Source of the DNA: an uncultured Actinomycetes bacterium
Lineage (GTDB): Bacteria; Actinomycetota; UBA4738; HRBIN12
Assembly (NCBI GenBank): GCA_963823255.1
Contig: CAWGKU010000008.1
Coordinates: 80,075-144,074, forward strand
DNA length: 64,000 bases
Direction: 5' to 3'
Shown: positions 1-64,000 of the stretch, piece after piece
Position numbering within the stretch: position 1 is the stretch's first letter
Layout: every line of letters starts with the position of its first letter
The notes under the pieces: generated by a model
What the model was told of the DNA's origin: nothing
What the model saw: the letters and a program-made list of their open reading frames with translations, nothing else
Databases searched by the model: none
Translations under genes and position numbers: made by a program

Positions 1-330
1 TGGCTCGAGGACCGCAAGTGGGCGCAGATCCGGCTCGAGGGCCAGGCGTTCGGGGACGTGCCGCTCAACGTCGAGCTCAAGCTCGAGGTGTGGGACAGCC
101 CGAACTCGGCCGGCATCGTGATCGACGCGCTCCGGTGCGCGAAGCTCGCGCTGGACCGCGGCGTCGCCGGCCCGCTGATCGGCCCGAGCGCGTACTTCAT
201 GAAGTCGCCCCCGGTGCAGTTCAGCGACGAGGCCGCCCGCGAGATGGTCGAGCAGTTCATCCTCGGCAACGGCGCGAGCAAGGCCGCCGACTGGACCGCG
301 TTCTTCGACATCGAGCCCGCCGAGGCGTAG
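1..330 (+). CDS. ino1: inositol-3-phosphate synthase (myo-inositol-1-phosphate synthase), C-terminal fragment; 5' end is outside the window
   Basis: Frame 1 is open from base 1. The translation ...[46 protein letters not shown]... matches the conserved C-terminus of actinobacterial Ino1. Confidence 0.8.
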
Positions 331-385
331 CCGCCGGCACCACCTCGTAGGCTCTCCTCCGAGCTCGGCTACCGAGGAGGAGAGC

Positions 386-787
386 ATGCGAGCGACACGT
401 TCGAACCCCGACACCGTCGCGGCGCCGATGGGGACGTACTCCCAGGCCGTCCGCGTCGAGACCGGCGACGCCGTCTGGATCCACGTCTCCGGGCAGATCG
501 CGATCGATCGCGAGGGCAGCCTCGTCGGACCCGGCGACATCCGCGCCCAGACCCGGCAGGTGTTCGAGAACCTGAAGGCGATCTTGGAGGCGAACGGCGC
601 GACGTTCGCCGACGCGGTGAAGATCGGGACCTACCTCACCACGCTGGACGACCTCACCGGCATGCGCGAGGTCCGCAGCGAGTACCTGACCTCCGAACCC
701 CCGGCGAGCACGGCCGTGCAGGTCGTGGCGCTCGTCGTCCCGGATGCGCTGATCGAGATCGACCTCGTCGCGGTGGTGCCGGCGTGA
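386..787 (+). CDS. RidA/YjgF-family enamine/imine deaminase
   Basis: 133 aa with YjgF/RidA-like sequence (GTYSQAV...HVSGQIA...VKIGTYL...EIDLVAV). SD gaggagga lies 5 nt upstream of the ATG. Confidence 0.8.
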   Translation: MRATRSNPDTVAAPMGTYSQAVRVETGDAVWIHVSGQIAIDREGSLVGPGDIRAQTRQVFENLKAILEANGATFADAVKIGTYLTTLDDLTGMREVRSEYLTSEPPASTAVQVVALVVPDALIEIDLVAVVPA

Positions 788-1647
788 CCGCGGTCGCGGT
801 CCTGGGTCTCGGCGCGATGGGGCGTGCGATCGCGGCCAGGCTCCTCGGGGCGGGCCACCAGCTCTCGGTCTGGAACCGAACGCCGGGTCGCGACGACGAG
901 GCCGTCGCCGCCGGCGCCCGCCGGGCCGGCACGCCCGCCGACGCCGTTGCAGACGCCGAGGTCGTCATCACGATGGTCACCGACGGGAGGGCGCTGGAGG
1001 AGGTCCTGTTCGGATCGGACGGAGCCGCCTCGGCCATCTCTCCCGACGCCACCCTCATCGACATGTCGACCGTGGGGCCGACCTCGATCGCCTCGGTCGC
1101 CGAACGCCTCGCGCCGGTCCCGATGCTCGATGCCCCGGTGCTCGGCAGCGTCCCGTCGGTCCAGAGCGGCACGCTCGTGATCTTCGTCGGCGGGGACCGC
1201 GAGGTATTCGACCGGCACGCCGATCTGCTCTCGCTGCTCGGCACGCCGAGGTACCTGGGACGATCCGGCTCGGGCGCGATGTTGAAGCTCGTCAACAACG
1301 CGGCCGGCACCGCGGCCCTCGTGGCCGTCGGCGAGCTCCTCGCGCTGACCGACCGTGCGGCGATCGACCCCGACGTCGCCCTCGACAGCCTCGCTCTGGG
1401 TCCGCTCGCCTCGTTGATCGAACGCTGGCGTCCGCGCCTGAAGGGCGAGGACCACGCCTCGTACTTCCGTCTGGCCTTGGCGCGCAAGGACCTCGCGCTC
1501 GCATCCGACGAGGCCGGACGGAACGGCACCGATCTCACCGTCGCCGAGGCAGCTGCCGCCCGGTGCGACGAGGCGATCGAGGCGGGGCTCGCCGACGAGG
1601 ACTTCGGCGCGGTCGTCCCGTTCCTTCGCCAGAAGGAGAGCAGCTAA
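784..1647 (+). CDS. NAD(P)-dependent beta-hydroxyacid dehydrogenase family oxidoreductase (3-hydroxyisobutyrate / 6-phosphogluconate dehydrogenase-like)
   Basis: N-terminal Rossmann motif VLGLGAMGRAIAARL. The GTG start overlaps the RidA stop (GTGA), and the 287 aa length is typical of the family. Confidence 0.8.
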   Translation: MTAVAVLGLGAMGRAIAARLLGAGHQLSVWNRTPGRDDEAVAAGARRAGTPADAVADAEVVITMVTDGRALEEVLFGSDGAASAISPDATLIDMSTVGPTSIASVAERLAPVPMLDAPVLGSVPSVQSGTLVIFVGGDREVFDRHADLLSLLGTPRYLGRSGSGAMLKLVNNAAGTAALVAVGELLALTDRAAIDPDVALDSLALGPLASLIERWRPRLKGEDHASYFRLALARKDLALASDEAGRNGTDLTVAEAAAARCDEAIEAGLADEDFGAVVPFLRQKESS

Positions 1648-1683
1648 CCGCCGAACGCAGGCCGTGCGCCTACCATCCTCGGC

Positions 1684-3145
1684 GTGAAGCCGACCCGGCA
1701 GCGCGCCCGCGAGGCCCTGCGGAGCGACGACTTCCGGCGCCTGTTCACGATCCGGTCTGATCACGCAGTCGGGTGACGGCTTGTTCCAGGCGACGCTCAT
1801 CGCGTCGATCGTGTTCAACCCCGAGGAGCAGAACACGATCCTCGGGTTCGCGATCGCGACGCTGCTGATCTCGCTGCCCTTCTCGATCCTCGGCCCGTTC
1901 ACCGGCGTGTTCATCGACCGCTGGTCGCGGCGGAAGATCCTCGTCGTCGCGCCGCTGCTGCGGGTGGCGGCGATGTGGCTGGTGCTGTTCGACCCCAAGG
2001 CGGCGCCCGTGCTGTTCTTCGCCGGCGCCCTGTGGGTGCTCTCGGTGAACCGCTTCTACCTGGCGACGGCCGTCGCGGTGGTCCCGCGCCTGGTCCCGAC
2101 CGAGGACCTGCTGATGGCGAACTCGATGGCCACGGTCGGGGGCACCGTGGCCCTGCTCCTCGGGGTGTTCGTCGGCGGGTGGATGGTCGACCTCGCCGGC
2201 GGGAATGGGGCGCCTGCGATCGCCCTTGCGGGCGTCGAGTGGCTCATCGCCTCACTGGTCGCCACGAGGATCCGGAGCCCGCTACTCCCCCATCACGTGC
2301 CCGAGGTGGCGGTGCGGGACGAGCTCGGGCGGGTCGTCCGCGAGTTCGGCGACGGGATCGCCCGTCTCGTTCGGACGCCGCGGGCCCTCGGGCCGATCAC
2401 GTCGATCACGCTCGACCAGGTGGGGCAGGGCATCGTGCTCGTGCTCTCGCTGTTCGTGTTCCGCGACCGCTTCGAGGAGGGCGTCGGGTCGTTCTCGAAC
2501 CTGATCGGGGCCGGCGGGCTCGGGGTGCTGCTCGGCATCCTCACCGTGGGCAAGCTCGAGGAGCGCTACCCGAAGGAGCGGATCGTCGCTCGCGCGTTCT
2601 TCGCGGGCGGCCTCGTGCTGATCGCGGTGTCGCTGTACATCACCGGATGGAGCGTCCTGATCGCGAGCTTCGCCGTGGGACTCACGTTCGCGTGGAAGAA
2701 GATCCCGGTCGACACGATGGTGCAGGAGGCGATCCCCGACGGCTACCGCGGCCGGGTGTTCGCGGTCTACGACGTCGCCTACAACCTGTCCAGGGTCGCG
2801 GCCGCGTTCCTCGCGATCCCGCTCCTGAACGCGTTCGGCGAGGCGGGGGCGGTCGCGATCGTCGGTGTCGTGTTCATCCTGTGGAGCCCGGTGCTGCCCC
2901 GGTGGATCGGCCGCGTCCCCGAGCTCACGCTCCGTTTCTACGAAGGCTCGCGCGCCGAGGAGGACCCTCGGGCCGTCGTCTGGGGCGGGGTCGAGGAGAC
3001 CGTCGAGGTCGAGCAGCGCTCGCTCGAGGAGACCGACGGCGTGCGCCGGACCCGCTACCGCCTCCGGATGCTCGACGGGACGACGATCGAGGTTTCCAAG
3101 GCAGAGCCCGACGGCGCCTGGACGCTCGAGCGCGAACTCGACTGA
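1684..3145 (+). pseudogene. MFS transporter (EntS-like) with about 75-aa soluble C-terminal extension; reading frame broken by an apparent 1-nt insertion near 1756 (or a sequencing indel)
   Basis: Frame 1 from GTG 1684 gives VKPTRQRAREALRSDDFRRLFTIR. Frame 2 continues LITQSGDGLFQATLIAS.... Joined, they give the canonical MFS N-terminus FRRLFxIRLxSQxGDGLFQ. Total length is 1462 nt (3n+1). Confidence 0.75.
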
Positions 3146-3205
3146 GCCCTGCTCTTCAGCCGAACCCCCGCCGACCGCCGGGACCGGTGGTAGAACAGTC
3201 GTCTC

Positions 3206-3961
3206 GTGTCGAACGACCCCACCCAGCCGCCGGTCCCACCTCCGCCGCCCGACGCGACGGCCCCGATGCCCGCGCAGCCGCCGGGCCCGCCGCCTACAGG
3301 CGGCGGGAGCACGCGCCGAACGTGGCTGATCGTCGCCGCCGTCGTCGCGGTCCTGGTCATCGGGGGAGCCGTACTCGCGTTCGCCCTCAGCGACGGCGAC
3401 GAGGAGCGAGCCGCCTCGGGCCCGACCGGTGAGACGAGCGTCACGGGGCCGACATCGCCGACCGGCACGACGGGTCCGTCGGCCGAACCGACGGGTCCCA
3501 CGGGTGAGACCGGTCAGGACACGGGGAACGCCGGTTGCGCTGGCGCGACCGCGCCGGAGACGCTCGCCGACGGCACCTACTTCGGGTTCTTCGAGAGCAT
3601 CGACGTCGACACCGGTGTGTCGAAGTTCGACCTCGCGTGCTTCTACACCGGCGAGGAGGCCAACCAGCAGGCCGCGGCGCGCGGCGACGAGGTCCCGGTC
3701 CCGAACGACGTCTACATCGTCAACGACAACCCGGCGACCCGAGACGTGCCCGTCGAACCATCCGCCGAGCTGCTCCTGATCGACTGGAACGCGTGCTGCG
3801 AGACCGGGCCGGGAGCCACGCTCGACGGGCTCGCGTCCGCGCTCGGCCACAAGAACTTCGTCGAGATCGACGGGTGGAAGTACGCGGGGAGCCTCTCCCC
3901 CTACTGGGTGACGATCGCGAACGGCCAGATCGTCGGCATCGAGGAGCAGTTCCTGCCGTGA
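3206..3961 (+). CDS. hypothetical membrane-anchored protein with Pro-rich N-terminus and GPTG/PTG-repeat linker
   Basis: 251-aa ORF with one TM helix (WLIVAAVVAVLVIGGAVLAFAL) and a C-terminal Cys-containing globular domain. No family is recognised. Confidence 0.6.
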   Translation: MSNDPTQPPVPPPPPDATAPMPAQPPGPPPTGGGSTRRTWLIVAAVVAVLVIGGAVLAFALSDGDEERAASGPTGETSVTGPTSPTGTTGPSAEPTGPTGETGQDTGNAGCAGATAPETLADGTYFGFFESIDVDTGVSKFDLACFYTGEEANQQAAARGDEVPVPNDVYIVNDNPATRDVPVEPSAELLLIDWNACCETGPGATLDGLASALGHKNFVEIDGWKYAGSLSPYWVTIANGQIVGIEEQFLP

Positions 3962-3969
3962 CCTTGGCC

Positions 3970-4797
3970 ATGACCGTGGCCGTGACCACGGCCACGAGAT
4001 CGCGCCGTGGCGCCATGGTCCTCGGCCTCGTGCTCGCGACGACGCTCGCGGCCTGCGCGTCGTCCGGCGATGCCGCCCCTCCGCGACCGAGCCCGAGGGC
4101 CGACCGGGCCCAACCCACCGGGCCGACCGGGACGGCGCCGAGCCCCGCCACCGGACCGACTGGCGCCGAACCGACCGGGCCCGTCGAACGATCGGGCTTC
4201 CACGGCAAGCTGGACGAGCTTCCCCAAGGCCTGGCCGCGCAGATGAGCGGCACCACGTGGCATCCCGGCTGCCCGGTGGCGCTCGAGGACCTGCGGCTCC
4301 TGCACTTCAACTACTGGGGGTTCGGTGGCAACGTGCTCCGTGGTCTCATGGTCGTGAACGCCTCGGCCGCCGAGGACGTCCTGGGGGTGTTCCACCGGCT
4401 CTACGATGCCCGGTTCCCGATCAAGCGCGTCTCGCTCTCGACCCCGTTCCATCCGAAGGCGTTCGCGCAGCACCGGCGGATCGACAGCAACCGAAGCGTG
4501 ACCGCGTCGTTCAACTGCCGGCCGGTGGTGACCGCGCTCGGTCCGAGCGACAGCTTCTCCCAGCACTCGTACGGGCTCGCGATCGACCTCAACCCGCTCC
4601 AGAACCCGTACGTCACCAGCGACGGGTTCGTACGCAACCGGGCGGCCGAGCCGTATACCGACCGGAGCGGACACCTCGAGGGCATGATCCACGAGGGGGA
4701 CGTCGTCGTCCGTGCGTTCGCCGCGATCGGCTGGTCGTGGGGCGGGAACTGGAGCGGCGACAAGGACTACATGCACTTCTCGGCGACCGGCACCTGA
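3970..4797 (+). CDS. M15-family zinc D-Ala-D-Ala carboxypeptidase-like peptidase, probable lipoprotein
   Basis: Lipobox LAAC after MTVAVTTATRSRRGAMVLGLVLATT. VanY/M15 motifs SQHSYGLAIDLNP and DYMHFS are present. An alternative GTG start at 3958 overlaps the upstream stop. Confidence 0.8.
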   Translation: MTVAVTTATRSRRGAMVLGLVLATTLAACASSGDAAPPRPSPRADRAQPTGPTGTAPSPATGPTGAEPTGPVERSGFHGKLDELPQGLAAQMSGTTWHPGCPVALEDLRLLHFNYWGFGGNVLRGLMVVNASAAEDVLGVFHRLYDARFPIKRVSLSTPFHPKAFAQHRRIDSNRSVTASFNCRPVVTALGPSDSFSQHSYGLAIDLNPLQNPYVTSDGFVRNRAAEPYTDRSGHLEGMIHEGDVVVRAFAAIGWSWGGNWSGDKDYMHFSATGT

Positions 4798-4803
4798 CCG
4801 ACC

Positions 4804-5547
4804 ATGCCGCGCGAGTGGGACGCCGAGACTTACGACGCGATCGCCGACCCGCAGTTCCGGTGGGGCTCGGCCGTCGTCGACCGTCTCGAGCTCGACGGCG
4901 CCGAGACCGTGCTGGACGCGGGGTGCGGTTCGGGGCGGGTGACCGCGCGCCTGGCCGAACGGCTCCCTCGAGGCCACGTGGTCGCGCTCGACGGGTCGAC
5001 GTCGATGCTCGAGACCGCGCGGCGCCGGCTGGCGCCGTTCGGCGAGCGGCTCCGGTTCGTGGCCGCGGACCTGATGCTGCCGCTCCCGATCGACGAGCCT
5101 GTCGACGCGATCGTGTCGACCGCGACGTTCCACTGGGTCCCGGACCACGACGCGCTGTTCGCCAACCTCGCGGCCGTGCTCCGGCCCGGCGGGCGGCTCG
5201 CCGCTCAGTGCGGTGGCGCGGGGAACCTCGTCAGCGTGGTGCGGGTGCTCGAGGAGCTCGGCGCCGATCCGTTCACGGGCAAGGTGTTCGCGACGCCCGA
5301 GCAGACCGAGGAGCGCCTGCGCGCGTCCGGGTTCACGGACATCTCGTGCTGGCTCCACACCGAGCCCACGCCCTTCGAGACCCTCGGGACGCTCGAGACG
5401 TTCCTGCGCACGGTCGTGCTCGGCGACCACGTCAAGGCGATGACCGGCGAGGAGGCTGCGGCGTTCTCGCACGAGGTCGCCTCGCGACTGCCGCGGCTGG
5501 AGCTGGACTACGTCCGGCTCAACATGGACGCGGTTCGGGCGGGCTAG
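4804..5547 (+). CDS. class I SAM-dependent methyltransferase (trans-aconitate methyltransferase-like)
   Basis: SAM-binding motif VLDAGCGSGRVT; 247 aa. Confidence 0.75.
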   Translation: MPREWDAETYDAIADPQFRWGSAVVDRLELDGAETVLDAGCGSGRVTARLAERLPRGHVVALDGSTSMLETARRRLAPFGERLRFVAADLMLPLPIDEPVDAIVSTATFHWVPDHDALFANLAAVLRPGGRLAAQCGGAGNLVSVVRVLEELGADPFTGKVFATPEQTEERLRASGFTDISCWLHTEPTPFETLGTLETFLRTVVLGDHVKAMTGEEAAAFSHEVASRLPRLELDYVRLNMDAVRAG

Positions 5548-5559
5548 GCGGCCGCGGGA

Positions 5560-6831
5560 TCAGGCGGCCTCGAGCTGCCCGGGCTCGAGCTCGAGCCGTT
5601 CGGCCGCGGCGCGCCGCGAGGCCCGGCGCGAGAGGACCCACAGGCCGACGAGCCCGGTCGCGAGCGCGACCAGACCGCCGCCCGCGAACGCGATCCGCGG
5701 TCCGAGGTGCTCGCCGACCCAGCCGGCGATCGGGGCGCCGATCGGCGTCGTCCCCAGGAACACGATCCCGTACAGGGCCATGACGCGGCCGCGCATGTCG
5801 GGTCGCGCGGTCAGCTGCAGCGTCGAGTTCGCGGTCACGAAGAAGACGATCGAGGCGACGCCGAGCGGGAGCATCGAGATCACCGCGACGTGGAGGCTCG
5901 GCGCGAACGCGACGAGCGTGGTCACGACCCCGACGCCGACGGCGGCGAGCGCCAGCATGCGTTCGCCGGGCCGTGGATGGTTCGCCATCACGAGCGCGCC
6001 CGCCAGCGAGCCCACCCCGGCGACCGAGAACAGCAGGGCGAGCGTCCCCGCATCGCCCCCGAACGTGCGCTCGGCGAACAGCGGGATCAGGACGGAGTAG
6101 TTGAAGCTGAACAGGTACAGCACCGACATGAGGATCAGCGGCCGGCGGAGCTCGTCGGTGCGCCACGCGTAGCGGAACCCCTCGCGGATCGCGCCGGCCT
6201 CCCTTGGCGCACGCTGCTTCCGCAGCTCCTCGGTGTGCATCGAGAGGAGCGCGGCGATCACCGCGATGTACGAGACGGCGTTGAGGAAGAAGCACCACGA
6301 CAGGCCGATCCCCGCGATCAGCGCCCCGGCGAGCGCGGGGCCGACGATCCTGGTCCCGGTCATCACGGCGCTGTTGAGGCTCACCGCGTTCGGGAGATCC
6401 TTCTCCTCGACCATCTCCGAGAAGAAGCTCTGGCGGGTCGGCTGGTCGATCGAGGTCGTCACGCCTTGCAGGAACGAGAGCGCGTAGACCATCCAGAGCT
6501 CGACGACGCCGGAAGCCACGATGGCCCACAGCCCCAGGGCGAGCACGCCGAACGTCACCTGCGTCGCGAGCAGGATCCGCCGCTTGTCGTGCCGGTCCGC
6601 GAGCGCCCCGCCGAGCGGGCCGAACAGCAGGATCGGCCCGAAGGCGAGCGCGGTGTCGATCCCGAGCGCGACCCCGCTGCCCGTCAGCTGGAGCACCAGC
6701 CAGGCGGCGGCCACCATCTGCATCCACGTGCCGGTGACCGAGATCGCCTGCCCGATGAAGAATCGGCGGAAGTTCTCGGAGTGGCCGAGGGAGTGGAACG
6801 TTCGATGGACGGTGAGGCGGACGGGGGTCAC
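5560..6831 (-). CDS. MFS transporter (EntS/enterobactin-exporter-like)
   Basis: 423 aa with about 12 hydrophobic segments and N-terminal FRRFFIGQAISVTGTWMQ. It overlaps the marR stop by 4 nt, giving a marR-MFS operon. Confidence 0.85.
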   Translation of the reverse strand: MTPVRLTVHRTFHSLGHSENFRRFFIGQAISVTGTWMQMVAAAWLVLQLTGSGVALGIDTALAFGPILLFGPLGGALADRHDKRRILLATQVTFGVLALGLWAIVASGVVELWMVYALSFLQGVTTSIDQPTRQSFFSEMVEEKDLPNAVSLNSAVMTGTRIVGPALAGALIAGIGLSWCFFLNAVSYIAVIAALLSMHTEELRKQRAPREAGAIREGFRYAWRTDELRRPLILMSVLYLFSFNYSVLIPLFAERTFGGDAGTLALLFSVAGVGSLAGALVMANHPRPGERMLALAAVGVGVVTTLVAFAPSLHVAVISMLPLGVASIVFFVTANSTLQLTARPDMRGRVMALYGIVFLGTTPIGAPIAGWVGEHLGPRIAFAGGGLVALATGLVGLWVLSRRASRRAAAERLELEPGQLEAA

Positions 6832-7292
6832 GAGCGTCCCCCCGACGGCGGGACGGACGGCGCGTCGGTCAGGCGCTCGAGGATCTGGGCCGCGGCCTCG
6901 AGGGTCCGGAGCTCCTCCGGCTCGAGCGAGCGGAGCGACTTGGCCAGATAGGCCTCCTTGCGGCGCCGGCTCCGTTCGAGCAGGCGCCGGCCCTCGGTCG
7001 TGACCGTGACCCAGGCCACCCGGCCATCGGCCGTGTCTTGCTCGCGCACCACCAGGCCGGCCTCGACGAGGGCCGCGACGATCCGCGTCATCGTGGGAGG
7101 CTGGACCTGCTCGGCGTGGCAGAGGTCGCGCATCGTGAGCGACCCCTGGCGTTCGGCCGAGGAGAGCGCCGAGAGCATCGAGGGCGTGACGCCCGCCTCG
7201 GCCTCCTGGCGGAGGCGGCGGGCCAGCCGCGTCACGGCGAGGCGGAGCCGGGCGGCCAGAGCGGTGGCGTCGACGGACGCGATCGTGGTCAC
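6828..7292 (-). CDS. MarR-family transcriptional regulator
   Basis: 154 aa with a winged-HTH pattern (LTMRDLCHAEQVQPPTMTRIVAALVEAGLVVRE...DGRV). A TAGTAT -10 box lies 9 nt upstream of the GTG. Confidence 0.85.
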   Translation of the reverse strand: MTTIASVDATALAARLRLAVTRLARRLRQEAEAGVTPSMLSALSSAERQGSLTMRDLCHAEQVQPPTMTRIVAALVEAGLVVREQDTADGRVAWVTVTTEGRRLLERSRRRKEAYLAKSLRSLEPEELRTLEAAAQILERLTDAPSVPPSGGRS

Positions 7293-7346
7293 ACTCGCAT
7301 GATACTACGCAATGCTAATTAGCGACGCGAACGACCTCGGGAGGCC

Positions 7347-8180
7347 CTAGATGAACAGCTGGATCGCGCTCTCCTTCATCTCGAGCAGCGCGGTGGCGGC
7401 CCCGATCGGCTCCTCGAGCCCCTCGATCAGGTCCTCGGTACCGATCCCCATCAGGTCCATCGTCATCTGGCACGGGATGAGCCGGACGCCCATGTCGCGG
7501 GCGAGCTCGAGCAGCTCGGTTGGGTGCGGGGTCTTGTAGTCCTCGGCCACCTTGCCGAGCATCCACGGCCCCATGCCGCCGAAGTTGTACCGGGACAGCT
7601 TCGCCTTCGCGGTCGAACCCGGGTTCATCTGCCCGAGCGCCTTGGTCATCCAGTCCTTCCCGGTCTTGCGCCGGCGCTCCGGCTTCACGAGCGCGAACAA
7701 CCCCCAGAACGTGAAGAACACGCTCACCTCCATCCCGGAGGCGGCGGCCGTGGTCGACAGGATCAGCGTCGGCCACACGCGGTCCAGATGCCCGTCCCAG
7801 GCCACGATCGTGATCTTGTTCTTCCGGTTGAACCCGTCGGCGGCCTCGCGCTCGGCGAGCGCCTGGTCGATCAGCTCGCGGATCGCCCCTGCGTCGGGGC
7901 CGGCCTCGGCGTCGTTCGTCGCGTCGCGTGCGGTCTGGACCATCCCGATCACACCTTCCTGATCACGTAGCGGTAGACCCCCGACGGTCTCGCTCGCATC
8001 GAGCAGCTCGTGACCCGAGAGCTTCGACCAGGACGGGACGTCGGACTTGGAGCCTGGGTCGGTCGCGAGGAGCTCGAGCAGGTCGCCTTGGTCGGCCTCC
8101 TTCAGCGCCTTGTGCAGCGCGACGAGCGGCCCGGGGCAGGACTGGCCCCGCGCGTCCACGGTGGCGGTGATGACATCCAT
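7347..8180 (-). CDS. fusion protein: N-terminal TusA/SirA sulfur-carrier domain plus C-terminal DsrE/DrsE_2-like (COG2210) domain
   Basis: The TusA motif DARGQSCPGPLV is at residues 9-20. The C-terminal half has NKITIVAW...FFTFWGL...IPCQMTMD, typical of DsrE-like proteins. A strong SD aaggagg lies upstream. Confidence 0.75.
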   Translation of the reverse strand: MDVITATVDARGQSCPGPLVALHKALKEADQGDLLELLATDPGSKSDVPSWSKLSGHELLDASETVGGLPLRDQEGVIGMVQTARDATNDAEAGPDAGAIRELIDQALAEREAADGFNRKNKITIVAWDGHLDRVWPTLILSTTAAASGMEVSVFFTFWGLFALVKPERRRKTGKDWMTKALGQMNPGSTAKAKLSRYNFGGMGPWMLGKVAEDYKTPHPTELLELARDMGVRLIPCQMTMDLMGIGTEDLIEGLEEPIGAATALLEMKESAIQLFI

Positions 8181-8419
8181 CAGATCGGAACCTCCTTGCG
8201 AGCGATGTGGGGTAGCGGGTGGGGGGTGCGGTGCCGGTGAGCGAGGCCTAGCGGCCCTCGCCGGGCACCCCAGGACAGCAGCATCGGTCGGGGATCATCG
8301 CCCCGACGAGACCACGGCAGCGTGTCCGGATCATTGCAACTGCAAATGCTACCGGCGCGATGGGAAATACCGCAACCGGGCCGGCTCGCGCACGATCGGG
8401 ACCGGGGCGGCAGCCGCAG

Positions 8420-8810
8420 TCAGAGCGACCGAACGCGTTCGGGCGGCCACCACACCCACCGCACCCGTGCGCGAACGCGCTCGATCGGCACCGGCCCGAA
8501 CCGTCGGCTGTCGGTCGAACCCCCGGGTTCGTCCCCTTCGATCCAGAACTCGTCCATCAGCATGACGCCCGTCGGGGGCCACGTCGCCGGCGACGTGGAC
8601 GACGCGCTTGACGAGCTCGAAACCGGGACGCTCGGGGTGCTCGACCACGACGATGTCGCCGCGGCGCACGCTCCGAACGCGGATCGCGAGCGCCCAGTCG
8701 CCGGGCTCCAGCGTGGGGCGCATCGACGTGCCGGCCACCTCGACCCGGAACGGTCGCCAGCGCTGGAACCCGTACGCTGCAGCGATACCCGCGAACAGGG
8801 TGGCGAGCAT
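8420..8810 (-). pseudogene. sodX: nickel-SOD maturation protease SodX (S26 signal-peptidase family), frame broken by a 1-nt indel near the G5 run at 8574-8578
   Basis: The N-terminal frame gives MLATLFAGIAAAYGF..VEVAGTSMRPTLEPGDWALAIRV..GDIVVVEHP..ELVKRVVHVAGDVAPDG. A second frame continues MLMDEFWIEGDEPGGSTDSRRFGPVPIERVRARVRWVWWPPERV, the canonical S26 C-terminal boxes. Length is 3n+1. The gene is divergent from sodN. Confidence 0.75.
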
Positions 8811-8882
8811 CGCCTTCCGCGCTCGCGTACGGCGGTGGTAGGTTCGGGTCACGGAACACCCATCGTCCGAAGGAGGGAACGC

Positions 8883-9299
8883 ATGCTGGAAGCTTTGCTC
8901 AGACCGCGACGCGTCGTCCATGCGCATTGCGACCTGCCCTGCGGGATCTACGACCCGGCGCAGGCCCGCGTGGAGGCCGAGTCCGTGAAGGCGATCCAGA
9001 CCCGCTACCAGGACGCGGAGAAGTTCAAGACCGCCGGCGAGAGCGTGGAGGACTATCGGACCCGCGCGCTGGCGATCAAGGAGGCCCGGGCGGATCTGGT
9101 CAAGGAGCACCTATGGGTGCTGTGGACCGACTACTTCAAGCCCGAGCACCTCGAGAAGTACCCGCAGCTCCACGACCTGTTCTGGAACGCGACGAAGGAG
9201 GCGGGTCTGGCCAAGAAGGCGCAGGATCCCGCGCAGGGTCAGAAGCTGCTGGACTCGATCGACGAGATCGGCAAGATCTTCTGGGAGACCAAGTCGTAG
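8883..9299 (+). CDS. sodN: nickel-containing superoxide dismutase precursor
   Basis: A 14-aa propeptide MLEALLRPRRVVHA is followed by the Ni-hook HCDLPCGIYDP. The C-terminus ...IDEIGKIFWETKS closely parallels Streptomyces SodN. SD aaggaggg lies upstream. Confidence 0.92.
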   Translation: MLEALLRPRRVVHAHCDLPCGIYDPAQARVEAESVKAIQTRYQDAEKFKTAGESVEDYRTRALAIKEARADLVKEHLWVLWTDYFKPEHLEKYPQLHDLFWNATKEAGLAKKAQDPAQGQKLLDSIDEIGKIFWETKS

Positions 9300-9392
9300 G
9301 CAACGGTTCCGAACGCGGAAGGGCGGGGCGACCGGCTCCGCCCTTCGTCGCGTCCGGGTTCGGCCTCCGGGGCCGCTCCCTAGACTGACCCC

Positions 9393-10370
9393 GTGAAGGA
9401 CATCGGTCTGGTCGGCGTTCCCTTCAGCGGGAAGTCGACCCTGTTCACCGCGCTCACGCGGACCGGCGGTCACGGGGGGCAGGCGAACCACGCGATCGTC
9501 CCCGTCCCCGACCCCCGCGTCGCCGTCCTGACCGAGATGGAGCGGTCGCGCAAGACCGTCCACGCGCAGGTCGGGTTCGTCGACGTCCCGGGTGGAACCG
9601 CCTCCGCCCAGGGGATCGCGAAGCTGCGTGAGGCGGACGCGCTCGCGATCGTCGTCCGATGCTTCGGGCCCGACGCGCAGCCGGCGTCCGAGGTCGCGGA
9701 GGTCCGGGCCGAACTGCTGCTCGCGGATCAGGCCGTGATCGAGCCGGCGCTCGAGAAGGCCGAGAAGCGGGCAAAGGGCAAGCCGACGCCCGAGGTGGAG
9801 GCGCTCGCCGCCGCCAACGCGGCCCTGCAGGCCGAGCTCCCCCTCTCGGACGCCGGGCTGTCCGAGGAGCACCGCCGCGAGCTCAAGCCGATCGCGCCGC
9901 TCACGATCAAGCCGTCGATCGTCGTCGCGAACCTCGAGGAGGGCACGGACGTGCCCGAGGGTCTGCCGGAGGGGACGGTCGGCGTGTACGCCTCGATCGA
10001 GGCCGAGACGGCCGAGATGGACGCTGAGGAGGCGCGGGCGCTCCTGGACGAGTTCGGGGTCCACGAACCCGGGCTCGAGACCGTCATCCGCGCCGGGTAC
10101 CGCGCGATCGACCTGATCACGTTCCTCACGACCGGGGACGACGAGACCCGCGCCTGGGAGGTCCGCAGCGGCGCCAAAGCGCCCGAGGCGGCCAGCGTGA
10201 TCCACACGGATCTCGAACGCGGCTTCATCCGCGCCGAGGTGATCTCGTACGACGAGCTGGTGGCGGCGGGCTCGATGGACGCCGCCAAGCAGGCGGGCAA
10301 GGTTCGGGTCGAGGGCAAGGACTACGAGGTCCGCGAGGGCGACATCCTCCACGTCCGCTTCGCGGTCTGA
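9393..10370 (+). CDS. ychF: redox-regulated ATPase YchF (Obg-like GTPase/ATPase family)
   Basis: P-loop GLVGVPFSGKSTLF and a C-terminal TGS-like region (IHTDLERGFIRAEV..VRVEGKDYEVREGDILHVRF). Confidence 0.85.
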   Translation: MKDIGLVGVPFSGKSTLFTALTRTGGHGGQANHAIVPVPDPRVAVLTEMERSRKTVHAQVGFVDVPGGTASAQGIAKLREADALAIVVRCFGPDAQPASEVAEVRAELLLADQAVIEPALEKAEKRAKGKPTPEVEALAAANAALQAELPLSDAGLSEEHRRELKPIAPLTIKPSIVVANLEEGTDVPEGLPEGTVGVYASIEAETAEMDAEEARALLDEFGVHEPGLETVIRAGYRAIDLITFLTTGDDETRAWEVRSGAKAPEAASVIHTDLERGFIRAEVISYDELVAAGSMDAAKQAGKVRVEGKDYEVREGDILHVRFAV

Positions 10371-10397
10371 CGGCTCCACCAGGTTCTGCCTCACTCG

Positions 10398-10417
10398 TCA
10401 CCAGCTATCCCTGGTGA
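10398..10417. promoter_or_regulatory. perfect inverted repeat TCACCAG-N6-CTGGTGA about 20 nt upstream of the -10 box of the mod operon; candidate operator
   Basis: 7-bp arms read directly from the sequence. The repeat sits between the ychF stop and the TAGACT box at 10437. Confidence 0.35.
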
Positions 10418-10450
10418 CTACTCCGACCGGACCCGCTAGACTCCCGCCCC

Positions 10451-10844
10451 ATGGGAGAGGAGACGTACCGGATCGGCGAAGCGGCCGCGATGCTCGGCGT
10501 GCGGGTCGAGACGCTTCGCCGCTGGGAACGAGAGGGCAAGACTCCGGACGACCCGGACGGCAGGCGGCCAGCGCCGGGTGGCCGCCGCGGAGGTTGCCCG
10601 GCTCCTCGCCGCGGGCCGCGAGCGCCCCAAGATCACCTCCGCCAGCGTCCGGAACCGGTTCGCGGGCACCATCACCGAGGTCAAGCGCGACAAGCTCGCG
10701 GCCACGGTAGAGATCCTCGCCGGCCCGCACCGGATCCTCGCGTTCGTTACGCGGGAGGCCGTCGACGAGATGGGGCTCGAGCCCGGGATGCAGGCCGTCG
10801 CCACGGTGAAGGCGACCAACGTGATGCTGGAGGTGGACGAGTGA
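10451..10844 (+). pseudogene. MerR/excisionase-type HTH plus Mop/TOBE molybdate-binding regulator; frame broken by an apparent 1-nt insertion at about 10541
   Basis: Frame 2 gives MGEETYRIGEAAAMLGVRVETLRRWEREGK. Frame 0 continues LRTTRTAGGQRRVAAAEVARLL...SVRNRFAGTITEVKRDKLAATVEILAGPHRILAFVTREAVDEMGLEPGMQAVATVKATNVMLE (Mop domain). Length is 3n+1. Confidence 0.75.
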
Positions 10845-11649
10845 AGAGGGTCCTGATCCTCGCGACCTCGGCGGTGCTGCTCCTTGCCGCCTGCAGCGAC
10901 TCGAACGACGACGGTGGGAGACGGGAACGACGGGGGCGAGCGGCGGGTCGGGCGGCGCCGAGGCCGAGCTCACCGTGTCGGCCGCCTCCTCGCTCACGGA
11001 AGCGTTCGGGGAGATCGGAGACGCGTTCGAGGCGGCGAACCCGGGCACGACCGTGACCTTCAACTTCGGGCCGTCGGACGGGCTCGCGGGCCAGATCAAC
11101 GAGGGGGCGCCGGTCGACGTCTTCGCCTCGGCGAGCCCGACCTGGATGGACTCGGTGCAGGACGACGGACCGGGCGTAACGGGTCGAGCGGACTTCGCGC
11201 AGAACCGGCTCGCGATCATCGTCCCGGCGGAGAACCCCGCCGGGATCGAGGACCTGAACGACCTGACCGAAGACCACCTGCAACTCGTCCTCGCAGCCGA
11301 GGGCGTCCCCGCGGGCGACTACGCGCGCGAGATCTTCCAGAACGCCGGGATCTCCAAGGCGGCGCTCGCGAACGTCGTCTCCAACGAGGAGGACGTGAAG
11401 GCCGTGATCACGAAGGTGATGTCGGGGGAGGCGGACGCTGGTATCGGGTACGTCACCGATGTGACGCCCGACGTGGCCGACCAGGTCACGCTCATCCCGA
11501 TCCCGGACGAGGTGAACGTCATCGCGACCTATCCGATCGCGGTCGTGAACGGATCCCAGGAGGCCCACCTCGCGCAGAACTTCGTCGACTACGTCCTTGG
11601 CGACGGACAGCAGACACTCGCCGAGTACGGCTTCCTCCCCCCTCCGTAG
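10841..11649 (+). pseudogene. modA: molybdate ABC transporter substrate-binding lipoprotein ModA; 1-nt deletion at about 10916-10920
   Basis: The GTG at 10841 (GTGA overlap with the regulator stop) gives the lipoprotein signal VKRVLILATSAVLLLAACSDSNDDGG. The next frame continues TGTTGASGGSGGAEAELTVSAASSLTEAFGEIG..., the ModA body. Length is 3n+2. Confidence 0.8.
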
Positions 11650-12424
11650 GGGGCGGATCCCGGCCGGCTTCGTCGTCCTCGCGACGCTCGGCGTCGCCCT
11701 CGTCGCGCTGCCCCTGTTGGGCCTGGTGCTTCGGACGCCCTGGTCCCGCATCGGCGAGATCCTCACGAGCGAGACCGCGGTCACGGCCTTACGGCTGTCG
11801 CTGATCGTCGCCACCACCGCGGCGGCCATCTCGTTCGTCCTCGGTTTCCCGCTCGCGTGGGTCCTCGTGCGCAGCACGTTCCCCGGCAAGACACTCGTCC
11901 GCGCGGTCGTCATCCTCCCCCTGGTCATGCCGCCCGTGGTCGCCGGCGTCGGACTGCTCGCAGCCTTCGGCCGGCGGAGCGGCCTCATCGGATCGTGGCT
12001 CTACGACTGGTTCGGCATCCAGCTCACGTTCACGACCGCCGCCGCGGTGCTCGCGGCCACCTTCGTCTCGTTCCCCCTCGCGGTGCTCGCCCTCGAGGCC
12101 GGCCTGCGGGGCCTAGACGAACGGTTGGAGGACGCGGCGGCCACCCTCGGGGCGTCCCGTTGGTACGTCCTTCGCCGGGTGACGCTCCCCCTGATGGGTC
12201 CGCAGATCGCGGCCGCGCTCGTGCTGTCGTGGGCGCGGGCGCTGGGCGAGTTCGGCGCGACGATCACGTTCGCGGGGAACCTGCAGGGACGGACCCAGAC
12301 GCTGCCGCTCGCCGTCTTCGAACAGCTGCAGACCGACACCGACGCGGCGTTCGCCGTCTCGATGCTGTTGATCCTTCTCGCGTTCGCCGTGATCCTCGCG
12401 CTCCGGGGTCGGTTCCTCCGATGA
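11597..12424 (+). CDS. modB: molybdate ABC transporter permease ModB
   Basis: The EAA-loop region DERLEDAAATLGASRWYVLRRVTLPL and six TM segments are present. The only in-frame start is TTG 11597, which overlaps modA by 53 nt, so the start is uncertain. Confidence 0.8.
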   Translation: MATDSRHSPSTASSPLRRGRIPAGFVVLATLGVALVALPLLGLVLRTPWSRIGEILTSETAVTALRLSLIVATTAAAISFVLGFPLAWVLVRSTFPGKTLVRAVVILPLVMPPVVAGVGLLAAFGRRSGLIGSWLYDWFGIQLTFTTAAAVLAATFVSFPLAVLALEAGLRGLDERLEDAAATLGASRWYVLRRVTLPLMGPQIAAALVLSWARALGEFGATITFAGNLQGRTQTLPLAVFEQLQTDTDAAFAVSMLLILLAFAVILALRGRFLR

Positions 12425-13494
12425 CGCTCGTTGTCGACGTCACCGCGCGGCGCGGGGCGTTCGAGGTCCGGGCGGCGTTCGAAGCCGAGGCCGGTCGGAC
12501 GGTCGCGCTCCTGGGACCCAACGGCTCCGGGAAGTCGACGCTCGTCTCGACGATCGCCGGTCTGCTGCCTCCGGTCGAGGGGACGATCGCGCTCGACGAT
12601 CTGGTCCTGGACGACGCCGCGAGCCGCGCGCACGTCCCGCCCGAGCGACGGCCGATCGGCGTGGTCTTCCAGGACCTGCTGCTGTTCCCCCACCTGTCCG
12701 CGACCGAGAACGTCGCGTTCCCGCTCCGAGCGCGCGGCGTACCCAAACCGGAGGCGCGCGAACGCGCGTCCGGGCTCCTCGAACGGCTCGGTCTCGCGAA
12801 CCGCGCCGACGCGCGACCGGGCGACCTCTCCGGTGGCGAGGCGCAGCGGGTCGCGCTCGCCCGGGCGCTGGTCGTCGAACCCAGCCTGCTGCTCCTGGAC
12901 GAACCGCTTTCGGCGCTCGACGTCGGCGCGCGCATGCGCGTTCGGGAATTCATCCGGGACGAGCTCGCGAGCTTCCCGGGGGTCCGGGTGATCGTGACGC
13001 ACGACCCGGTCGAAGCGTCCGTGCTCGCCGAGCGCCTGGTGCTGCTCGAGGACGGCAAGGTGTCGCAGACCGGGACGCCCGAGGAGATCCGCGCCGCGCC
13101 GCGGTCGCGCTACGCCGCGGACCTCGTCGGCGTCAACGCGTTCCGCGGGATCCTGGAGCCGCTCGAGGTGGGCGCCGGACTGCTGGTCACGGGAGACGGC
13201 GACATCGTGGCCCCCTGGCCCGAAGGGTTCACGGGCGGCGAGGTGATCGGCCTGCTCCGTCCCGCCGACGTCACGCTCTCGCTCGATCTGCCGGACGGAT
13301 CGGCTCGCAACGTGGTGCAGGGCCGCGTGACGTCGATCTCGGTGGAAGGGGACCGCGCCCGCGTGCGCATCGCGAGCGGGCCGCCCCTCGTTGCAGAGGT
13401 CACCCTGGCATCGGTGGAGCGCCTCGGGCTGCGAGACGGCGTCGTCACGTGGGCTTCGTTCAAGGCCGTGGAGGTGGAGATCCTGCCCACGTGA
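12421..13494 (+). CDS. modC: molybdate ABC transporter ATP-binding protein ModC with C-terminal TOBE domain
   Basis: Walker A GPNGSGKST, signature LSGGEAQRVALARAL and Walker B LLLLDEP are present. The start forms an ATGA overlap with the modB stop. Confidence 0.85.
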   Translation: MTLVVDVTARRGAFEVRAAFEAEAGRTVALLGPNGSGKSTLVSTIAGLLPPVEGTIALDDLVLDDAASRAHVPPERRPIGVVFQDLLLFPHLSATENVAFPLRARGVPKPEARERASGLLERLGLANRADARPGDLSGGEAQRVALARALVVEPSLLLLDEPLSALDVGARMRVREFIRDELASFPGVRVIVTHDPVEASVLAERLVLLEDGKVSQTGTPEEIRAAPRSRYAADLVGVNAFRGILEPLEVGAGLLVTGDGDIVAPWPEGFTGGEVIGLLRPADVTLSLDLPDGSARNVVQGRVTSISVEGDRARVRIASGPPLVAEVTLASVERLGLRDGVVTWASFKAVEVEILPT

Positions 13495-13617
13495 GGTGGG
13501 AACGATGCGAGGCCACGGAGGTGATGATCGCAACCGGCTCGTAGGCGGGCCGGTGCGACCGTCCGTCGGGCACGACCTCCCGTCCTAGCGGGACCGAACA
13601 CGTATCCTTGACCACCC

Positions 13618-14391
13618 ATGGCCGAGATCGAGCCCGCACACGACGCCGCCCGCGGCGAGCCCGACGGCGTCGCGCTCCGCACCTCCGAGCCCGCGCCGCC
13701 GCTGCTCGCGACCGGCGAGACCGACCCCAAGCCGAGCGCGGACGTGCTCGATCGCGAGGGGAAGCCGGAGGAGCCGGACGACGAGGACCGCGGCTCGGTC
13801 GGGCGCCGGTTCATCGGTTCGACACCGTTCCTGATCTTCGTCGCGCTCGCGGTCGCGATCTTGGTGAAGACCTTCGTGATCCAGGCCTTCTACATCCCCT
13901 CCGAGTCGATGGTCCCGACGCTCGAGGTCGGCGACCGCGTCTTCGTGAGCAAGTTCATGTTCGACGGCGGGGACGTGGCGCGCGGGGACGTGATCGTGTT
14001 CGAGAACCCGAACGCGGCCGAGCTCCCCGACCGCAGCGGGATCAGCAGCGTCCTGCACTGGCTCGGCGAGGGCGTTGGGCTCGCGCAGCCCGAGAACGAG
14101 GACTTCATCAAGCGGGTGATCGCGCTGCCCGGGGAGACGATCGAGATCCGCCACGACGTCGTCTACATCGACGGGGAACCGCTCGACGAGCCGTACCTGA
14201 CCCAGGCGGCGAAGGACGCGACCGGCGACTACCCGCTGCACACCGTCCCCGACGACGCGCTCTTCGTGATGGGCGACAACCGCGGCAACTCGGCGGACAG
14301 CCGGTACGGCTTGGGCTTCGTCCCGCTCGACAAGGTGATCGGCAAGGCGTTCGTGCTGATCTGGCCGCCGTCGCACATCGGCGGGATCTAG
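13618..14391 (+). CDS. lepB: signal peptidase I
   Basis: S26 boxes IPSESMVPTLEVGDRVFV, GDVIVF, FIKRVIALPGE and FVMGDNRGNSADSR are present. Confidence 0.9.
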   Translation: MAEIEPAHDAARGEPDGVALRTSEPAPPLLATGETDPKPSADVLDREGKPEEPDDEDRGSVGRRFIGSTPFLIFVALAVAILVKTFVIQAFYIPSESMVPTLEVGDRVFVSKFMFDGGDVARGDVIVFENPNAAELPDRSGISSVLHWLGEGVGLAQPENEDFIKRVIALPGETIEIRHDVVYIDGEPLDEPYLTQAAKDATGDYPLHTVPDDALFVMGDNRGNSADSRYGLGFVPLDKVIGKAFVLIWPPSHIGGI

Positions 14392-14409
14392 CCCGAACGG
14401 CTCGAGCAC

Positions 14410-16756
14410 TCAGACGGGCGCCGGCGGCGCGCCCGGACCCACCGGTCGTTCGGGTGGCAGGAACAACCGGGCGAACGACCAGACCAGCGCCGCGATCCCG
14501 AACGACGCCAGCCACACGATCAACGGCGGCGGGTACAGCGCGAAGAACTCCCTCGTGGCGGGGAACACCATCACGAGCCCGAACAGCGCGGGCATCGACC
14601 AGACCAACGCGAGCCGCCAGGCCGTGAGCGGCGCCGCGATGATCGTCAGCACGAGGAACCCGATGTAGAGCAGCACCATCGTGGCGGCCGTCCGGGCCTC
14701 GGCGAGCGAGATCCCCGGCTCCTGCTTCGCGAGCACGTAGCCGAGGAACGTGGCGATCGCCGCGAGCGAGCCTGCCGGGATCGTGAACCGCAGGACACGT
14801 GCGAGGAACCCGGGTCGGGCGCGTTCGTCGTTGGGGGCGAGCGCGAGGAAGAACGAAGGGATCCCGATCGTGAGCGCGCCGATCAGCGTCAGCTGCCTCG
14901 GCAGGAACGGGAACTCCAGCCCGACCACCCCGACGCCGAGCGCGATCAGCATCGCGTAAACGGTCTTCGTCACATACAGGTTCGACGTGCGTTCGATGTT
15001 GCCGAGCACCCGGCGACCCTCGCCCACGACCGACGGCATCGCGTCGAACGTCGAGTCCAGCAGCACGAGCTGTGCGACCGCGCGGGTCGCCGAGCTCCCC
15101 GAGCCCATCGCGACCCCGATGTCGGCGTCCTTCAGCGCGAGCACGTCGTTCACGCCGTCGCCGGTCATCGCGACGACGTGCCCTCGAGACTGGAGCGCCT
15201 CGACCATCGCGCGCTTCTGCTGCGGGGTCACGCGCCCGAAGATCGCGTGCGTCTCGAGCACCTCGGCGAGCTCCTCGCCGCCCTCCGGGAGCGCCTTCGC
15301 GTCGAACGGCGCATCGGCGCCCGGGAGGCCCACGCGGCGTGCGACCGCGGCCACGGTCGCGGGGTGGTCGCCGCTGATCACCTTGACCTGCACGCCCTGC
15401 CGCGCGAAGTACGCGAGTGTGGTCGACGCCGTCTCGCGAACCCGGTCGGTCAGGATCACGAAGGCGACGGGGACGAGCCGATCCGGTCGACGATCGGTTC
15501 CGATCGGGGCCTCGGTGCGGCCGAGGAGGACCACGCGCCGTCCCGCCTCGGCGTGCGCGCGCGCCTTCGCGAGGTGGCGGTCGTCGTCCGGTGAGCCGAG
15601 GAGCACGTCGGGCGCGCCGAGCACCCACGTCCCCCGTGTCCCGAAGTCGGCGCCGCTCCACTTGCGGGCGGACGAGAACGGGACGGGTCGAGGAGGCGAG
15701 CCATCCGTCCGGGGCGTCGGGGAAGCCCTCGCGGATCGCGAGGAGGGTGGCGTTCGGGTGGGGTTCGGCGGCGGCGAGGGCCGCGAGCGCGTCGCGGTGG
15801 ACACCGTCCTCGCCGAGCAGCTCGACCTCGTCGACGACCAGACGACCCTCGGTGAGGGTGCCCGTCTTGTCGATGCACAGGACGTCGACGCGCGCGAGCA
15901 CCTCGACCGCCGGCAGCTCCTGCACCAGCACGCGACGCTTGGCCAGCCGGACGACGCCGACCGCGAACGCCACGCTCGTCAGGAGCACGAGACCCTCCGG
16001 CACCATCGCAACGGTGCCGGCGACCGCACCTCGGAGCGCGTCGAGCACGTTCGAGTTCGAACGGAGCTGGCTGACGAAGAGCAGCGCCGCGGTCGGGATC
16101 AGCAACCACGTCACGATCCGAAGGATCTTGTCGATCCCGCTCCGCAGCTCCGAACGCGTCAGGCTGAACCGCCGCCCCTGCTCGGCGAGCTGCGCCGCGT
16201 ACGCCTGCGCGCCGACACGCGTGGCCCGGAACCGTCCGCTCCCCGCCGCGACGAACGACCCCGACAGCACCTCGTCGCCCGGCGCCTTGATCGCGGGTTC
16301 GGCCTCGCCGGTCAGCAGCGATTCGTCGACCTCGAGCGCGGCGGCCTCGAGCACCTCGCCGTCGACCACGATCTGATCGCCCGGTTGGAGCTCGAGCACG
16401 TCGTCGAGGACGACCTCGGTCAGCGGCATCTCGCGGACCTGGCCGTCGCGAACGATCCGCGCATGCGGCGACGTCAGCACTGCCAGCGAGTCGAGCGTCC
16501 GCTTCGCGCGCAGCTCCTGGTAGATCCCAACGCCGGCGTTCGCGACCAGCACGAACCCGAACAGCGCGTCCTGGATCGGGCCGACGATCAGGATCACCAC
16601 CAGGAGCGAGCCGAGCAGCGCGTTGAACCGCGTGAAGACGTTGGCTCGGACGATCTGCCCGACCGTGCGCGAGGGAACGGCCGGCACGTCGTTGACCTGG
16701 CCGCGCGCGACGCGCTCGGCGACCTCCTGCGCGGTCAGGCCCTCGGTGGTGGGCAC
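14410..16756 (-). pseudogene. cation-translocating P-type ATPase (HAD-IC, P2-like); frame broken by a 1-nt indel at about 15675-15695
   Basis: The N-terminal frame carries GLTAQEVAERVARGQVN, TGEAEP and CIDKTGTLTEG, up to ...PDGWLASSTRPV. The second frame continues PFSSARKWSG...MTGDGVNDVLALKDADIGVAMG to the stop at 14410. Length is 3n+1. Confidence 0.8.
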
Positions 16757-16764
16757 GGTGCGCG

Positions 16765-18219
16765 CTATCGGACGCCCGGGGTGTCTCGCTCCGCCCGCCA
16801 CCACTCGTCGAGCTGGCGGAACGCCTCGTCCTCGTCGAGCGGACCGCGTTCGAGGCGGAGCTCCATCAGGTGATCGAGCGCGCGTCCCACCTCCGGCCCG
16901 GGCGGGATCCCGAGGTGTTCCATCACCTGACCGCCGTCGAGCGGCGGGCGCATCGCGTCGAGGTTCTCCTCCTCGGCGAGGCGCGCGATCCGTTCCTCCA
17001 AGTCGTCCTGCAGCGCCTCCAGCTTCTTCGCCTTGAACCGGTTCTGCGTCGTGCAGTCGGCACGGGTGAGCTGGTTGAGCTTGTCGAGCAGCGGCCCCGC
17101 GTCCCGGACGTACCGGCGGACCGCGCTGTCGCTCCACTCGGTGTAGCCGTGGAAGCGCAGGTGCATCTCGACGAGCCGGGCGACGTCGTCCACGACGTGC
17201 GCCGGGTACCGCAGCGCCTGGAGGCGTTCGCGAGCCATGCGCGCGCCCACGACCTCGTGGTGGTGGAACGAGACGCCGTCGGGCGTGATCTCGCGCGTCT
17301 TGGGCTTGCCGACGTCGTGGAGCAGCGCCGCGAGCCGGAGCGTCGGATCGCTCGGGTCGGCCTCCGTCTTCTCGACCACGGCGAACGTGTGGTGCAGCAC
17401 GTCCTTGTGCTTGTGCACGGGGTCCTGCTCGAGTTGGAGCGCGGCGAGCTCGGGCAGGAACTCCTGCGCGAGACCGGTCGAGACCACCAGCTCCAGGCCG
17501 CGCGAGGGGGCGGCTGCGGTCAGCAACTTGGTGAGCTCGTCGCCGATCCGTTCCGCCGACACGATCTCGAGGCGGTCGTGCATCTGCTCGATCGCCCGCA
17601 CCACGCGCGGGGCAGGGACGAGCTCGAGTTGGGCGGCGAACCGGGCCGCACGGAGCATCCGCAGCGGGTCGTCCGAGAACGCGATCTCGGGGTCGAGCGG
17701 CGTGTCGAGCCGCTTGGCCGCGAGATCCTTCACGCCGCCGAACGGATCGACGAACTCGCCCTCGGGCAGCCCGATCGCCATCGCGTTCACGGTGAAGTCG
17801 CGACGGGACAGGTCGGTCTGCAGGTCCTTGCCGAACGTCACGGCAGGCTTGCGGTGCTCCTCCGCGTAGACCTCCTCGCGGAAGGTCGTGATCTCGAGGA
17901 CCTGGTCCCCCTTGCGGGCGCCGACCGTCCCGAACTTCACGCCGACCAGGTACAGGCGCTCGGCCCACCCGCGCAGGACCTTCGTCGTCTCGCGCGGGAC
18001 GGCGTCGGTCGCGAAGTCCAGATCGCTCCCGAGCACCCGCCCCAGCAGCAGTTCCCGCACCGCGCCACCCACGAGGTAGAGCTCGTGACCGGCCAGGCGG
18101 AAACGCTCGCCGAGCTCGGTGGCGATCGGGGGGATCTCGAGGCGTGCGCCGCCGTTCGGACGCGACCGGTCGGCCATGACGGGCTCAGGATACCCCTGCG
18201 TCCCAGGCCCACCGCTCAC
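16765..18219 (-). CDS. cca: CCA-adding tRNA nucleotidyltransferase / poly(A) polymerase family (PcnA-like) with HD domain
   Basis: Motifs LVGGAVRELLLG..DLDFAT, RRDFTVNAM and HD-region LLHDVGKP are present. Position matches Rv3907c in the conserved block. The start could be M15 (18177). Confidence 0.85.
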   Translation of the reverse strand: MSGGPGTQGYPEPVMADRSRPNGGARLEIPPIATELGERFRLAGHELYLVGGAVRELLLGRVLGSDLDFATDAVPRETTKVLRGWAERLYLVGVKFGTVGARKGDQVLEITTFREEVYAEEHRKPAVTFGKDLQTDLSRRDFTVNAMAIGLPEGEFVDPFGGVKDLAAKRLDTPLDPEIAFSDDPLRMLRAARFAAQLELVPAPRVVRAIEQMHDRLEIVSAERIGDELTKLLTAAAPSRGLELVVSTGLAQEFLPELAALQLEQDPVHKHKDVLHHTFAVVEKTEADPSDPTLRLAALLHDVGKPKTREITPDGVSFHHHEVVGARMARERLQALRYPAHVVDDVARLVEMHLRFHGYTEWSDSAVRRYVRDAGPLLDKLNQLTRADCTTQNRFKAKKLEALQDDLEERIARLAEEENLDAMRPPLDGGQVMEHLGIPPGPEVGRALDHLMELRLERGPLDEDEAFRQLDEWWRAERDTPGVR

Positions 18220-18254
18220 CGAACGCCACGAGGACCTGCGGTACGGTCCGAACC

Positions 18255-18617
18255 GTGCGCCCCGCGGAATGGCTCGGGTTCTTCTGGACGGTGCCGAACA
18301 CGGTCCTCGGGCTCCTGCTCGGCGGGCTCACGTTCCAGGCGCCGCGCGCGCACGGCGGCGCGATCGTGTTCGACCGCGTACCACGCGGGCTGACCCGGCT
18401 GCTCCGATCGATGCGCCGGAACGCGATGACGGTCGGGTTCGTGATCGTCGCCGCGGTCCCCGTCGAGGGGCGGCTGCTTGTCCACGAACGCCATCACATC
18501 CGCCAGTACATGGTGTGGGGGCCGTTCTTCATCCCCGTCTACCTGCTGTTGGCGATCCCGTTCGGCTACCGCCGGCACCCGATGGAGCGGGCTGCCCGCC
18601 GCGCGGCGGGCGAGTAA
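18255..18617 (+). CDS. small polytopic membrane protein with an HExxH-like motif (HERHH)
   Basis: 120 aa with 3 hydrophobic segments. The motif VHERHHIRQY lies before the last TM. A TACGGT -10 box is 7 nt upstream of the GTG. Confidence 0.5.
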   Translation: MRPAEWLGFFWTVPNTVLGLLLGGLTFQAPRAHGGAIVFDRVPRGLTRLLRSMRRNAMTVGFVIVAAVPVEGRLLVHERHHIRQYMVWGPFFIPVYLLLAIPFGYRRHPMERAARRAAGE

Positions 18618-18633
18618 CCGTGAGGAGCGCGGT

Positions 18634-19707
18634 TCAGCTCCTGGTGAGCGTCCCGCGGAGCGCGAGTACGAAGTCGTGCGGGCTCGTCGAGGCGAACCGG
18701 GCGTCCTCCTCGGTCACGAGGCCGCTCTCGACCAGACCCACGAGCGCCTGGTCGAACGTCTGCATGCCGTAGAAGGCACCCTCGCCGATGATGTCGCGGA
18801 TCTCGATCGTCGCCTCGGGATCGATGATCCGGTCGTAGACCCGGCCGGTCGAGACGAGCACCTCGACGGCGGGGACGCGCCCCTTGCCGTCGGCGCGGGT
18901 CACGAGGCGCTGCGACACGATCCCGCGGAGCGCGCCCGCGAACGACGTGCGCACTTCGCGCTGCTGCTGGGCGGGGAACAGGTCGAGCAGCCGGTTGATC
19001 GTCTCGGTCGAGTCGATCGTGTGCATCGTCGAGATCACGAGGTGCCCGGTCTCCGCGGCCTGGATCGCCGACAGCGCCGACTCGGGGTCGCGGATCTCGC
19101 CGACGAAGATCACGTCGGGGTCCTGCCGCACGACGTGCCGGAGGGCCGCCGCGTACGTATCCGTGTCGAGCCCGACCTCGCGCTGCTGGATGATCGCGCG
19201 ATCGTCGTCGTGCACGACCTCGATCGGGTCCTCGATCGTCACGATGTGTGCGCGCCGGGTGCGGTTGATGTGGCCGATCATCGACGCGATCGTCGTGGTC
19301 TTGCCGGTGCCCGTCGGACCCGTCACGAGCACCAGCCCGCGGGCAGAGTCGGCGAGTTCGGCCATCACGGGGGGGAGCATCAGCTCGGCCACCGTCGGGA
19401 CCTCCGAACGCACCCGCCGGATCGCGAGCCCCACCATCGAACGCTGCCGGAACACGTTGATCCGGAACCGCCCGACGCCCGCCAGCGTGTAGCCGAAGTC
19501 GGCCTCGCTCGTGGCCTCGAACTCGCGTCGCTTGTGCTCGGGCATGAGCGCGAGGGCGGCGGCCTCCGTGTCGGCGGCCGACATGGCCCCGAACGCCGTG
19601 GGGCTCAGCTCCCCGTCGACGCGCACGAAGGGCACGTTGCCCGCCTTCAGGTGCAGGTCGCTGGCGCCCACCTCGACCGTGTGCCGGAGCAGCTCGGTGA
19701 TCTCCAC
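18634..19707 (-). CDS. pilT: type IV pilus retraction ATPase PilT family
   Basis: Walker A GPTGTGKTT, Asp box, Walker B and His box (HLVISTMHT) are present, along with the PilT-type AIRHVVRQDPDVIFVGEIRD region. Confidence 0.85.
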   Translation of the reverse strand: MEITELLRHTVEVGASDLHLKAGNVPFVRVDGELSPTAFGAMSAADTEAAALALMPEHKRREFEATSEADFGYTLAGVGRFRINVFRQRSMVGLAIRRVRSEVPTVAELMLPPVMAELADSARGLVLVTGPTGTGKTTTIASMIGHINRTRRAHIVTIEDPIEVVHDDDRAIIQQREVGLDTDTYAAALRHVVRQDPDVIFVGEIRDPESALSAIQAAETGHLVISTMHTIDSTETINRLLDLFPAQQQREVRTSFAGALRGIVSQRLVTRADGKGRVPAVEVLVSTGRVYDRIIDPEATIEIRDIIGEGAFYGMQTFDQALVGLVESGLVTEEDARFASTSPHDFVLALRGTLTRS

Positions 19708-19711
19708 GTGC

Positions 19712-20419
19712 CTACTCAGCCTCCCGCTCGTGCTCGTGTTCGTGCTTGGGCACGGCCTCGACCTCCTCGAGGTCCTCTCTCACTTGTCGGCGCGCGGCCA
19801 GGATCTTTGAGCCCCCGATCAGAAGAAGCAGGAGGGCCAGCACGACGAGGCCGATCGGCGTGAGGTAGCGCTCCCAGCGCTGGTAGCTGGCCCCCAGCCC
19901 GTAGCCGAGCAGGGAATGGCCGATCCCCCACAGGGTGGCCCCGGCGATGTCGTAGACGATGAACCGGCGCCACTCCATCTGGGCGACCCCCGCCACGATG
20001 AACCCGACGCTCCGCACGACCGGGATGAACCGGCCCAGGAACACGGTCTTGCCCCCGTGCCGGCGGTAGTAGCCCTCGGCCGCCTCGAGCCGTTCGGGGG
20101 TGACGAACAGTTTGCGACCGTGGCGTTCGAGGAAGCCCCGGCCGTACCGGCGCCCGATCCAGTACCCGAGGTTGTCGCCTAGCACGGCCCCGACGATCGC
20201 GACCATCGCCACGCCGGGCAGCCAGAGTTCGCCGATGCGCGCATAGAATCCGCCGATGATGACCAGGGTCTCGCCCGGCACGATGACGCCGGCGCCCACC
20301 GAGTTCTCCAGGAACGTCGCCGCGAACACGATGGCGTATCCCCACGGAGGCTCGAGGTACGGGCGGAGGAACTCGATGATCCGGTCGAGCACGGCCGCCC
20401 AGTATAGGAACGTGCTCAC
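19712..20419 (-). CDS. DedA-family membrane protein with His/Glu-rich tail
   Basis: The SNARE-associated/DedA motif (ENSVGAGVIVPGETLVIIGG..LGDNLGYWIGRRYG) is present. The gene stops 4 nt before the pilT start. Confidence 0.85.
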   Translation of the reverse strand: MSTFLYWAAVLDRIIEFLRPYLEPPWGYAIVFAATFLENSVGAGVIVPGETLVIIGGFYARIGELWLPGVAMVAIVGAVLGDNLGYWIGRRYGRGFLERHGRKLFVTPERLEAAEGYYRRHGGKTVFLGRFIPVVRSVGFIVAGVAQMEWRRFIVYDIAGATLWGIGHSLLGYGLGASYQRWERYLTPIGLVVLALLLLLIGGSKILAARRQVREDLEEVEAVPKHEHEHEREAE

Positions 20420-20441
20420 CGCCGACTCGGCCTCCCTCTAG

Positions 20442-20867
20442 ATGGAATCCCGGAACGAGGTCTCCGCGGGCGGCGTCGTCTACCGCCGCGCGGGCGACGG
20501 GGTCGAGATGGCGCTCGCCGCGCGCCGAACGCGGCGAGGTGACCTCGCATGGGGCCTGGCCAAGGGCGCGATCGAACCCGGCGAGAGCGAGGAGCAGGCC
20601 GCGGTGCGCGAGGTCCTCGAGGAGACCGGTCTCGAGGTCGACGTGGAAGCCGACCTCGGCGACATCCGGTACTTCTACGTCTGGGAGGGCGTTCGCGTCC
20701 GCAAGCGCGTGCACTTCTTCCTGATGCGGATGACCGGCGGGGATGTCGCGGATCACGACACCGAGATGGAGGACGTCCGGTGGTTCCCGCTGCGTTCGGC
20801 CGTCAAGCGGGCCGCATACAAAGGCGAACGCGAGGTCATCGAGCGCGCGGTAGAACGGCTGACGTGA
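20442..20867 (+). CDS. NUDIX hydrolase (MutT4/Rv3908-position)
   Basis: Nudix box GAIEPGESEEQAAVREVLEETGL is present. Confidence 0.85.
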   Translation: MESRNEVSAGGVVYRRAGDGVEMALAARRTRRGDLAWGLAKGAIEPGESEEQAAVREVLEETGLEVDVEADLGDIRYFYVWEGVRVRKRVHFFLMRMTGGDVADHDTEMEDVRWFPLRSAVKRAAYKGEREVIERAVERLT

Positions 20868-21640
20868 CGCCGCTGGAGGCGGCGCTCGGCGTCGCCGTGG
20901 GGTTCGCCGCAGGGATCCTGTCGGGTCTGTTCGGCGTCGGCGGCGGGATCGTCACCACCCCGGCCATCAACACGATCCTGGGCGGGACCGCGATCCAGGC
21001 GATCGCGACACCGCTGCCTGTGATCCTGCCGACCTCGCTCGTGGGCTCATACACCTACGCGAAGGCGGGCGAGGTGAGCTTCCGCGCCGCGCGGTGGGCG
21101 GCGATCCCCGGGGTCGGCGCCGCGATCGTGGGCGCGCTGCTCACCGAGGTGGTGAACGCGCACCTGTTGCTCCTGATCACCGCCGGCCTGATCGCGATCA
21201 CGGCCGTCCAGGTGGTCGTCGGCCGCACCCCTTCCACGCCGTGGGTCCTGGGCGAGACGCCGGGGTGGAAGTACGCGGCGATCGGCCTGCTCGCGGGGTT
21301 CGTCTCGGGGCTGCTGGGCGTCGGCGGCGGGATCGTGATGGTGCCAGCCTTCACGTCCTGGATCGGGATGCCGCTGCGCCGGGCGCTCGGGACCTCCCTG
21401 CTCGTGATCGCGGTCCTCGTGGTCCCGGGCACGATCGTCCACGCGCTCCTGGGGAACGTCGACTGGGCGATCTTCCTGGTGCTCACGCTCGGCGTGATCC
21501 CCGGGGCACGGCTCGGGGCCCGCATCGCGCTGGGCGTCCGCGAACGCACGTTGCGCCTCGCGGTCGGTACCTTCCTGCTCGTGGTGGCGATCGCATACGC
21601 GGCGACCGAGCTCACGGCCCTGGCCGAGGGGCGAGGGTAG
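20864..21640 (+). CDS. TauE/SafE-family sulfite/anion exporter
   Basis: The duplicated motif GLFGVGGGIV / GLLGVGGGIVMVP and 7-8 TM segments are present. The start forms a GTGA overlap with the NUDIX stop. Confidence 0.8.
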   Translation: MTPLEAALGVAVGFAAGILSGLFGVGGGIVTTPAINTILGGTAIQAIATPLPVILPTSLVGSYTYAKAGEVSFRAARWAAIPGVGAAIVGALLTEVVNAHLLLLITAGLIAITAVQVVVGRTPSTPWVLGETPGWKYAAIGLLAGFVSGLLGVGGGIVMVPAFTSWIGMPLRRALGTSLLVIAVLVVPGTIVHALLGNVDWAIFLVLTLGVIPGARLGARIALGVRERTLRLAVGTFLLVVAIAYAATELTALAEGRG

Positions 21641-21641
21641 G

Positions 21642-23744
21642 ATGACCCGACCGACCATGCGACGGCTCTCGCCGCTCGTCCGCGCGCTCTCGTCCGTGTT
21701 CGCGTTCGTGCTCCTGTTCGCCCTCGGGTCGCCGGCGCCGTCCGCGACCGCGCAGGAGAGCCCCTCGGTCCTGCTCACGCTCCTGTCGCAGCCATCGTGG
21801 AACTGCCCAACCGCGACGGCCGACCTGGCGCCGGAGCAGACGACCTGGAGCTGCCCGTCCGGGCGGGAGCTCGTGGTGCGGTTCCGGGCGCAGAACCTGG
21901 GGACGACCCCGCTCGACGAGCTCGCGATCGGCGTCACCCTGTACTCGCGCGTCCTCACCAGGAGCGCGTACGAGGCCTCGCTCGCCTCCGACCCATCGAT
22001 CGTGATCGACGGGGGCACCCTGCCGAGGGAGGGCCAGATCGCACCCGGCCAGACGAGGGACTTCGAGGTCTCGCTGACGCTCGGTCCGGGCATCGACACC
22101 GACCACTCGGGCGTGTACCCGCTCAAGGTCGACCTCCGCAGCGGCATCGGATCGTTGGCCGCCCTGCGGACGCCGGTGATCTACCTGGTCCGGGAGCCCG
22201 AGATCCCGCTGGGGCTGTCGTGGACCTTCGTCCTGTCGCACCCGATCACCTTCGCGCCCGACGGAACGTTCAGCGATCCGTCCCTGGAGGTCTCGCTCGG
22301 GCCGGGCGGCCGGCTGAACGGCGAGATCCGCTCGCTGCTCGAGGTCGCTGCCGACCCCACCGCACCGCAGGTCGACGTGGCGATCGCGCCGGTGCTGCTG
22401 ACCCAGCTCGGACGGATGGTCGACGGCTATCGGGTCGCCGAGGAGGGCGGGGATCGGCAGGTGGCGCCGGGCGAGGGCGGGTCGGCGTTGGCCAAGCAGG
22501 CGCTCGACGACATCCGAACGGTCGTCGCCGCCCCGAACGTTGAGGTCACCGCCCTGCCCTTCTCGGCTCCGGAGATCCCGTCGCTCTACGGCGGGGGTCT
22601 CGGACGGGACGTCGTCGTCCAGCTCCAGCACGGCCGCGACGTGACGTCGACGCTGGTCGGAGCCCAGATCCCCGAGACGATCCTGCGGCCGCCGGGCGCC
22701 GCCCTGGACGACACGACCCTGCGTGGGCTCGCCGGCGACGGCATCAGAACGCTGATCGTCGACCCCACGACCGTCGAGCTGCCCGAGCAGCCGCTCGGGT
22801 TCGCCGGTCCGCCGACCACGACGCTGGGCGAGGGATCGCTCGCGGCCGTCGTCCCCGAACCGGCGAGCGACGCCCTCCTCGGATCGGTGGTCGGCGAGGA
22901 TCCGGTCCGCGCGGCGCAAGTGCTGCTCGGCGAGCTCGCGACGATCTGGCAGGAGCAGCCCGGCGAGACACGGGGTGTGGCGATGGTGTTCGGCGAGGAC
23001 GCGCCGCTCCCGGGTCCGTTCTTCCCGCCGATGGTCCGAGGCGTCGCGACCGCGCCGTGGCTCGCGCCCACCGCCGTCGGCGGGTTCGTCGCGACGTTCC
23101 CACCGACCGGCGGGTCGATCCTCGTGTCGCCCTCGTTCCGGCGGTTCCCGATCGCGTACGTCGCCTCACTCAAGCAGGCGAGGAGGCGGATCGAAACGCT
23201 CCGCTCGATGCTCCCTGATGGCAGCCTCGAACCCGCTCGCCTGGAAACGATGCTGCTGCTGGCGGAGGCGCGACAGTTCTTGACCTCGACGACGGATGGT
23301 CTGGCGTTCATCGACGCCGCTCGCGAGAGCGTGCGCGCGACGGTCGACGATCTGGCGCTCGACACGGTGCCGTCGGTGACGTTGACCTCGGACTCGGGCG
23401 GGATCCCGGTTACGGTCACGAACCAGGGACCGCACTCGCTCAGGTTCTCGGTGCAGCTCGTCTCGACCAGGATCCGCGAGGAACCCGCGACCCCGGTCGA
23501 GCTCGCACCCGGCGAAACCGAGACGTTCCGGCTCCGGGCCAGCCTGCGATCGACCGGGCGGTTCCCGGTCCACGTGCTGATGGTCTCGCCGAGCGGCCGG
23601 ATGATCGGCGAGGCGACCCTCGTGGTGCGTTCGACCGCGTACAACCGCATCGCGCTGCTGATCACGATCGGAGCTGCACTCGTGCTGCTGCTCGTTTGGG
23701 CGAGGCGGTTCGCGCCGGGCCGGCCGCGTCCGGAGAGGACCTGA
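21642..23744 (+). CDS. large secreted/C-terminally anchored conserved actinobacterial protein (Rv3909-like, DUF6049-type by position and architecture)
   Basis: 700 aa with a signal peptide (...APSATAQES) and a C-terminal TM (IALLITIGAALVLLLVW). It lies immediately upstream of murJ, as in mycobacteria. The family name is from memory, not a search. Confidence 0.6.
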   Translation: MTRPTMRRLSPLVRALSSVFAFVLLFALGSPAPSATAQESPSVLLTLLSQPSWNCPTATADLAPEQTTWSCPSGRELVVRFRAQNLGTTPLDELAIGVTLYSRVLTRSAYEASLASDPSIVIDGGTLPREGQIAPGQTRDFEVSLTLGPGIDTDHSGVYPLKVDLRSGIGSLAALRTPVIYLVREPEIPLGLSWTFVLSHPITFAPDGTFSDPSLEVSLGPGGRLNGEIRSLLEVAADPTAPQVDVAIAPVLLTQLGRMVDGYRVAEEGGDRQVAPGEGGSALAKQALDDIRTVVAAPNVEVTALPFSAPEIPSLYGGGLGRDVVVQLQHGRDVTSTLVGAQIPETILRPPGAALDDTTLRGLAGDGIRTLIVDPTTVELPEQPLGFAGPPTTTLGEGSLAAVVPEPASDALLGSVVGEDPVRAAQVLLGELATIWQEQPGETRGVAMVFGEDAPLPGPFFPPMVRGVATAPWLAPTAVGGFVATFPPTGGSILVSPSFRRFPIAYVASLKQARRRIETLRSMLPDGSLEPARLETMLLLAEARQFLTSTTDGLAFIDAARESVRATVDDLALDTVPSVTLTSDSGGIPVTVTNQGPHSLRFSVQLVSTRIREEPATPVELAPGETETFRLRASLRSTGRFPVHVLMVSPSGRMIGEATLVVRSTAYNRIALLITIGAALVLLLVWARRFAPGRPRPERT

Positions 23745-25453
23745 CCACCGGATGTCGCGACGACCTGACCGAGGACCTGACGCCGGGCGGCGTCGAGCCG
23801 CCGCCACCGCCCGCCCCCCCGGCGCGTCCGGGACCGCCCGCCGAGGACTCGACGTCCTCGTTCGTCCGCAACACGATCGTGATGTCGACCGGCATCGCGA
23901 TCTCGCGGCTGACCGGGTTCCTGCGCCTGTCGGCGATGGCCTTCGCGATCGGCATCACCGAGACGCGGCTGGCCGACGCCTACAACGTCGCGAACATCAC
24001 GCCGAACATCCTGTACGAGCTCGCGCTCGGCGGGATCCTGACCTCGGTCGTGGTCCCCGTCGTCGTCGAATGGATGCAGGCGCGCGGTCGCGAGGTGGCC
24101 TGGGACGTCGTCCGGCGCCTGTTCACGATCGCGATCGTGGTGCTCTCGGCGATCGCGCTCCTGGGCATCGTCCTGGCGCCGTGGATCATGGACCTCTACA
24201 CGGTGGGCTACCCCGACGCCCAACGCGAGGCCGTGCACGGGCTCGCCACGTTCTTCCTGCGCTGGTTCATGCCGCAGGTCGTCTTCTACGGGATCGGCGC
24301 CGTCGCGGCCGGCCTGCTGAACGCCCACCGGCGTTTCGCCGCGCCGATGTTCGCACCGATCGCGAACAACCTGATCGTGATCGCGACGTTCCTGATCTTC
24401 GCCGCGATGCCGGGCCCGGCGAACCCGAGGGAGCTCGCGACCGGCGCGCAGCAGCTCGTCCTCGCGATCGGGACGACGCTCGGCGTGGTGGCGATGACGG
24501 CGGCGCTGTGGCCCTCGGTGCGCGCGACGGGCTTCCGGTTCCGGTGGCTCGGCGGGATCCGGGACGAGGCGATCGTTCGGATCGGCCGCTTGGCCACGTG
24601 GGTGGTCGTGTACGTGGTCGCGAACCAGCTCGGCTACCTCGTGATCGTGATCCTCGCCGGCGGCCCGACGGGCGGCTACTCGTCGTACGCGGCGGCGTTC
24701 ATCCTGTTCCAGCTCCCCCACGCGATCTTCGCCGTCTCGATCCTGACCGCGTTGCTGCCGGCGATGTCCTCGCGATGGGCGGCCGGGGATCTCGACGGGT
24801 ACAAGGCGCTGCTCTCCCAGGGCATCCGGGCGACGGCCACGATCCTGATCCCCGCGGCCCTCGGCTACCTCGTGCTCGCGAAACCGATCGTCCGCCTCCT
24901 GCTCGAGCACGGCGCGACCACCGCCGTGAGCGCCGAACTCGTCTCCGAGGTGCTCTTCGCGTTCGCGATCGGGCTGTTCGCGTTCTCGGCGTTCCAGTTC
25001 CTGCTCCGGGCCTCGTACGCGATGCAGGACACCCGAACGCCCGCGCTCGTGAACGTCGCCGCGGTGACCGTGAACGTACTCGTCGATCTCGTGTGCTTCT
25101 TCGTGCTTGATCTGGGCGTCCCCGGTCTCGCGCTCGGTCACGCCCTCTCGTACTGGTTCGCCTCGACCGTGCTGCTGCTCCTGATCCGCCGGCGCATCGG
25201 GCCGATCGGGGGGCGGAGGATCCTCGCGTCGCTCGTGCGGATCCTGGTTGCGGGGCTCGCGACGGCGGCGGTGGCCTGGCTGGTCGCCGAGGGGTTCGAA
25301 CGGTGGCTCGGGACCACGACGATCGCGACGCAGGCCGCACAGGTGCTCGGCGCGGTGGTGGCGGGGCTCGCCGTGTTCGTCGCGTCCGCGGCCGCGCTGC
25401 GGATCGAGGAGGTCGGCCTGGTGCGCCGGCGGATCGCCGCGCGATGGCGATGA
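23696..25453 (+). CDS. murJ: lipid II flippase MurJ (MviN)
   Basis: The N-terminus FVRNTIVMSTGIAISRLTGFLR and about 14 TM segments are present. The start is uncertain. TTG 23696 overlaps the upstream gene. ATG 23752 is in another frame and would need a shift in the C7 run near 23812. Confidence 0.85.
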   Translation: MGEAVRAGPAASGEDLTTGCRDDLTEDLTPGGVEPPPPPAPPARPGPPAEDSTSSFVRNTIVMSTGIAISRLTGFLRLSAMAFAIGITETRLADAYNVANITPNILYELALGGILTSVVVPVVVEWMQARGREVAWDVVRRLFTIAIVVLSAIALLGIVLAPWIMDLYTVGYPDAQREAVHGLATFFLRWFMPQVVFYGIGAVAAGLLNAHRRFAAPMFAPIANNLIVIATFLIFAAMPGPANPRELATGAQQLVLAIGTTLGVVAMTAALWPSVRATGFRFRWLGGIRDEAIVRIGRLATWVVVYVVANQLGYLVIVILAGGPTGGYSSYAAAFILFQLPHAIFAVSILTALLPAMSSRWAAGDLDGYKALLSQGIRATATILIPAALGYLVLAKPIVRLLLEHGATTAVSAELVSEVLFAFAIGLFAFSAFQFLLRASYAMQDTRTPALVNVAAVTVNVLVDLVCFFVLDLGVPGLALGHALSYWFASTVLLLLIRRRIGPIGGRRILASLVRILVAGLATAAVAWLVAEGFERWLGTTTIATQAAQVLGAVVAGLAVFVASAAALRIEEVGLVRRRIAARWR

Positions 25454-25842
25454 GGGCGCCATTCCGAGACGATCGAGGGCTGGTCGGCAAGATCCTGCTC
25501 GTGTGGCTGCTGCTGCTGGCGGTCCTGGTGGTCGGCGCGATCGACGCGGGCTCGATCCTCCTGGCACGCTCGAGGGCCGCCGATCTGGCCAAGGACGCCT
25601 CGGTCTCGGCGGCCGAGGCGTTACGGCAGAACGGCGACGAGGAGCAGGCGAAGCTCGCGGCGCTCGACACGATCGCCGACGCCGACGAGCCGGTGCGTCT
25701 CAAGAGCATCGACGTCGGGCGGCGCGAGGTCACCGTCGTGCTCGTGGTCCACGCGGACACGCTCGTGGTCGGGCGGATCCCGTTCCTGGACGACCTCGGG
25801 CGGGTGACGGTCAGCGGTTCCACCGCGGCCCCGCGGGACTGA
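25444..25842 (+). CDS. TadE-like membrane-anchored protein (pseudopilin-like N-terminus)
   Basis: 132 aa. The N-terminus RDDRGLVGKILLVWLLLLAVLVVGAIDAGSILLAR resembles TadE/TadG N-terminal domains. The ATG overlaps the murJ stop. Confidence 0.45.
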   Translation: MAMRAPFRDDRGLVGKILLVWLLLLAVLVVGAIDAGSILLARSRAADLAKDASVSAAEALRQNGDEEQAKLAALDTIADADEPVRLKSIDVGRREVTVVLVVHADTLVVGRIPFLDDLGRVTVSGSTAAPRD

Positions 25843-25882
25843 GCGAACGCATTCCGCAGGTCGGGAGCGGTGTCACCGGGCA

Positions 25883-25888
25883 TAGACT
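25883..25888 (+). promoter_or_regulatory. -10 box TAGACT, 7 nt upstream of the GTG of the pseudokinase gene (leaderless-type)
   Basis: Motif and spacing read directly. The same hexamer recurs at 9381, 10437 and 57464 with 6-8 nt spacing to start codons. Confidence 0.4.
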
Positions 25889-25895
25889 TCGAACC

Positions 25896-27314
25896 GTGAC
25901 CCAGACGATCGAACCCGTTCACGTCCTCGCCGGCCGCTACGCGCTCGAGGAGGAGCTCGGCAGGAGCCGGACCGGGATGGTGTGGCGGTCGCAGGACCCT
26001 CTGCTGCAACGATCGGTGGCCGTGAAGCTGATCCACCCGCGTCTCGCGGATGACCCGGGGTTCGCGCTGGCGCTGGCCGAGGAGGCAAGGCGCGTGGCGG
26101 TCCTGTCGGTGCCGGGGATCGCGCGCCTGCTCGATACAGGCCAGCAGGACCGTGTCACCTACCTCGTCCGCGAGTACGCGCCGGGAACGTGCCTGCGCGA
26201 GCGGCTCGCGGAGACCGGCCCCGTGTCGGCGGAGGAGGCCGTCCGGATCGGTGTGGCCGCCCTCGGTGCACTCGGTGAGGCCCATGACCGCGGGGTCCTA
26301 CATCTCGCGCTCGACCCCGACGACGTGATCGTCGGCGAGGACGGGCGGGTGTGCCTGATCGACTTCGGGATCGGCGCGGCCGTCGCCGCCAGCCGGCCGA
26401 GCGAGGCCGCGGCGTTGCTCGGCGACGAGCATCTGGCTCCCGAGCAGCTCGCCGGGACCGAACCCGACGCGCGCACCGACCTCCACGCGATCGCGTCGCT
26501 GCTGTTCGAGCTGCTTACCGGGGAACCCCCCCGGGGCCGAACCTCGGCCCGAGCCGCCCGTCCCGACGTCCCTCGGACCCTCGACCGTGTCCTGGCGCGC
26601 GGGCTCGACCCCGATCCCGAGCGTCGGTTCCCCGACGCGCGCACCTTCGCGGACGCGCTCGCCCGTTCGGTCGAGACCGAGCCGATCGACGCGTCCGATG
26701 ACGGACGCTCAGCCAACCTGTTCACCTGGATCGGCGTGCCGCTGGTCGTGGTGGCGCTCGCGATCGCCGCGATCACGCTGGGTCTGTGGATGGGCAAGCT
26801 CGAGGTGGGTGGGCCGCTCGGGATCCGCGCGGCGCCCGACGAACCCGCCGCGGTCGAGACCCCACCCACGGCGATCCGACCGGCGTCCGTGAGCGCGATC
26901 GATCCGTTCGGCGACGGCGACGAGCTCTCGTCGAATGCGGCCCTCGCCGCCGACGGAGACCTCCTGACCGCGTGGCGGTCCGAGGATTACTTCGACGGCG
27001 AGCTCGGCAAGCCCGGGTTCGGGCTCCTGCTCGATCTCGGCGGTCGGCACGAGGTCCTGGGGCTGCGGCTGTGGACGCCGCATCCCGGGTTCCGGTTCGG
27101 CGTCGCGGTCGGCGACGACCCCGACGCGCTCGTCGACGAGGTCGGCGGCGAGGTCACCGCGACGTCCCTGTCCCGCATCCCCGTGCGAGGCGCCGGCCGG
27201 TACGTGCTCGTGTGGATCACCTCGGTCGTGCCGGTCGACGACGGCATCCGCGCCGAGGTGGCCGAGGTGCGGGTGATGGTCCGCAACGCCGACGCCGAGG
27301 CGGTAGGTGCCTGA
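25896..27314 (+). CDS. Ser/Thr protein kinase-like pseudokinase with TM helix and extracellular discoidin/carbohydrate-binding-like domain (free-standing equivalent of the M. tuberculosis MviN C-terminal region)
   Basis: The kinase fold retains VAVK, DFG and APE. The catalytic loop reads HLALDPDD instead of HRDLKPxN. There is a single TM (LFTWIGVPLVVVALAIAAITLGLWM). The C-terminal domain contains AADGDLLTAWRSEDY. Confidence 0.75.
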   Translation: MTQTIEPVHVLAGRYALEEELGRSRTGMVWRSQDPLLQRSVAVKLIHPRLADDPGFALALAEEARRVAVLSVPGIARLLDTGQQDRVTYLVREYAPGTCLRERLAETGPVSAEEAVRIGVAALGALGEAHDRGVLHLALDPDDVIVGEDGRVCLIDFGIGAAVAASRPSEAAALLGDEHLAPEQLAGTEPDARTDLHAIASLLFELLTGEPPRGRTSARAARPDVPRTLDRVLARGLDPDPERRFPDARTFADALARSVETEPIDASDDGRSANLFTWIGVPLVVVALAIAAITLGLWMGKLEVGGPLGIRAAPDEPAAVETPPTAIRPASVSAIDPFGDGDELSSNAALAADGDLLTAWRSEDYFDGELGKPGFGLLLDLGGRHEVLGLRLWTPHPGFRFGVAVGDDPDALVDEVGGEVTATSLSRIPVRGAGRYVLVWITSVVPVDDGIRAEVAEVRVMVRNADAEAVGA

Positions 27315-27972
27315 CCCGCCGACCCGAGACGAAGACCTCGTCCGCCGGTACCTCTCGGGAGATCGAGCCGCGTTCGCGGCGTTGGTCGAACGCCACGAGC
27401 GACGCGTCTACAACCTCGCGCTGCGGATGACGGGTCGAGAGGAGGACGCGCGCGACGCGACCCAGGACGCGTTCCTCACGGTGCTCCGCAAGCTCTCGTC
27501 GTTCCGCGGCGAGGCGGCATTCACGACCTGGCTCCACCGCGTGACGGTCAACGCCTGTTACGACCTGCTGCGCAAGCGCCAGCGGGCACCCCTGCTCGAC
27601 CGTGGCCAGGACGACCTGCCCGCGCGAGAGCCGCCGCCGGCTCCGGACCACGCCGACACCTCGAGCCTGTCGATGGACGTGCAGCAGGCGCTGTTGCAGG
27701 TGCCCGAGGACTTCCGCGCGGTGATGATCCTGCACGACGTCCACGACCTGCGGCAGGAGGAGGTCGCGGCCATCGTGGGCGTTCCCGTCGGCACCGTGAA
27801 GTCGCGGCTCCACCGAGGCCGGATCGCGCTGGCCAAGGCGATGGGGATCCAGCAGGAGGGACGGCCATCCGGCGAGCTTGGGCCCTCGGGGCCCGATGAG
27901 CCACCCGGAGGTCCCGGGTTCGGGGAACGGGCGGACGCCGCCGGGCCGTCAGAAGGGACGGTATCCCCGTGA
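27307..27972 (+). CDS. ECF (sigma-70 family group 4) RNA polymerase sigma factor, SigM-position
   Basis: Region 2 (RRVYNLALRMTGREEDARDATQDAFL) and region 4 (EEVAAIVGVPVGTVKSRLHRGR) are present. Confidence 0.85.
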   Translation: MPDPPTRDEDLVRRYLSGDRAAFAALVERHERRVYNLALRMTGREEDARDATQDAFLTVLRKLSSFRGEAAFTTWLHRVTVNACYDLLRKRQRAPLLDRGQDDLPAREPPPAPDHADTSSLSMDVQQALLQVPEDFRAVMILHDVHDLRQEEVAAIVGVPVGTVKSRLHRGRIALAKAMGIQQEGRPSGELGPSGPDEPPGGPGFGERADAAGPSEGTVSP

Positions 27973-28779
27973 GCCATCCCGAAGATCTCCTCGCCGAGTA
28001 CGTCGACGGCACGCTGGCCGAACGCGAGCGTGCCTTCGTCGACACGCACCTTGACGGGTGCGCGCGCTGCAGCGCCGAGATCCGGCAGGCGCGAGGCCGC
28101 CAAGACCGCGCTGAGCGAGCTCGAGGACGTCCCGGTGCCGTTCGGGGTGACCGGGCCCGTGCTGGCCGAGGCGGGACGGCGGTTCGAGGGTCGCCGCCGC
28201 GTGGCCTGGGACCGCTTCCAGTGGGCCGCCGGCCTGGCCGCGGCCGCGGCGCTCATCGTGGTCGTGGCCCTCAACGTGGGCGGCGGGGACGCGCGGAACG
28301 CCGCGACCCCCGCTGCCACCAGCGCGTCCGGCGGCACGGGCGCCGCGGGGGAAGCCGAGGGGGCGGCGCCCGGGGCGATCCACTTCGCGGGCATCGAACG
28401 CCAGCCGAACGTGAACTACGACGACCCCGGGATCCAAGCGGTGGCGCTCGAGGCCGCCGACGCGGTGGTGGCGGCCGAGGAGGCGCAGGCGGGCGAGCCG
28501 ACTTCGGCCCCGGCGGCGGCGTTCGCGACCTCCGCCCAGGACTCGAAGGAGCGCACGACCCTGGCGAAGGACTGCGTCCAGCAGAGCGGCATCCAGGGTC
28601 AGCAGGACGTCCTGATCCGCCTCATCGAGGCGGAGTTCGAGGGCACGCCCGCGTACATCGCGGTCTTCTCGGAGGGCCCGGGCGCCGGGCAACCCCCCGA
28701 CCACATCGTCGTCTTCGTGGTCGCGAAGGACGACTGCCGCATCCTGAGCACGGCCTCCCAGAGGATCACGCCCGGCTGA
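27969..28779 (+). pseudogene. zf-HC2 anti-sigma factor, membrane-spanning; frame broken by a 1-nt indel at about 28092
   Basis: Frame 0 gives MSHPEDLLAEYVDGTLAERERAFVDTHLDGCARCSAEIRQA. Frame 1 continues REAAKTALSELEDVPVPFG...WAAGLAAAAALIVVVAL (TM)... to 28779. The start forms a GTGA overlap with the sigma stop. Length is 3n+1. Confidence 0.7.
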
Positions 28780-28827
28780 CCTGGTTGCGGACCGGCCTCC
28801 CCGGGTGAAGGTTCGAGCATTCACTCG

Positions 28828-28833
28828 TAGAGT
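28828..28833 (+). promoter_or_regulatory. -10 box TAGAGT, 8 nt upstream of the GTG of the MerR gene (leaderless-type)
   Basis: Read directly from the sequence. Confidence 0.35.
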
Positions 28834-28841
28834 TACCGGTC

Positions 28842-29537
28842 GTGAGGTATCGCGTCGAGCAGCTCGCGGCCGCGTGTGACGTCTCGGTCGACACCGTCCG
28901 CTACTACCAGACCCGGGGTCTCGTCCCGCCGCCCGCGCGCGAGGGCCGGGTCGCCTGGTACGACGACCGCCACGCCGAACGGATCCGCGAGGTACGCGAG
29001 CTCCGGCGCCGAGGGCTCACGCTCGCGGCGATCGAACGGGTGCTCGGCGACGGGCTCGACCCCGCCGACGCGGATCTCGCGGTCGCGATCGCGGCGGCAC
29101 GCGGCGAGGCGCAACAGGACGAGCTCCTCACGCTGGACGGGTTCGCGAGCCGCAGCGGGGTCCCGGCCTCGCTGATCCAGGCGGTCGAGCGCGAAGGGAT
29201 CGAGCTCGGGCGCACGGTCGACGGCGAGGTCCGGTACACCGCCGCCGATATCGACATGGTCCGGGGCGCGCTCCGCCTCCTGGAGTACGGCCTCCCGCTC
29301 GGCGAGCTCCTGTCGCTCGCGCGGGACACGAACGACGCGATGGTCGCCCTCGCCGCACGCGCCGTCGAGTTGTTCGACGAGCATGTCCGCAAGCCGATCC
29401 GGGACACCGCCGGCGCGGAGGGAGCCGCGGCGCAGCTCGTGGAGGCGTTCGACGCGCTGCTGCCGGCCGTGACGAACCTGGTCGCCAACCACTTCCGGCG
29501 GGTGCTGCTGGCCGAGGCCGAGGAGCGTCTGGAGTGA
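28842..29537 (+). CDS. MerR-family transcriptional regulator with two MerR-type HTH repeats
   Basis: Motifs YRVEQLAAACDVSVDTVRYYQTRGLV and LTLDGFASRSGVPASLIQAVEREGI are present. Confidence 0.8.
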   Translation: MRYRVEQLAAACDVSVDTVRYYQTRGLVPPPAREGRVAWYDDRHAERIREVRELRRRGLTLAAIERVLGDGLDPADADLAVAIAAARGEAQQDELLTLDGFASRSGVPASLIQAVEREGIELGRTVDGEVRYTAADIDMVRGALRLLEYGLPLGELLSLARDTNDAMVALAARAVELFDEHVRKPIRDTAGAEGAAAQLVEAFDALLPAVTNLVANHFRRVLLAEAEERLE

Positions 29538-30229
29538 GCGGGACCCCGGAGGGCCTGCCGGAACCGGCCGAGAAGGCGCGCGTCGTGCGTGGCATGTTCG
29601 ACCGGATCTCGAACCGGTACGACCTGGTGAACCGCGTGATGACGTTCGGGATGGACGTCGGGTGGCGTCGGCGCGCGGTGGCCGAGCTCCGTCTGCCCGG
29701 CGACGCGCTGGTGGCCGACCTCGCGTGCGGTACGGGCGACCTGTGCGAGGAGCTGCTCGGCGACGGGTACCGCGCGGTCGGCTTCGACTTCTCGCACGGG
29801 ATGTTGCGCAACGCCCGCACGGCGGCGCAGGTCGTCGAGGCGGACGTGCTCCGGCTCCCGCTGACCGACGGGAGCGTGGACGGCGCGACCTGTGGGTTCG
29901 CGATGCGCAACGTGACCGACCTTGCCGCCTTGTTCGCGGAGACGGCGCGGGTCCTGCGGCCTCGGGGGCGCATCGCGTTCCTCGAGACGGCCGAGCCCGA
30001 CGGGCGCGTGCTGCGGGCGGGCCACTCGCTGTACTTCCGTCGGATCGTGCCGCTGATCGGCGGGGCGCTCTCGGACAAGGAGGCGTACCGGTACCTCCCC
30101 CGCTCGACCGCCTACCTGCCCGAGCCCGAACGGTTGCTCGAGATGCTCCGCGAGGCGGGGTTCGTGCAGGTGGAGCGGACCCCGCTCGGCGGCGGCGTGG
30201 CGCAACTGCTCCTGGGGACCCGGCGATGA
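29534..30229 (+). CDS. ubiE: demethylmenaquinone methyltransferase (UbiE/MenG)
   Basis: Motifs VRGMFDRISNRYDLVNRVMTFGMDVGWRR and DLACGTGD are present. Confidence 0.85.
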   Translation: MSGTPEGLPEPAEKARVVRGMFDRISNRYDLVNRVMTFGMDVGWRRRAVAELRLPGDALVADLACGTGDLCEELLGDGYRAVGFDFSHGMLRNARTAAQVVEADVLRLPLTDGSVDGATCGFAMRNVTDLAALFAETARVLRPRGRIAFLETAEPDGRVLRAGHSLYFRRIVPLIGGALSDKEAYRYLPRSTAYLPEPERLLEMLREAGFVQVERTPLGGGVAQLLLGTRR

Positions 30230-30251
30230 GGTCCACGATGAGGCCGGCCGC

Positions 30252-31501
30252 GTGACCATGGCCGCGAGGGCGACCCGGCTGGGACCGGCGTTCGACCTGC
30301 TCGCCGGGTACCGCGAGGGCGGCTTCTTCCTCGAACGCTCCGGGCTCGGGCTCGCGACCAGCGGCGAGGTCGACCGGGTCTCGGCCGAGGCCGGGCCCGA
30401 GCGCATCCTGCGCCTGTCGCGTTCGGCGGTCGAGGTGCTGGCCGCGATCGAGGCCGAACCCGGCTCGCCGCCCCGGCGGTGGTGGCGTCGATCCCGTTCG
30501 ACGACCGCGAGCCGGCGGAGGCGGTCGTCCCGCGAAGGACAACCTTGCGTCTGGACGCCGGCGAGACCTGGCAGATCGAGATCGCGCCGCGGGGCGAGAC
30601 CCCGCACGCGGGCGAACGCGAACGCTGGACCGGACGGACGCTCCCGCACGACGCGTTCGAGGAGATCCAGCTCCGGCCCGATCCCGAGCCCGACGAGTAC
30701 GCGGCGGCGGTGGCCCAGGCGACCGAGCGGATCCGCGCCGGCGAGCTCCGCAAGGTCGTGCTCGCTCGCACGATGCTCGTGAACGCGGGTCGGACGCTCG
30801 ACGCGAAGCAGCTGCTGTGGCGGCTGCGCGCCGTCGACGCGGACTGCTACGCGTTCGCGGCCCCGCAGCCGAACGCGGTGACGGGTTCGGTGCTCGTCGG
30901 CGCCACGCCGGAGCTCCTGCTGCGCCGCCGCGGCCGGCTCGTCGAGGCGACACCGCTCGCGGGTTCGTCGCAGCGGTTCGGAGACGCAGCGCGCGACCGC
31001 GCCTCGGCGGACCGGCTGTTCCGTTCGGGCAAGGATCGCGAGGAGCACGCGGTGGTCGTCCAGGACGTCCACCACATCCTCGAGTCGTTCTGCGAGGACC
31101 TCGTCCACCCGCACGAGCCGGAGCTGCTCGGCACCGCCAACGTGTGGCACCTCGCGACGCCGTTCCGGGGGCGCCTGCACGACCCGTCGGTCACCGCGCT
31201 CGAACTCGTGGCCGCGCTCCACCCGACGCCCGCCGTGTGCGGATCACCGCGCGAGACCGCTCGCGAGGCGCTCGAGGACCTCGAGCCGATCGAGCGGGGC
31301 GGGTACGCGGGGCCCGTCGGCTGGATGGACGCGAACGGCGACGGCGAATGGGCGATCGCGCTGCGCTGCGCCGAGATCACGGGTTCGATGGCCCGGCTGT
31401 TCGCGGGCGCCGGCATCGTCGCCGACTCGGAGCCCGAGGCCGAGCTCGACGAGACCGAGCGCAAGTTCCGGGCCCTGCTGGACGCGCTCCGCTGGGGCTG
31501 A
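30252..31501 (+). pseudogene. menF: isochorismate synthase MenF; 1-nt deletion in the C-run at about 30471-30474
   Basis: Frame 0 gives MTMAARATRLGPAFDLLAGYREGGFFLERSGLGLATSG...EAEPGSP. Frame 2 continues PAVVASIPFDDREP...GATPELLLRRRG..ATPLAGS..KDREEHAVVV..LHPTPAVCG..ERGGYAGPVGW..IALRCA..AGAGIVADSEPEAELDET. Length is 3n+2. Confidence 0.8.
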
Positions 31502-31502
31502 G

Positions 31503-31979
31503 TCAGTCCCCGGCCAGATCCATCCCGAGCGGCCCGGCCTCGGCGCCGAACCCCGCGCGCCGGTAGAACGAGACCGACCGGGGCGTCGGCCAGACCACGG
31601 CCTCCGCCGCCTCGCGCTCGCGCGCGTACGTCATCGCGGCGTCGAGCAGGCGACCGCCCAGGCCTTCGTCGCGGAGCGAAGGCTCGACGTACACGTTCGT
31701 CACGTACGCGATCGGGCGCTCCCATCGGTCCCGGCTCGGATGCGGGATCTTCTCGACGAACTGCAACCACACGCACCCGACCGGCCGGCCCGCGTCCTCG
31801 GCGACCCACGCCCGCCAGGCCGTCTCGTCGGCGAGCACGTCGATCGCGAAGGCGCGGAACTCACCGGCGAACGCCTCGAACGAGCGGGACACCGGCGTCC
31901 CCTGTTCGACGCGGAAGTCCCATCGGAGCCGCGCGAGCTCGTCGGCATCGCCGGCCGTCGCCCGGCGGATCTCGACCAT
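31503..31979 (-). CDS. GNAT-family N-acetyltransferase
   Basis: 159 aa from MVEIRRATAGD. The acetyl-CoA motif VEPSLRDEGLGGRLLDAA is present. Confidence 0.8.
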   Translation of the reverse strand: MVEIRRATAGDADELARLRWDFRVEQGTPVSRSFEAFAGEFRAFAIDVLADETAWRAWVAEDAGRPVGCVWLQFVEKIPHPSRDRWERPIAYVTNVYVEPSLRDEGLGGRLLDAAMTYAREREAAEAVVWPTPRSVSFYRRAGFGAEAGPLGMDLAGD

Positions 31980-32001
31980 CAGGCTGCGAACCCGCCCACG
32001 C

Positions 32002-33693
32002 TCACATCGTAGGCCGGTCCAAGACCGAGGCGACCGCGTCCCGGACCGCGGCGTGCAGCTCGACGTTACGGGCACGGTCGGTCGGGACCTCGACGACGTG
32101 GACCCCGCCGGCCTCGCGCGCTCGTTCGACCGCGGGGATCAGGTCGGCGGCGTGTTCGACCAGCGCGTGTCCCGCGCCGGCCGCACGGCAGATCGCGCCG
32201 AGCTCGAGCCCGTGCGGCGTCGCGAACAGCTCCTCGAACTCGGGCAGCTCGCGTTGCGGGAGGAACGAGAAGATCGCGCCGCCGTCGTTGTTCGGCACGA
32301 CGAACACGCAGTCGTACCCGCGATGCGCGCTCCAGATCAAGGAGCCGAGATCGTGCAGCAACGTGAGATCGCCGCACAGCGCGGTCGTCGGAGTGCCCGC
32401 GGCCGAGACCCCGAGCGCCGTCGAGACGAACCCGTCGATCCCGCTCGCCCCGCGGTTCGCGAGGACCCGGATACCGTCGCGGGGACGCATGTACGCGTCG
32501 AGGTCGCGCACCGGCATGCTGGAACCGACGACGAGCGTGCCGCGATCGGGGGCGGACGCGGCGACGTCGCGCGCGACCCGGCCCTCGAATGGCTCCTCCC
32601 AACCGTCGACCGTCGCATCGACGGCGTCTCGAGCGCGCTCGTCCGCATCGGTCCACGCGCGGAGCCAGGCGCTCTCTCCCGCCGGCTCGGATCCCGGCAA
32701 CAGATCGGGCACGAAGCCCGCAGGCTCCGCGCGGAGGGTCCAGGCGGCCTTGCGGTGAGGGTCGCCGACGAGATGGTCCTGGTCGACGATGACCAGCCGG
32801 CCCGCCCTGCGGACGAGCTCGAGCCCAGCCCTCGACGTCGGCGCGGCGCCGAACTGCACCACCACCTCGGGGACGTGCTCGTTCGCGAACCTCGCGTCGG
32901 CGAGGAGGAACGGACCCGCCGAGAGCGCGCCCGGGACGCGGAGGTTCGAGGTGGGTTCGGCCAGGAGCGGCCATCCCGCTCGAGCCGCCAGTTCGGGAAG
33001 CGTCGGGGGTGTCTCCCGCATCGAACCCGCGAGGATCAGGCCATCGGTCGTGGAGGTGAGCTCGCGCTCGAGCGCGTCGATCTCCTCGGGTTCGGGGCTG
33101 ACCGACAGGGTGAACTCGGTTCCGGACGGCGGCGAGGCTGACAGGACCTGGGGTGCACCCACCAGCGGTTCGCGGAAGGGCAGGTTCAGGTGCACCGGGC
33201 CGGGCGGCAGCCCCATCGACGCCCGGGTGAGCTCGAGGACCAGGTCGTGCCAGGCCTGCTCGTCGGCCACGTCTCCCGGGATGGGCGCGTCGATCGACGC
33301 GCGAACGTACCCGCCGAACAGCCCGACCTGGTCGATCGTCTGGTTCGCGCCGACGCCGCGCAGCTCGGGCGGCCGATCGGCGGTCAGGAGCATCAGCGTC
33401 GCACGGGACAGCGACGCCTCGACGACCGCAGGCAGGAGCTCGGCGACGGCGGTGCCGCTCGTGCAGGCCACGCCGACCGGACGGCCGGTCGCCTTCGCGA
33501 TGCCGAGCGCGAAGAACCCCGCTGCGCGCTCGTCGAGATGGACGTGCAGTCGGACGTGCGGATGACGCGCGAGCGCGAGCGCGAGCGGTGTCGAGCGCGA
33601 CCCGGGCGAGACCGTCGCCTGTTCCATGCCGGACCGCACGAGGTCGTCGACGACCCACCAGGCGGCCGCGAAGGCATGCTCGGCTTCGCTCAT
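32002..33693 (-). CDS. menD: 2-succinyl-5-enolpyruvyl-6-hydroxy-3-cyclohexene-1-carboxylate synthase
   Basis: 563 aa. The ThDP-enzyme N-terminus (SPGSRSTPLALALA...TSGTAVAELLPAVVEA..LLTADRPPELRG) is typical of MenD. Confidence 0.88.
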   Translation of the reverse strand: MSEAEHAFAAAWWVVDDLVRSGMEQATVSPGSRSTPLALALARHPHVRLHVHLDERAAGFFALGIAKATGRPVGVACTSGTAVAELLPAVVEASLSRATLMLLTADRPPELRGVGANQTIDQVGLFGGYVRASIDAPIPGDVADEQAWHDLVLELTRASMGLPPGPVHLNLPFREPLVGAPQVLSASPPSGTEFTLSVSPEPEEIDALERELTSTTDGLILAGSMRETPPTLPELAARAGWPLLAEPTSNLRVPGALSAGPFLLADARFANEHVPEVVVQFGAAPTSRAGLELVRRAGRLVIVDQDHLVGDPHRKAAWTLRAEPAGFVPDLLPGSEPAGESAWLRAWTDADERARDAVDATVDGWEEPFEGRVARDVAASAPDRGTLVVGSSMPVRDLDAYMRPRDGIRVLANRGASGIDGFVSTALGVSAAGTPTTALCGDLTLLHDLGSLIWSAHRGYDCVFVVPNNDGGAIFSFLPQRELPEFEELFATPHGLELGAICRAAGAGHALVEHAADLIPAVERAREAGGVHVVEVPTDRARNVELHAAVRDAVASVLDRPTM

Positions 33694-33697
33694 CGGC

Positions 33698-34590
33698 TCA
33701 CCACGCGATCCACAGCCCGATCGCGAGCAGCGCCCCGAACACCGCCTGCAGCCTCGCCGTCCCTACCAGCACCGGGACCAACTCGCGGCCGGCGGCGCGG
33801 CCGACCTGTTCGAACGGCCGGACCGCGACGATCGCCGCCCCGAGCGCGAACAGGGACCATGCCGGGAGCCCGCTCCCCGATCGGCGAACGCGTCGACCAC
33901 GACGCCGAGCACGACCGCGCCGAACGCCGCGACCACGCACGCCCGATACAGCACCCGCGTCCGCGCGTCGCCGAGTCGCACGGCGAGCGTGCGCTTCCCG
34001 GCGACGGCGTCCGTGGGGATGTCGCGCAGGTTGTTCGCGACAAGGATCGCGACGGCGAGCAGGCCGATCGGCACCGAGGCCCACCACGCCGCCGTGGGGA
34101 CGCTCTCGGCCTGGACGAACGCACTCCCCGCGGTCGCCATCAGCCCGAAGAACACGAAGACCATCACCTCGCCCAGACCGAGCTCGGCGTAGGGCCTCGG
34201 CCCGCCGCTGTAGAGCCAGAGCGCGAGCATCGCGAGAGCCCCGATCGGCACGAGCCACCATGTCGTCGCGGCGGCCAGGGCCAGCCCGGCGACGCCCGCG
34301 ACGAGGATCGAGAGCAGCGCGACGATCAGGACCGTCCGCGCTGGCGCCAGTCCCGAAGAGGTGAGCCTCGGAGGTCCGAGCCGGTCGGGCGTGTCCACGC
34401 CGCGAACGCCGTCGTGGAAGTCGTTCGCGAGGTTCACGCCCACCTGGAGCCCGAGCGCGACCAGGAGCGCCGCGACGAAACGCCAGGGCACGAACACCCC
34501 GGCCGCGGCGGTCCCGACGACGACGGGGGTGATGCCGGCCCCGAGCGTCCGCGGCCGCGCGCCCTGGACCCAGACGCCGAGACGGCTCAC
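33698..34590 (-). pseudogene. menA: 1,4-dihydroxy-2-naphthoate polyprenyltransferase MenA; 1-nt deletion in the C4/G4 run at 33875-33878
   Basis: The main frame carries UbiA motifs (NLANDFHDGVRG, NNLRDIPTD) to ...VVDAFADRG. The last 60 aa (SGLPAWSLFALGAAIVAVRPF...LLAIGLWIAW) are in the adjacent frame. Length is 3n+2. Confidence 0.8.
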
Positions 34591-35420
34591 GGCCGCTTCG
34601 GGAACCTCGTGAAGTCCGGCGCGCGCTTCTCCACGAACGCGTCCCGGCCCTCCTGCGCCTCCTCCGTCATGTAGTAGAGGAGGGTCGCGTCACCGGCGAG
34701 CTGCTGCACGCCGGCCAGACCGTCCATCCCGGCGTTCGAACCGGCCTTCAGCAATCGCAGGGACAGCGGGCTCATCCGCAGCATCTCGCGGCACCAGGAC
34801 ACGGTCTCGCGTTCGAGCTGTTCGAGCGGCACGACGGTGTTGACCAGCCCCCACGCGAGCGCGGTCGTCGCGTCGTACTGGCGGCAGAGGAACCAGACCT
34901 CCTTCGCGCGTTTCTCGCCGATCTGACGCGCGAGCAGGTTGATCCCGTACCCGCCGTCGAACGACCCCACCCGCGGCCCGGATTGGCCGAACCTCGCGTT
35001 GTCCGCCGCGATCGTCAGGTCGCAGCACACGTGCAGGACGTGGCCGCCGCCGATCGCGTACCCGGCCACCATCGCGACGACCGGCTTGGGGAGCCGCCGG
35101 ATCTGGATCTGGAGGTCCAGGACGTTGAGGCGACCGATCCCGTGCTCGTCCACGTAGCCGTCGTCGCCTCGGACCTTCTGGTCCCCGCCGCTGCAGAACG
35201 CCTCGGTCCCCTGGCCGGTGAGGACCACCACGCCGATCTCGGGATCGTCGCGCGCGACGTCGAACGCCCGGATCAGCTCGCGCACGGTGAGCGGTCGGAA
35301 CGCGTTGCGCACCTCGGGCCGGTCGATCGTGATCTTGGCGATGCCCTCCGCCGTCTCGTACCGGATGTCCGTGTACGCGCCGGACCTCGTCCAGCTGGGG
35401 ACCGGGGTGTCTGACGTCAT
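34587..35420 (-). CDS. menB: 1,4-dihydroxy-2-naphthoyl-CoA synthase
   Basis: The crotonase fold includes [12 protein letters not shown] and [23 protein letters not shown]. 277 aa. Confidence 0.92.
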
Positions 35421-35460
35421 GACTGCGCACTCCTAGAGCGAACACTCGAACGGTCTGGGC

Positions 35461-35466
35461 TAGCCT
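35461..35466 (+). promoter_or_regulatory. -10 box TAGCCT, 7 nt upstream of the menE GTG (leaderless-type)
   Basis: Read directly from the sequence. Confidence 0.3.
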
Positions 35467-35473
35467 AGCGGAT

Positions 35474-36658
35474 GTGCCGGCCCTCGAACATGTCTCGGTC
35501 AGCTCGGGCGACGTCGTCGCGGTCTCGTGGGAGCCCGCCCCGGCGTGGTTCGACCTGGTCGCCGAGATCTGGGGCTCGGGGGCCGCCCTCCTTCCGATCG
35601 ACCACCGCCTGCCCGACCTCGAAGCGCAGGCGCTCCTGCACCGCGCCCGGCCGACCGTGTCGATCGACGGCGGTGGAGCGCGGCGGATCGACGGCGAGCC
35701 CGCCGATCCCGAGGTCGCGGTGATCGTCCCGACCAGCGGCACGGGCGGAGCGCCGAAGTTCGTGGAGTTCGACCGGGCGGCGATCGACGCGGCGGTAGCG
35801 TCCTCCGCGCTGGCGCTCGGAGCGTCCGACGAAGACCGCTGGCTCTGCTGCCTCCCGTTGGCGCACGTCGGCGGCCTGCTGGTCCTGCTCCGGGCGATCC
35901 TGCTCGGCGCCCCGGTGACGATCCACGCCGGGTTCGACGCCGGCGCCGTCGCGGCGGAGCGTCACTCGGCCTTCACCTCGCTGGTCCCCACGATGCTCGG
36001 GCGGCTCGTCTCGGCGGGGGCCGACCTGTCGGCGTTCCGGGCGATCCTGGTCGGCGGCGCCCACCTTTCGCCGGACCTGCGCGCGGACGCCGAACGCGCC
36101 GGCGCGAACGTCGTCGAGACCTATGGCCTCACGGAGACGTGCGGGGGCGTCGTGTATGACGGCGTCCCGCTCCCCGGCACCGAGATGCGGATCGACCCGG
36201 AAGGTGGCATCGAGCTGCGCGGTCCGACGCTGATGCGCGGGTACCGGTTCGACACGGAGGCCGGCGCCGCGGCCTTCACCGAGGACGGCTGGCTGCGGCC
36301 CGGTGACGCGGGCGAGATCGACCGCGAGGGCCGCCTCCACGTCGTGGGTCGGTTCGATGACCTGATCAACACCGGCGGCGAGAAGGTGTGGCCCGACGAG
36401 GTCGAGGCGGCCCTCCGCGAGCACCCCGGCGTCCGCGACGTGGCCGCCGGTGGCCGGCTCGATCCCGAGTGGGGCCAGCGCGTCGCCGTCTGGGTCGTCC
36501 CCGCCGATCCGGCGGACCCCCCGTCGCTCGAGGAGCTGCGCGCGTTCGCCGCGCGAACCCTCCCCCGCTACGCGGCGCCGCGCGAGCTCACCCTGGCGGA
36601 GTGGCTCCCTCGGACGCCATCGGGCAAGCTTCGACGTGCTGCGTTGCCCCGGGACTGA
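35474..36658 (+). CDS. menE: o-succinylbenzoate--CoA ligase (short actinobacterial form)
   Basis: Adenylate-forming motifs [25 protein letters not shown] and [10 protein letters not shown] are present, and the gene sits in the men cluster. Confidence 0.8.
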
Positions 36659-36702
36659 ACGGGAATAGGCTGCGGTTATCCTCGGTGGAGGAGCGGGGTC
36701 AC

Positions 36703-37641
36703 ATGGTCGACGAGCGCAGCACCGTCATCTTGGGTTCGGGGCCGGCCGGGTACACGGCCGCGCTCTACGCTGCCCGGGCGAACCTGCGACCCCTGCTGGT
36801 GAAGGGGCTCGAGGCCGGCGGACAGCTGATGCTGACCACGGACGTCGAGAACTACCCGGGGTTCCCTGACGGCATCCTCGGACCCGAGCTGATGGACGCG
36901 TTCGAGAAGCAGGCGGCCCGGTTCGAGACCGACATCGTGGCGCAGTCGGTCACGCGGGTGGACCTGTCGGACCGCCCCTTCGGCGTGTGGGCCGGCGACC
37001 TCGAGTGGCGGGCCCGGACGCTGATCTTGGCGACCGGCGCGAGCGCGCGGTGGCTGGGCGTCCCCGGCGAGGAGACGCTCCGCGGGCGTGGCGTCAGCGC
37101 CTGCGCCACGTGCGACGGGTTCTTCTTCCGCGACCGCGAGCTCGTCGTCGTCGGCGGTGGCGACACGGCGATGGAGGAAGCGACGTTCCTCACGAAGTTC
37201 GCGAGCACGGTCACGATCGTGCACCGCCGCGACGAGTTCCGCGCATCCAAGATCATGCAGGAGCGCGTGCTCTCGAACCCGAAGATCCGGGTGACGTGGG
37301 ACACCGTCGTCGAGGAGATCGTCGGCGACAGCGCGGTGACCGCCGTGCGCCTGCGGAACGTGGCGACCGGTGCGACGAGCGAGCACCCGACCGACGGCGT
37401 GTTCGTCGCGATCGGGCACACCCCGAACACCGACCTAGTGAAGGGGCAGCTCGAGCTCACGGACAGCGGCTACGTCCTCGTCCAGGAGCCAACCACCAAG
37501 ACGAGCGTCCCCGGCGTGTTCGCGGCCGGCGACGTCACCGACCTGATCTACCGTCAGGCGGTCACGGCCGCGGGCCAGGGGTGCAAGGCCGCGATCGACG
37601 CCGAGCGGTTCCTGGAAGAGCAGGCGCACGGAACAGGTTGA
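36703..37641 (+). CDS. trxB: thioredoxin-disulfide reductase
   Basis: Motifs [15 protein letters not shown], redox CATCDG and [10 protein letters not shown] are present. SD ggaggagcgggg lies upstream of the ATG. Confidence 0.92.
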
Positions 37642-37689
37642 CACGGGTACGACCAGAACAACGATGAGCGACCGAAAGGACGATGACAC

Positions 37690-38022
37690 GTGGTGATGAT
37701 GGGTGACGTGACGGACGCCGATTTCGAGGAGAGGGTGCTCGGATCCGAGACGCCCGTGCTCGTGGACTTCTGGGCCGAATGGTGCGTGCCGTGCCACATG
37801 GTCTCGCCCGTGGTCGAGGAGATCGGTCAAGACAAGGGCGACACGCTGCAGGTCGCGAAGTTGAACATCGACGACAACCCCGACGTCACGCGGCGCTTCG
37901 GCGTGATGAGCATCCCGACGCTGATGCTGTTCAAGGACGGCGTGGAGATCGCGCGCGTCGTGGGCGCCCGGGGCAAGGACGCGCTCCTGAAGGAGATCGA
38001 CCCGCACGTGCCTGCCGCCTAG
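37690..38022 (+). CDS. trxA: thioredoxin (active site WCVPC)
   Basis: Motifs VLVDFWAEWCVPCHMVSP and GVMSIPTLMLFKDG are present. There are several in-frame GTG/ATG starts between 37690 and 37699. Confidence 0.9.
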   Translation: MVMMGDVTDADFEERVLGSETPVLVDFWAEWCVPCHMVSPVVEEIGQDKGDTLQVAKLNIDDNPDVTRRFGVMSIPTLMLFKDGVEIARVVGARGKDALLKEIDPHVPAA

Positions 38023-38081
38023 CGGCGCGTTCCTCGCACCGTCCGGTTGCCGGACGGCCCTGTTCCGCGGAGACTCCGGAC

Positions 38082-39134
38082 GTGGACCTCATCCGAACCG
38101 GCGCACGGGGCGAGGACGTCCGCGACGTGCAGCATCGGCTGCTCGGGGCGGGGATGAGGATCGAACCCGACGAGCTCGACGGGTCGTTCGGCGCCTCGAC
38201 GGAGGCGGCACTTCGAGAGTTCCAGCGCGCGCGGGGGCTCCCGCCGGACGGGATCTTGGGGCCCGACACCTGGGGGCAGCTCGTCGAGGCCGGCTACCGG
38301 CTCGGCGACCGCACCCTGTACCTGCGCTCGCCGGCGTTCCGCGGGGACGACGTCCGCGAGCTCCAGCGGATGCTGAACGCCCTCGGGTTCGACGCGGGCA
38401 AGGAGGACGGGATCTTCGGGCCGCGGACCGATCGCGGCCTCCGAGAGTTCCAACGCAACGTCGGGTCCGCGGTCGACGGGATCGTCGGGCTCGACACCGT
38501 GCACGCGATCACCCGCTACCGGCCTGCCGTCGGCGCCCCGAGCCGCGCCGTCGTGCGCGAGGGCGAGGCCGCGCGCGGACCGGGGCTCGCGCTCGCGGGT
38601 TCGACGATCGCGATCGACCCCGACCGGATCGACGCGGACGAGCTCGACCTCGCGCTGGCGATCGCCTCGGAGCTCTCGGAAGAGCTCACGCGGCTCGGTG
38701 CTCGTCCACTGTTGCTGCGCAAGGGTTCCGAGCTCGCGCCGGTCGACGAACGCATCCGGCGCGCGAACGCCGGCAACGCCGCCGCCCTGATCTCGATCGC
38801 CGTCGGCTCGGGCGAGCAGGTCGAACGCGGGTCGGCGTGCTTCCACTACGGGACGCCCACCACGCACTCCCCGATGGGGCGCCGCCTCGCGGAGTCGATC
38901 CAACACGCCCTCCTCCGCAGGCTCGGTCTGCCCGACGGCGGGCTGCACCCACGTTCGATCGCGATCCTGCGCGAGACCCGCATGCCGGCGGCGCGCATCG
39001 AGCCGGCCGTGGCGCTCGACGAACTCGACGCGTCCCGCATCGGGGAGCCGGCGTTCGCGGGCGACGTGGCGCGTGCCATCGCGGACGGTGTGATCGCCTT
39101 CTCGCGGCCGGCGCCCGCGGAGCTCGCGCGCTGA
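38082..39134 (+). CDS. cwlM: CwlM-like protein: two PG_binding_1 repeats plus a degenerate amidase_3 domain
   Basis: There are two peptidoglycan-binding repeats (VRDVQHRLL..DGSFGASTEAALREFQ and VRELQRMLN..DGIFGPRTDRGLREFQ). In the amidase_3 region, DPGHGG is replaced by DPDRID and SIHxN by SIAVGS. Confidence 0.8.
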   Translation: MDLIRTGARGEDVRDVQHRLLGAGMRIEPDELDGSFGASTEAALREFQRARGLPPDGILGPDTWGQLVEAGYRLGDRTLYLRSPAFRGDDVRELQRMLNALGFDAGKEDGIFGPRTDRGLREFQRNVGSAVDGIVGLDTVHAITRYRPAVGAPSRAVVREGEAARGPGLALAGSTIAIDPDRIDADELDLALAIASELSEELTRLGARPLLLRKGSELAPVDERIRRANAGNAAALISIAVGSGEQVERGSACFHYGTPTTHSPMGRRLAESIQHALLRRLGLPDGGLHPRSIAILRETRMPAARIEPAVALDELDASRIGEPAFAGDVARAIADGVIAFSRPAPAELAR

Positions 39135-39153
39135 CCGAGCCGAACGGCGTCGC

Positions 39154-39288
39154 TTAGCCGGGGTTCGCTCCACCGATGCGCCGCCCGGACGCGCGGCGGG
39201 CCACCAGCAGGAGCACGAGGCCGAGCGCGAACCCGAGCGCGAGCGCCTTGCCGGCGCGCCGGAGCTCGGCGTCGGAGGGGGCTCCCAT
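39154..39288 (-). CDS. possible 44-aa single-TM small protein (MGAPSDAELRRAGKALALGFALGLVLLLVARRASGRRIGGANPG)
   Basis: This ORF is below the 60-aa ORF-track cutoff. It has ATG start, a TAA stop and a hydrophobic core. There is no homology evidence. Confidence 0.3.
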   Translation of the reverse strand: MGAPSDAELRRAGKALALGFALGLVLLLVARRASGRRIGGANPG

Positions 39289-39308
39289 CGGATAGGTATC
39301 GTACGTCG

Positions 39309-40271
39309 GTGGGGTCGCTCGACTACAGCCTGATGCTCGAGGGTCAGGAGGGCGTGACCTGGCCGCAGTGGCTCGCGATCGCCCGCGCCTGCGAACGGCT
39401 CGGGTTCGACGCGCTCCTGACCTCCGACCACTACCTCTCGGTCGTGACGACCGAGGCGCCGGGCTCGAACGACGCCTGGACGCTCCTCGGGGCGCTCGCG
39501 GCGAGCACCGAGCGCCTCCGCCTCGGCACGATGGTCTCGCCGGTGACGTTCCGGCTGCCGGCGGTCCTCGCGAAGGCCGCGACGACGGTCGACAGGATCT
39601 CGGGCGGACGGGTCGAGCTCGGCATGGGCGCCGGGTGGTGGGACCAGGAGCACCGGACCCACGGGATCCCCTTCCCCGCGGCCCCCGAACGGTTCGAGAT
39701 GCTCGAGGAGCAGGTCGAGATCGTGCACGGCCTGTGGTCCGAGGACGTCTTCTCGTTCGAAGGGCGCTACTACGCGCTCGAGGGGTGCCGGTTCCTCCCC
39801 AAACCCGTCCAACGACCGCATCCCCCGATCGTGCTCGGGGGCAAGGGCGGTCCGAGGCTCGCTCGTCTGGTGGCGCGATGGGCCGACGGGTACAACCGCG
39901 TCGGCGGGACGCCGGACGAGCTTCGCGCGTCGATCGAACGTGTGAGCGACGCGGTCGACCGCGCGGGGCGCGACCGCGCGAGCGTGACGATGTCGTTCAT
40001 GACATGGGTGTTCGTCGGCCGGACCGACGCCGAGTGGCGCGACCGAGCCGATCGCGCTCGGCGGATGGACCCCACCGCGGGATCGCTCGAGGAGTACCTC
40101 GACGACATCTCGCGCGACTGCATCGTCGGGACCGTCGACCAGGCGATCGAGCGGATGAACGAGTACGCCGCTACCGGCGTGCAGCGGTTCGTCCTGAACC
40201 ACGAGCTGTTCGACGACCTCGACCAGATCGAGCTCCTGGCCCAGGAGATCATCCCGAAGGTGGCGACCTAG
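39309..40271 (+). CDS. LLM-class (luciferase-like) F420-dependent oxidoreductase
   Basis: Motifs FDALLTSDHY, RLGTMVSPVTFR, GGRVELGMGAGW and PKPVQRPHPPIVLGG are present. Confidence 0.8.
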   Translation: MGSLDYSLMLEGQEGVTWPQWLAIARACERLGFDALLTSDHYLSVVTTEAPGSNDAWTLLGALAASTERLRLGTMVSPVTFRLPAVLAKAATTVDRISGGRVELGMGAGWWDQEHRTHGIPFPAAPERFEMLEEQVEIVHGLWSEDVFSFEGRYYALEGCRFLPKPVQRPHPPIVLGGKGGPRLARLVARWADGYNRVGGTPDELRASIERVSDAVDRAGRDRASVTMSFMTWVFVGRTDAEWRDRADRARRMDPTAGSLEEYLDDISRDCIVGTVDQAIERMNEYAATGVQRFVLNHELFDDLDQIELLAQEIIPKVAT

Positions 40272-40327
40272 GTTCGCGCCGCGCCAACGCGGAAAACGTT
40301 GCAGTGCAACGAGTTCCGGCTGTCGCG

Positions 40328-41461
40328 TTACTCCGGGGCGCGGCCCGGGCCGGACCCGATGATCTCGGAGACGATGCGCTCGAGGTCGTCCGCGGATCCG
40401 AACTCGACGACGATCTTGCCGCGCCGCTTGCTCATCTGGATCGTGACCCGCGTCGCGAGCTGTTCCGAGAGCAGCTCCTCGACCTCGGCGAGCGGGTTCT
40501 CCTGCGGCTCCGGCACCGCCGTCAGCTGGGCCGGGCGCTCGGCGTGCGACGGGTGATCGAGGTAGTTGCGGACGAGCTCCTCGACCTCGCGGACGGACAC
40601 GTCCTCCGCGGCGATGCGGACGGCGAGCGTCCGTTGCGCCTCGGCGTCGCCGAGCGAGAGCAACGCCCGGCCGTGGCCGGCCTGGATCCTGCCCTCGGCC
40701 AGGAGTTGTTGCACCTCGGTCGGAAGCTGGAGCAGGCGGATCGTGTTCGCGATGTGCGAGCGCGACATGCCCAGCCGTTCCGCGAGGGTCTCCTGCTTGA
40801 GACCGAGCTCCTCGAGCAGCTCGCGGAAGGCGTCGGCCAGCTCGATCGGGTTCAGGTCCTCGCGGTGGATGTTCTCGATCAGGGCCTCGCGGAGCGATTC
40901 CGCGTCGTCGCTCTCCCTGACCACGGCGGGCACGGTCGCCAGACCGGCGAGCTTGGCCGCCCGCAGGCGCCGCTCCCCCGCGATCAGCTCGAAGCCGTTG
41001 CCGGCCTTGCGCACGACGATCGGCTGCAGGACGCCCACCTCGCGGATCGACATCGCGAGCGCCTCGAGCGCGTCGTCCTCGAACGTGGTCCGTGGCTGCC
41101 GCGGGTTCGGCGCGACCGCCTCGACCGGGATCTCGAGCAGACCGAACCCCTCTTCGACGGCGCCCGGCAGCAGCGCCGAGAGCCCGCGGCCTAGACCTCC
41201 ACGTTTCATCCAGGATCCTCCTCTGCGGAAGAGACCGCGCCGGCGCTTCTTCTCGCCCGGCTCGATCGACCCTCCTCGGTCCAGCTGCATCTCGTCCTGT
41301 GGTTCAGCCTCGGTTCGATCGCCGTTCAGGTCGGCGAGCTCCTCGTCCTCATCCGTGGACCCATGGTCGACGGTCGGGCGCGACTCCTGGGGAGGGTTCG
41401 AGGCACCGCCGGCGTCGGCGGGCAGGGTCGGCGGCCGATGGCGTCGGCTCGGCCTCGTCAT
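40328..41461 (-). CDS. parB: chromosome partitioning protein ParB; the core starts at M85 (41209, strong SD gaggagga), and a possible acidic N-terminal extension reaches ATG 41461
   Basis: Motifs KRGGLGRGLSALL, GVLQPIVVRK..ELIAGERRLRAA and HTH ETLAERLGMSRSHIANTIRLL are present. GC3 is about 80% in-frame upstream of M85. Confidence 0.88.
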   Translation of the reverse strand: MTRPSRRHRPPTLPADAGGASNPPQESRPTVDHGSTDEDEELADLNGDRTEAEPQDEMQLDRGGSIEPGEKKRRRGLFRRGGSWMKRGGLGRGLSALLPGAVEEGFGLLEIPVEAVAPNPRQPRTTFEDDALEALAMSIREVGVLQPIVVRKAGNGFELIAGERRLRAAKLAGLATVPAVVRESDDAESLREALIENIHREDLNPIELADAFRELLEELGLKQETLAERLGMSRSHIANTIRLLQLPTEVQQLLAEGRIQAGHGRALLSLGDAEAQRTLAVRIAAEDVSVREVEELVRNYLDHPSHAERPAQLTAVPEPQENPLAEVEELLSEQLATRVTIQMSKRRGKIVVEFGSADDLERIVSEIIGSGPGRAPE

Positions 41462-41623
41462 CCGGTTCGGGTCCAGACCCGCCGGGGCCGGTCGGCGGAG
41501 CCTCTGCGACCTGACCGGGAACCTCGCCGGACAGGTCGGCGTCGGGGTGGCCTTCAGGGTCAGGGGTCGCGAGCGCGTCCTCGTTCGGCGGAGCTGGCGG
41601 TCGGCTCGGTCGGCGGTTCGTCC

Positions 41624-42733
41624 TCAGGTGGAGCCTTGGTGGTGCTCGCCGGCGCCCCTTCGGGCACGATCGGTTCGAGGACGGGCGGGTGGCACGTCGT
41701 CGGGGCCGACCAGCGGTCGCGGGGCCTTCCCGGGCTGCGCCTCGGGCGGTGGGATCACGACGCTCGGGACGTCGTCGACGTTCGGCAGCGGGCTCTCGTC
41801 CGGCAGGCGCGACGCCACCTCCTGCGCGAGCGCTCGGTAGCTCTGGGCGCCCTTGGAGTTCGAGTCGTAGACGGTGATCGGCTGCCCGAAACCGGGCGCC
41901 TCGGAGAGCCGGACGGTCCGGGGGATGATCGTCTGGTAGACCCGGTCCCCGAAATACCGCCGGACCTCGGCGACCACCTGCTCGGAGAGCTTGGTCCGGG
42001 GGTCGAACATCGTCATGACGATCCCGGTCAGGCGCAGCCCCGTGTTCACGTTCTGCTGGACGAGCCGGACGTTGCGGAGCAACTGCCCCAGCCCCTCCAG
42101 CGCGTAGTACTCGCACTGGATAGGCACGAGGAGCTCCTCGGCGGCGGCGAGGGCGTTCACGGTCAGCAGGCCGAGCGAGGGCGGGCAGTCCAGGAACACG
42201 AAGTCGAAGGCGTCCTGCTTGAGCGGCTCGATGGCCTTCTTCAGCCGCAGCTCGCGCGAGAACTGGCTCACGAGCTCGATCTCGGCACCGGCGAGGTCGA
42301 TCGTGGAGGGGATCGCGAACAGGTTGTCGATCGGCGTGGGGACGATCGCGCCCTCGATGGGGGCCTCATCGGCCAGCACGTCGTAGACGGTGACCTCACG
42401 CTCCTCGTGACGGATGCCCAGCCCGGTCGAGGCGTTGCCCTGCGGATCGAGGTCGATGACGAGCACCTTGTAGCCGAGCTCGGCGAGCGAGGCACCGAGA
42501 CTCACGGCGGTGGTGCTCTTGCCGACGCCGCCCTTCTGGTTGGCGACCGCGATGACCCTGGCCCTGCCGGAGGGCGGTGGGAGCGCGTTCGAGGCCGCCG
42601 GCTTGCGTGCGGATGCCTTCGAACCGCGTTGCGCAGCAGTCGGTTGCGTCCCTGCAGCCTTGGTTGCTCGTGTGGGGGCGGGCTTCGGCTTGGAGGACGA
42701 ACGAGCTGCCCGAGAAGAGGAGGGCTTCGTCAC
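41624..42733 (-). CDS. parA: chromosome partitioning ATPase ParA/Soj with basic N-terminal and Pro-rich C-terminal extensions
   Basis: The deviant Walker A NQKGGVGKSTT and motifs DLDPQGNAS and DCPPSLG are present. Confidence 0.9.
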   Translation of the reverse strand: MTKPSSSRAARSSSKPKPAPTRATKAAGTQPTAAQRGSKASARKPAASNALPPPSGRARVIAVANQKGGVGKSTTAVSLGASLAELGYKVLVIDLDPQGNASTGLGIRHEEREVTVYDVLADEAPIEGAIVPTPIDNLFAIPSTIDLAGAEIELVSQFSRELRLKKAIEPLKQDAFDFVFLDCPPSLGLLTVNALAAAEELLVPIQCEYYALEGLGQLLRNVRLVQQNVNTGLRLTGIVMTMFDPRTKLSEQVVAEVRRYFGDRVYQTIIPRTVRLSEAPGFGQPITVYDSNSKGAQSYRALAQEVASRLPDESPLPNVDDVPSVVIPPPEAQPGKAPRPLVGPDDVPPARPRTDRARRGAGEHHQGST

Positions 42734-43338
42734 TGACGAGTCATGATAACCAGGGCACCTGCGCTTTCAAGCACGGGCGTGCGCACGACGCTCTGGATCA
42801 CCGATCCCGTCGGAGCCTCGGGGGTCGCGGACCCGCTGCCGGCGAAGTAGACGAGCCGTCCCCCCGGTCGGAGGATCCCCAGGGCCCGAGCCCAGGCTTC
42901 GTCGATCGGCGCGAACGCCCTCGCGAGGGCGACGTCCACGTCGCCGGCTACGTCCTCGACCCGCCCGGCGACCACGACGGCGTTCGGCAGACCCAGATCC
43001 TCGACCGCGAGCTCCAGGAACGCCGCCCGCTGGGGGCGGCGCTCGATCAGCAGCATCCGGACACGGGGGAGCGCGATGGCGACGACCACACCCGGCAGCC
43101 CGGCTCCCGAACCCAGATCGGCGGCCTCGTCGACGCCCTCGACGATGGGGACCGCTCGCAGGCTGTCCAGGGTGTGGCGCTCCCGTATCCGGGCCGCGTC
43201 CGACCGAGAGATCGCTCCGAGCGGCACCGCCCGGTCCGCGAGGAGCTTCTCGAACCGGCGGAGTTGGGACAGCTGTGGGGGGCCCAGGAAGACCCCGAGG
43301 TCGCCCGCCTGCGCTCGGAGGGCGTCGTCGTCGCTCAT
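42730..43338 (-). CDS. rsmG: 16S rRNA (guanine527-N7)-methyltransferase RsmG (GidB)
   Basis: Motifs DLGSGAGLPGVV and RHTLDSL are present, and the position between jag and parA fits. Confidence 0.88.
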   Translation of the reverse strand: MSDDDALRAQAGDLGVFLGPPQLSQLRRFEKLLADRAVPLGAISRSDAARIRERHTLDSLRAVPIVEGVDEAADLGSGAGLPGVVVAIALPRVRMLLIERRPQRAAFLELAVEDLGLPNAVVVAGRVEDVAGDVDVALARAFAPIDEAWARALGILRPGGRLVYFAGSGSATPEAPTGSVIQSVVRTPVLESAGALVIMTRQ

Positions 43339-43341
43339 CGA

Positions 43342-43357
43342 TGTTTCACGTGAAACG
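43342..43357. promoter_or_regulatory. parS: parS centromere-like site TGTTTCACGTGAAACG (15/16 to consensus TGTTTCACGTGAAACA)
   Basis: The palindrome was read directly. It lies 4 nt upstream of the rsmG start codon. Confidence 0.8.
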
Positions 43358-43392
43358 ACACCTTGAGGCAGGCCCCGCCGCGGCGGGATGGG

Positions 43393-44061
43393 CTATCTGG
43401 CCCGCTGGATGACGACGCGCCGCTCCGCACCCTCGCCCTCGCTCGAGCTCTCGACGCCATCGACCTCGGCCACGGCCGTGTGGACCATCTTGCGGAGGAA
43501 CGGGTTCATCGGCTCGAGCGTCTCCGAGCGGCCCGTCTTGGCGACCCGAGTGGCGATCTCGCGGACACGGGCGGTCAGCCGGTCGATCTGGCGTTTCCGG
43601 TAGTCCTCGATGTCGACGACGACCCGAGCGGGGAGTCCGGTCCGCTGGCCGATCGCCACGCGGGTCAGCTCCTGGATCGCCTCGAGCGTCTGCCCGTGCC
43701 GACCGATCAACAGACCCATGTCCTCGTCGTCGGGCTCGGGGCCGATGACGTCGACGTACATCGTCCCGTCCTCGAACGCCGACTCGACCGTCGCGGTGAT
43801 GCCCATCCGTTCGAGCATGCCCTCGAGGAACTCGGCTGCGATCTCGGCCTGCTCGTCGAGATCGTCCTCGCTCAAGTCGCCATCGGGCTTGACCCGCGAG
43901 CGGACGACCACGATGGCCTCCTGGGCGCCGACCCCGAACACGCCGGAGCGGGGTTCCTGGATGACCTGGACGTCGGCCTCCTGCTCGGTCAGACCGAGCT
44001 CGCCGAGGGCGGCCTCGAGGGCCTCCTCAACGCTTGGGGCGCTTCTTCGGATCTCCTCCAC
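43393..44061 (-). CDS. jag: Jag/SpoIIIJ-associated RNA-binding protein (Jag_N, KH, R3H domains)
   Basis: Motifs SVEEALEAALGELG, KH LIGRHGQTLEAIQ and R3H LEPMNPFLRKMVHTAV are present. The GTG start at 44061 overlaps the yidC tail. Confidence 0.85.
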   Translation of the reverse strand: MEEIRRSAPSVEEALEAALGELGLTEQEADVQVIQEPRSGVFGVGAQEAIVVVRSRVKPDGDLSEDDLDEQAEIAAEFLEGMLERMGITATVESAFEDGTMYVDVIGPEPDDEDMGLLIGRHGQTLEAIQELTRVAIGQRTGLPARVVVDIEDYRKRQIDRLTARVREIATRVAKTGRSETLEPMNPFLRKMVHTAVAEVDGVESSSEGEGAERRVVIQRAR

Positions 44062-45193
44062 TGCCGTTGCCTCCGGACCCTGATCCCTTCGGGTTGGACC
44101 CCGGCTTGGACCCCGGCTTGGTGGGGCCGGACCCGGTGGTGCCATTGGTCCCGCCCTTGGACGCAGGTGGTTTGGTGGTTCCGGGCTTCTTGGTGCCCGG
44201 CTTCGGGGTCCCTCGGAGCTCTCGCTGCTGCTCCGCGCGCTCCATCATCGAGGACATGAATCCCTTCTTCTCGGCCTTCTGCGGCTTGGACTTCGCGCTC
44301 TCGGCCAGCTGCTCGGCCGTCGGCCGGCTCTTGAGCATGAAGTACTGCTGACCGATCTGCCATCCGTTGGAGGTCGTCCAGTACAGGACGAGGCCGGCCG
44401 GGAAGAAGATGCCGAAGACGCCGAACATGATCGGCATGATCTTGAGGAGCGCCTGCTGCTGGGACGAGCCACCCGGAGGGGTTGCCTTCTGCATCTGCCG
44501 CTGTTGGTAGAAGGTCGTCCCGAACATCAGCGCCGCGAAGATGTAATAGGGGATCCGGTCCACGACTTCGCTCCCACAGTTGACGGGGTACGCCAGGGTC
44601 TCCCCCGTCGCACTCTTGGCGGCGAGGGTTGCATCCGGGTTGCCCGCGTGCACGGCCGAGCAGAGCAGGTTCATCCCCAGGAACGAGGTGCCCGAGGTCG
44701 GACCCGGCAGGTCCAGGCCGTTGATCTGCGCCTGCGTCGTGATCGGCTCTCCGTTCGGATCGCCCGGAGGAAGCGTCTCGGGGATCTGCTGGGACACGGC
44801 CGCGTACAGGGCGCTGTCGGTGGGGACGTGGATCGGATGCTGCGGCCACCGAAGCACGGAGTACATCGCGATCAGGATCGGGAACTGCAGCAGCACCGGC
44901 CAGCAGCCGGAGAACGGGTTGACCCCGTACTCCTTGTAGAGCTTCATGATCTCTTCCTGCTGACGCGTCTTGTTCCCCTTGTACTTCGCCTGGATCTGCT
45001 TGATCTTCGGCTGCACGATCTGCATGTGCTGCATCGACCGCACCTGCTTGATCCCGAGCGGCAGCAGGATCAGGCGGATCGTCACGGTCAGCAGGATGAT
45101 CGTGACGCCGTAGTTGGGGATGAAGTCGTAGATCTGCGCGACCACCCAGCCGAGCGCGTTGAGGAGCGCCTGCCACGGGGCGAGCGCGATCAT
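44027..45193 (-). CDS. yidC: membrane protein insertase YidC with Lys/Gly/Pro-rich tail
   Basis: Motifs GVTIILLTVTIRLILLPL, MQIVQPKIKQIQAKYK and GVNPFSGCWPVLLQFPI are present. Confidence 0.92.
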   Translation of the reverse strand: MIALAPWQALLNALGWVVAQIYDFIPNYGVTIILLTVTIRLILLPLGIKQVRSMQHMQIVQPKIKQIQAKYKGNKTRQQEEIMKLYKEYGVNPFSGCWPVLLQFPILIAMYSVLRWPQHPIHVPTDSALYAAVSQQIPETLPPGDPNGEPITTQAQINGLDLPGPTSGTSFLGMNLLCSAVHAGNPDATLAAKSATGETLAYPVNCGSEVVDRIPYYIFAALMFGTTFYQQRQMQKATPPGGSSQQQALLKIMPIMFGVFGIFFPAGLVLYWTTSNGWQIGQQYFMLKSRPTAEQLAESAKSKPQKAEKKGFMSSMMERAEQQRELRGTPKPGTKKPGTTKPPASKGGTNGTTGSGPTKPGSKPGSNPKGSGSGGNGSGGDPKKRPKR

Positions 45194-45495
45194 CGGCCAG
45201 GCTCCGCGTGTATGACGGTGTCATATCCAGTGGATCGGGTCGGAGCCGGGACGTGGTCGACGCCACCGCGCGTGAAGGGGCCGCAGCGCGCGATCCTCCA
45301 GGCCGCCATGAGGGTTCCGCGGATCGCTCCGTGCATCCGGATCGCGTCCTCCGCGTAGTGCGAGCAGGTGGGGTAGAAGCGACACTGGCCGCCGAGCCAC
45401 CCGGACAGGGTCACGCGGTACACGCGGATCAGACCGAGCAACGCGAGACGCGCCGGCGCGCCCGCCGTCCAGGCGATGCGGTGCACATGGTTCAC
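45190..45495 (-). CDS. yidD: membrane protein insertion efficiency factor YidD
   Basis: Motif CRFYPTCSHYAEDAIRMHG is present. Confidence 0.88.
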   Translation of the reverse strand: MNHVHRIAWTAGAPARLALLGLIRVYRVTLSGWLGGQCRFYPTCSHYAEDAIRMHGAIRGTLMAAWRIARCGPFTRGGVDHVPAPTRSTGYDTVIHAEPGR

Positions 45496-45806
45496 GTCCG
45501 GATCACCTGCGCGCGCGAGAGCAACTCCGCAACCTCCGCCACCAGTTCCTGCGTCCGGGCTCCGACGATCGCGGCCCTTGCGACCACGACGACGTCGTAT
45601 CCGTCCTCGACCTCGTCAGCGAGCTCGCGCCACGCGGCCCGGAGGATCCGCCGGGCCCGGTTGCGGAGCACCGCGCCACCGATCCGCCGGCCGGCAACGA
45701 ACGCTGCCGACCCGGCCCCGGGGGCGACAAACACTACCACCCGTTCTCCGTGAAATGCCTGGCCCGAGGACAGGGTCCGGGCGACCCGATCCGCGCTCGT
45801 CGAGGT
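45492..45806 (-). CDS. rnpA: ribonuclease P protein component; start codon unresolved
   Basis: The conserved core is FVAGRRIGGAVLRNRARRILR. The in-frame upstream sequence STSADRVARTLSSGQAFHGERVVVFV looks like a genuine RnpA N-terminus. No ATG, GTG or TTG exists between 45740 and the rpmH stop. Confidence 0.8.
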   Translation of the reverse strand, partial: TSTSADRVARTLSSGQAFHGERVVVFVAPGAGSAAFVAGRRIGGAVLRNRARRILRAAWRELADEVEDGYDVVVVARAAIVGARTQELVAEVAELLSRAQVIRT

Positions 45807-45808
45807 AC

Positions 45809-45946
45809 CTACGCGGACAGCCGCGTCCGGCCCTTCGCGCGCCGTCGCGCCAGGATCGACCGGCCCGCCCGCGTCCGCATCCGGACGCGGAAGCCGTGCT
45901 TGCGGTGACGGCGGCGGTTGTTCGGTTGGTAGGTTCGCTTGGACAT
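45809..45946 (-). CDS. rpmH: 50S ribosomal protein L34
   Basis: [45 protein letters not shown]. Confidence 0.97.
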
Positions 45947-46182
45947 CGGGATCTTCCTCGTCGTCGCGCTCGAACGGGGGCCGTTCGGCGGTTCGCGCAG
46001 TATAGCGGAGGGTTCCGGTGCCGGCCGGTCGGCTTCGTTGTGGCCGCGAGCATCTGAAGCACGAGAAAGTGTGACAAGAGGCCCCTCCGACGAGGCGGTG
46101 GGGAAAACCGCGGTGCTATAGTCCGGCCTCGTTCCCCGGGGGCGTCGATCCTCCCCACGCGACGCCATCTCTTCCCCCAAGA

Positions 46183-46215
46183 GTTTCCACAACTGTGGAA
46201 AGGCGCTGTGGATAG
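46183..46215. promoter_or_regulatory. cluster of three DnaA-box-like 9-mers immediately upstream of the dnaA ATG (GTTTCCACA, tgtggaaag=CTTTCCACA, tgtggatag=CTATCCACA)
   Basis: The boxes were read directly. They match TT(A/G)TCCACA at 7/9, 7/9 and 8/9. Confidence 0.6.
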
Positions 46216-46217
46216 TT

Positions 46218-47597
46218 ATGGCGATCGCATCGTTCGAGGAAGCCGCTGAACACACCTGGGCGCACGTCGTCGAACGCGCCCATGAGGAGCTGAGCGAGAG
46301 CTCGTTCTCGATGTGGTTCGGAGGCGTTCGCGCCACGAGCCTGCACGACGGGGTCCTGGAGGTCGTCGCCCCGTCCGAGTACGTGCGCGACTGGCTCGCC
46401 AAGCACTACGTCGGGCTGATCCAGGACGCCGCGGCCGAGGCCGTCGGGCTCCCCGTCAAGATCGAACTGGATTCGGCGCCCCCCGAAGAGGTTGTGCCGC
46501 AACGCGAACCGCCGGACCCACCCGAACACAAGCCGATCGCGGAGCGGCCCGGGTACGGGGCCCCCGGCCTGCCGTTCCCGAACTACACCTTCGAGACGTT
46601 CGTCGCGGGCCCGTCGAACCGGTTCGCGCACGCGGCGGCGATGGCGGTGGCCGACACGCCTCCGTCCAAGGCGTACAACCCGCTGTTCATCTACGGCGGC
46701 GTGGGACTCGGCAAGACCCACCTGCTCGTCGCGATCGGGCATCAGATGTTCGGCCTGTCCCCGCGGCTGCGCGTGAAGTACGTCACGAGCGAGAGCTTCA
46801 TGGCCGAGTTCATCAAGGCGGTGCGCGAACGCCAGGGCTACCAGTTCGCCGCGCGCTACCGCGACATCGACGTGTTGCTGGTCGACGACATCCAGTTCCT
46901 GGCCAAGCGCGAGGAGACCCAGACCGAGTTCTTCCATACGTTCAACGCGCTGCACCAGAAGGACCGCCAGATCGTGATCGCGTCGGACCGGCCGCCGCAG
47001 GAGCTCGGGATGGAGGAGCGCCTCCAGTCGCGGTTCCGCCTCGGCCTGTGCGTCGACGTGCAGCCTCCTGACCTGGAGACCCGCATGGCGATCTTGCAGC
47101 TGAAGGCCCAGCGCGACGAGCTCCACGTCCCCGACGACGTGATCGAGTTCATCGCCAACACGTTCGACCAGAACATCCGCGAGCTCGAGGGCGCGCTCGT
47201 TCGGGTGGTGGCGTGGGGCGACCTGACCGGACAACCGATCACCAGCGAGCTCGCCGAGCAGGCGCTCGAGGACCTGCTGCCCCAGGCCGAGGCCGAGATC
47301 CCGCCCGATCTGATCCTCGAAGAGAGCGCCCGTTACTTCGGGCTGTCCGTCCAGGACCTGATCTCGCCGAACCGCTCGAGGCCGCTCACGACCGCCCGTC
47401 ATGTCGCGATGTACCTGATGCGTGAGTGCAGCGGCCAATCCTTGGTCAAGATCGGCGACACGTTCGGCGGACGCGACCACACGACGGCCCGCCACGGCAT
47501 CCTCAAGGTCGAGAAGGACATGCGGGCCAGGACGGCGACGTACCGCCAAGTCCAGGACCTCTCGCGCATCATCCGCGGCCGGGCCCGGGCCGGATGA
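46218..47597 (+). CDS. dnaA: chromosomal replication initiator protein DnaA
   Basis: Motifs [32 protein letters not shown] and the domain IV region [16 protein letters not shown] are present. Confidence 0.97.
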
Positions 47598-47818
47598 GGG
47601 CCTTCGCGAGCCACGTGGACGGACCTGTGGGGAACATGGGTGGGGCCGGGGACACCCTCGAGGGGACCTCCGGCGAGTGCACAGATTCCCCCACCCGGTC
47701 CACATGTCCTACGGGGCCGTTACGCTCGGGAAACAGGCTCGTAGCGCTGTTTTCCACAGCACCTACTACTACTGAAAGAGGTAAGAGATGGATCAAGAAG
47801 CAGTAGGGGGGTGGACAA
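47598..47818. other. oriC: candidate oriC (dnaA-dnaN intergenic): DnaA boxes CGGTCCACA (47696-47704), TTTTCCACA (47750-47758) and TTGTCCACC (complement, 47810-47818) flank an AT-rich stretch at 47761-47805
   Basis: The boxes and a local GC drop (acctactactactgaaagaggtaagagatggatcaagaagcagtag) were read directly. The location is typical for Actinobacteria. Confidence 0.65.
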
Positions 47819-48922
47819 GTGAAGTTCCGGTGTGACCGTGACGCGCTGTCCGAGGCGCTGCAGACGGTCCAGCGCGGTGTCTCGTCGAGGCCGGGGATCC
47901 CCGCCCTCACCGGCGTCCTGATCGAAGCCGCGTCCGAGGGCGCGTTGACGCTCACGACGACGGACCTGGAGGTCTCGGCCCGACTGTCGATCGACGTGCA
48001 GGTGGGGGAGCCGGGGATCTCGCTCGTCCCGGCGCGGCTGCTGGCGGACACGGTGAAGAGCCTGTCGGACGCCCCCGTCGAGTTCGAGACCGATCAGTCG
48101 CAGGCGCGCATCCGATGCGCGGCCTACGAGGGCTCCCTCCGGCTGCTGCCGGCAGAGGACTTCCCGGCGCTCCAACCGCCGTCGGGAACCCGGATCGTGG
48201 CGGAGGCGCCGCGGTTCGCGGAGGCCGTCGGTCAGGTGGCCAGGGCCGCCTCGCGAGACGAGGCCAGGCCCGTGCTGACGGGGATCCTGCTCGAGGTGAG
48301 CCGGGAGGGCGTGACGCTCGTCGCGACCGACTCGTACCGGCTCGCCGTGCGCGACCTCGTGGCGACCTCCGCCGGCGAGGCGCGGGCGATCGTGCCCGAA
48401 CGGGCCCTCTCGGAGGCCGGCCGCGCCGCCCAGGCGATCGAGAAGGGCGAGGTCGAGGTGTTCGTCGACGAGAGCCAGGTCTCGTTCCAGGTCGGGCCGC
48501 TGATGCTCACGTCGCGGCTGATCGAGGGCGAGTTCCCGAACTACCGGCAGCTGCTCCCCGAGCAGTACGAGAGCCGGCTGACGGTCTCCCGGCAGCAGCT
48601 GATCGACGCCGTGCGCCGTGTCGGCCTGCTCGCCCGAGACACGTCGCCGGTCCGGCTCGAGTTCAACGCGCTCGGCGTCAAGCTCTCGTCCTCCTCGCCC
48701 GATCTCGGCCAGGCGGTCGAGGCGGTCGAGGCCCGGTACGAGGGCGAGGACATCACGGCGGCGTTCAACCCGAACTACCTCGCGGACGGCCTCGCCGCCG
48801 CCTCGGGCGAGTCGGTGCGGCTCGAGGTGCGGGACGGCCTGAAGCCGGGGATCGTGCGGGGCGAGTCGGACGAGTTCACGTACCTGGTGATGCCGGTCAG
48901 GCTGCCGACGCCGGTCGGTTGA
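47819..48922 (+). CDS. dnaN: DNA polymerase III subunit beta (sliding clamp)
   Basis: Motifs MKFRCDRDALSEALQTVQRGVS.. and VATDSYRLAVR.. are present. 367 aa. Confidence 0.95.
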   Translation: MKFRCDRDALSEALQTVQRGVSSRPGIPALTGVLIEAASEGALTLTTTDLEVSARLSIDVQVGEPGISLVPARLLADTVKSLSDAPVEFETDQSQARIRCAAYEGSLRLLPAEDFPALQPPSGTRIVAEAPRFAEAVGQVARAASRDEARPVLTGILLEVSREGVTLVATDSYRLAVRDLVATSAGEARAIVPERALSEAGRAAQAIEKGEVEVFVDESQVSFQVGPLMLTSRLIEGEFPNYRQLLPEQYESRLTVSRQQLIDAVRRVGLLARDTSPVRLEFNALGVKLSSSSPDLGQAVEAVEARYEGEDITAAFNPNYLADGLAAASGESVRLEVRDGLKPGIVRGESDEFTYLVMPVRLPTPVG

Positions 48923-48929
48923 TGCCGCG

Positions 48930-50025
48930 TTGCGGCTCGCGTGGGTCGAACTCCGGGACTTCCGCAACCATGTCGAGACGCGCCTGGACGAGCTCCCCGA
49001 CGCCCTGATCACGGTCGCGGGTCCCAACGGCGAGGGCAAGACCAACCTCCTCGAGGGGATCGCCTTCCTGTTCTTCCTCCAGTCGCCCCGGACCTCGTCC
49101 ACCGAACCCGTGGTCCGACGCGATGCGGACGGGCCCGCCTACGCGCGCGGCGAGGTGGTGACCGAGGAGGCCGGCAAGGTGCTGGTCGAGGTCGAGATCC
49201 CCGGCCGGGGCGCCAACCGCGTGCAGGTGAACCGCTCGTCGGTGCGGCGTAAGCGCGATCTGCGGCGACAGGTGCGCGCCGTGTACTTCGGACCCGACGA
49301 TCTCGTGATCGTGATCGGGGATCCCTCCAAGCGGCGCGACTTCCTCGACGACGCGATCCGGTCGCTGTGGCCGCTCAAGGAGTCTGCCATGACGGCCTAC
49401 GAACGCACGCTGCGACAGCGCAACCGACTGATCAAGGAGTGGGAGGGGCGCGGCGCCCCCACCGGGCTGGAGGCCTGGGACGCCGAGCTCGTCAAGAACG
49501 GGAGCGCGCTGATCCGGCTCCGCGCCGAGGCCGCGGCTCGGCTCGCGCCGTCCGCGGAGCAGGAGTACCGTCACCTCGCCGGCTACGGCCTGGCGTGCGA
49601 GTACGCTCCGAACGTGACCGGGGAGCCGCTCGAGGAGGCGTTCGAGGCCCGGCTGGCCGAACGCCGCAGCGACGAGCTGATCCGGCGGACCACGCTGGTG
49701 GGACCTCACCGAGACGATCTGACCCTTGCCGTGCGAGATCTCGGCGCCCGGAGCTTCGCGAGTCACGGGGAGGCATGGGCGGCGGCGCTCTGCCTGCGGC
49801 TCGGGCTCGCGAGCGCCGTGGCGGAGGAGGTCCGCGAACGGCCGGTCCTGCTCCTGGACGACCCCTTCTCGGCGCTGGACCCGCGGCGGCAGCGGCTGGT
49901 CGGGGAGCGGCTCGCCGGAACGCGGACAGGTCCTCGTCAGCGTCGCCGACGACGCGCACGTACCCGAACCCTCGACGCTGGTCCTCGACGTCTCGGCCGG
50001 CACGGTCGCCGCGCGGGGGGCGTGA
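48930..50025 (+). pseudogene. recF: DNA replication/repair protein RecF; 1-nt insertion at about 49914-49918
   Basis: The TTG start gives LRLAWVELRDFRNH, Walker A GPNGEGKTNLLEGI, and the signature up to LLLDDPFSALDPRRQRLVGERLAG. The C-terminus ERGQVLVSVADDAHVPEPSTLVLDVSAGTVAARGA is in the +1 frame. Length is 3n+1. Confidence 0.85.
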
Positions 50026-50029
50026 CCGG

Positions 50030-50383
50030 ATGCCGCATTCGAAGGGCTTCGCGCACCGCAAGGACGAGCGGACCCTCAAGGCGACCCTGATCGGCGACGT
50101 CGTCGACGGGTTGCTCCGCGAGCGGACGTTCGCGCGTGGCATGCCGATCGGCCAGCTGGCGTCGGATTGGGCCTCGGTGGTCGGTCCACGGCTGGCCGCG
50201 GAGTCCGCCCCGGTGAGCCTCGAACGCGGTGTCCTGGTGGTCGCCGCGACCACCGGACCCTGGGGCGCGCAGGTGCGGTTCCTCGCCGAACAGATCCGCG
50301 AACGGGCCGAGACCACGATCGGCCCCGGGAGCGTCGTCAAGGTGCAGGTGGTCGTCCGGGACGATCCACGGAAAGGCTTGTAG
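50030..50383 (+). CDS. dciA: DUF721/DciA-like protein (Rv0004 position, helicase-loader family)
   Basis: 117 aa located between recF and gyrB. Motif WASVVGPRLAAESAPVSLERGVLVVAATTGPWGAQVRFL is present. Confidence 0.75.
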   Translation: MPHSKGFAHRKDERTLKATLIGDVVDGLLRERTFARGMPIGQLASDWASVVGPRLAAESAPVSLERGVLVVAATTGPWGAQVRFLAEQIRERAETTIGPGSVVKVQVVVRDDPRKGL

Positions 50384-50452
50384 CGCAAGGCGTTCGGAGC
50401 ACCGGGATGAGCCTCGGATGGTGCCCAGAAACGCGTTCGCTGTCACCTCCGA

Positions 50453-52499
<2,047 letters not shown>

Positions 52500-52519
52500 G
52501 CCAAGGATCGGGAGGTTCG

Positions 52520-54970
52520 GTGGCGCAGGAATCGATGCTCGGCGGGCGGATCGAGGACGTCCAGCTCGAGGACCAGATCCAGACCTCGTACCTGGACTAC
52601 TCGATGTCCGTCATCGTCGGTCGCGCGCTGCCCGACGTCCGCGACGGTCTGAAGCCGGTCCACCGCCGGATCCTGTGGTCGATGTTCGAGCAGGGGCTTC
52701 GGCCGGATCGCCCCTACCGCAAGTCGGCCAACGTCGTCGGCGGCGTGATGAGCAAGTACCACCCGCACGGCGATCTCGCGATCTACGACGCGTTGGTCCG
52801 GATGGCGCAGGACTTCTCGCTGCGCGCACCGCTGGTCGACGGGCACGGGAACTTCGGCTCGGTCGACGGCGACCCGCCCGCGGCCCAGCGTTACACGGAG
52901 GCGCGGCTCGCGCCGATCGCGCTCGAGCTGCTCCGCGACATCGAGGCCGAGACGGTGGACTTCGTCCCGAACTACGACGGCTACGAGCAGCAGCCGGTCG
53001 TGCTCCCGGCGCGCCTGCCGAACCTGCTCGTCAACGGTTCGGGGGGGATCGCCGTCGGGATGGCGACGAACATACCGCCCCACAACCTCGGCGAGGTGAT
53101 CGACGCGGTCGTGCACTTCATCGAGCACCCCGAGTCCAAGCCGAAGGACCTGATGAAGTTCGTCAAGGGTCCGGACTTCCCGACCGGCGCGATCGTCATG
53201 GGCCGCGACGGCATCAAGGAGGCCTACGAGACCGGACGGGGCTCGATCAAGGTCCGTGCCGTCACGACGATCGAGGAGGCCCCCAACGGCCGTCAGCGGA
53301 TCGTGGTCACCGAGCTGCCCTACCAGGTGAACAAGGCTCGGCTCGCCGAGAAGATCGCCGACCTGGTGCGGACGGGGCGCTTGAAGGACGTCGCGGACGT
53401 CAAGGACCACTCGAGCGGCCGAGAGGGCATGCGCCTGGTCGTCGAGCTCAAGCGCGGCGCCAACCCCCAGGTCGTCCTGAACCAGCTCTACAAGCACACG
53501 CAGCTGCAGGACAGCTTCGGCGTGATCATGCTCTCGCTGGTCGACGGCGTCCCCCGGACGCTGAACCTGGCCGAGATGATCGGCTACTACGTCGACCACC
53601 AGATCGACGTCGTCACCCGGCGCACGCGCCACGAGCTGAAGAAGGCCGAGGAGCGCGACCACATCGTCAAGGGCCTGCTGATCGCGCTCGACAACCTCGA
53701 CGCGGTCATCAAGGTGATCCGCGGCTCGCAGGACGCCGAGGAGGCGCGCGGCAAGCTGATGACCCAGTTCAAGCTCAGCGAGGTCCAGGCGAACCACATC
53801 CTGGACATGCCGCTGCGGCGCCTCACCCGGCTGGCCAGGGCCGAGCTCGAGCAGGAGCACAAGGACCTGCTCGCGCGGATCCGCTACCTGAAGGGCCTGC
53901 TCAAGGACCCCAAGAAGATCCGCGCGGTGATCACGGAGGAGCTGCTCGAGGTCAGGAAGAAGTTCGCGAACCCGCGTCGCACGCAGCTCAAGGCCGACGA
54001 GGGCGAGTTCGACGTCCAGGACCTGATCGCCGAGGAGGACGTGGTCATCACGGTCTCCCGAGCCGGGTACGTCAAGCGCCAGCCGATCGAGAACTTCCGC
54101 CGTCAGGGACGAGGCGGCAGGGGCATCCGCGGCGCGAACCTCAAGGAAGAGGACGTGGTCAACGACGTCTTCACGACGACGACGCACAACTGGCTGCTCT
54201 TCTTCACCAGCAAGGGGAAGGTCTACCGGGTGAAGGTCCACGAGGTGCCCGAGTCGGGACGGACCGCGCGAGGGACCTACGCCGCGAACCTGCCGGGGGT
54301 CTCGATCACGGGCGACGAGAAGGTCCAGGCGGTGATCGACCTCAAGGAGTACGCGGACGGGCGGTACCTGTTGTTCGCCACCCGCAAGGGGATGGTCAAG
54401 AAGACCACGCTGCCCGAGTACGACTCGCCGCGGACCGGGCTGGCGGCGATCAACCTGAAGCCGGGCGACGAGCTGATCGACGTTCGGCTGACCGACGGCA
54501 AGGACGACGTGTTCCTGGTCTCGCGCAAGGGCCAGGCGATCCGGTTCAAGGAGAGCCTCGTTCGACCGATGGGCCGGCAGACCGCGGGCGTGATCGGGAT
54601 GCGCCTGGCGCCGGACGACGAGGTGATCGTCCTCGGCGTCGCCTCGCAGGGCGAGGAGCTGATCAGCGTCACCCACCAGGGGTACGGCAAGCGGACGCCG
54701 CTCAAGGACTACCCGGTGAAGGGGCGCGGAGGCAAGGGCGTGATCGGCCACACGCTCACGAAGAAGACCGGGCTGCTCGCCGGCGCGTTCGTCGGGTCGA
54801 AGGACCAGGACATGTTCGTGATCTCGTCGTCGGGGATCGTGATCAGGGTCGCGGCGGCCGACATCCGCCGCGTCGGTCGGGCGTCGCAGGGCGTTCGGAC
54901 GATGCGGGTCGAAGAGGGTGCGACCGTGGTCGCGCTCGCGCCGGTCATCGCCGCGGTCGAGCTCGAGTAG
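52520..54970 (+). CDS. gyrA: DNA gyrase subunit A
   Basis: Motifs [30 protein letters not shown], the QRDR region [19 protein letters not shown] and [10 protein letters not shown] are present. SD gggagg lies upstream of the GTG. Confidence 0.97.
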
Positions 54971-54981
54971 CGAGCCGCCCG

Positions 54982-56253
54982 CTAGCTGCTCTCTGGCGGT
55001 TCGGCAGGGTTCCCCCCGCCGCTCGCGCGCTCCTCGGGGAGCGGTACCCGTCGGAACCTCGCGAACAGCAGCACGTCGTAGACGCTCTTCAGGACCCCCG
55101 CCACGACGAACGGCGCACCGACCGCGACGGCCTGCATCAGCACCCCCGCGCTCGCGGCGCCGAACGGACGCACGAGGTAGCGCGCGGTGTTCGTGAACGC
55201 GGCCGCGGCGGTGCGTTCCTCGGGATCGACGAGCGCGGTGACGTAGGCCTGGCGGGCGGGCACGTCCATCTGCGACAGCGTCGAGCGCAGCAACAGCATC
55301 GCGCTCGCCGCGCCGAGCGTCGGCATCGCCGGGATCAGGATCAACAGGACGTTCGACGGCAGGTGGGTGAACACCATCGTCGGCAGGAGGCCGAACCGGG
55401 TGGCGAGTCGGCCGGACGCGATCGACGAGATCGCCTGGAGCAGCCCCGAACCGAACAGCACCAGGCCCATGAGCTCGGCGCTTGCCCCGAACCGCCGGCC
55501 GAACCAGAACACCACGAACGTCGACACGACGAACCCACCGGCGAACGCGTCCAGCCCGAACAGCATCGCCAGGCGGCTCACCTCCGAGCGTGAACGGCGG
55601 AGCGGTGCCGTCGAGCGTTCGGTTCGGGCGTCGATCGCGGGCGAGAGCCGGCGTGTGAGGGCGACGCACGCGATCCCCGCGACCGCGAGCACCAGCAGCC
55701 AGCGCTGGTCGGTCGGGAGGTTCGGGATCCGCTCGCGGATCAGGGCGGGTCCGCCGCCAGCGAGCGCGCCGACGGCTCCCGCCAGGTACGCGACCGCGTT
55801 GTAGCGACCGAAGACCCGGGCGCGGATCTCGGGCGCGGCGCCACCCATCATCGCCTGCTCGAGCGAGGTGAGCGGCCCCGACTCGTTCGCGTCGGTCGAC
55901 AGGGTGCCGGTGAGGGCCACGAGCACCAGCACCACCACCGAATCGGAGAGCGCGTAAGCGACCCCGGCCGCGCTCATCACCCAGAGCAGGAGGACGTACG
56001 CCCGGCGCCGCCCCAGTCGGTCCCCGGCGAGCCCGATCGCGATCGAGACAAGCGCGTTGCCGGCCAGGATCGCAGCGAAGACGAGCCCGACCTGGCCGTC
56101 GGACAGGCCGCCGTCCGCGAGCGCGGCGCCCAACACCACGCTCGCGAAGCCGTAGCCGAACGCGCGGAGGGACTGGATCGCCAGGATGATCCGCAGGTCG
56201 TGCTCGAGCCGGGTGGTGGGATCCACGAGCGTCGTCTCGATGGATAATCCCAT
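54982..56253 (-). CDS. MFS transporter
   Basis: 423 aa with 12 predicted TM segments and motif GLAGDRLGRRRAY. An alternative GTG start at 56226 would remove the overlap with the divergent ORF. Confidence 0.8.
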   Translation of the reverse strand: MGLSIETTLVDPTTRLEHDLRIILAIQSLRAFGYGFASVVLGAALADGGLSDGQVGLVFAAILAGNALVSIAIGLAGDRLGRRRAYVLLLWVMSAAGVAYALSDSVVVLVLVALTGTLSTDANESGPLTSLEQAMMGGAAPEIRARVFGRYNAVAYLAGAVGALAGGGPALIRERIPNLPTDQRWLLVLAVAGIACVALTRRLSPAIDARTERSTAPLRRSRSEVSRLAMLFGLDAFAGGFVVSTFVVFWFGRRFGASAELMGLVLFGSGLLQAISSIASGRLATRFGLLPTMVFTHLPSNVLLILIPAMPTLGAASAMLLLRSTLSQMDVPARQAYVTALVDPEERTAAAAFTNTARYLVRPFGAASAGVLMQAVAVGAPFVVAGVLKSVYDVLLFARFRRVPLPEERASGGGNPAEPPESS

Positions 56254-56542
56254 CGTGTCGACCGGAGCCGGCGTCGCGATGATCGTCGGCGCGAGCGCGC
56301 TCGGCCTGCTGACCGTCTTCGTCCTGTGGCATCGGATCCCGGCGGGCCCCGCGTACGCGCTGACAACGGTCTGGGGGATCGGCGTTGCGGTCGGCGGTCT
56401 CCTCGTACAGGAGGACGTCGGTGCGGCGTCGTGGGTGCTCGCCCTCGGCGTGCTCGGCGTGATCGGGCCGGTGCACGCCCGGCTCGTGTTCGGACCGCCG
56501 GGGCGAGCCGACGTGGTTGCCGCCGGGCCTGCCGCCGCGTAG
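56240..56542 (+). CDS. small hydrophobic membrane protein (about 100 aa, 3 TM)
   Basis: ORF with hydrophobic segments MIVGASALGLLTVFVLW, ALTTVWGIGVAVGGLLV and WVLALGVLGVIGPV. No family is recognised. Confidence 0.4.
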   Translation: MDNPIVSTGAGVAMIVGASALGLLTVFVLWHRIPAGPAYALTTVWGIGVAVGGLLVQEDVGAASWVLALGVLGVIGPVHARLVFGPPGRADVVAAGPAAA

Positions 56543-56557
56543 AAAGAGCCCGAACCC

Positions 56558-57013
56558 GTGAGCGATCCCGCCGATCAGGCCACCGTCGCCCCGCCCGAGC
56601 CCGCGCCTGCGGAGGCTCCCGTCCCCGCCGAGCGGGGGCGCTCGAGGCGCTCCTCGCCCGCTCGGTCGCGTCAGGCCAAGGTCGTGCTCCGCAAGGTCGG
56701 CCCGTGGTCGGTGCTGAAGATCTCGTTCCTGTTCTACCTGTGCGTGATGGTGGTGATCCTCGGCGCGATGATGATCCTGTACGCGATCCTCGGGGCGATC
56801 GGTGCGCTCGACTCCCTGACGCGGCTCATCCGAGACCTGTTCGCCGACCAGTCCTTCGAGATCAACGGCGGGTGGCTGTTCAGCCGCGGCCTGTCGATCG
56901 GGCTCGCGCTCGTCGTGCTGTGGACGCTCATCAACGTCTTCATCGTGTTCCTGTACAACCTGCTCTCCGACGTCGTCGGCGGCATCGAGGTCACGCTCTC
57001 CGAACGCCGGTAA
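56558..57013 (+). CDS. DUF3566-type membrane protein conserved downstream of gyrA in Actinobacteria (Rv0007 position)
   Basis: Motif VVLRKVGPWSVLKISFLFYLCVMVVILGAMMILY...FIVFLYNLLSDVVGGIEVTL is present. The family name is from memory. Confidence 0.7.
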   Translation: MSDPADQATVAPPEPAPAEAPVPAERGRSRRSSPARSRQAKVVLRKVGPWSVLKISFLFYLCVMVVILGAMMILYAILGAIGALDSLTRLIRDLFADQSFEINGGWLFSRGLSIGLALVVLWTLINVFIVFLYNLLSDVVGGIEVTLSERR

Positions 57014-57122
57014 CGCGACAGGTCGCCACGCACACGCGCAGGTCAGGCGCACGATTGACACCCTTTCCGAGCCACGCGTACGCTTGCCGGCGGGCCGGGT
57101 GAAGGCCCCTGCAGTGTCCCTC

Positions 57123-57197
57123 GGGCCTGTAGCTCAGCTCGGTTAGAGCGCATCCCTGATAAGGATGAGGTCGTTGGTTCAAGTCCAACCAGGCCCA
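57123..57197 (+). tRNA. ileT: tRNA-Ile (anticodon GAT)
   Basis: A hand-folded cloverleaf gives acceptor GGGCCTG/CAGGCCC, anticodon loop CTGATAA and T-loop TTCAAGT. No encoded CCA. Confidence 0.9.
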
Positions 57198-57218
57198 CCC
57201 GGCGAGGAGGAGGCGGCG

Positions 57219-57389
57219 ATGTCCGAAGGAACTGAGGAAACGAAGAAGAGCGGCTTCTTCGGCAAGCTGATGAAGATCGCGTTCATCGCGGCGATCGTGG
57301 CGGCGGTCGTGGCCGTCTTCAAGCGTCGGCGTGGCAAGGATCTTGACGAGGACGAGTGGCAGGAGCTCCCCCCGCCCGCGGGCGGGTAG
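57219..57389 (+). CDS. 56-aa single-TM protein with acidic Trp-containing tail (reminiscent of the actinobacterial DLW-39 small-protein family)
   Basis: Strong SD gaggaggagg. The sequence is MSEGTEETKKSGFFGKLMKIAFIAAIVAAVVAVFKRRRGKDLDEDEWQELPPPAGG. A terminator hairpin follows. Confidence 0.55.
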   Translation: MSEGTEETKKSGFFGKLMKIAFIAAIVAAVVAVFKRRRGKDLDEDEWQELPPPAGG

Positions 57390-57411
57390 GCCGAGCCGAC
57401 CACGTTCCGCC

Positions 57412-57438
57412 AAGGGCCCGCGCTCGTCGCGGGCCCTT
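57412..57438 (+). terminator. GC-rich hairpin AAGGGCCCGCG-ctcgt-CGCGGGCCCTT (no U-tract)
   Basis: Perfect 11-bp inverted repeat 22 nt after the stop of the small ORF. Confidence 0.5.
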
Positions 57439-57463
57439 CGCGTTGGGTCGCCAAAGGGCTCGG

Positions 57464-57469
57464 TAGACT
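57464..57469 (+). promoter_or_regulatory. -10 box TAGACT, 8 nt upstream of the GTG of the GNAT-like gene (leaderless-type)
   Basis: Read directly from the sequence. Confidence 0.4.
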
Positions 57470-57477
57470 TCGGCGCC

Positions 57478-58293
57478 GTGGAGCGCGATCCGTGGGAGCT
57501 GGCGTTCGAGGCGGCTCGCGCGGCCGGGGTCGAGCTCCGGCCGCTCGCCGAGCTCGAGGACGCGGATCGCATCCTCCGGATCATGAACGCCACCTGGGCG
57601 GGCCCCGAGCCGTTCCCGCGCGAGATGCTCCGCGCGCTCGCCGACAGCGGGAACGTTCCGTTCGGCGCGTTCGACGGCGACGAGACGATCGGGTACGTGC
57701 TCGGGTGGGCGGGGGTCGACCCCGAGGACGGGCTGCACACCCATTCGCACATGCTCGCCGCGTTGCCCGATCGCCGTCATCGAGGGGTCGGGTACGCGCT
57801 CAAGCTCGCGCAACGCGCGCAGGCGCTCGACCAGGAGATCGCCGAGATCCGGTGGACGTTCGACCCGCTCGTGGCGCGCAACGGCTACTTCAACCTCTCC
57901 AAGCTGGGCGCGGTCGCCGACCGGTTCGACCGCAACCACTACGGGGCGATGGTCGACGAGGTGAACGCCGGTGAGCGGAGCGACCGCTTCACCATCCGGT
58001 GGGATCTGGGGCGCGAGCCCGGCCCGAGGGAGGTCGGCGCCCACGAGTCCGCGCTCGAGGACGCGGACGGGTGGCCGGGCGAGGTCCGGGCGCCGTCGGG
58101 ACGCTCGGCCCTCGTCACGGTTCCGAGCGAGTACGCGCGGATCCGGATCGACGATGCCCCGTGCGCGTCGGCGTGGCGGGATGCCTCGGCGCAGGCGATC
58201 GAGGCCTGCCTGACGGCCGGGATGATCGCGGCGGGGTTCGACCGGGGCTCCTCGAGCTACGTGTTCGCGCTCGCCGAGGACGTGCCCAGGTGA
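57478..58293 (+). CDS. GNAT-like acyltransferase, translationally coupled to the OSBS/NSAR gene
   Basis: 271 aa. The GNAT core is GYVLGW...HMLAALPDRRHRGVGYALKLAQRAQA. The stop overlaps the downstream GTG (GTGA). Confidence 0.6.
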   Translation: MERDPWELAFEAARAAGVELRPLAELEDADRILRIMNATWAGPEPFPREMLRALADSGNVPFGAFDGDETIGYVLGWAGVDPEDGLHTHSHMLAALPDRRHRGVGYALKLAQRAQALDQEIAEIRWTFDPLVARNGYFNLSKLGAVADRFDRNHYGAMVDEVNAGERSDRFTIRWDLGREPGPREVGAHESALEDADGWPGEVRAPSGRSALVTVPSEYARIRIDDAPCASAWRDASAQAIEACLTAGMIAAGFDRGSSSYVFALAEDVPR

Positions 58294-59402
58294 CGCGGGT
58301 CCGCTCGATCGAGCTGCGCCTGGTCGCGATCCCGCTGGTGCGGCCGTTCCGGACCAGCTTCGGCGAGTCCACGGAGAAGGTGTGCATCCTCGCGCGCGTC
58401 GAGACCGACGAGGCGTTCGGGTGGGGGGAGTGTGTGAGCGACGTCGAGCCGAACTTCTCCGAGGAGTGGAACGACGGGGCCTGGCTGATGATCCGGGACT
58501 TCCTCGCGCCCGCCCTGTTCGCCGCGGGGGACGTAGACCCCGAAGGCCTGGGCTCGGTCTTCTCGTTCGTCCGCGGACACCCGATGGCCAAGGCCACGCT
58601 CGGGAACGCGGTGCTCGACGCGGAGCTTCGGGCGCAGGGCCGCTCGCTCGCCGCCTACCTGGGCGCGGTCCGGGACCGCGTCGCGTGCGGCGTCTCGGTC
58701 GGGATCGCCTCGTCCACGGAGACGCTGCTGGAGCAGGTGTCGGGCTACCTCGCCGAGGGGTACCGGCGCGTCAAGCTCAAGATCGAACCGGGCAATGACG
58801 TCGAACGCGTCCGCGCGGTCCGCGAGGCGAACCCCGAGATCCTGCTCTCGGTGGACGCGAACGCCGCCTACGGGCTCACCGACGTCGACGTGTTCCGGCA
58901 GCTCGATGCGTTCGGGCTGCTGATGGTGGAGCAGCCGTTGCACCACGAGGACCTCTACGAGCACTCGCTGCTCCAACGAGAGATCCGGACCGACCTGTGT
59001 CTCGACGAGTCGATCCGTTCGTCCGCGGACGCCCGTGCGGCGATCGAGCTCGGCTCGTGCCGGATCGTGAACATCAAGCAGGGTCGCGTTGGCGGGCTCC
59101 TCGAGGCCAAGCGCGTGCACGACGTGGCCGCCGAGCTCGGCGTCCCCGTCTGGTGCGGCGGGATGCTCGAGACCGGGATCGGGCGTTCGACGAACCTCGC
59201 GCTCGCCGCGCTGCCGAACTTCACGTTGCCCGGCGACACGAGCGCGACCTCGCGGTACTTCGCCGAGGACCTGACCGAACCGCTCGTCCTCGCGCCCGAC
59301 GGGACGCTGCCGGTCCCCGACGGGCCCGGGATCGGCGCCGACCCCGACGCCGGGCGGCTCGAGGCCGCCACCCGTCGGGTCGAGCGGCTGGAGAAAGAGT
59401 GA
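58290..59402 (+). CDS. menC: enolase-superfamily o-succinylbenzoate synthase / N-succinylamino-acid racemase (MenC/NSAR subgroup)
   Basis: Motifs RPFRTSFGE, KLKIEPG, SVDANAAY, MVEQPL, LDES and NIKQGRVGG (KxK, D, E, D, K catalytic pattern) are present. Confidence 0.8.
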   Translation: MTRVRSIELRLVAIPLVRPFRTSFGESTEKVCILARVETDEAFGWGECVSDVEPNFSEEWNDGAWLMIRDFLAPALFAAGDVDPEGLGSVFSFVRGHPMAKATLGNAVLDAELRAQGRSLAAYLGAVRDRVACGVSVGIASSTETLLEQVSGYLAEGYRRVKLKIEPGNDVERVRAVREANPEILLSVDANAAYGLTDVDVFRQLDAFGLLMVEQPLHHEDLYEHSLLQREIRTDLCLDESIRSSADARAAIELGSCRIVNIKQGRVGGLLEAKRVHDVAAELGVPVWCGGMLETGIGRSTNLALAALPNFTLPGDTSATSRYFAEDLTEPLVLAPDGTLPVPDGPGIGADPDAGRLEAATRRVERLEKE

Positions 59403-59462
59403 CAAAACCTCGCGCACCGGGTTGACCGGTCCTCGGGCCGTCCATACAGTGCCCGATGAGAG

Positions 59463-59501
59463 ACCGCTGTGACCTTCGGGTCGCGGCGGTTTCTCACTTT
59501 T
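59463..59501 (+). terminator. rho-independent-type terminator: 12-bp stem (two G-U pairs), UUCG tetraloop, T-rich tail tttctcacttttcc
   Basis: ACCGCTGTGACC-TTCG-GGTCGCGGCGGT followed by a T-rich run, 60 nt after the menC stop. Confidence 0.6.
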
Positions 59502-59629
59502 CCGGGGTCGTTCGACCCGCCCGTCTCCTGCTTCGTCCGTCCCCGCGACCGGTTCGATGGCGCAAGCCGCACATGCCGGTTGCTGCTCGTCCTAGACTCC
59601 ATCGACGCCGGTCGACGAGAGGCTGCGGG

Positions 59630-60265
59630 ATGCGCAAACGGGTCATCAGGGCGGGCGAGATCGAGATCGAGGACTCGGAGGGGCGCGTGCGCGCCCGGTT
59701 CGGCGTCTCGAACGAGGATCTCCCGTTCATGTCGTTCTACGGTGCGGACGACAAGCTGCGCGCGCGGTTCGGCGTGCAGCCAGACGGTTCGGCCGGCCTG
59801 GCGATCGCCGACGACGAGGGCAAGGTCCGTGCGACCTTCGGCCTGTTCTCCGACGGGTCGGCGAGCATGGCGATGGTCGACCGCAACGGGAGGGTCCGCG
59901 CGAAGTTCGGCCTGGGCACCGAGGGCTCGCCCACCCTCGCGCTCCGCAACAAGGACGGTCAGCTCGGCTTCGTGTACTCGCTCGCGCAGCAGGGCTCGCC
60001 GACGATCTCGCTGCAGGACGAGGACGGCAAGGTGCGCGCCCGCATCGGGCTCGCGGCCGAGGGCTCGCCGATCCTGCGGCTGTTGAACAAGGAGGGCGAG
60101 CTCCGCGCGATCATGGGTCTGACCGGGGACGGGACGCCCGTGATGCAGTTCCTCGACGCGAAGGGCGAACCCGAGTGGACGACACCGAGTTCGTTCTCGC
60201 CGACCGACGTGACCCCTCCCGATGCGCCGAAGCCTTCCGAGCCGGAGGCTCGGGAGCGGGGCTGA
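59630..60265 (+). CDS. tandem-repeat protein: about 7.5 copies of a 23-residue unit (consensus x-h-x-h-x-D-x-x-G-K-V-R-A-x-F-G-L-x-x-x-G-S-P), Pro-rich tail, no signal peptide
   Basis: Repeats were read from the translation (GLAIADDEGKVRATFGLFSDGSA / SMAMVDRNGRVRAKFGLGTEGSP / TISLQDEDGKVRARIGLAAEGSP ...). It is the first gene of the operon that runs to 63176. Confidence 0.65.
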   Translation: MRKRVIRAGEIEIEDSEGRVRARFGVSNEDLPFMSFYGADDKLRARFGVQPDGSAGLAIADDEGKVRATFGLFSDGSASMAMVDRNGRVRAKFGLGTEGSPTLALRNKDGQLGFVYSLAQQGSPTISLQDEDGKVRARIGLAAEGSPILRLLNKEGELRAIMGLTGDGTPVMQFLDAKGEPEWTTPSSFSPTDVTPPDAPKPSEPEARERG

Positions 60266-60271
60266 CGCGGC

Positions 60272-60776
60272 GTGTCAGGATGGTGGGCCGCGGCCTTCGT
60301 CGTCCTGTGGATCCTGGTCGCCGTGCTCGCGGTCGTCGTGGTCGCCCTCGCGCGACAGATCGGCGTGCTACAGCTCCGCCTCGCACCGCTCGGGGCGCTC
60401 GAGATCGACGACGAGGGTCCCCCGCTGGGGGAGGCGCCCGAGGCTCGGGCGGCACGAACGCCTGACGGCTCGTCCACGGTGGTCGGCGGGCCCGGGAGCG
60501 AGCCGGCTGGTGGCGTTCGTCTCGGACACCTGCCCGATCTGCGAGCAGGTCGCGCCCTCGCTGCCGGCGGCCGCCCGCGCGAGCGGGCTCGAGCTGCAGG
60601 TCGTATCGGATCCGGATCTGGAGGTCGCCTACCGCGTCCCGGGGGTGCCGTTCGTCGTCGTGCTCGACGAGCTCGGGCACGTTCGGTCGAAGGGGACCGT
60701 GAACTCGCTCGAGCAGGTCGAGGGTCTGGTCGACACCGCGCGGCGTCGAACGACGCAGGAGCTCCGGGCCGGCTGA
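60272..60776 (+). pseudogene. MauD-like membrane-anchored thioredoxin-fold protein (CPIC active site); 1-nt insertion at about 60503
   Basis: Frame 2 gives VSGWWAAAFVVLWILVAVLAVVVVALARQIGVLQLRLAPLGALE..DGSSTVVGGPGSE. Frame 0 continues RLVAFVSDTCPICEQVAPSL...VPGVPFVVVLDELGHVRSKGTVNSLEQVEGLV. Length is 3n+1. Confidence 0.7.
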
Positions 60777-61300
60777 TGGGGGCCGTCGAGCGAGCCGGGA
60801 CCGAGCTCGCGCGCCGGACGAGCCGCCGTTCGTTCCTCGGCAGGCTCGGCCGAACGATCGTCGCGGTCGCCGGGGGCTCGATGGTGGCCGTCGCGCTCGA
60901 ACCCGACCGCGCCGAGGCCCACCACATCTGCGGCCACCTCTACACGACGGGGTCGTGTCCCCATCCCTACGCGCCGCATTCGAGGACGGACGCGTACGGG
61001 TTCCCGGTGCACCCGCGGCTGGGCTACCCGGTCGACGACGACGGCGCGATCTACCTCTCGGAACGGCAGACGCGGCGGAAGGTGTGTCAGACCGTCGTGC
61101 CCGAACGGTACCCGTTCGTCCAGAACCCCCGCTACGGCGGCGGCTGGAGCCGTTGCTGCAACGGCCGGGTGCGGCACATCCAGGACTGCTGCTCGATCTC
61201 CGACACGCGGATCAACGGTGACGGCGCGGTGCGCGGTTACTGCCCGCGCGGCCGCAAGGTCTTCTGCATCACGTACCGGGAGCTGAACGTCCGATGCTGA
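60776..61300 (+). CDS. Tat-exported cysteine-rich protein homologous to the methylamine/aralkylamine dehydrogenase light chain (MauA-like)
   Basis: The Tat leader TELARRTSRRSFLGRLGRTIVAVAGG parallels the MauA leader. The mature part has 10 Cys, including W-SRCC...QDCC, and a single Trp. The start forms an ATGA overlap with the upstream stop. Confidence 0.7.
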   Translation: MGAVERAGTELARRTSRRSFLGRLGRTIVAVAGGSMVAVALEPDRAEAHHICGHLYTTGSCPHPYAPHSRTDAYGFPVHPRLGYPVDDDGAIYLSERQTRRKVCQTVVPERYPFVQNPRYGGGWSRCCNGRVRHIQDCCSISDTRINGDGAVRGYCPRGRKVFCITYRELNVRC

Positions 61301-61371
61301 GCGAACCCGTCGGTCTCGCGCTCGTCGTGGCGTCGGTGGTGGCGGGGATCTCGAGCCTGTTCGGGCCCTGA
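61294..61371 (+). CDS. possible 25-aa hydrophobic peptide MLSEPVGLALVVASVVAGISSLFGP, or the true 5' end of the next gene interrupted by an in-frame TGA
   Basis: The ATG overlaps the MauA-like stop (ATGCTGA). GC3 is 23/25. It is in the same frame as the 61381 ORF, separated only by TGA plus 3 codons. Confidence 0.4.
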   Translation: MLSEPVGLALVVASVVAGISSLFGP

Positions 61372-61380
61372 GGCCTCTCG

Positions 61381-62514
61381 ATGGTGGAAACCATCACCCC
61401 CGTCGTGCACGGGGGCAGCCGGAGCCGATGGGCGGTTTCGGTCGCCCTGCACGCGATCGGAGCCGCCACGTCCGCCGCGATCGCCGGCGCGCTGCTCGCA
61501 GCTGCCGGCGGGCTGCTCGGTGCGCCCTGGGGCGTTGCGGGCCTGGGACTCGTCGCCGCGTCGGCCGCGCTGTACGTAGCGCGCGAACTCGGGGCACCGG
61601 TGCCGGTGCCGCAGTTGCGGCGGCAGGTGCCCGACTGGTGGCGCACGTTCTTCCCGCCGCACGTCGCTGCGTTGCTGTACGGGATCGGGCTCGGGCCCGG
61701 GTTCCTGACGTACCTGGGCCATGGGACGGTCGTCGTGGTGTCGGTCGCCGCGTTCGCGAGCGGACGACCGCTCGTCGGGGCGGCGGTCCTCGCCCCGTTC
61801 GGTTTGGCCCGCGGGTTGGGGCCCGTGCTGGCGCTTGGCGTGCGCTCACCGAGCGAGGGAGCGGCCCTCGTCGAGCGCCTCGAGCGGTCGGCGTCCCGGG
61901 CGCGATGGCAGGTCGCGAACGCGCTCGCGCTGTCGGCGGTCGCGGCGGCGATCGTGGTCGAGATCCGGACGTTCGAGGGACCTTCCGGGTTCGGCGGGCT
62001 CGCGGCCGCCGTGCTGGGGCTCACGTTCACCGCGGCCGCGGTGACGAAGCTGGCGCGCGGAGCCGCGTGGAGGCGGACACTTGCGGCGTACCGGCTCCCG
62101 GGCGGGGTCTCGCGGCTCGTGGCCTCCGTGATCCCGATCGTCGAGCTCGTGATCGTCGGGCTCGTGGTCGTGGGGCTGGGAGCGACGGCGGGGCTCGTGT
62201 CGCTCGTGGCGCTGGTGTCGTTCTCCGCGGCGATCGTGGTGGGTCGCGTTCGGTCGGGCCGGCGTCTGGGGTGCGGGTGCTTCGGTGGTTCGACGACCCG
62301 GGATTACCGGGTTCTGCTCACCCGCAACCTCGCGCTCGCGGGGATCGCGCTCGGGGCGTGGAGGATGGGGGAGGACGCGCCGCTCGTGCGATCGCTCCGC
62401 GAACCCGGCGGCGCCGACCTGCTCCCTGCGGCCCTGATCGTGCTCGGCCTCGCCCTGGCCGCGTGGGTGGGGGCGACGGCGTTCGCAGGCGCAGGCCGGA
62501 GATCCGGTCGTTGA
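61381..62514 (+). CDS. polytopic membrane protein: Cys-free N-terminal multi-TM domain fused to a C-terminal MauE/DoxX-type domain
   Basis: The C-terminal half carries the MauE hallmark GCGCFGG and the flanking TM pattern. The N-terminal about 190 aa has 5-6 TM helices and no family is recognised. Confidence 0.65.
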   Translation: MVETITPVVHGGSRSRWAVSVALHAIGAATSAAIAGALLAAAGGLLGAPWGVAGLGLVAASAALYVARELGAPVPVPQLRRQVPDWWRTFFPPHVAALLYGIGLGPGFLTYLGHGTVVVVSVAAFASGRPLVGAAVLAPFGLARGLGPVLALGVRSPSEGAALVERLERSASRARWQVANALALSAVAAAIVVEIRTFEGPSGFGGLAAAVLGLTFTAAAVTKLARGAAWRRTLAAYRLPGGVSRLVASVIPIVELVIVGLVVVGLGATAGLVSLVALVSFSAAIVVGRVRSGRRLGCGCFGGSTTRDYRVLLTRNLALAGIALGAWRMGEDAPLVRSLREPGGADLLPAALIVLGLALAAWVGATAFAGAGRRSGR

Positions 62515-63176
62515 GGCGTCAAGCGCTCGGGCTCGGCGCGCTCGTCGCGGTCACGGCGATCGCGCTCGCGCTGCCCGCTCTGGCGCACCACACCGACCAG
62601 GTTGATCCGAACGACACGGACGGGAAGCTGGACCTGGAGCAGGTGGGGTTCGATCACGAGGGAGAAGTGCCGAGCTGGCGGATGGTGACGTTCTCGACCT
62701 GGACCGTCCGCTCGATCTGGGATCGAGGGAACTTCGTCGTGCAGCTCGACACGAGGGGCGACGCCGCCGCCGATTACGTCGCGGTCGTCCGATCGAACGG
62801 CCGGCGGCTGATCGCCACGTTGTTCCGGCTCCGGAGGAGCGGCCGTCAGATCGAGGTCACCTCGCTCCGCACCGACAAGCAAGACTCGTGGGCCGCCACG
62901 GTGACCGTCCCGCTGAGCGAGGTCTCGATCGGACCGAACCGCAATTCGTACTTCTGGTCGGTGCTCTCGAGCTTCACGGGTGGGAGCTGCGCGCGGACGT
63001 GTCTCGACACTGCTCCCGACGACGGGATGATCGAGCAGCCGCTCCCCGGCGTCACGCCGTCGCCGTCGCCGACCCCGCCCCCGACGCCGACCCCGCCCTC
63101 CGACGCCGACCCCGCCCCCGACGCCGTCCGCGGGCCCGTCCACTTGACGCCGGAGGGCGAAGAGCCGCATCTATGA
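62511..63176 (+). CDS. secreted protein of unknown function with Pro/Thr/Ser-rich C-terminal tail
   Basis: The TTG start overlaps the upstream stop (TTGA). The signal peptide is LRRQALGLGALVAVTAIALALPALA|HH. The body looks beta-rich with one Cys pair (GGSCARTC). Confidence 0.55.
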   Translation: MRRQALGLGALVAVTAIALALPALAHHTDQVDPNDTDGKLDLEQVGFDHEGEVPSWRMVTFSTWTVRSIWDRGNFVVQLDTRGDAAADYVAVVRSNGRRLIATLFRLRRSGRQIEVTSLRTDKQDSWAATVTVPLSEVSIGPNRNSYFWSVLSSFTGGSCARTCLDTAPDDGMIEQPLPGVTPSPSPTPPPTPTPPSDADPAPDAVRGPVHLTPEGEEPHL

Positions 63177-63186
63177 TGGAGGCCTC

Positions 63187-63262
63187 GGGGACGTAGCTCA
63201 GTCGGTAGAGCACCTGCTTTGCAAGCAGGGGGTCGGCGGTTCGAGTCCGCTCGTCTCCACCA
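63187..63262 (+). tRNA. alaT: tRNA-Ala (anticodon TGC), CCA encoded
   Basis: A hand-folded cloverleaf gives acceptor GGGGACG/CGTCTCC with the G3:U70 identity pair, anticodon loop TTTGCAA and T-loop TTCGAGT. Confidence 0.92.
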
Positions 63263-64000
63263 CTAAATGCCCAGGTAGAGGCGCAGATTCATCTCGATGT
63301 GACACCGCCCAAACTGCCTTGTCGCTCTCCTCGTGTACCCTCGGTGTACCGGAAGGAAGAGGTTCGGACGGTTGGCTTGGATCAGGACCTACGAGGTTGA
63401 GTCGGGCGCAAGGTATCGAGTCTTCTGGAAGGACCCGTCGGGCAAGCAGCACGGCAAGGTCTTCAAGCGTCAGAGCGACGCACGTTCCTTCCAACGGTCC
63501 CTCGCCCATGCTCTGGACACAGGGGGCTACACGGACCCTCGTCGAGGGCGTATCACCCTCGCTGAACTGTGGACCGACTTCATCGAGTCTCCTCCGGCTC
63601 CGCTCGCCGCGAGCACCAAGTCTCTGCTATCAAATGCAGTGGCGCGTCCATATCCGACCGCGACTTGGGGATCGACCCATCAACTCGTTGCACCCGGAGG
63701 ATGTGCGCCGCTTCATGTCGGATCTGAATAGGGATGGTGTCGGCGCAACAAGCGTGGACAGCGTCCACCGTCTGCTCCGGAGACTCCTGTCGGTCGCAGT
63801 CAAGGACCGCCGAATCGCGTTCAACCCGGCGTCCGGAATCCATGCACCGCGACCTCCCCGAAAGGAGATGCGGTACCTGAATGCCGAGGAGGTGCGACGC
63901 CTCGCATCCGAGGTCCCGAACCGCTACGAGGCCCTGATTCTTACCTTGGCCTATGCCGGCCTTCGCATCGGTGAGGCGGCAGCCCTACGAACCCGCAATG
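63263..64000 (+). mobile_element. left end of an integrated element (genomic island or prophage) inserted at tRNA-Ala; it continues beyond the window
   Basis: A tyrosine integrase gene begins 70 nt after the tRNA 3' end, and GC visibly drops right after the tRNA. Confidence 0.6.
63333..64000 (+). pseudogene. int: tyrosine-type site-specific integrase (phage integrase family), 3' end outside the window; 1-nt insertion at about 63627
   Basis: Frame 0 gives ...WIRTYEVESGARYRVFWKDPSGKQHGKVFKRQSDARSFQRSL..ITLAELWTDFIES..STKSL. Frame 1 continues YQMQWRVHIRPRLGDRPINSLHPEDVRRFMSDLNRDGVGATSVDSVHRLLRRLLSVAVKDRRIAFNPA...LILTLAYAGLRIGEAAALR. A possible TTG start at 63372 follows SD ggaaggaagagg. Confidence 0.8.

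What the first reader, a model, noticed from the sequence alone, without database searches (positions are those of the whole stretch)
59630..63176. Orphan MauD / MauA-like / MauE operon without heavy chain, MauG or amicyanin
Five to six tightly coupled genes form one operon. The junctions are a 6-nt gap and ATGA, ATGCTGA and TTGA overlaps. The operon sits between a terminator (59463-59501) and tRNA-Ala. It encodes a 23-residue repeat protein, a MauD-like membrane thioredoxin (CPIC) and a Tat-exported Cys-rich homolog of the TTQ-bearing light chain of methylamine dehydrogenase. It also encodes a MauE-domain fusion membrane protein and an unknown secreted protein. In characterised mau/aau clusters (e.g. 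Paracoccus mauRFBEDACJGMN), the light chain is always accompanied by the about 40-kDa beta-propeller heavy chain MauB, the di-haem MauG that completes TTQ, and a cupredoxin acceptor. None of these is present here. That argues for a distinct system: a disulfide-rich exported small protein with a dedicated MauD/MauE oxidative-folding module and new partner proteins. It is possibly not an amine dehydrogenase at all.
Basis: partly seen in the sequence, partly recalled or inferred. Interest (0 to 1): 0.85.

Follow-up and report, generated by a model that had tools for sequence, protein, structure and literature searches.

The report
Orphan MauD/F/E module with selenocysteine
A gene cluster found in at least 582 uncultured actinobacterial species pairs three helper proteins known from methylamine dehydrogenase assembly with an unrelated-looking exported cysteine-rich protein, and one helper appears to use selenocysteine where relatives have the family's only shared cysteine.

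Summary

1. The Cys-rich Tat protein (60776-61300) is not a detectable methylamine dehydrogenase (MADH) light chain. PF02975, a PDB profile search, hhalign and Foldseek on a pLDDT 86 model all fail. The mature protein has one Trp, so TTQ cannot form. Only its long Tat leader is MauA-like (hhalign 96%).

2. The "MauE fusion" is a MauF-MauE fusion. The module therefore holds homologs of MauD, MauF and MauE.

3. The "small ORF" is the 5' end of that fusion gene (61294-62514). An in-frame TGA (61369-61371) is present in all 79 evaluable window-type sequences. P. denitrificans MauF and all 6 sister-clade genes have Cys there. The TGA-ATG linker varies almost only at third codon positions. Two conserved hairpins follow, one with compensatory changes. 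I predict selenocysteine.

4. The mauD-like gene in this window carries a 1-nt insertion (A60501).

tblastn with P. denitrificans proteins finds no MauB, MauG, amicyanin or MauJ/M/N in the window or within 10 kb in 84 related loci. At least 582 species genomes encode the Cys-rich protein. Its function is unknown. The most likely reading is a dedicated thiol-redox maturation relay for a new exported redox or cofactor protein and its secreted partner.

The parts
59422..59450 (+). Sigma-70-like promoter match (TTGACC-17-TACAGT) upstream of the operon.
   Evidence: 2 sites found against 0.1 expected from shuffles. This is a consensus match only.
59457..59504 (+). 18-bp GC-rich hairpin with a UUCG loop followed by ACUUUU. 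It is either the terminator of the upstream menC-like gene or a 5'-leader element of the operon.
   Evidence: -42.6 kcal/mol, z = -4.67, 0 of 200 shuffles as stable. No Rfam family matches it.
59630..60265 (+). 211-aa protein with seven 23-residue beta-hairpin-type repeats and no signal peptide. It is an accessory member of the module, present in 58 of the 85 sequences compared.
   Evidence: offset-23 identity 0.32; it matches only engineered OspA hairpin-repeat proteins; where detected it almost always lies about 1.06-1.2 kb upstream of the Cys-rich gene.
60272..60776 (+). MauD-like membrane-anchored thioredoxin (CPIC motif). In this window it is interrupted by a 1-nt insertion (A at 60501), so the N-terminal part is in frame 60272 and the C-terminal part is in the frame that ends at 60776.
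   Evidence: the close relatives L005 and L006 lack the extra base and encode intact 167/169-aa proteins. TIGR02661 E 2.5e-23, below the equivalog cut-off; 30% identity to P. denitrificans MauD, E 2e-24.
60776..61300 (+). 174-aa Tat-exported protein. It has a MauA-type leader (residues 1-48) and a 126-aa mature domain with 10 invariant Cys, one invariant Trp and invariant DCC and CGH motifs. It is the presumed client of the module.
   Evidence: family alignments, no Pfam domain; leader similarity to MauA; no light-chain membership; confident model with no PDB fold match.
61294..62514 (+). MauF-MauE fusion membrane protein, 406 codons when read through the in-frame TGA. Gene callers start it at 61381.
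   Evidence: full translation and alignment with P. denitrificans MauF. MauF similarity E 1e-5 here and 1.8e-18 for a clade-B homolog. MauE PF07291 E 5e-20.
61369..61371 (+). In-frame TGA, predicted selenocysteine codon (residue 26, motif FGP-U-GLSM). It aligns with the only Cys shared by the aligned MauF homologs (WSP-C-GF/YS).
   Evidence: TGA in all 79 evaluable sequences (the window plus 78 loci), never TAA or TAG. Cys in 6 of 6 clade-B genes and in P. denitrificans MauF; the linker varies almost only at codon position 3.
61380..61415 (+). Two conserved hairpins directly downstream of the TGA; candidate SECIS element. H1 is 61380-61395 (GAUGGU-GGAA-ACCAUC) and starts 11 nt from the U of UGA. 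H2 is 61397-61415 (CCCCCGU...ACGGGGG).
   Evidence: 94.6% of cells paired; compensatory changes at 3 pairs of H2; 0 of 500 shuffles reach the covariation score; the structure is not kept in Cys-type clade-B genes (5-7 of 13 pairs).
62511..63176 (+). 221-aa secreted protein (signal peptide, His-His at the predicted mature N-terminus, two conserved Cys, Pro-rich tail). No known domain. It always lies next to the MauE domain and is the presumed partner of the Cys-rich protein.
   Evidence: no Pfam, NCBIfam or PDB match; detected in 67 of 85 sequences; most of the rest end before that position, and it moves together with MauE in both gene orders; conserved residues.
63187..63262 (+). tRNA-Ala (TGC), 10 nt after the operon's last stop codon. 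It marks the operon's 3' boundary.
   Evidence: ARAGORN; Rfam tRNA, 72.8 bits.

Best explanation
This is a conserved actinobacterial module in which a membrane thiol-redox relay matures one dedicated exported client.

Shown
- The relay parts are homologs of three methylamine dehydrogenase (MADH) accessory proteins: MauD (an anchored thioredoxin with CPIC), MauF and MauE (with a CGC motif).
- MauF and MauE are fused in this lineage. MauE and MauD are fused in the sister clade. These fusions argue that all three act as one complex.
- The client is a Tat-exported 126-residue domain with 10 invariant Cys. It carries a MauA-type leader, but its body is not a recognisable light chain.
- In the window's clade, TGA replaces the codon for the only Cys shared by the aligned MauF homologs. 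A conserved hairpin pair follows it.

Inferred
- The TGA is decoded as selenocysteine, which would make the MauF position a redox-active relay residue.
- Electrons pass between the membrane pair MauE/MauF and the outward-facing MauD. MauD then forms, reshuffles or protects the client's cysteines as the client emerges.
- The matured client pairs with the co-conserved secreted protein (62511-63176) to make an extracytoplasmic redox or cofactor-bearing protein of unknown substrate.
- The direction of electron flow (oxidising like DsbB/DsbA, or reducing/isomerising like CcdA/ResA) is not determined.

In this particular window the mauD-like gene is broken by one inserted base. That is either an assembly error or a recent inactivation.
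For: Homology of the relay parts
- MauD-like: TIGR02661 E 2.5e-23; blastp to P. denitrificans MauD E 2e-24.
- MauE: PF07291, 72.5 bits.
- MauF: 40% identity over 73 aa in the window, and 34% over 177 aa (E 1.8e-18) in a clade-B homolog. The SPCG motif is shared.

Synteny
- All 85 sequences compared keep the mauD-like gene directly upstream of the client. The mauF-like gene is directly downstream in nearly all loci long enough to show it.
- Fusions MauF-MauE (here) and MauE-MauD (clade B) are seen.

Leader
- hhalign of the family leader against MauA leaders gives probability 96%, E 2.3e-9.
- A leader HMM scores 8 MauA/AauA leaders at 14-32 bits and 10 control Tat leaders at 11 bits or less.

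Selenocysteine
- TGA is present in all 79 evaluable sequences, with conserved protein flanks.
- Cys is at that position in 6 of 6 clade-B genes and in P. denitrificans MauF.
- Variation in the 9-nt linker is almost entirely at codon position 3.
- Hairpins show compensatory changes and are absent from the Cys-type genes.
- TGA is the ordinary stop codon of the neighbouring genes, so the genetic code is standard.

Breadth
- At least 582 species-level genomes encode a relative.
- There are 621 and 2,686 protein clusters at 90% identity for the two searches.
- The client is the best conserved protein of the operon.
Against: - No experiment or transcript data exist.
- The selenocysteine machinery (selA, selB, selC, selD) could not be looked for in these genomes. 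A recalled SelD sequence and ARAGORN found nothing in the roughly 1.2 Mb of loci held, which proves nothing.
- TGAGG also reads as a Shine-Dalgarno core 7 nt before the ATG at 61381. A split gene with translational coupling is therefore not excluded.
- No Rfam SECIS family matches.
- The biochemical roles of MauD, MauE and MauF are unknown even in Paracoccus, so the relay is an inference from motifs and fusions.
- The role of the secreted partner rests on co-occurrence only.
- The mauD-like frameshift means the module may be non-functional in this genome.
Confidence: 0.6

Rival explanations
1. The Cys-rich protein is a very divergent light-chain relative. It carries a different tryptophan-derived quinone, for example a Cys-Trp quinone made from the invariant Trp and the extra Cys in WxRCC. 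The secreted protein (or the repeat protein, co-exported by Tat hitch-hiking) would serve as the large subunit. The operon would then encode a new quinoprotein dehydrogenase made without MauG.
For: - There is collinear motif resemblance to light chains: C-P-x-x-T, W-x-x-C-C, D-C-C, G-Y-C-P, F/W-C and a C-terminal Cys (sequences).
- hhalign to 15 short PF02975 proteins aligns the family's Trp and DCC with the TTQ Trp57 and Asp76-Cys77-Cys78 positions. Probability is 33%, P = 4.5e-4.
- The gene occupies the position that mauA has after mauD.
- It has a MauA-type leader.
- Its sequence is extremely conserved.
Against: - No significant score against PF02975 or TIGR02659 for any of more than 50 members.
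- hhalign to canonical light chains gives probability 0.1-3%.
- No MADH or AADH chain appears among the top 50 Foldseek matches for a pLDDT 86 model.
- The second TTQ Trp is an invariant Phe.
- No known hydroxylating or cross-linking enzyme (MauG, LodB/GoxB-type flavoprotein, QhpD/QhpG-type) was seen next to the operon.
Confidence: 0.17
2. The TGA at 61369 is a genuine stop codon. In this clade MauF would be split into a 25-aa membrane peptide and a Cys-less main body, which is re-initiated at ATG 61381 by translational coupling through the GAGG that overlaps the stop.
For: - TGAGG contains a Shine-Dalgarno-like GAGG 7 nt upstream of the ATG.
- Gene callers in public data start the gene at this ATG.
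- TGA is the commonest stop codon in such GC-rich genomes.
- The selenocysteine machinery is not demonstrated.
Against: - The stop would fall exactly on the only Cys shared by the aligned MauF homologs.
- All 79 evaluable sequences have TGA with no length change.
- The 9-nt linker behaves as coding sequence in the same frame: second codon positions are invariant and third positions vary freely.
- The Met is ancestral and internal in the Cys-type homologs.
- The ATG would sit inside the stem of an invariant hairpin.
- The hairpins occur only where the TGA occurs.
Confidence: 0.12
3. The Cys-rich protein is a metal- or cluster-binding protein that uses Cys/His ligands such as CGH...CPH. It is loaded in the cytoplasm and exported folded by Tat. 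The MauD/F/E-like proteins would keep its thiols reduced or deliver the metal, rather than forming disulfides.
For: - Tat export is typical for cofactor-containing proteins.
- The mature domain has 10 Cys and 7 His, including an invariant CGH and a nearly invariant CPH.
- There are weak recurrent zinc-finger-type hits in 12 of 50 members, best E 0.016.
- Both exported proteins start with His-His in the window.
- MauD belongs to the TlpA/ResA-like redoxins, which are usually reductants (established knowledge).
Against: - No metal-binding family scores significantly.
- Apart from H6, the His positions are not invariant across clades.
- In mau clusters, MauD, MauE and MauF are linked genetically to a disulfide-rich client, not to a metalloprotein (PMC7794033 summarising van der Palen 1997).
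Confidence: 0.12
4. The cluster encodes a ribosomally made, modified and secreted peptide product (RiPP- or bacteriocin-like). This would parallel the mauE/mauD-containing candidate clusters reported in Streptomyces.
For: The decRiPPter study reported Streptomyces clusters with mauE (one also with mauD) next to precursors holding at least 8 Cys, in genomes lacking other mau genes (PMC7794033).
Against: - The client is a 126-residue domain predicted to fold compactly (pTM 0.80).
- It has a Tat signal rather than a cleavable RiPP leader.
- It is 70-90% identical across many species.
- In the window and in some relatives the cluster sits in the origin-proximal core of the chromosome, beside gyrA and a menC-like gene.
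- No protease, transporter or immunity gene is associated with it.
Confidence: 0.03

Closest known systems
mau/aau gene clusters of Proteobacteria (Paracoccus denitrificans mauRFBEDACJGMN; methylamine and aromatic amine dehydrogenases)
   Same: - Homologs of MauD, MauE and MauF are present.
- The client gene directly follows mauD, as mauA does.
- The client has the long MauA-type twin-arginine leader.
- The client is small and Cys-rich.
   Different: - No heavy chain MauB, di-haem MauG, amicyanin or MauJ/M/N was detected in the window or in the flanks of 84 relatives.
- The client body fails all light-chain models, has one Trp and 10 Cys, and matches no PDB fold.
- MauF is fused to MauE and has TGA in place of its Cys.
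- There is an additional secreted partner and a repeat protein.
- In the window it lies in the chromosome's origin region rather than in a catabolic island.
Short light-chain-like genes with a long MauE fusion protein on the Thermomicrobium roseum megaplasmid (and 18 related PF02975 proteins)
   Same: - A non-proteobacterial, non-canonical pairing of a small Cys-rich Tat protein with a MauE fusion protein.
- They share the WxxCC...DCC hairpin motif and a C-terminal Cys with the present family.
   Different: - Those proteins are bona fide PF02975 members (hhalign 98.8% to canonical MauA).
- They keep both TTQ tryptophans.
- Their neighbours are 400-450-aa hypothetical proteins that could be heavy chains.
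Streptomyces candidate RiPP clusters containing mauE/mauD (decRiPPter, PMC7794033)
   Same: Orphan mauE (and mauD) genes next to a gene for a product with at least 8 Cys, in genomes without other mau genes. The authors also propose that MauE/MauD modify the Cys-rich product.
   Different: - Those are short precursor peptides in accessory clusters of Streptomyces.
- Here the client is a folded Tat-exported domain.
- MauF, a secreted partner and a TGA codon are part of the set.
- In the window the cluster is chromosomal-core.
- Sequence relatedness to those clusters was not tested.
Membrane thiol-redox relays: DsbB-DsbA, VKOR-thioredoxin, DsbD/CcdA-ResA/TlpA
   Same: A polytopic membrane protein with essential Cys residues is coupled to an outward-facing thioredoxin-fold protein that acts on exported Cys-containing clients. 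Fusion of the membrane and thioredoxin parts (as in VKOR-Trx) parallels the clade-B MauE-MauD fusion (comparison from established knowledge).
   Different: There is no sequence membership in those families. The module has three components with one dedicated client. The direction of electron flow is unknown.
Prokaryotic Sec/Cys thiol-oxidoreductase selenoproteins (thioredoxin-, DsbA-, AhpD-like and similar)
   Same: A single in-frame UGA sits at the position of a conserved redox-type Cys in homologs. A stem-loop begins about 11 nt downstream, as in the E. coli fdhF rule (rule from established knowledge).
   Different: MauF has not, to my knowledge or in the literature searched, been listed as a selenoprotein family. 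The residue lies at the end of a transmembrane helix of a polytopic membrane protein. No Rfam SECIS model matches.

Membership tests
Methylamine/aralkylamine dehydrogenase light chain (Pfam PF02975, NCBIfam TIGR02659) | The mature domain scores against the family model. | tested here: not met
   - No PF02975 hit at E <= 10 for the window protein, its mature part, 4 divergent members, or any of the 50 members of A4.
- TIGR02659 matches only leader residues 4-37 (E 0.022, 14.6 bits against a cut-off of 196.85).
- A family profile finds no MADH/AADH chain in the PDB at E <= 10.
Methylamine/aralkylamine dehydrogenase light chain (Pfam PF02975, NCBIfam TIGR02659) | Two tryptophans that form tryptophan tryptophylquinone (Trp57 and Trp108 in P. 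denitrificans). | tested here: not met
   The mature protein has exactly one Trp. That Trp is invariant. The position before the Cys that would follow Trp108 is an invariant Phe.
Methylamine/aralkylamine dehydrogenase light chain (Pfam PF02975, NCBIfam TIGR02659) | Remote homology of the core by profile-profile comparison. | tested here: inconclusive
   hhalign against 8 canonical light chains gives probability 0.1%. Against 15 short Thermomicrobium-type PF02975 proteins it gives probability 33%, P = 4.5e-4, over 27 columns covering WxxCC...DCC.
Methylamine/aralkylamine dehydrogenase light chain (Pfam PF02975, NCBIfam TIGR02659) | Light-chain fold. | tested here: not met
   The AlphaFold2 model of the mature domain has pLDDT 85.7 and pTM 0.80. 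Foldseek against the PDB gives a best E of 0.34 with TM 0.16-0.26, and no MADH/AADH chain among the 50 matches shown. A direct superposition could not be run.
Methylamine/aralkylamine dehydrogenase light chain (Pfam PF02975, NCBIfam TIGR02659) | Long twin-arginine leader with a conserved region before the RR motif. | tested here: met
   - hhalign of leader against leader gives probability 96.2%, E 2.3e-9.
- TIGR01409 scores 16.9 bits against a cut-off of 16.7.
Methylamine/aralkylamine dehydrogenase light chain (Pfam PF02975, NCBIfam TIGR02659) | Encoded together with heavy chain MauB, MauG and an electron acceptor. | tested here: not met
   tblastn with the P. denitrificans proteins gives no hit (E <= 1e-3) in the 64-kb window or in the flanks (up to 10 kb) of 84 loci. 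Pfam scans of most window ORFs show no propeller heavy chain, di-haem peroxidase or cupredoxin. The rest of the genome is not testable here.
MauD (NCBIfam TIGR02661) | N-terminal membrane anchor plus a thioredoxin fold with CxxC, scoring against the model. | tested here: inconclusive
It is 30% identical to P. denitrificans MauD over 186 columns, E 2e-24. CPIC is present. It is a relative, not an equivalog, and it is frameshifted in this window.
MauE (Pfam PF07291) | Scores above the gathering threshold; membrane domain with the CGC motif. | tested here: met
   72.5 bits against 27, residues 207-327 of the 377-aa call. It is 40% identical to P. denitrificans MauE over 88 aa and includes GCGCFG.
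MauF (methylamine utilisation protein F; no Pfam or NCBIfam model found) | Sequence similarity to characterised MauF, including the SPCG motif at the end of the first helix and the PQ-RRQVP motif. | tested here: met
   - blastp of the window protein against P. denitrificans MauF: 40% over 73 aa, E 1e-5.
- Clade-B homolog: 34% over 177 aa, E 1.8e-18.
- tblastn with MauF hits 65 of 85 sequences.
- The alignment shows the shared motifs, with TGA at the Cys.
- P. denitrificans MauF itself hits nothing in Pfam or NCBIfam.
Bacterial selenoprotein | In-frame UGA aligned with Cys in homologs, with coding conservation on both sides. | tested here: met
   TGA in all 79 evaluable sequences, the window included. 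Cys in 6 of 6 clade-B genes and in P. denitrificans MauF. The linker shows a codon-position-3 variation pattern.
Bacterial selenoprotein | SECIS-type stem-loop shortly downstream of the UGA. | tested here: met
   - Two hairpins start 11 and 28 nt from the U.
- The apical loops begin with G.
- 94.6% of cells are paired, with 3 pairs showing compensatory changes.
- The structure is not kept in the Cys-type genes.
- No Rfam SECIS family matches.
- Binding by SelB is not testable here.
Bacterial selenoprotein | The genome encodes selA, selB, selC (tRNA-Sec) and selD. | not testable with these tools
   Only the window and about 20 kb or less per related locus are held. ARAGORN found no tRNA-Sec, and tblastn with a recalled SelD sequence found nothing. 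This is uninformative.

The most novel reading that the evidence does not exclude
The 10-Cys protein carries a previously unknown protein-derived cofactor or cross-link built on its single invariant Trp and the adjacent Cys pair. The cofactor would be made without MauG by a selenocysteine-dependent MauD/MauF/MauE relay. Together with the co-conserved secreted protein, the client would form a new extracytoplasmic redox enzyme that is part of the core physiology of a large group of uncultured soil Actinomycetota.
Probability: 0.18. Interest if true: 0.95.

Novelty: new variant of a known kind. Interest (0 to 1): 0.8.

Why it matters
- **Open question about the helpers.** MauD, MauE and MauF have been known for some thirty years to be needed for the MADH small subunit. 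Their biochemical roles were never resolved.
- **What this module adds.** Here the three helpers occur without the dehydrogenase. They are joined by gene fusions that link all three, and the conserved Cys of MauF is naturally replaced by a predicted selenocysteine. That is a strong pointer that this residue is redox-active and that the three proteins form one thiol relay.
- **Testability.** The old question becomes directly testable, in Paracoccus as well as in these organisms.
- **New families.** The work defines a large, highly conserved and unannotated protein family (at least 582 species; no Pfam domain; no PDB fold match). In the window and some relatives its gene lies near the chromosome origin. 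It also adds a candidate new membrane selenoprotein family.
- **Annotation consequence.** Current gene calls truncate the MauF-MauE gene at the TGA.

Tried and rejected
- **Light-chain membership.** Tested with Pfam and NCBIfam scans, a PDB profile search, hhalign against canonical and short light chains, and Foldseek. Rejected for membership; left open only as twilight-zone homology of one hairpin.
- **First structure model.** Built from a shallow alignment, it was unusable (pLDDT 46). Adding the sister clade fixed this.
- **Repeat protein as a degenerate heavy chain.** blastp to MauB gives 28 bits (0 of 100 shuffles reach it), but hhalign probability is 0.9%. Not accepted.
- **Secreted protein versus the clade-B MauF C-terminal domain.** Not related (hhalign probability 0.2%).
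- **Riboswitch or known RNA in the leader or after the TGA.** None found in Rfam.
- **Search for tRNA-Sec and SelD in the held loci.** Nothing found; uninformative.
- **My first test of the small ORF.** It used a wrong frame (61296 instead of 61294) and gave a spurious "not conserved" result. This was corrected.
- **Literature searches.** Searches for MauF/MauE/MauD outside methylotrophs and for MauF/DoxX selenoproteins found only the decRiPPter note.
- **Alternative genetic code (TGA as Trp or Gly).** Rejected, because TGA terminates all neighbouring genes.

Full report
**What is in the window**

Between the menC-like gene (57999-59402) and tRNA-Ala (63187-63262) lies a run of co-directional genes on the + strand:

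- g1, 59630-60265: a 211-aa protein with seven 23-residue repeats. Identity at offset 23 is 0.32. It has no signal peptide.
- g2, 60272-60776: a mauD-like gene.
- g3, 60776-61300: a 174-aa Cys-rich protein with a twin-arginine signal.
- g5, 61294-62514: a membrane protein gene, usually called from 61381.
- g6, 62511-63176: a 221-aa secreted protein.

The junctions are a 6-nt gap, a 1-nt TGATG overlap (not ATGA), ATGCTGA and TTGA. An 18-bp hairpin followed by a short U tract lies at 59457-59504 (z = -4.67). It sits just after a promoter-like match, so it may be a leader element rather than a terminator. No Rfam family other than the tRNA matches the region.

The mauD-like ORF is split between two reading frames. 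Two close relatives (L005 and L006) have intact 167/169-aa genes. Aligned with them, the window has one extra A at 60501. As a result, 60272-61300 reads as a single 342-aa chimera. This is either an assembly error or a recent inactivation. All other genes of the operon are intact.

**Identity of the helper proteins**

- *MauD-like.* The repaired g2 product matches TIGR02661 (MauD) at E 2.5e-23, below the equivalog cut-off. It is 30% identical to P. denitrificans MauD (E 2e-24). It has an N-terminal anchor and a CPIC motif.
- *MauE.* The C-terminal half of g5 is a clear MauE domain (PF07291, 72.5 bits against 27). It contains GCGCFG.
- *MauF.* I took the real mau cluster from the P. denitrificans plasmid as a reference. 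The N-terminal half of g5 proves to be a MauF homolog.
  - It is 40% identical over 73 aa in the window (E 1e-5).
  - A sister-clade homolog is 34% identical over 177 aa (E 1.8e-18).
  - tblastn with MauF hits 65 of the 85 sequences compared.
  - P. denitrificans MauF itself matches no Pfam or NCBIfam model. That explains why this homology is invisible to routine annotation.

**The Cys-rich protein is not a recognisable light chain**

Every direct test failed:

- PF02975 gives no hit at E <= 10 for the window protein, for divergent members, or for any of the 50 aligned members.
- TIGR02659 touches only the leader.
- A family profile finds no MADH or AADH chain in the PDB.
- hhalign against eight canonical light chains gives probability 0.1%.

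A first structure model was poor (pLDDT 46). With both clades in the alignment, the mature domain models confidently (pLDDT 85.7, pTM 0.80). Foldseek then finds nothing in the PDB (best E 0.34). No light chain appears among the 50 matches shown.

The mature protein has one Trp, 10 Cys and 7 His, so TTQ cannot form.

What is MauA-like is the leader. hhalign gives probability 96%, E 2.3e-9 over 31 columns.

One weak, collinear resemblance remains. The invariant W-x-R-C-C ... D-C-C hairpin aligns with the TTQ-Trp57 and Asp76-Cys77-Cys78 hairpin of short Thermomicrobium-type light chains (probability 33%, P = 4.5e-4). I regard core homology as possible (about one in three) but unproven.

**Conservation and gene order**

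- The family is large and tight. Searches found 621 clusters at 90% identity for the window type and 2,686 for a profile of the sister clade, which has a roughly 30-residue insert.
- It collapses to essentially one full-length representative at 50% identity.
- At least 582 species-level genomes encode it. All 80 genomes listed are MAGs, nearly all labelled Actinomycetota (one Solirubrobacterales). Some sister-clade proteins come from MAGs labelled Gaiellaceae and Capillimicrobium.
- I compared 85 sequences (the window plus 84 loci) by tblastn:
  - The mauD-like gene is always 500-600 nt upstream of g3.
  - The mauF-like gene is about 600 nt downstream in nearly all loci whose contig extends that far.
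  - MauE and g6 travel together. They are either fused to or downstream of MauF, or divergently upstream.
  - g1 is present in 58 of the 85.
- In the sister clade MauE and MauD are fused into one protein of about 290 aa. There MauF carries an extra C-terminal domain of about 270 aa.
- No MauB, MauG, amicyanin, MauJ, MauM or MauN is detected in the window or in any flank.
- The window is the chromosome origin region (parAB, yidC, dnaA, dnaN, recF, gyrBA), with menaquinone genes nearby. The same gyrA/menC-like context recurs in some relatives.

**Predicted selenocysteine**

The "small ORF" starts at 61294 (ATGCTGA) and is in frame with g5. The two are separated only by TGA (61369-61371) and three codons. 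The evidence for read-through is as follows:

- In all 79 evaluable window-type sequences (the window plus 78 loci) the codon is TGA. The flanks are conserved as protein...AG-x-S-x-L-[FY]-x-P / TGA / G-[LMF]-S-M-[VA]-E-T-I.
- Variation in the 9-nt linker is confined to third codon positions, plus the first base of the Leu/Phe/Met codon.
- In P. denitrificans MauF and in 6 of 6 sister-clade genes this position is Cys, in the motif W-S-P-C-G-[FY]-S. It is the only Cys shared by all the aligned MauF sequences.
- Two hairpins follow the TGA.
  - H1 (61380-61395) starts 11 nt from the U and is invariant.
  - H2 (61397-61415) shows compensatory changes at three pairs.
  - Overall 94.6% of cells are paired, and 0 of 500 shuffles reach the covariation score.
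  - In the Cys-type genes the same register forms only 5-7 of 13 pairs.
- TGA terminates the neighbouring genes, so the genetic code is standard.

This is the classical Sec/Cys signature. The caveats:

- TGAGG could also serve as a ribosome-binding site for the ATG at 61381.
- No Rfam SECIS model matches.
- The Sec machinery could not be sought in these genomes.

I put selenocysteine at about 0.8.

**How it most likely works**

*Shown:*
- Three Mau-type helpers are present.
- They are linked pairwise by fusions.
- A dedicated client carries a MauA-type leader.
- A co-conserved secreted protein accompanies them.

*Inferred:*
- MauE (CGC), MauF (Cys or Sec) and MauD (CxxC) form one membrane thiol relay.
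- The relay forms, reshuffles or protects the ten cysteines of the client outside the cytoplasm.
- The client then associates with g6.
- The final activity (redox enzyme, cross-linked cofactor protein or metal protein) is unknown. So is the direction of electron flow.

**Comparison with what is known**

- The nearest described systems are the proteobacterial mau/aau clusters. They share the helpers, the leader and the gene position. They differ in the client and have a heavy chain, MauG and amicyanin that this module lacks.
- The Thermomicrobium light-chain-like loci contain true PF02975 members.
- Streptomyces mauE/mauD clusters with Cys-rich precursors were noted in the decRiPPter study (PMC7794033).
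- I found no description of this architecture, of this protein family, or of a MauF selenoprotein in the searchable literature.

**Verdict**

- The finding is more interesting than a mis-annotated mau operon but different from what was proposed. It is a widespread orphan MauD/F/E maturation module with a new client and a predicted selenocysteine.
- It is a new variant of a known kind; interest 0.8.

Noticed in passing
window 40328-54970: The window spans the chromosomal replication-origin region: parB, parA, jag, yidC (all on the - strand), then dnaA, dnaN, recF, gyrB and gyrA. In this genome, and with the same gyrA/menC-like context in some relatives, the operon therefore lies in the conserved origin-proximal core.
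   Followed up: partly
window 30242-36658 and 57999-59402: Menaquinone-biosynthesis-type genes are present: chorismate-binding MenF-like, TPP MenD-like, UbiA MenA-like, MenB and MenE-like. A mandelate racemase/OSBS-type (menC-like) gene lies directly upstream of the operon. This is a possible link to a quinone-coupled MauE/DoxX-type protein, but it rests on proximity only.
   Followed up: no
window 63250-64000: GC content drops from about 0.71 to 0.60-0.63 right after tRNA-Ala. An ORF at 63333-63731 looks by eye like the N-terminus of a phage-type integrase but has no Pfam hit. This may be an integrated element at the tRNA.
   Followed up: partly
window 60272-61300: Because of the extra A at 60501, this stretch is one uninterrupted 342-aa ORF. 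It fuses the MauD membrane anchor, an out-of-frame segment and the whole Cys-rich protein. Automatic gene callers may report this chimera.
   Followed up: yes
L015 (Thermomicrobium roseum megaplasmid NC_011961.1) 696-1148, about 5750-6200 and 6323-8113: There are two short light-chain-like genes (PF02975 type, both TTQ Trp kept), one of them unannotated. They lie next to a 596-aa MauE/DoxX fusion protein and three 400-456-aa hypothetical proteins. This is a second non-canonical, non-proteobacterial mau-like locus.
   Followed up: partly
L096 11481-12938, L097 6215-7672, L098 8416-9855, L099 5668-7122, L100 5603-7126: In the sister clade MauF carries a C-terminal extracytoplasmic domain of about 270 aa with faint beta-propeller-repeat hints (TIGR04275 E 7.6e-5, below cut-off). 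It is unrelated to the window's secreted protein. It could be that clade's counterpart of a large subunit.
   Followed up: partly
window 59630-60265: The only database match of the 23-residue-repeat protein is to engineered OspA proteins with repeated single-layer beta-hairpins (E 2.6e-7). That suggests a flat beta-hairpin repeat architecture. Its similarity to the MauB propeller is marginal (28 bits; hhalign 0.9%).
   Followed up: partly
window 7347-8294 (- strand): A TusA plus DsrE/DsrF-like fusion protein (sulfur-relay type) is encoded here. No link to the operon or to selenium handling was examined.
   Followed up: no
L040 and L041: Two contigs of the same MAG (SMAG_U2888) each carry a full copy of the module, 76% identical to the window protein. 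Some genomes may therefore hold two copies, or the bin may mix two strains.
   Followed up: no
P0134, P0135, P0252 (public gene calls): Several public protein predictions fuse neighbouring genes of this module. One of them (P0134) shows Trp at the TGA position (FGP-W-GLSM), as if it had been translated with a TGA=Trp code.
   Followed up: no

Follow-up and report, generated by a model that had tools for sequence, protein, structure and literature searches.

A MauA-type Tat leader on a cysteine-rich orphan protein of uncultured Actinomycetota, encoded among MauD-, MauF-, and MauE-like genes

Since the 1990s, MauF, MauE, and MauD have been known only as proteins needed to obtain the small subunit (MauA) of methylamine dehydrogenase (MADH), and to our knowledge, MauF has so far been assigned neither a function nor a family model. 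The DsbB-like activity of MauE dates only from 2026: MauE was described as generating disulfides in the manner of DsbB, through a CXC site, with MauD as its likely DsbA-like partner (bioRxiv 10.64898/2026.03.05.709764). In the window studied here (the whole 64,000-nt stretch of DNA that was analyzed), homologues of these three helpers surround a gene, hereafter X, whose product starts with a MauA-like leader. The preliminary description had taken X for a MauA-like light chain retaining the context of the first tryptophan tryptophylquinone (TTQ) residue.

Gene X, its leader, and its family

Gene X lies at 60776..61300 on the + strand, and its reading frame (ATG at 60776, stop TGA at 61298-61300) is intact. 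On the evidence of the ORF and its translation, the family alignments A1 to A3, and an AlphaFold model, it encodes a 174-aa protein with a Tat leader, ten cysteines, and a single tryptophan. The cysteines are all in the mature part (C52, C61, C104, C127, C128, C138, C139, C156, C164, and C174), and W124 (codon 61145-61147, +) is the sole Trp, in agreement with both counts given in the preliminary description. The motif around W124 reads GGGW-SRCC-NGRVRHI-QDCC; it had been noted correctly, apart from a trivial miscount of the residues between SRCC and QDCC, which are seven and not eight (eight being the CC-to-DCC spacing). The string V-F-C-I-T, said to occupy the second TTQ site, is indeed found at residues 162-166, and its Phe, F163 (codon 61262-61264, +), at the position proposed for TTQ Trp108, is invariant. 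The indel problem of this assembly leaves X untouched: the gene runs over its full length and is collinear with the homologous genes, and no correction of the sequence restores a second Trp, an eventuality that had been envisaged.

The leader (residues 1-48; 60776..60919, +) was recognized with TIGR01409, TIGR02659, and hhalign. It contains the string ARRTSRRSFLGRLGRTIVAVAGG (residues 12-34), and its twin arginines R17 and R18 (60824-60829) belong to a Tat signature, TSRRSFLG, followed by the hydrophobic stretch IVAVAGGSMVAVAL; this marks X as a predicted Tat substrate, with predicted cleavage after AEA. The Tat signal model TIGR01409 scored 16.9 bits for a cut-off of 16.7, and TIGR02659 matched leader residues 4-37 only, with 14.6 bits for a cut-off of 196.85. 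The likeness to the MauA Tat leader pointed out earlier proved sound: hhalign against a profile of 40 MauA sequences gave E=1.8e-9 and a probability of 96% over 28 columns (E=3.6e-5 against a single MauA), and RTSRRSFLGRLG is the consensus of the X leaders and the MauA leaders alike.

X is a member of a new orphan family of uncultured soil actinobacteria. Its homologues form at least 621 clusters at 90% identity and come from at least 587 species genomes, over which identity is 67-96%; the family is unannotated, and all the loci examined belong to uncultured Actinomycetota. A profile search of 1.84 billion representatives returned this narrow family, together with fragments and frameshifted chimeras, and MauA was absent among the 150 matches listed. 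Two subfamilies share 42-45% identity, and the ten cysteines, W124, D137, F163, and RINGD are invariant in both, a pattern well beyond chance. C52-G53-H54 is invariant as well, and H50 and H63 are near-invariant. As for the Trp content of the mature region, 78 of 86 loci have a single Trp and eight have a second one; in the one sequence inspected among these eight (L065), the extra Trp is N-terminal and not at F163.

As a leader followed by a Cys-rich core, X could be viewed as a secreted Cys-rich effector or RiPP-like product with an antimicrobial or signalling role, matured by the adjacent MauE and MauD homologues; decRiPPter did note MauE/MauD genes beside precursors with at least 8 Cys in Streptomyces (PMC7794033). 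We consider this very improbable. X has 174 aa, its Tat signal is an ordinary one, and its conservation is much too high for such a product. In several examined loci, the window among them, the gene lies within a few kb of gyrB-gyrA, amid housekeeping genes, and no protease, transporter, or immunity gene was found in the X cluster.

The mature domain compared with MauA

The MauA strings quoted in the preliminary description are correct, as PDB 3c75_L has ATASWVASCYNPTDGQSYLIAYRDCCG and NDIIWCFGAE. The light-chain claim built upon them fared less well. Pfam gave no match to X at E up to 1 (PF02975 was not found), and TIGR02659 had no match on the mature part. Neither phmmer nor hmmsearch found MauA among PDB sequences, and the A3 profile retrieved no chain at E up to 10, QHNDH gamma included; more generally, searches of Pfam, NCBIfam, and PDB sequences with X and its family profiles returned nothing past the Tat leader. 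We also aligned X with the 40-member MauA profile using hhalign, taking the full-length proteins, the mature parts, or the C-terminal halves, in local, low-mact, and global modes. Across all these modes, the X-MauA alignment was confined to the leader. Mature X against the mature MauA profile had a probability of 0.9%; the best local register, which sets VFCITYRE of X on SYLIAYRD of MauA, differs from the one drawn in the preliminary description, and the C-terminal halves alone gave a different register (P=0.02). The register drawn earlier was never picked, in any mode.

The AlphaFold model of X has a mature-domain pLDDT of at least 90, with lower confidence at residues 50-60, and it would place W124, DCC, and F163-C164 on a three-stranded sheet. 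The MADH light-chain folds (PDB 2BBK, 1MG2, 3C75, and 2AGY) were compared with this model (mf8d46fc598b3) through a Foldseek search; the top PDB match had E=0.55 and TM at most 0.2, and no MADH/AADH light chain appeared in the best 50 of 240 hits. The equation of W124 with TTQ Trp57 is, thus, unsupported, because mature X matches no MauA profile, Pfam family, or PDB sequence, and the Foldseek hits listed for its model include no MADH light chain. As neither profiles, nor folds, nor neighboring MauB or MauG genes back it, the W...C / DCC resemblance between X and MauA is a lead, not a homology. On the other hand, the statement that a Trp-Trp TTQ is impossible in X stands, because its single Trp is invariant, as is the Phe at the proposed second site.

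One has to keep in mind that X may be an extremely diverged MauA homologue, namely the small subunit of a quinoprotein or other dehydrogenase, with W124 derived from Trp57 and the large subunit (perhaps along with a modifying enzyme) encoded elsewhere. The homologous leader speaks for it, and so do the place of the gene directly after a mauD homologue, as mauA follows mauD, and the presence in the cluster of homologues of all the helpers specific to the small subunit (MauF, MauE, and MauD). Both mature proteins are small and very Cys-rich, contain DCC, and are close in size (about 125 aa for X and 131 aa for MauA); their landmarks are collinear by eye (C...W-x2/3-C...D-C-C...C...aromatic-C...Y...C), and the modelled sheet would bring W124, DCC, and F163-C164 together. 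However, homology of the mature domains is undetectable by sequence or predicted fold, as detailed above. Where MauA has the TTQ pair beta-Trp57 and beta-Trp108, X has one Trp and a Phe; where the canonical MauA sequence has 12 Cys (six disulfides), X has ten invariant ones. MauA is found in Proteobacteria and X in uncultured Actinomycetota, and neither MauB nor MauG was found in any of the 167 sequences searched. We, therefore, hold a diverged MauA to be unlikely. QhpC, the QHNDH gamma subunit, is the source of the "CTQ-like" option raised earlier: it is small and heavily cross-linked (CTQ and thioether cross-links), with one modified Trp. X differs from it in having a Tat leader and ten Cys, in the absence of any match to a PDB chain in sequence searches, and in the absence of QhpD/QhpE-like genes from the Pfam gene tables of three loci.

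Helper genes and a predicted selenocysteine

X is adjoined upstream by a MauD homologue and downstream by a MauF-MauE fusion. The upstream gene (60272..60776, +) encodes a MauD-like, membrane-anchored thioredoxin-fold protein, identified by TIGR02661 on both halves, by Thioredoxin_3, and by hhalign (probability 99.8% and E=3e-28 against true MauD), with a CPIC motif at 60531-60542. Its frame is broken in this assembly by a 1-nt insertion near 60500; the extra A is common to L006 and absent in L007, L008, and L013, and the frameshift is probably an assembly error. The downstream gene (61294..62514, +), delineated by hhalign against MauF, PF07291, and analysis of the upstream frame, starts within X, its ATG overlapping the last Cys codon and the stop of X (ATGCTGA). 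Its MauE domain matches PF07291 (E=5e-20) and, in translation, has a CGC (CXC) active-site motif at 62272..62280 (+), inside GCGCFG; the CXC-F-G motif of MauE was defined in bioRxiv 10.64898/2026.03.05.709764.

Pfam and NCBIfam hold no MauF model, so the reference MauF proteins were recognized by their place in two canonical mauFBEDACJG clusters, of Hyphomicrobium and Paracoccus (L166 and L167). Against these, the MauF-like domain gave E=2e-20 and 2.8e-19 with probabilities of 99.3% and 99.2%, over 185 and 179 columns, and the alignment takes in the SPCG motif of MauF. No family was found in Pfam or NCBIfam for this domain (Ndom) or for the neighboring genes Y and REP, and the type-2 MauF-like protein has a sub-threshold HupE_UreJ_2 match.

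The order MauD-X-MauF is kept in nearly all 86 type-1 loci. The type-2 loci, whose MauE is fused to MauD, keep it as well, and it spans at least three gene arrangements in differing genomic neighborhoods; in L051, L071, and L083, the MauF-like gene is 0.8 to 5 kb farther downstream. The gene context is strongly mau-like and on this point supports the earlier suggestion: X sits where mauA would, after a MauD homologue and before MauF and MauE homologues. In contrast with mauFBEDACJG clusters, MauB, amicyanin, MauJ, and MauG are not encoded nearby: tblastn with the Hyphomicrobium MauB, MauC, MauJ, and MauG found none in 167 sequences (1.8 Mb of flanks, about 10 kb on each side of the X loci, plus the whole window), and PF06433 and PF03150 are absent from the Pfam gene tables of three loci.

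The MauF-like gene further differs from canonical mauF by its fusion to MauE and by an in-frame TGA (61369..61371, +), a predicted selenocysteine (Sec) codon in view of its conservation, the coding conservation on both sides, and the Cys homologues. The TGA is present in 83 of 83 type-1 loci, flanked on either side by conserved coding sequence; in type-2 loci, the same column holds 57 Cys codons and 2 TGA, and hhalign aligns it with the Cys of true MauF (WSPCGYS) in both canonical clusters. Past the TGA, the RNAalifold consensus has two hairpins (61380-61395 and 61397-61415, +; +11..+26 and +28..+46 nt after the TGA) that make a SECIS-like element: stem 1 is invariant, and stem 2 has three pairs with compensatory changes. 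Folding downstream of the site has z=-2.5 in the TGA forms versus +0.6 in the Cys forms, a difference in part confounded by amino-acid conservation. The independent TGA loci L135 and L141 fold downstream too, L141 with a hairpin of its own at the same offset. No Rfam family matched the post-TGA hairpins, and an aragorn scan of the window and 166 loci detected no tRNA-Sec. A TGA in the Cys column of MauF together with a TGA-specific hairpin predicts a selenocysteine and would mark the redox residue of MauF; the MauF-like product, thus, appears from its sequence to be a selenoprotein.

In the other reading of this gene, translation would end at the TGA and resume at an ATG 9 nt further on, with GAGG (TGA+GG) as a Shine-Dalgarno sequence. 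We judged such a split gene less likely because the one invariant Cys position of the family would be lost, because the three codons in between vary synonymously and keep G-[LMF]-S, as coding sequence does, because the Met is internal in the Cys forms, and because the hairpin is confined to the TGA forms. Annotators would place the start of MauF-MauE at this ATG (61381); calling the gene from an internal Met would, therefore, be a systematic annotation error that loses the Sec-bearing first helix. The in-frame TGA, the orthologous Cys, and the downstream hairpin are shared with known bacterial selenoproteins that have Cys homologues (of the thiol-disulfide oxidoreductase type); unlike in these, the predicted Sec belongs to a polytopic membrane protein, where it falls within the first transmembrane helix or beside it. 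We know of no report of MauF as a selenoprotein, nor did we find one in the literature searched. The apparent swap of the SPCG cysteine for selenocysteine gives MauF a predicted catalytic residue.

A putative client of the cassette, and its neighbors

On balance, we lean towards X being the dedicated extracytoplasmic client of an oxidative-folding cassette of the MauF/MauE/MauD type, and not a TTQ light chain. X would be translated from an operon, its stop codon being seen to overlap the MauF-MauE start, and would be exported by Tat through its MauA-homologous leader. Outside the membrane, its ten invariant Cys may be joined into five disulfides by the CxxC of the MauD homologue, which would in turn be re-oxidized by the CXC site of MauE, with electrons passing to the quinone pool as in DsbB, if the published activity of MauE applies. 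The MauF-like domain would act as a third redox center, with selenocysteine in this lineage and cysteine elsewhere, and probably relays or isomerizes disulfides. Mature X (about 125 residues) would be a compact disulfide-locked domain with its lone Trp most simply a core residue, and it probably works with the secreted protein Y. We counted in favor of this client reading the even number of Cys in X, all invariant, the ordered fold without a PDB relative, and the published activity of MauE, along with the MauE/MauD genes that neighbor Cys-rich precursors in Streptomyces (PMC7794033). Counted against it were the frameshift of the MauD-like gene in the window and the fact that MauB or MauG could lie elsewhere in these genomes, beyond the flanks of about 10 kb that were searched.

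X shares with MauA its leader, its gene position, and three helper genes, which suggests that the MauFED cassette and the leader form a portable maturation module that acquired, or kept, different cargo. The three helpers and a MauA-type leader would, thus, travel as a cassette with a quite different, very conserved Cys-rich cargo, in hundreds of uncultured actinobacterial species without dehydrogenase genes nearby, and X would provide a second, independent client for dissecting the roles of cassette and leader. The general MauE/MauD pathway has several traits of the X locus, namely a CXC-F-G MauE, a thioredoxin-fold CxxC partner, MauE-thioredoxin fusions (as in type-2 loci), and MauE without a recognizable MauA. 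However, the general pair is free-standing, whereas at the X locus it is tied into one operon with Y, a MauF homologue, and a single Cys-rich client, an arrangement that favors a dedicated system over a generalist one.

Tat export usually means that folding or cofactor loading takes place in the cytoplasm. This counts against the client reading, as it fits poorly with a purely post-export oxidation; MauA itself, however, already provides a precedent for such a case.

Gene Y (62511..63176, +; start ambiguous between TTG 62511 and GTG 62463) encodes a conserved secreted beta-sandwich protein of no known family, described from synteny, 120 homologues, AlphaFold, and Foldseek. It is always clustered with the X system, and none of the 120 homologues carries an annotation. 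Its AlphaFold model (pLDDT 84) has weak Foldseek matches to DOMON, CDH-cytochrome, and CBM9-type sandwiches (E 0.008-0.1).

The very high conservation of X and its invariant His, Asp, Tyr, and Arg, plus a Trp by CC/DCC, speak against a passive disulfide knot and suggest a catalytic or cofactor-binding role beyond it. X could be an extracytoplasmic redox protein with a new cofactor (a mono-Trp quinone, a Cys-Trp cross-link, or Cu or Fe-S at H-x-C-G-H...C-P-H) and Y as its partner. This would suit the Tat leader, the invariant position of W124 between GGG and RCC, D137 before CC (like Asp76 before CC in MauA), the conserved C52-G53-H54 with H50 and H63, and the lower model confidence at residues 50-60, which is common for ligand-free sites; the weak matches of Y to DOMON and cellobiose dehydrogenase cytochrome-type sandwiches would fit too, and a selenocysteine among the maturation proteins would point to demanding redox chemistry. 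However, MauG was found by tblastn in no flank, the Pfam gene tables of three loci contain no radical-SAM (QhpD-like), subtilisin-like/QhpE-like, or conserved flavoprotein gene, some type-2 members have Ala in place of H63, an even Cys count suits five disulfides, and all the Foldseek matches of Y are above E=0.001. A FAD/BBE oxidase gene beside the type-2 locus L098, weighed as a candidate Trp modifier, was rejected; it is unconserved, being present at only three loci and at varying distances. Overall, we find a new cofactor doubtful.

A more specific version, which we would call a long shot, makes X the catalytic small subunit of a new extracytoplasmic redox enzyme of soil Actinomycetota: W124, which adjoins RCC and would face DCC, would be turned into a mono-tryptophan quinone, or into a Cys/Sec-assisted Cys-Trp cross-link, in a MauG-free manner by the Sec-containing MauF-MauE and MauD, with the DOMON-like Y as partner or electron acceptor. 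The orphan family of X may hide a cofactor or a partner enzyme.

We also compared Y, REP, and the C-terminal domain of the type-2 MauF-like protein with MauB and MauJ, and Y and REP with MauC, MauG, and other mau-cluster proteins, and found no relation. REP (59630..60265, +), directly upstream of the MauD-like gene, encodes a repeat protein whose segments resemble one another; it has neither an obvious signal peptide nor a Pfam family, and it was followed across loci by tblastn synteny. It is missing in some loci, such as L002 and those where MauE and Y lie upstream on the other strand; its membership in the system is, therefore, optional. It is present in most loci with a fused MauE, and near-full-length REP sequences could be aligned from 59 loci. 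Lastly, the databases hold ORFs in which MauE, MauD, and X are fused.

Gene X and its resemblance to MauA

The ORF of gene X is intact, with 174 codons before its TGA stop (60776-61300, + strand), and its product begins with MGAVERAGTELARRTSRRSFLGRLGRTIVAVAGGSMVAVALEPDRAEA, a twin-arginine signal (TIGR01409, score 16.9 bits, cut-off 16.7) likely cleaved after AEA. The mature protein of about 126 residues holds, as the preliminary description had counted, ten cysteines (52, 61, 104, 127, 128, 138, 139, 156, 164 and 174) and, in the window copy, a sole tryptophan, W124. Homologues form 621 clusters at 90% identity, and at least 587 species-representative genomes encode a relative; each of the 80 X loci retained is from uncultured Actinomycetota. 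Another subfamily, termed type 2 and found on at least 432 metagenome contigs, is 42-45% identical to type 1 and carries an insert of about 20 residues. Family members have no Pfam domain and are named only “hypothetical” or “Tat signal domain-containing”. All ten cysteines, W124, D137, F163, Y155, Y167, the motifs C-G-H and RINGD and several Arg and Asp are invariant in both subfamilies, so that the gene is genuine and under strong constraint.

MauA, the light chain of methylamine dehydrogenase (MADH), carries the cofactor TTQ, and X had been described as bearing a MauA-type leader, which our comparisons confirm: by hhalign, the X family profile matches a single MauA (E=3.6e-5) and a 40-member PF02975 alignment (probability 96%, E=1.8e-9), in both cases over X residues 2-29, and the leader consensus RTSRRSFLGRLG is common to both families. 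The NCBI MauA equivalog model covers X residues 4-37 only. Beyond the leader, the mature region found no match in Pfam or in PDB sequence searches, and hhalign of the mature domains gave a probability of 0.9%. The AlphaFold model of X (mature-domain pLDDT of at least 90; helix 103-111; strands 119-128, 131-140 and 161-173) retrieved no MADH/AADH light chain among the best 50 of 240 Foldseek hits, the top match having E=0.55 and TM of at most 0.2. Homology to MauA is demonstrable for the leader only.

The strings quoted for X (GGGW-SRCC, QDCC and VFCIT) do occur in its translation, with a spacer of 7 residues, not 8, in the GGGW-SRCC...QDCC pattern, and the MauA counterparts given for them (ATASWVASCYNPTDGQSYLIAYRDCCG and NDIIWCFGAE in PDB 3c75_L) are correct. 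The further proposal that X retains the context of the first TTQ residue, Trp57, is not supported, given the mature-domain hhalign and Foldseek results and the top register of the C-terminal halves, itself non-significant, which sets X VFCITYRE against MauA SYLIAYRD and differs from the one proposed. The W...C / DCC / aromatic-C collinearity visible by eye therefore remains a lead. TTQ indeed cannot form in X, where W124 is the one invariant tryptophan and the invariant F163 occupies the VFCIT position. A corrected sequence would not restore a second tryptophan: the window copy is collinear with all homologues and untouched by the indel problem of this assembly. Exactly one tryptophan is present in the mature protein at 78 of 86 loci; the other eight have a second, and in the one such sequence printed (L065) it lies in the N-terminal part of X, not at F163.

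Mau-type helper genes

Upstream of X lies a MauD homologue (60272-60776, + strand) with a CPIC motif, TIGR02661 matches on both halves and a clear relationship to true MauD (hhalign probability 99.8%, E=3e-28). Its frame is broken by a 1-nt insertion at about 60499-60501 (an extra A in GAGCG-A-GCCGG), which is shared with L006, a 96%-identical locus from a related MAG, and absent from L007, L008 and L013. A real mutation shared by the two loci could account for this; since frameshifts are scattered over various genes of several MFD-named MAG loci (L006, L019, L038, L063, L077 and L081), we consider the insertion to be probably a systematic assembly error. MauD is likewise split in L004.

The gene downstream of X contains a MauE domain (PF07291, E=5e-20; motif GCGCFG). 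Its N-terminal 200 residues have no match in Pfam or NCBIfam and align by hhalign over about 180 columns with MauF, taken as the gene that opens the canonical mauFBEDACJG clusters (gene order as in PMC4543880) of Hyphomicrobium and Paracoccus (probabilities 99.3% and 99.2%, E=2e-20 and 2.8e-19, respectively). No MauB, MauC, MauJ or MauG was found by tblastn in 1.8 Mb of flanks and the whole window. With F-, E- and D-type helpers present, the cluster thus keeps the mau genes that are, according to the literature, specific to small-subunit production, without heavy chain, electron acceptor or TTQ-forming enzyme. The mau intuition of the preliminary description is vindicated by this gene context, though in a different manner. 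What it observed is confirmed, and its interpretation is supported in part: for the MauA-type leader, the operon logic and the impossibility of TTQ, not for the retained Trp57 context.

An in-frame TGA predicted to encode selenocysteine

Gene callers start the MauF-like gene at an internal Met (61381), but the same-frame ORF begins at ATG 61294 and encodes a transmembrane segment, MLSEPVGLALVVASVVAGISSLFGP, followed by an in-frame TGA (61369-61371, + strand) and GLS-MVETITPVV. This TGA keeps its position in 83/83 type-1 loci, which represent 76 distinct sequences; the peptide encoded 5' of it is conserved, and the three codons 3' vary synonymously, keeping G-[LMF]-S. True MauF (WSPCGYS) has Cys in this column, as do 57 type-2 loci (WSPCG[FL]SM), and two other type-2 loci (L135 and L141) independently have TGA there. 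Two hairpins lie downstream, +11..+26 and +28..+46 from the TGA (within 61294-61415), with compensatory changes in three pairs; relative to shuffles, the 45 nt downstream give a mean z of -2.5 in TGA forms and +0.6 in Cys forms. L135 and L141 also fold downstream, the L141 hairpin having the same offset and a different sequence. Elsewhere in the window, including at the end of X, TGA serves as a normal stop codon.

Together these features form the textbook pattern for a selenoprotein that has Cys homologues, and we predict that the TGA encodes selenocysteine; no selenocysteine-containing MauF was found in the literature searched. If true, it places the redox-active residue at the SPCG column of MauF, which has no assigned function, and implies that the gene is systematically mis-annotated, its first helix being lost by the internal-Met start.

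Gene arrangements and the putative client role of X

Nearly all of 86 type-1 loci preserve the order MauD, X, MauF-like, the MauF-like gene being displaced 0.8 to 5 kb further downstream in L051, L071 and L083; in L002 the cluster sits in an unrelated neighbourhood. MauE and Y, a conserved secreted protein, are fused or adjacent downstream, or divergent upstream. In the divergent arrangement (e.g., L047, L056, L062, L064, L067, L068, L078 and L084), the MauF-like protein stands alone after X (about 220 aa) and, in the five loci inspected (L047, L056, L062, L068 and L078), has an extra Cys (..C-x-PFG..), absent from MauE-fused forms, which may be a resolving cysteine. Type-2 loci (e.g., L098, 8900-11930) encode a MauE-MauD fusion, X and a Cys-form MauF-like protein with a C-terminal domain of about 300 residues with repeated ...LAW... 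segments, unrelated to Y, MauB or the repeat protein REP. In database ORFs P0133 and P0135, MauD, or MauE plus MauD, is fused to X itself. The last Cys codon and stop of X overlap the MauF-like start at 61294-61300 (A-TGC-TGA read as ATG-CTG-A), other loci showing the same overlap with a GTG start, which suggests translational coupling of client and maturation protein.

MauE can replace DsbB through a CXC site, with MauD its likely DsbA-like partner (bioRxiv 10.64898/2026.03.05.709764), and in Streptomyces MauE/MauD genes lie beside precursors with 8 or more Cys (PMC7794033). Homology of helpers and leader, and gene linkage, are established here from sequence comparison; the evidence best supports X as a client dedicated to a MauF/E/D oxidative-folding cassette, which would be exported by Tat, would gain five disulfides by way of a putative electron path and would carry no TTQ. 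The feature would then be a mau-type small-subunit maturation cassette, with a predicted Sec-containing MauF, coupled to a new, widespread orphan Cys-rich cargo. The extreme conservation and invariant polar residues of mature X leave room for a cofactor or enzymatic role.

REP (59630-60265, + strand), directly 5' of the MauD-like gene, whose start its stop overlaps in L001, consists of similar repeated segments (e.g., DGKVRAxFGL...DGSP), with no obvious signal peptide and no family. Kept in most loci with fused MauE and missing from others, it might serve X in the cytoplasm as a partner or chaperone. A tRNA-Ala (63187-63262) comes right after the cluster, followed by an unannotated ORF without Pfam match (63333-63731); we considered 63187-63731 as the edge of an integrated element and found no evidence for it. 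Y (62511-63176, + strand), 3' of the MauF-MauE gene and without family assignment, may be a partner of X. Its AlphaFold model is a beta-sandwich (pLDDT 84) with weak Foldseek matches to DOMON, cellobiose dehydrogenase cytochrome and CBM9-type sandwiches (E 0.008-0.1), and its sequence has DP-x-D-x2-G-x2-D near the mature N-terminus, which starts HH in the window, and C-x3-C-x-D near the end of the folded domain.
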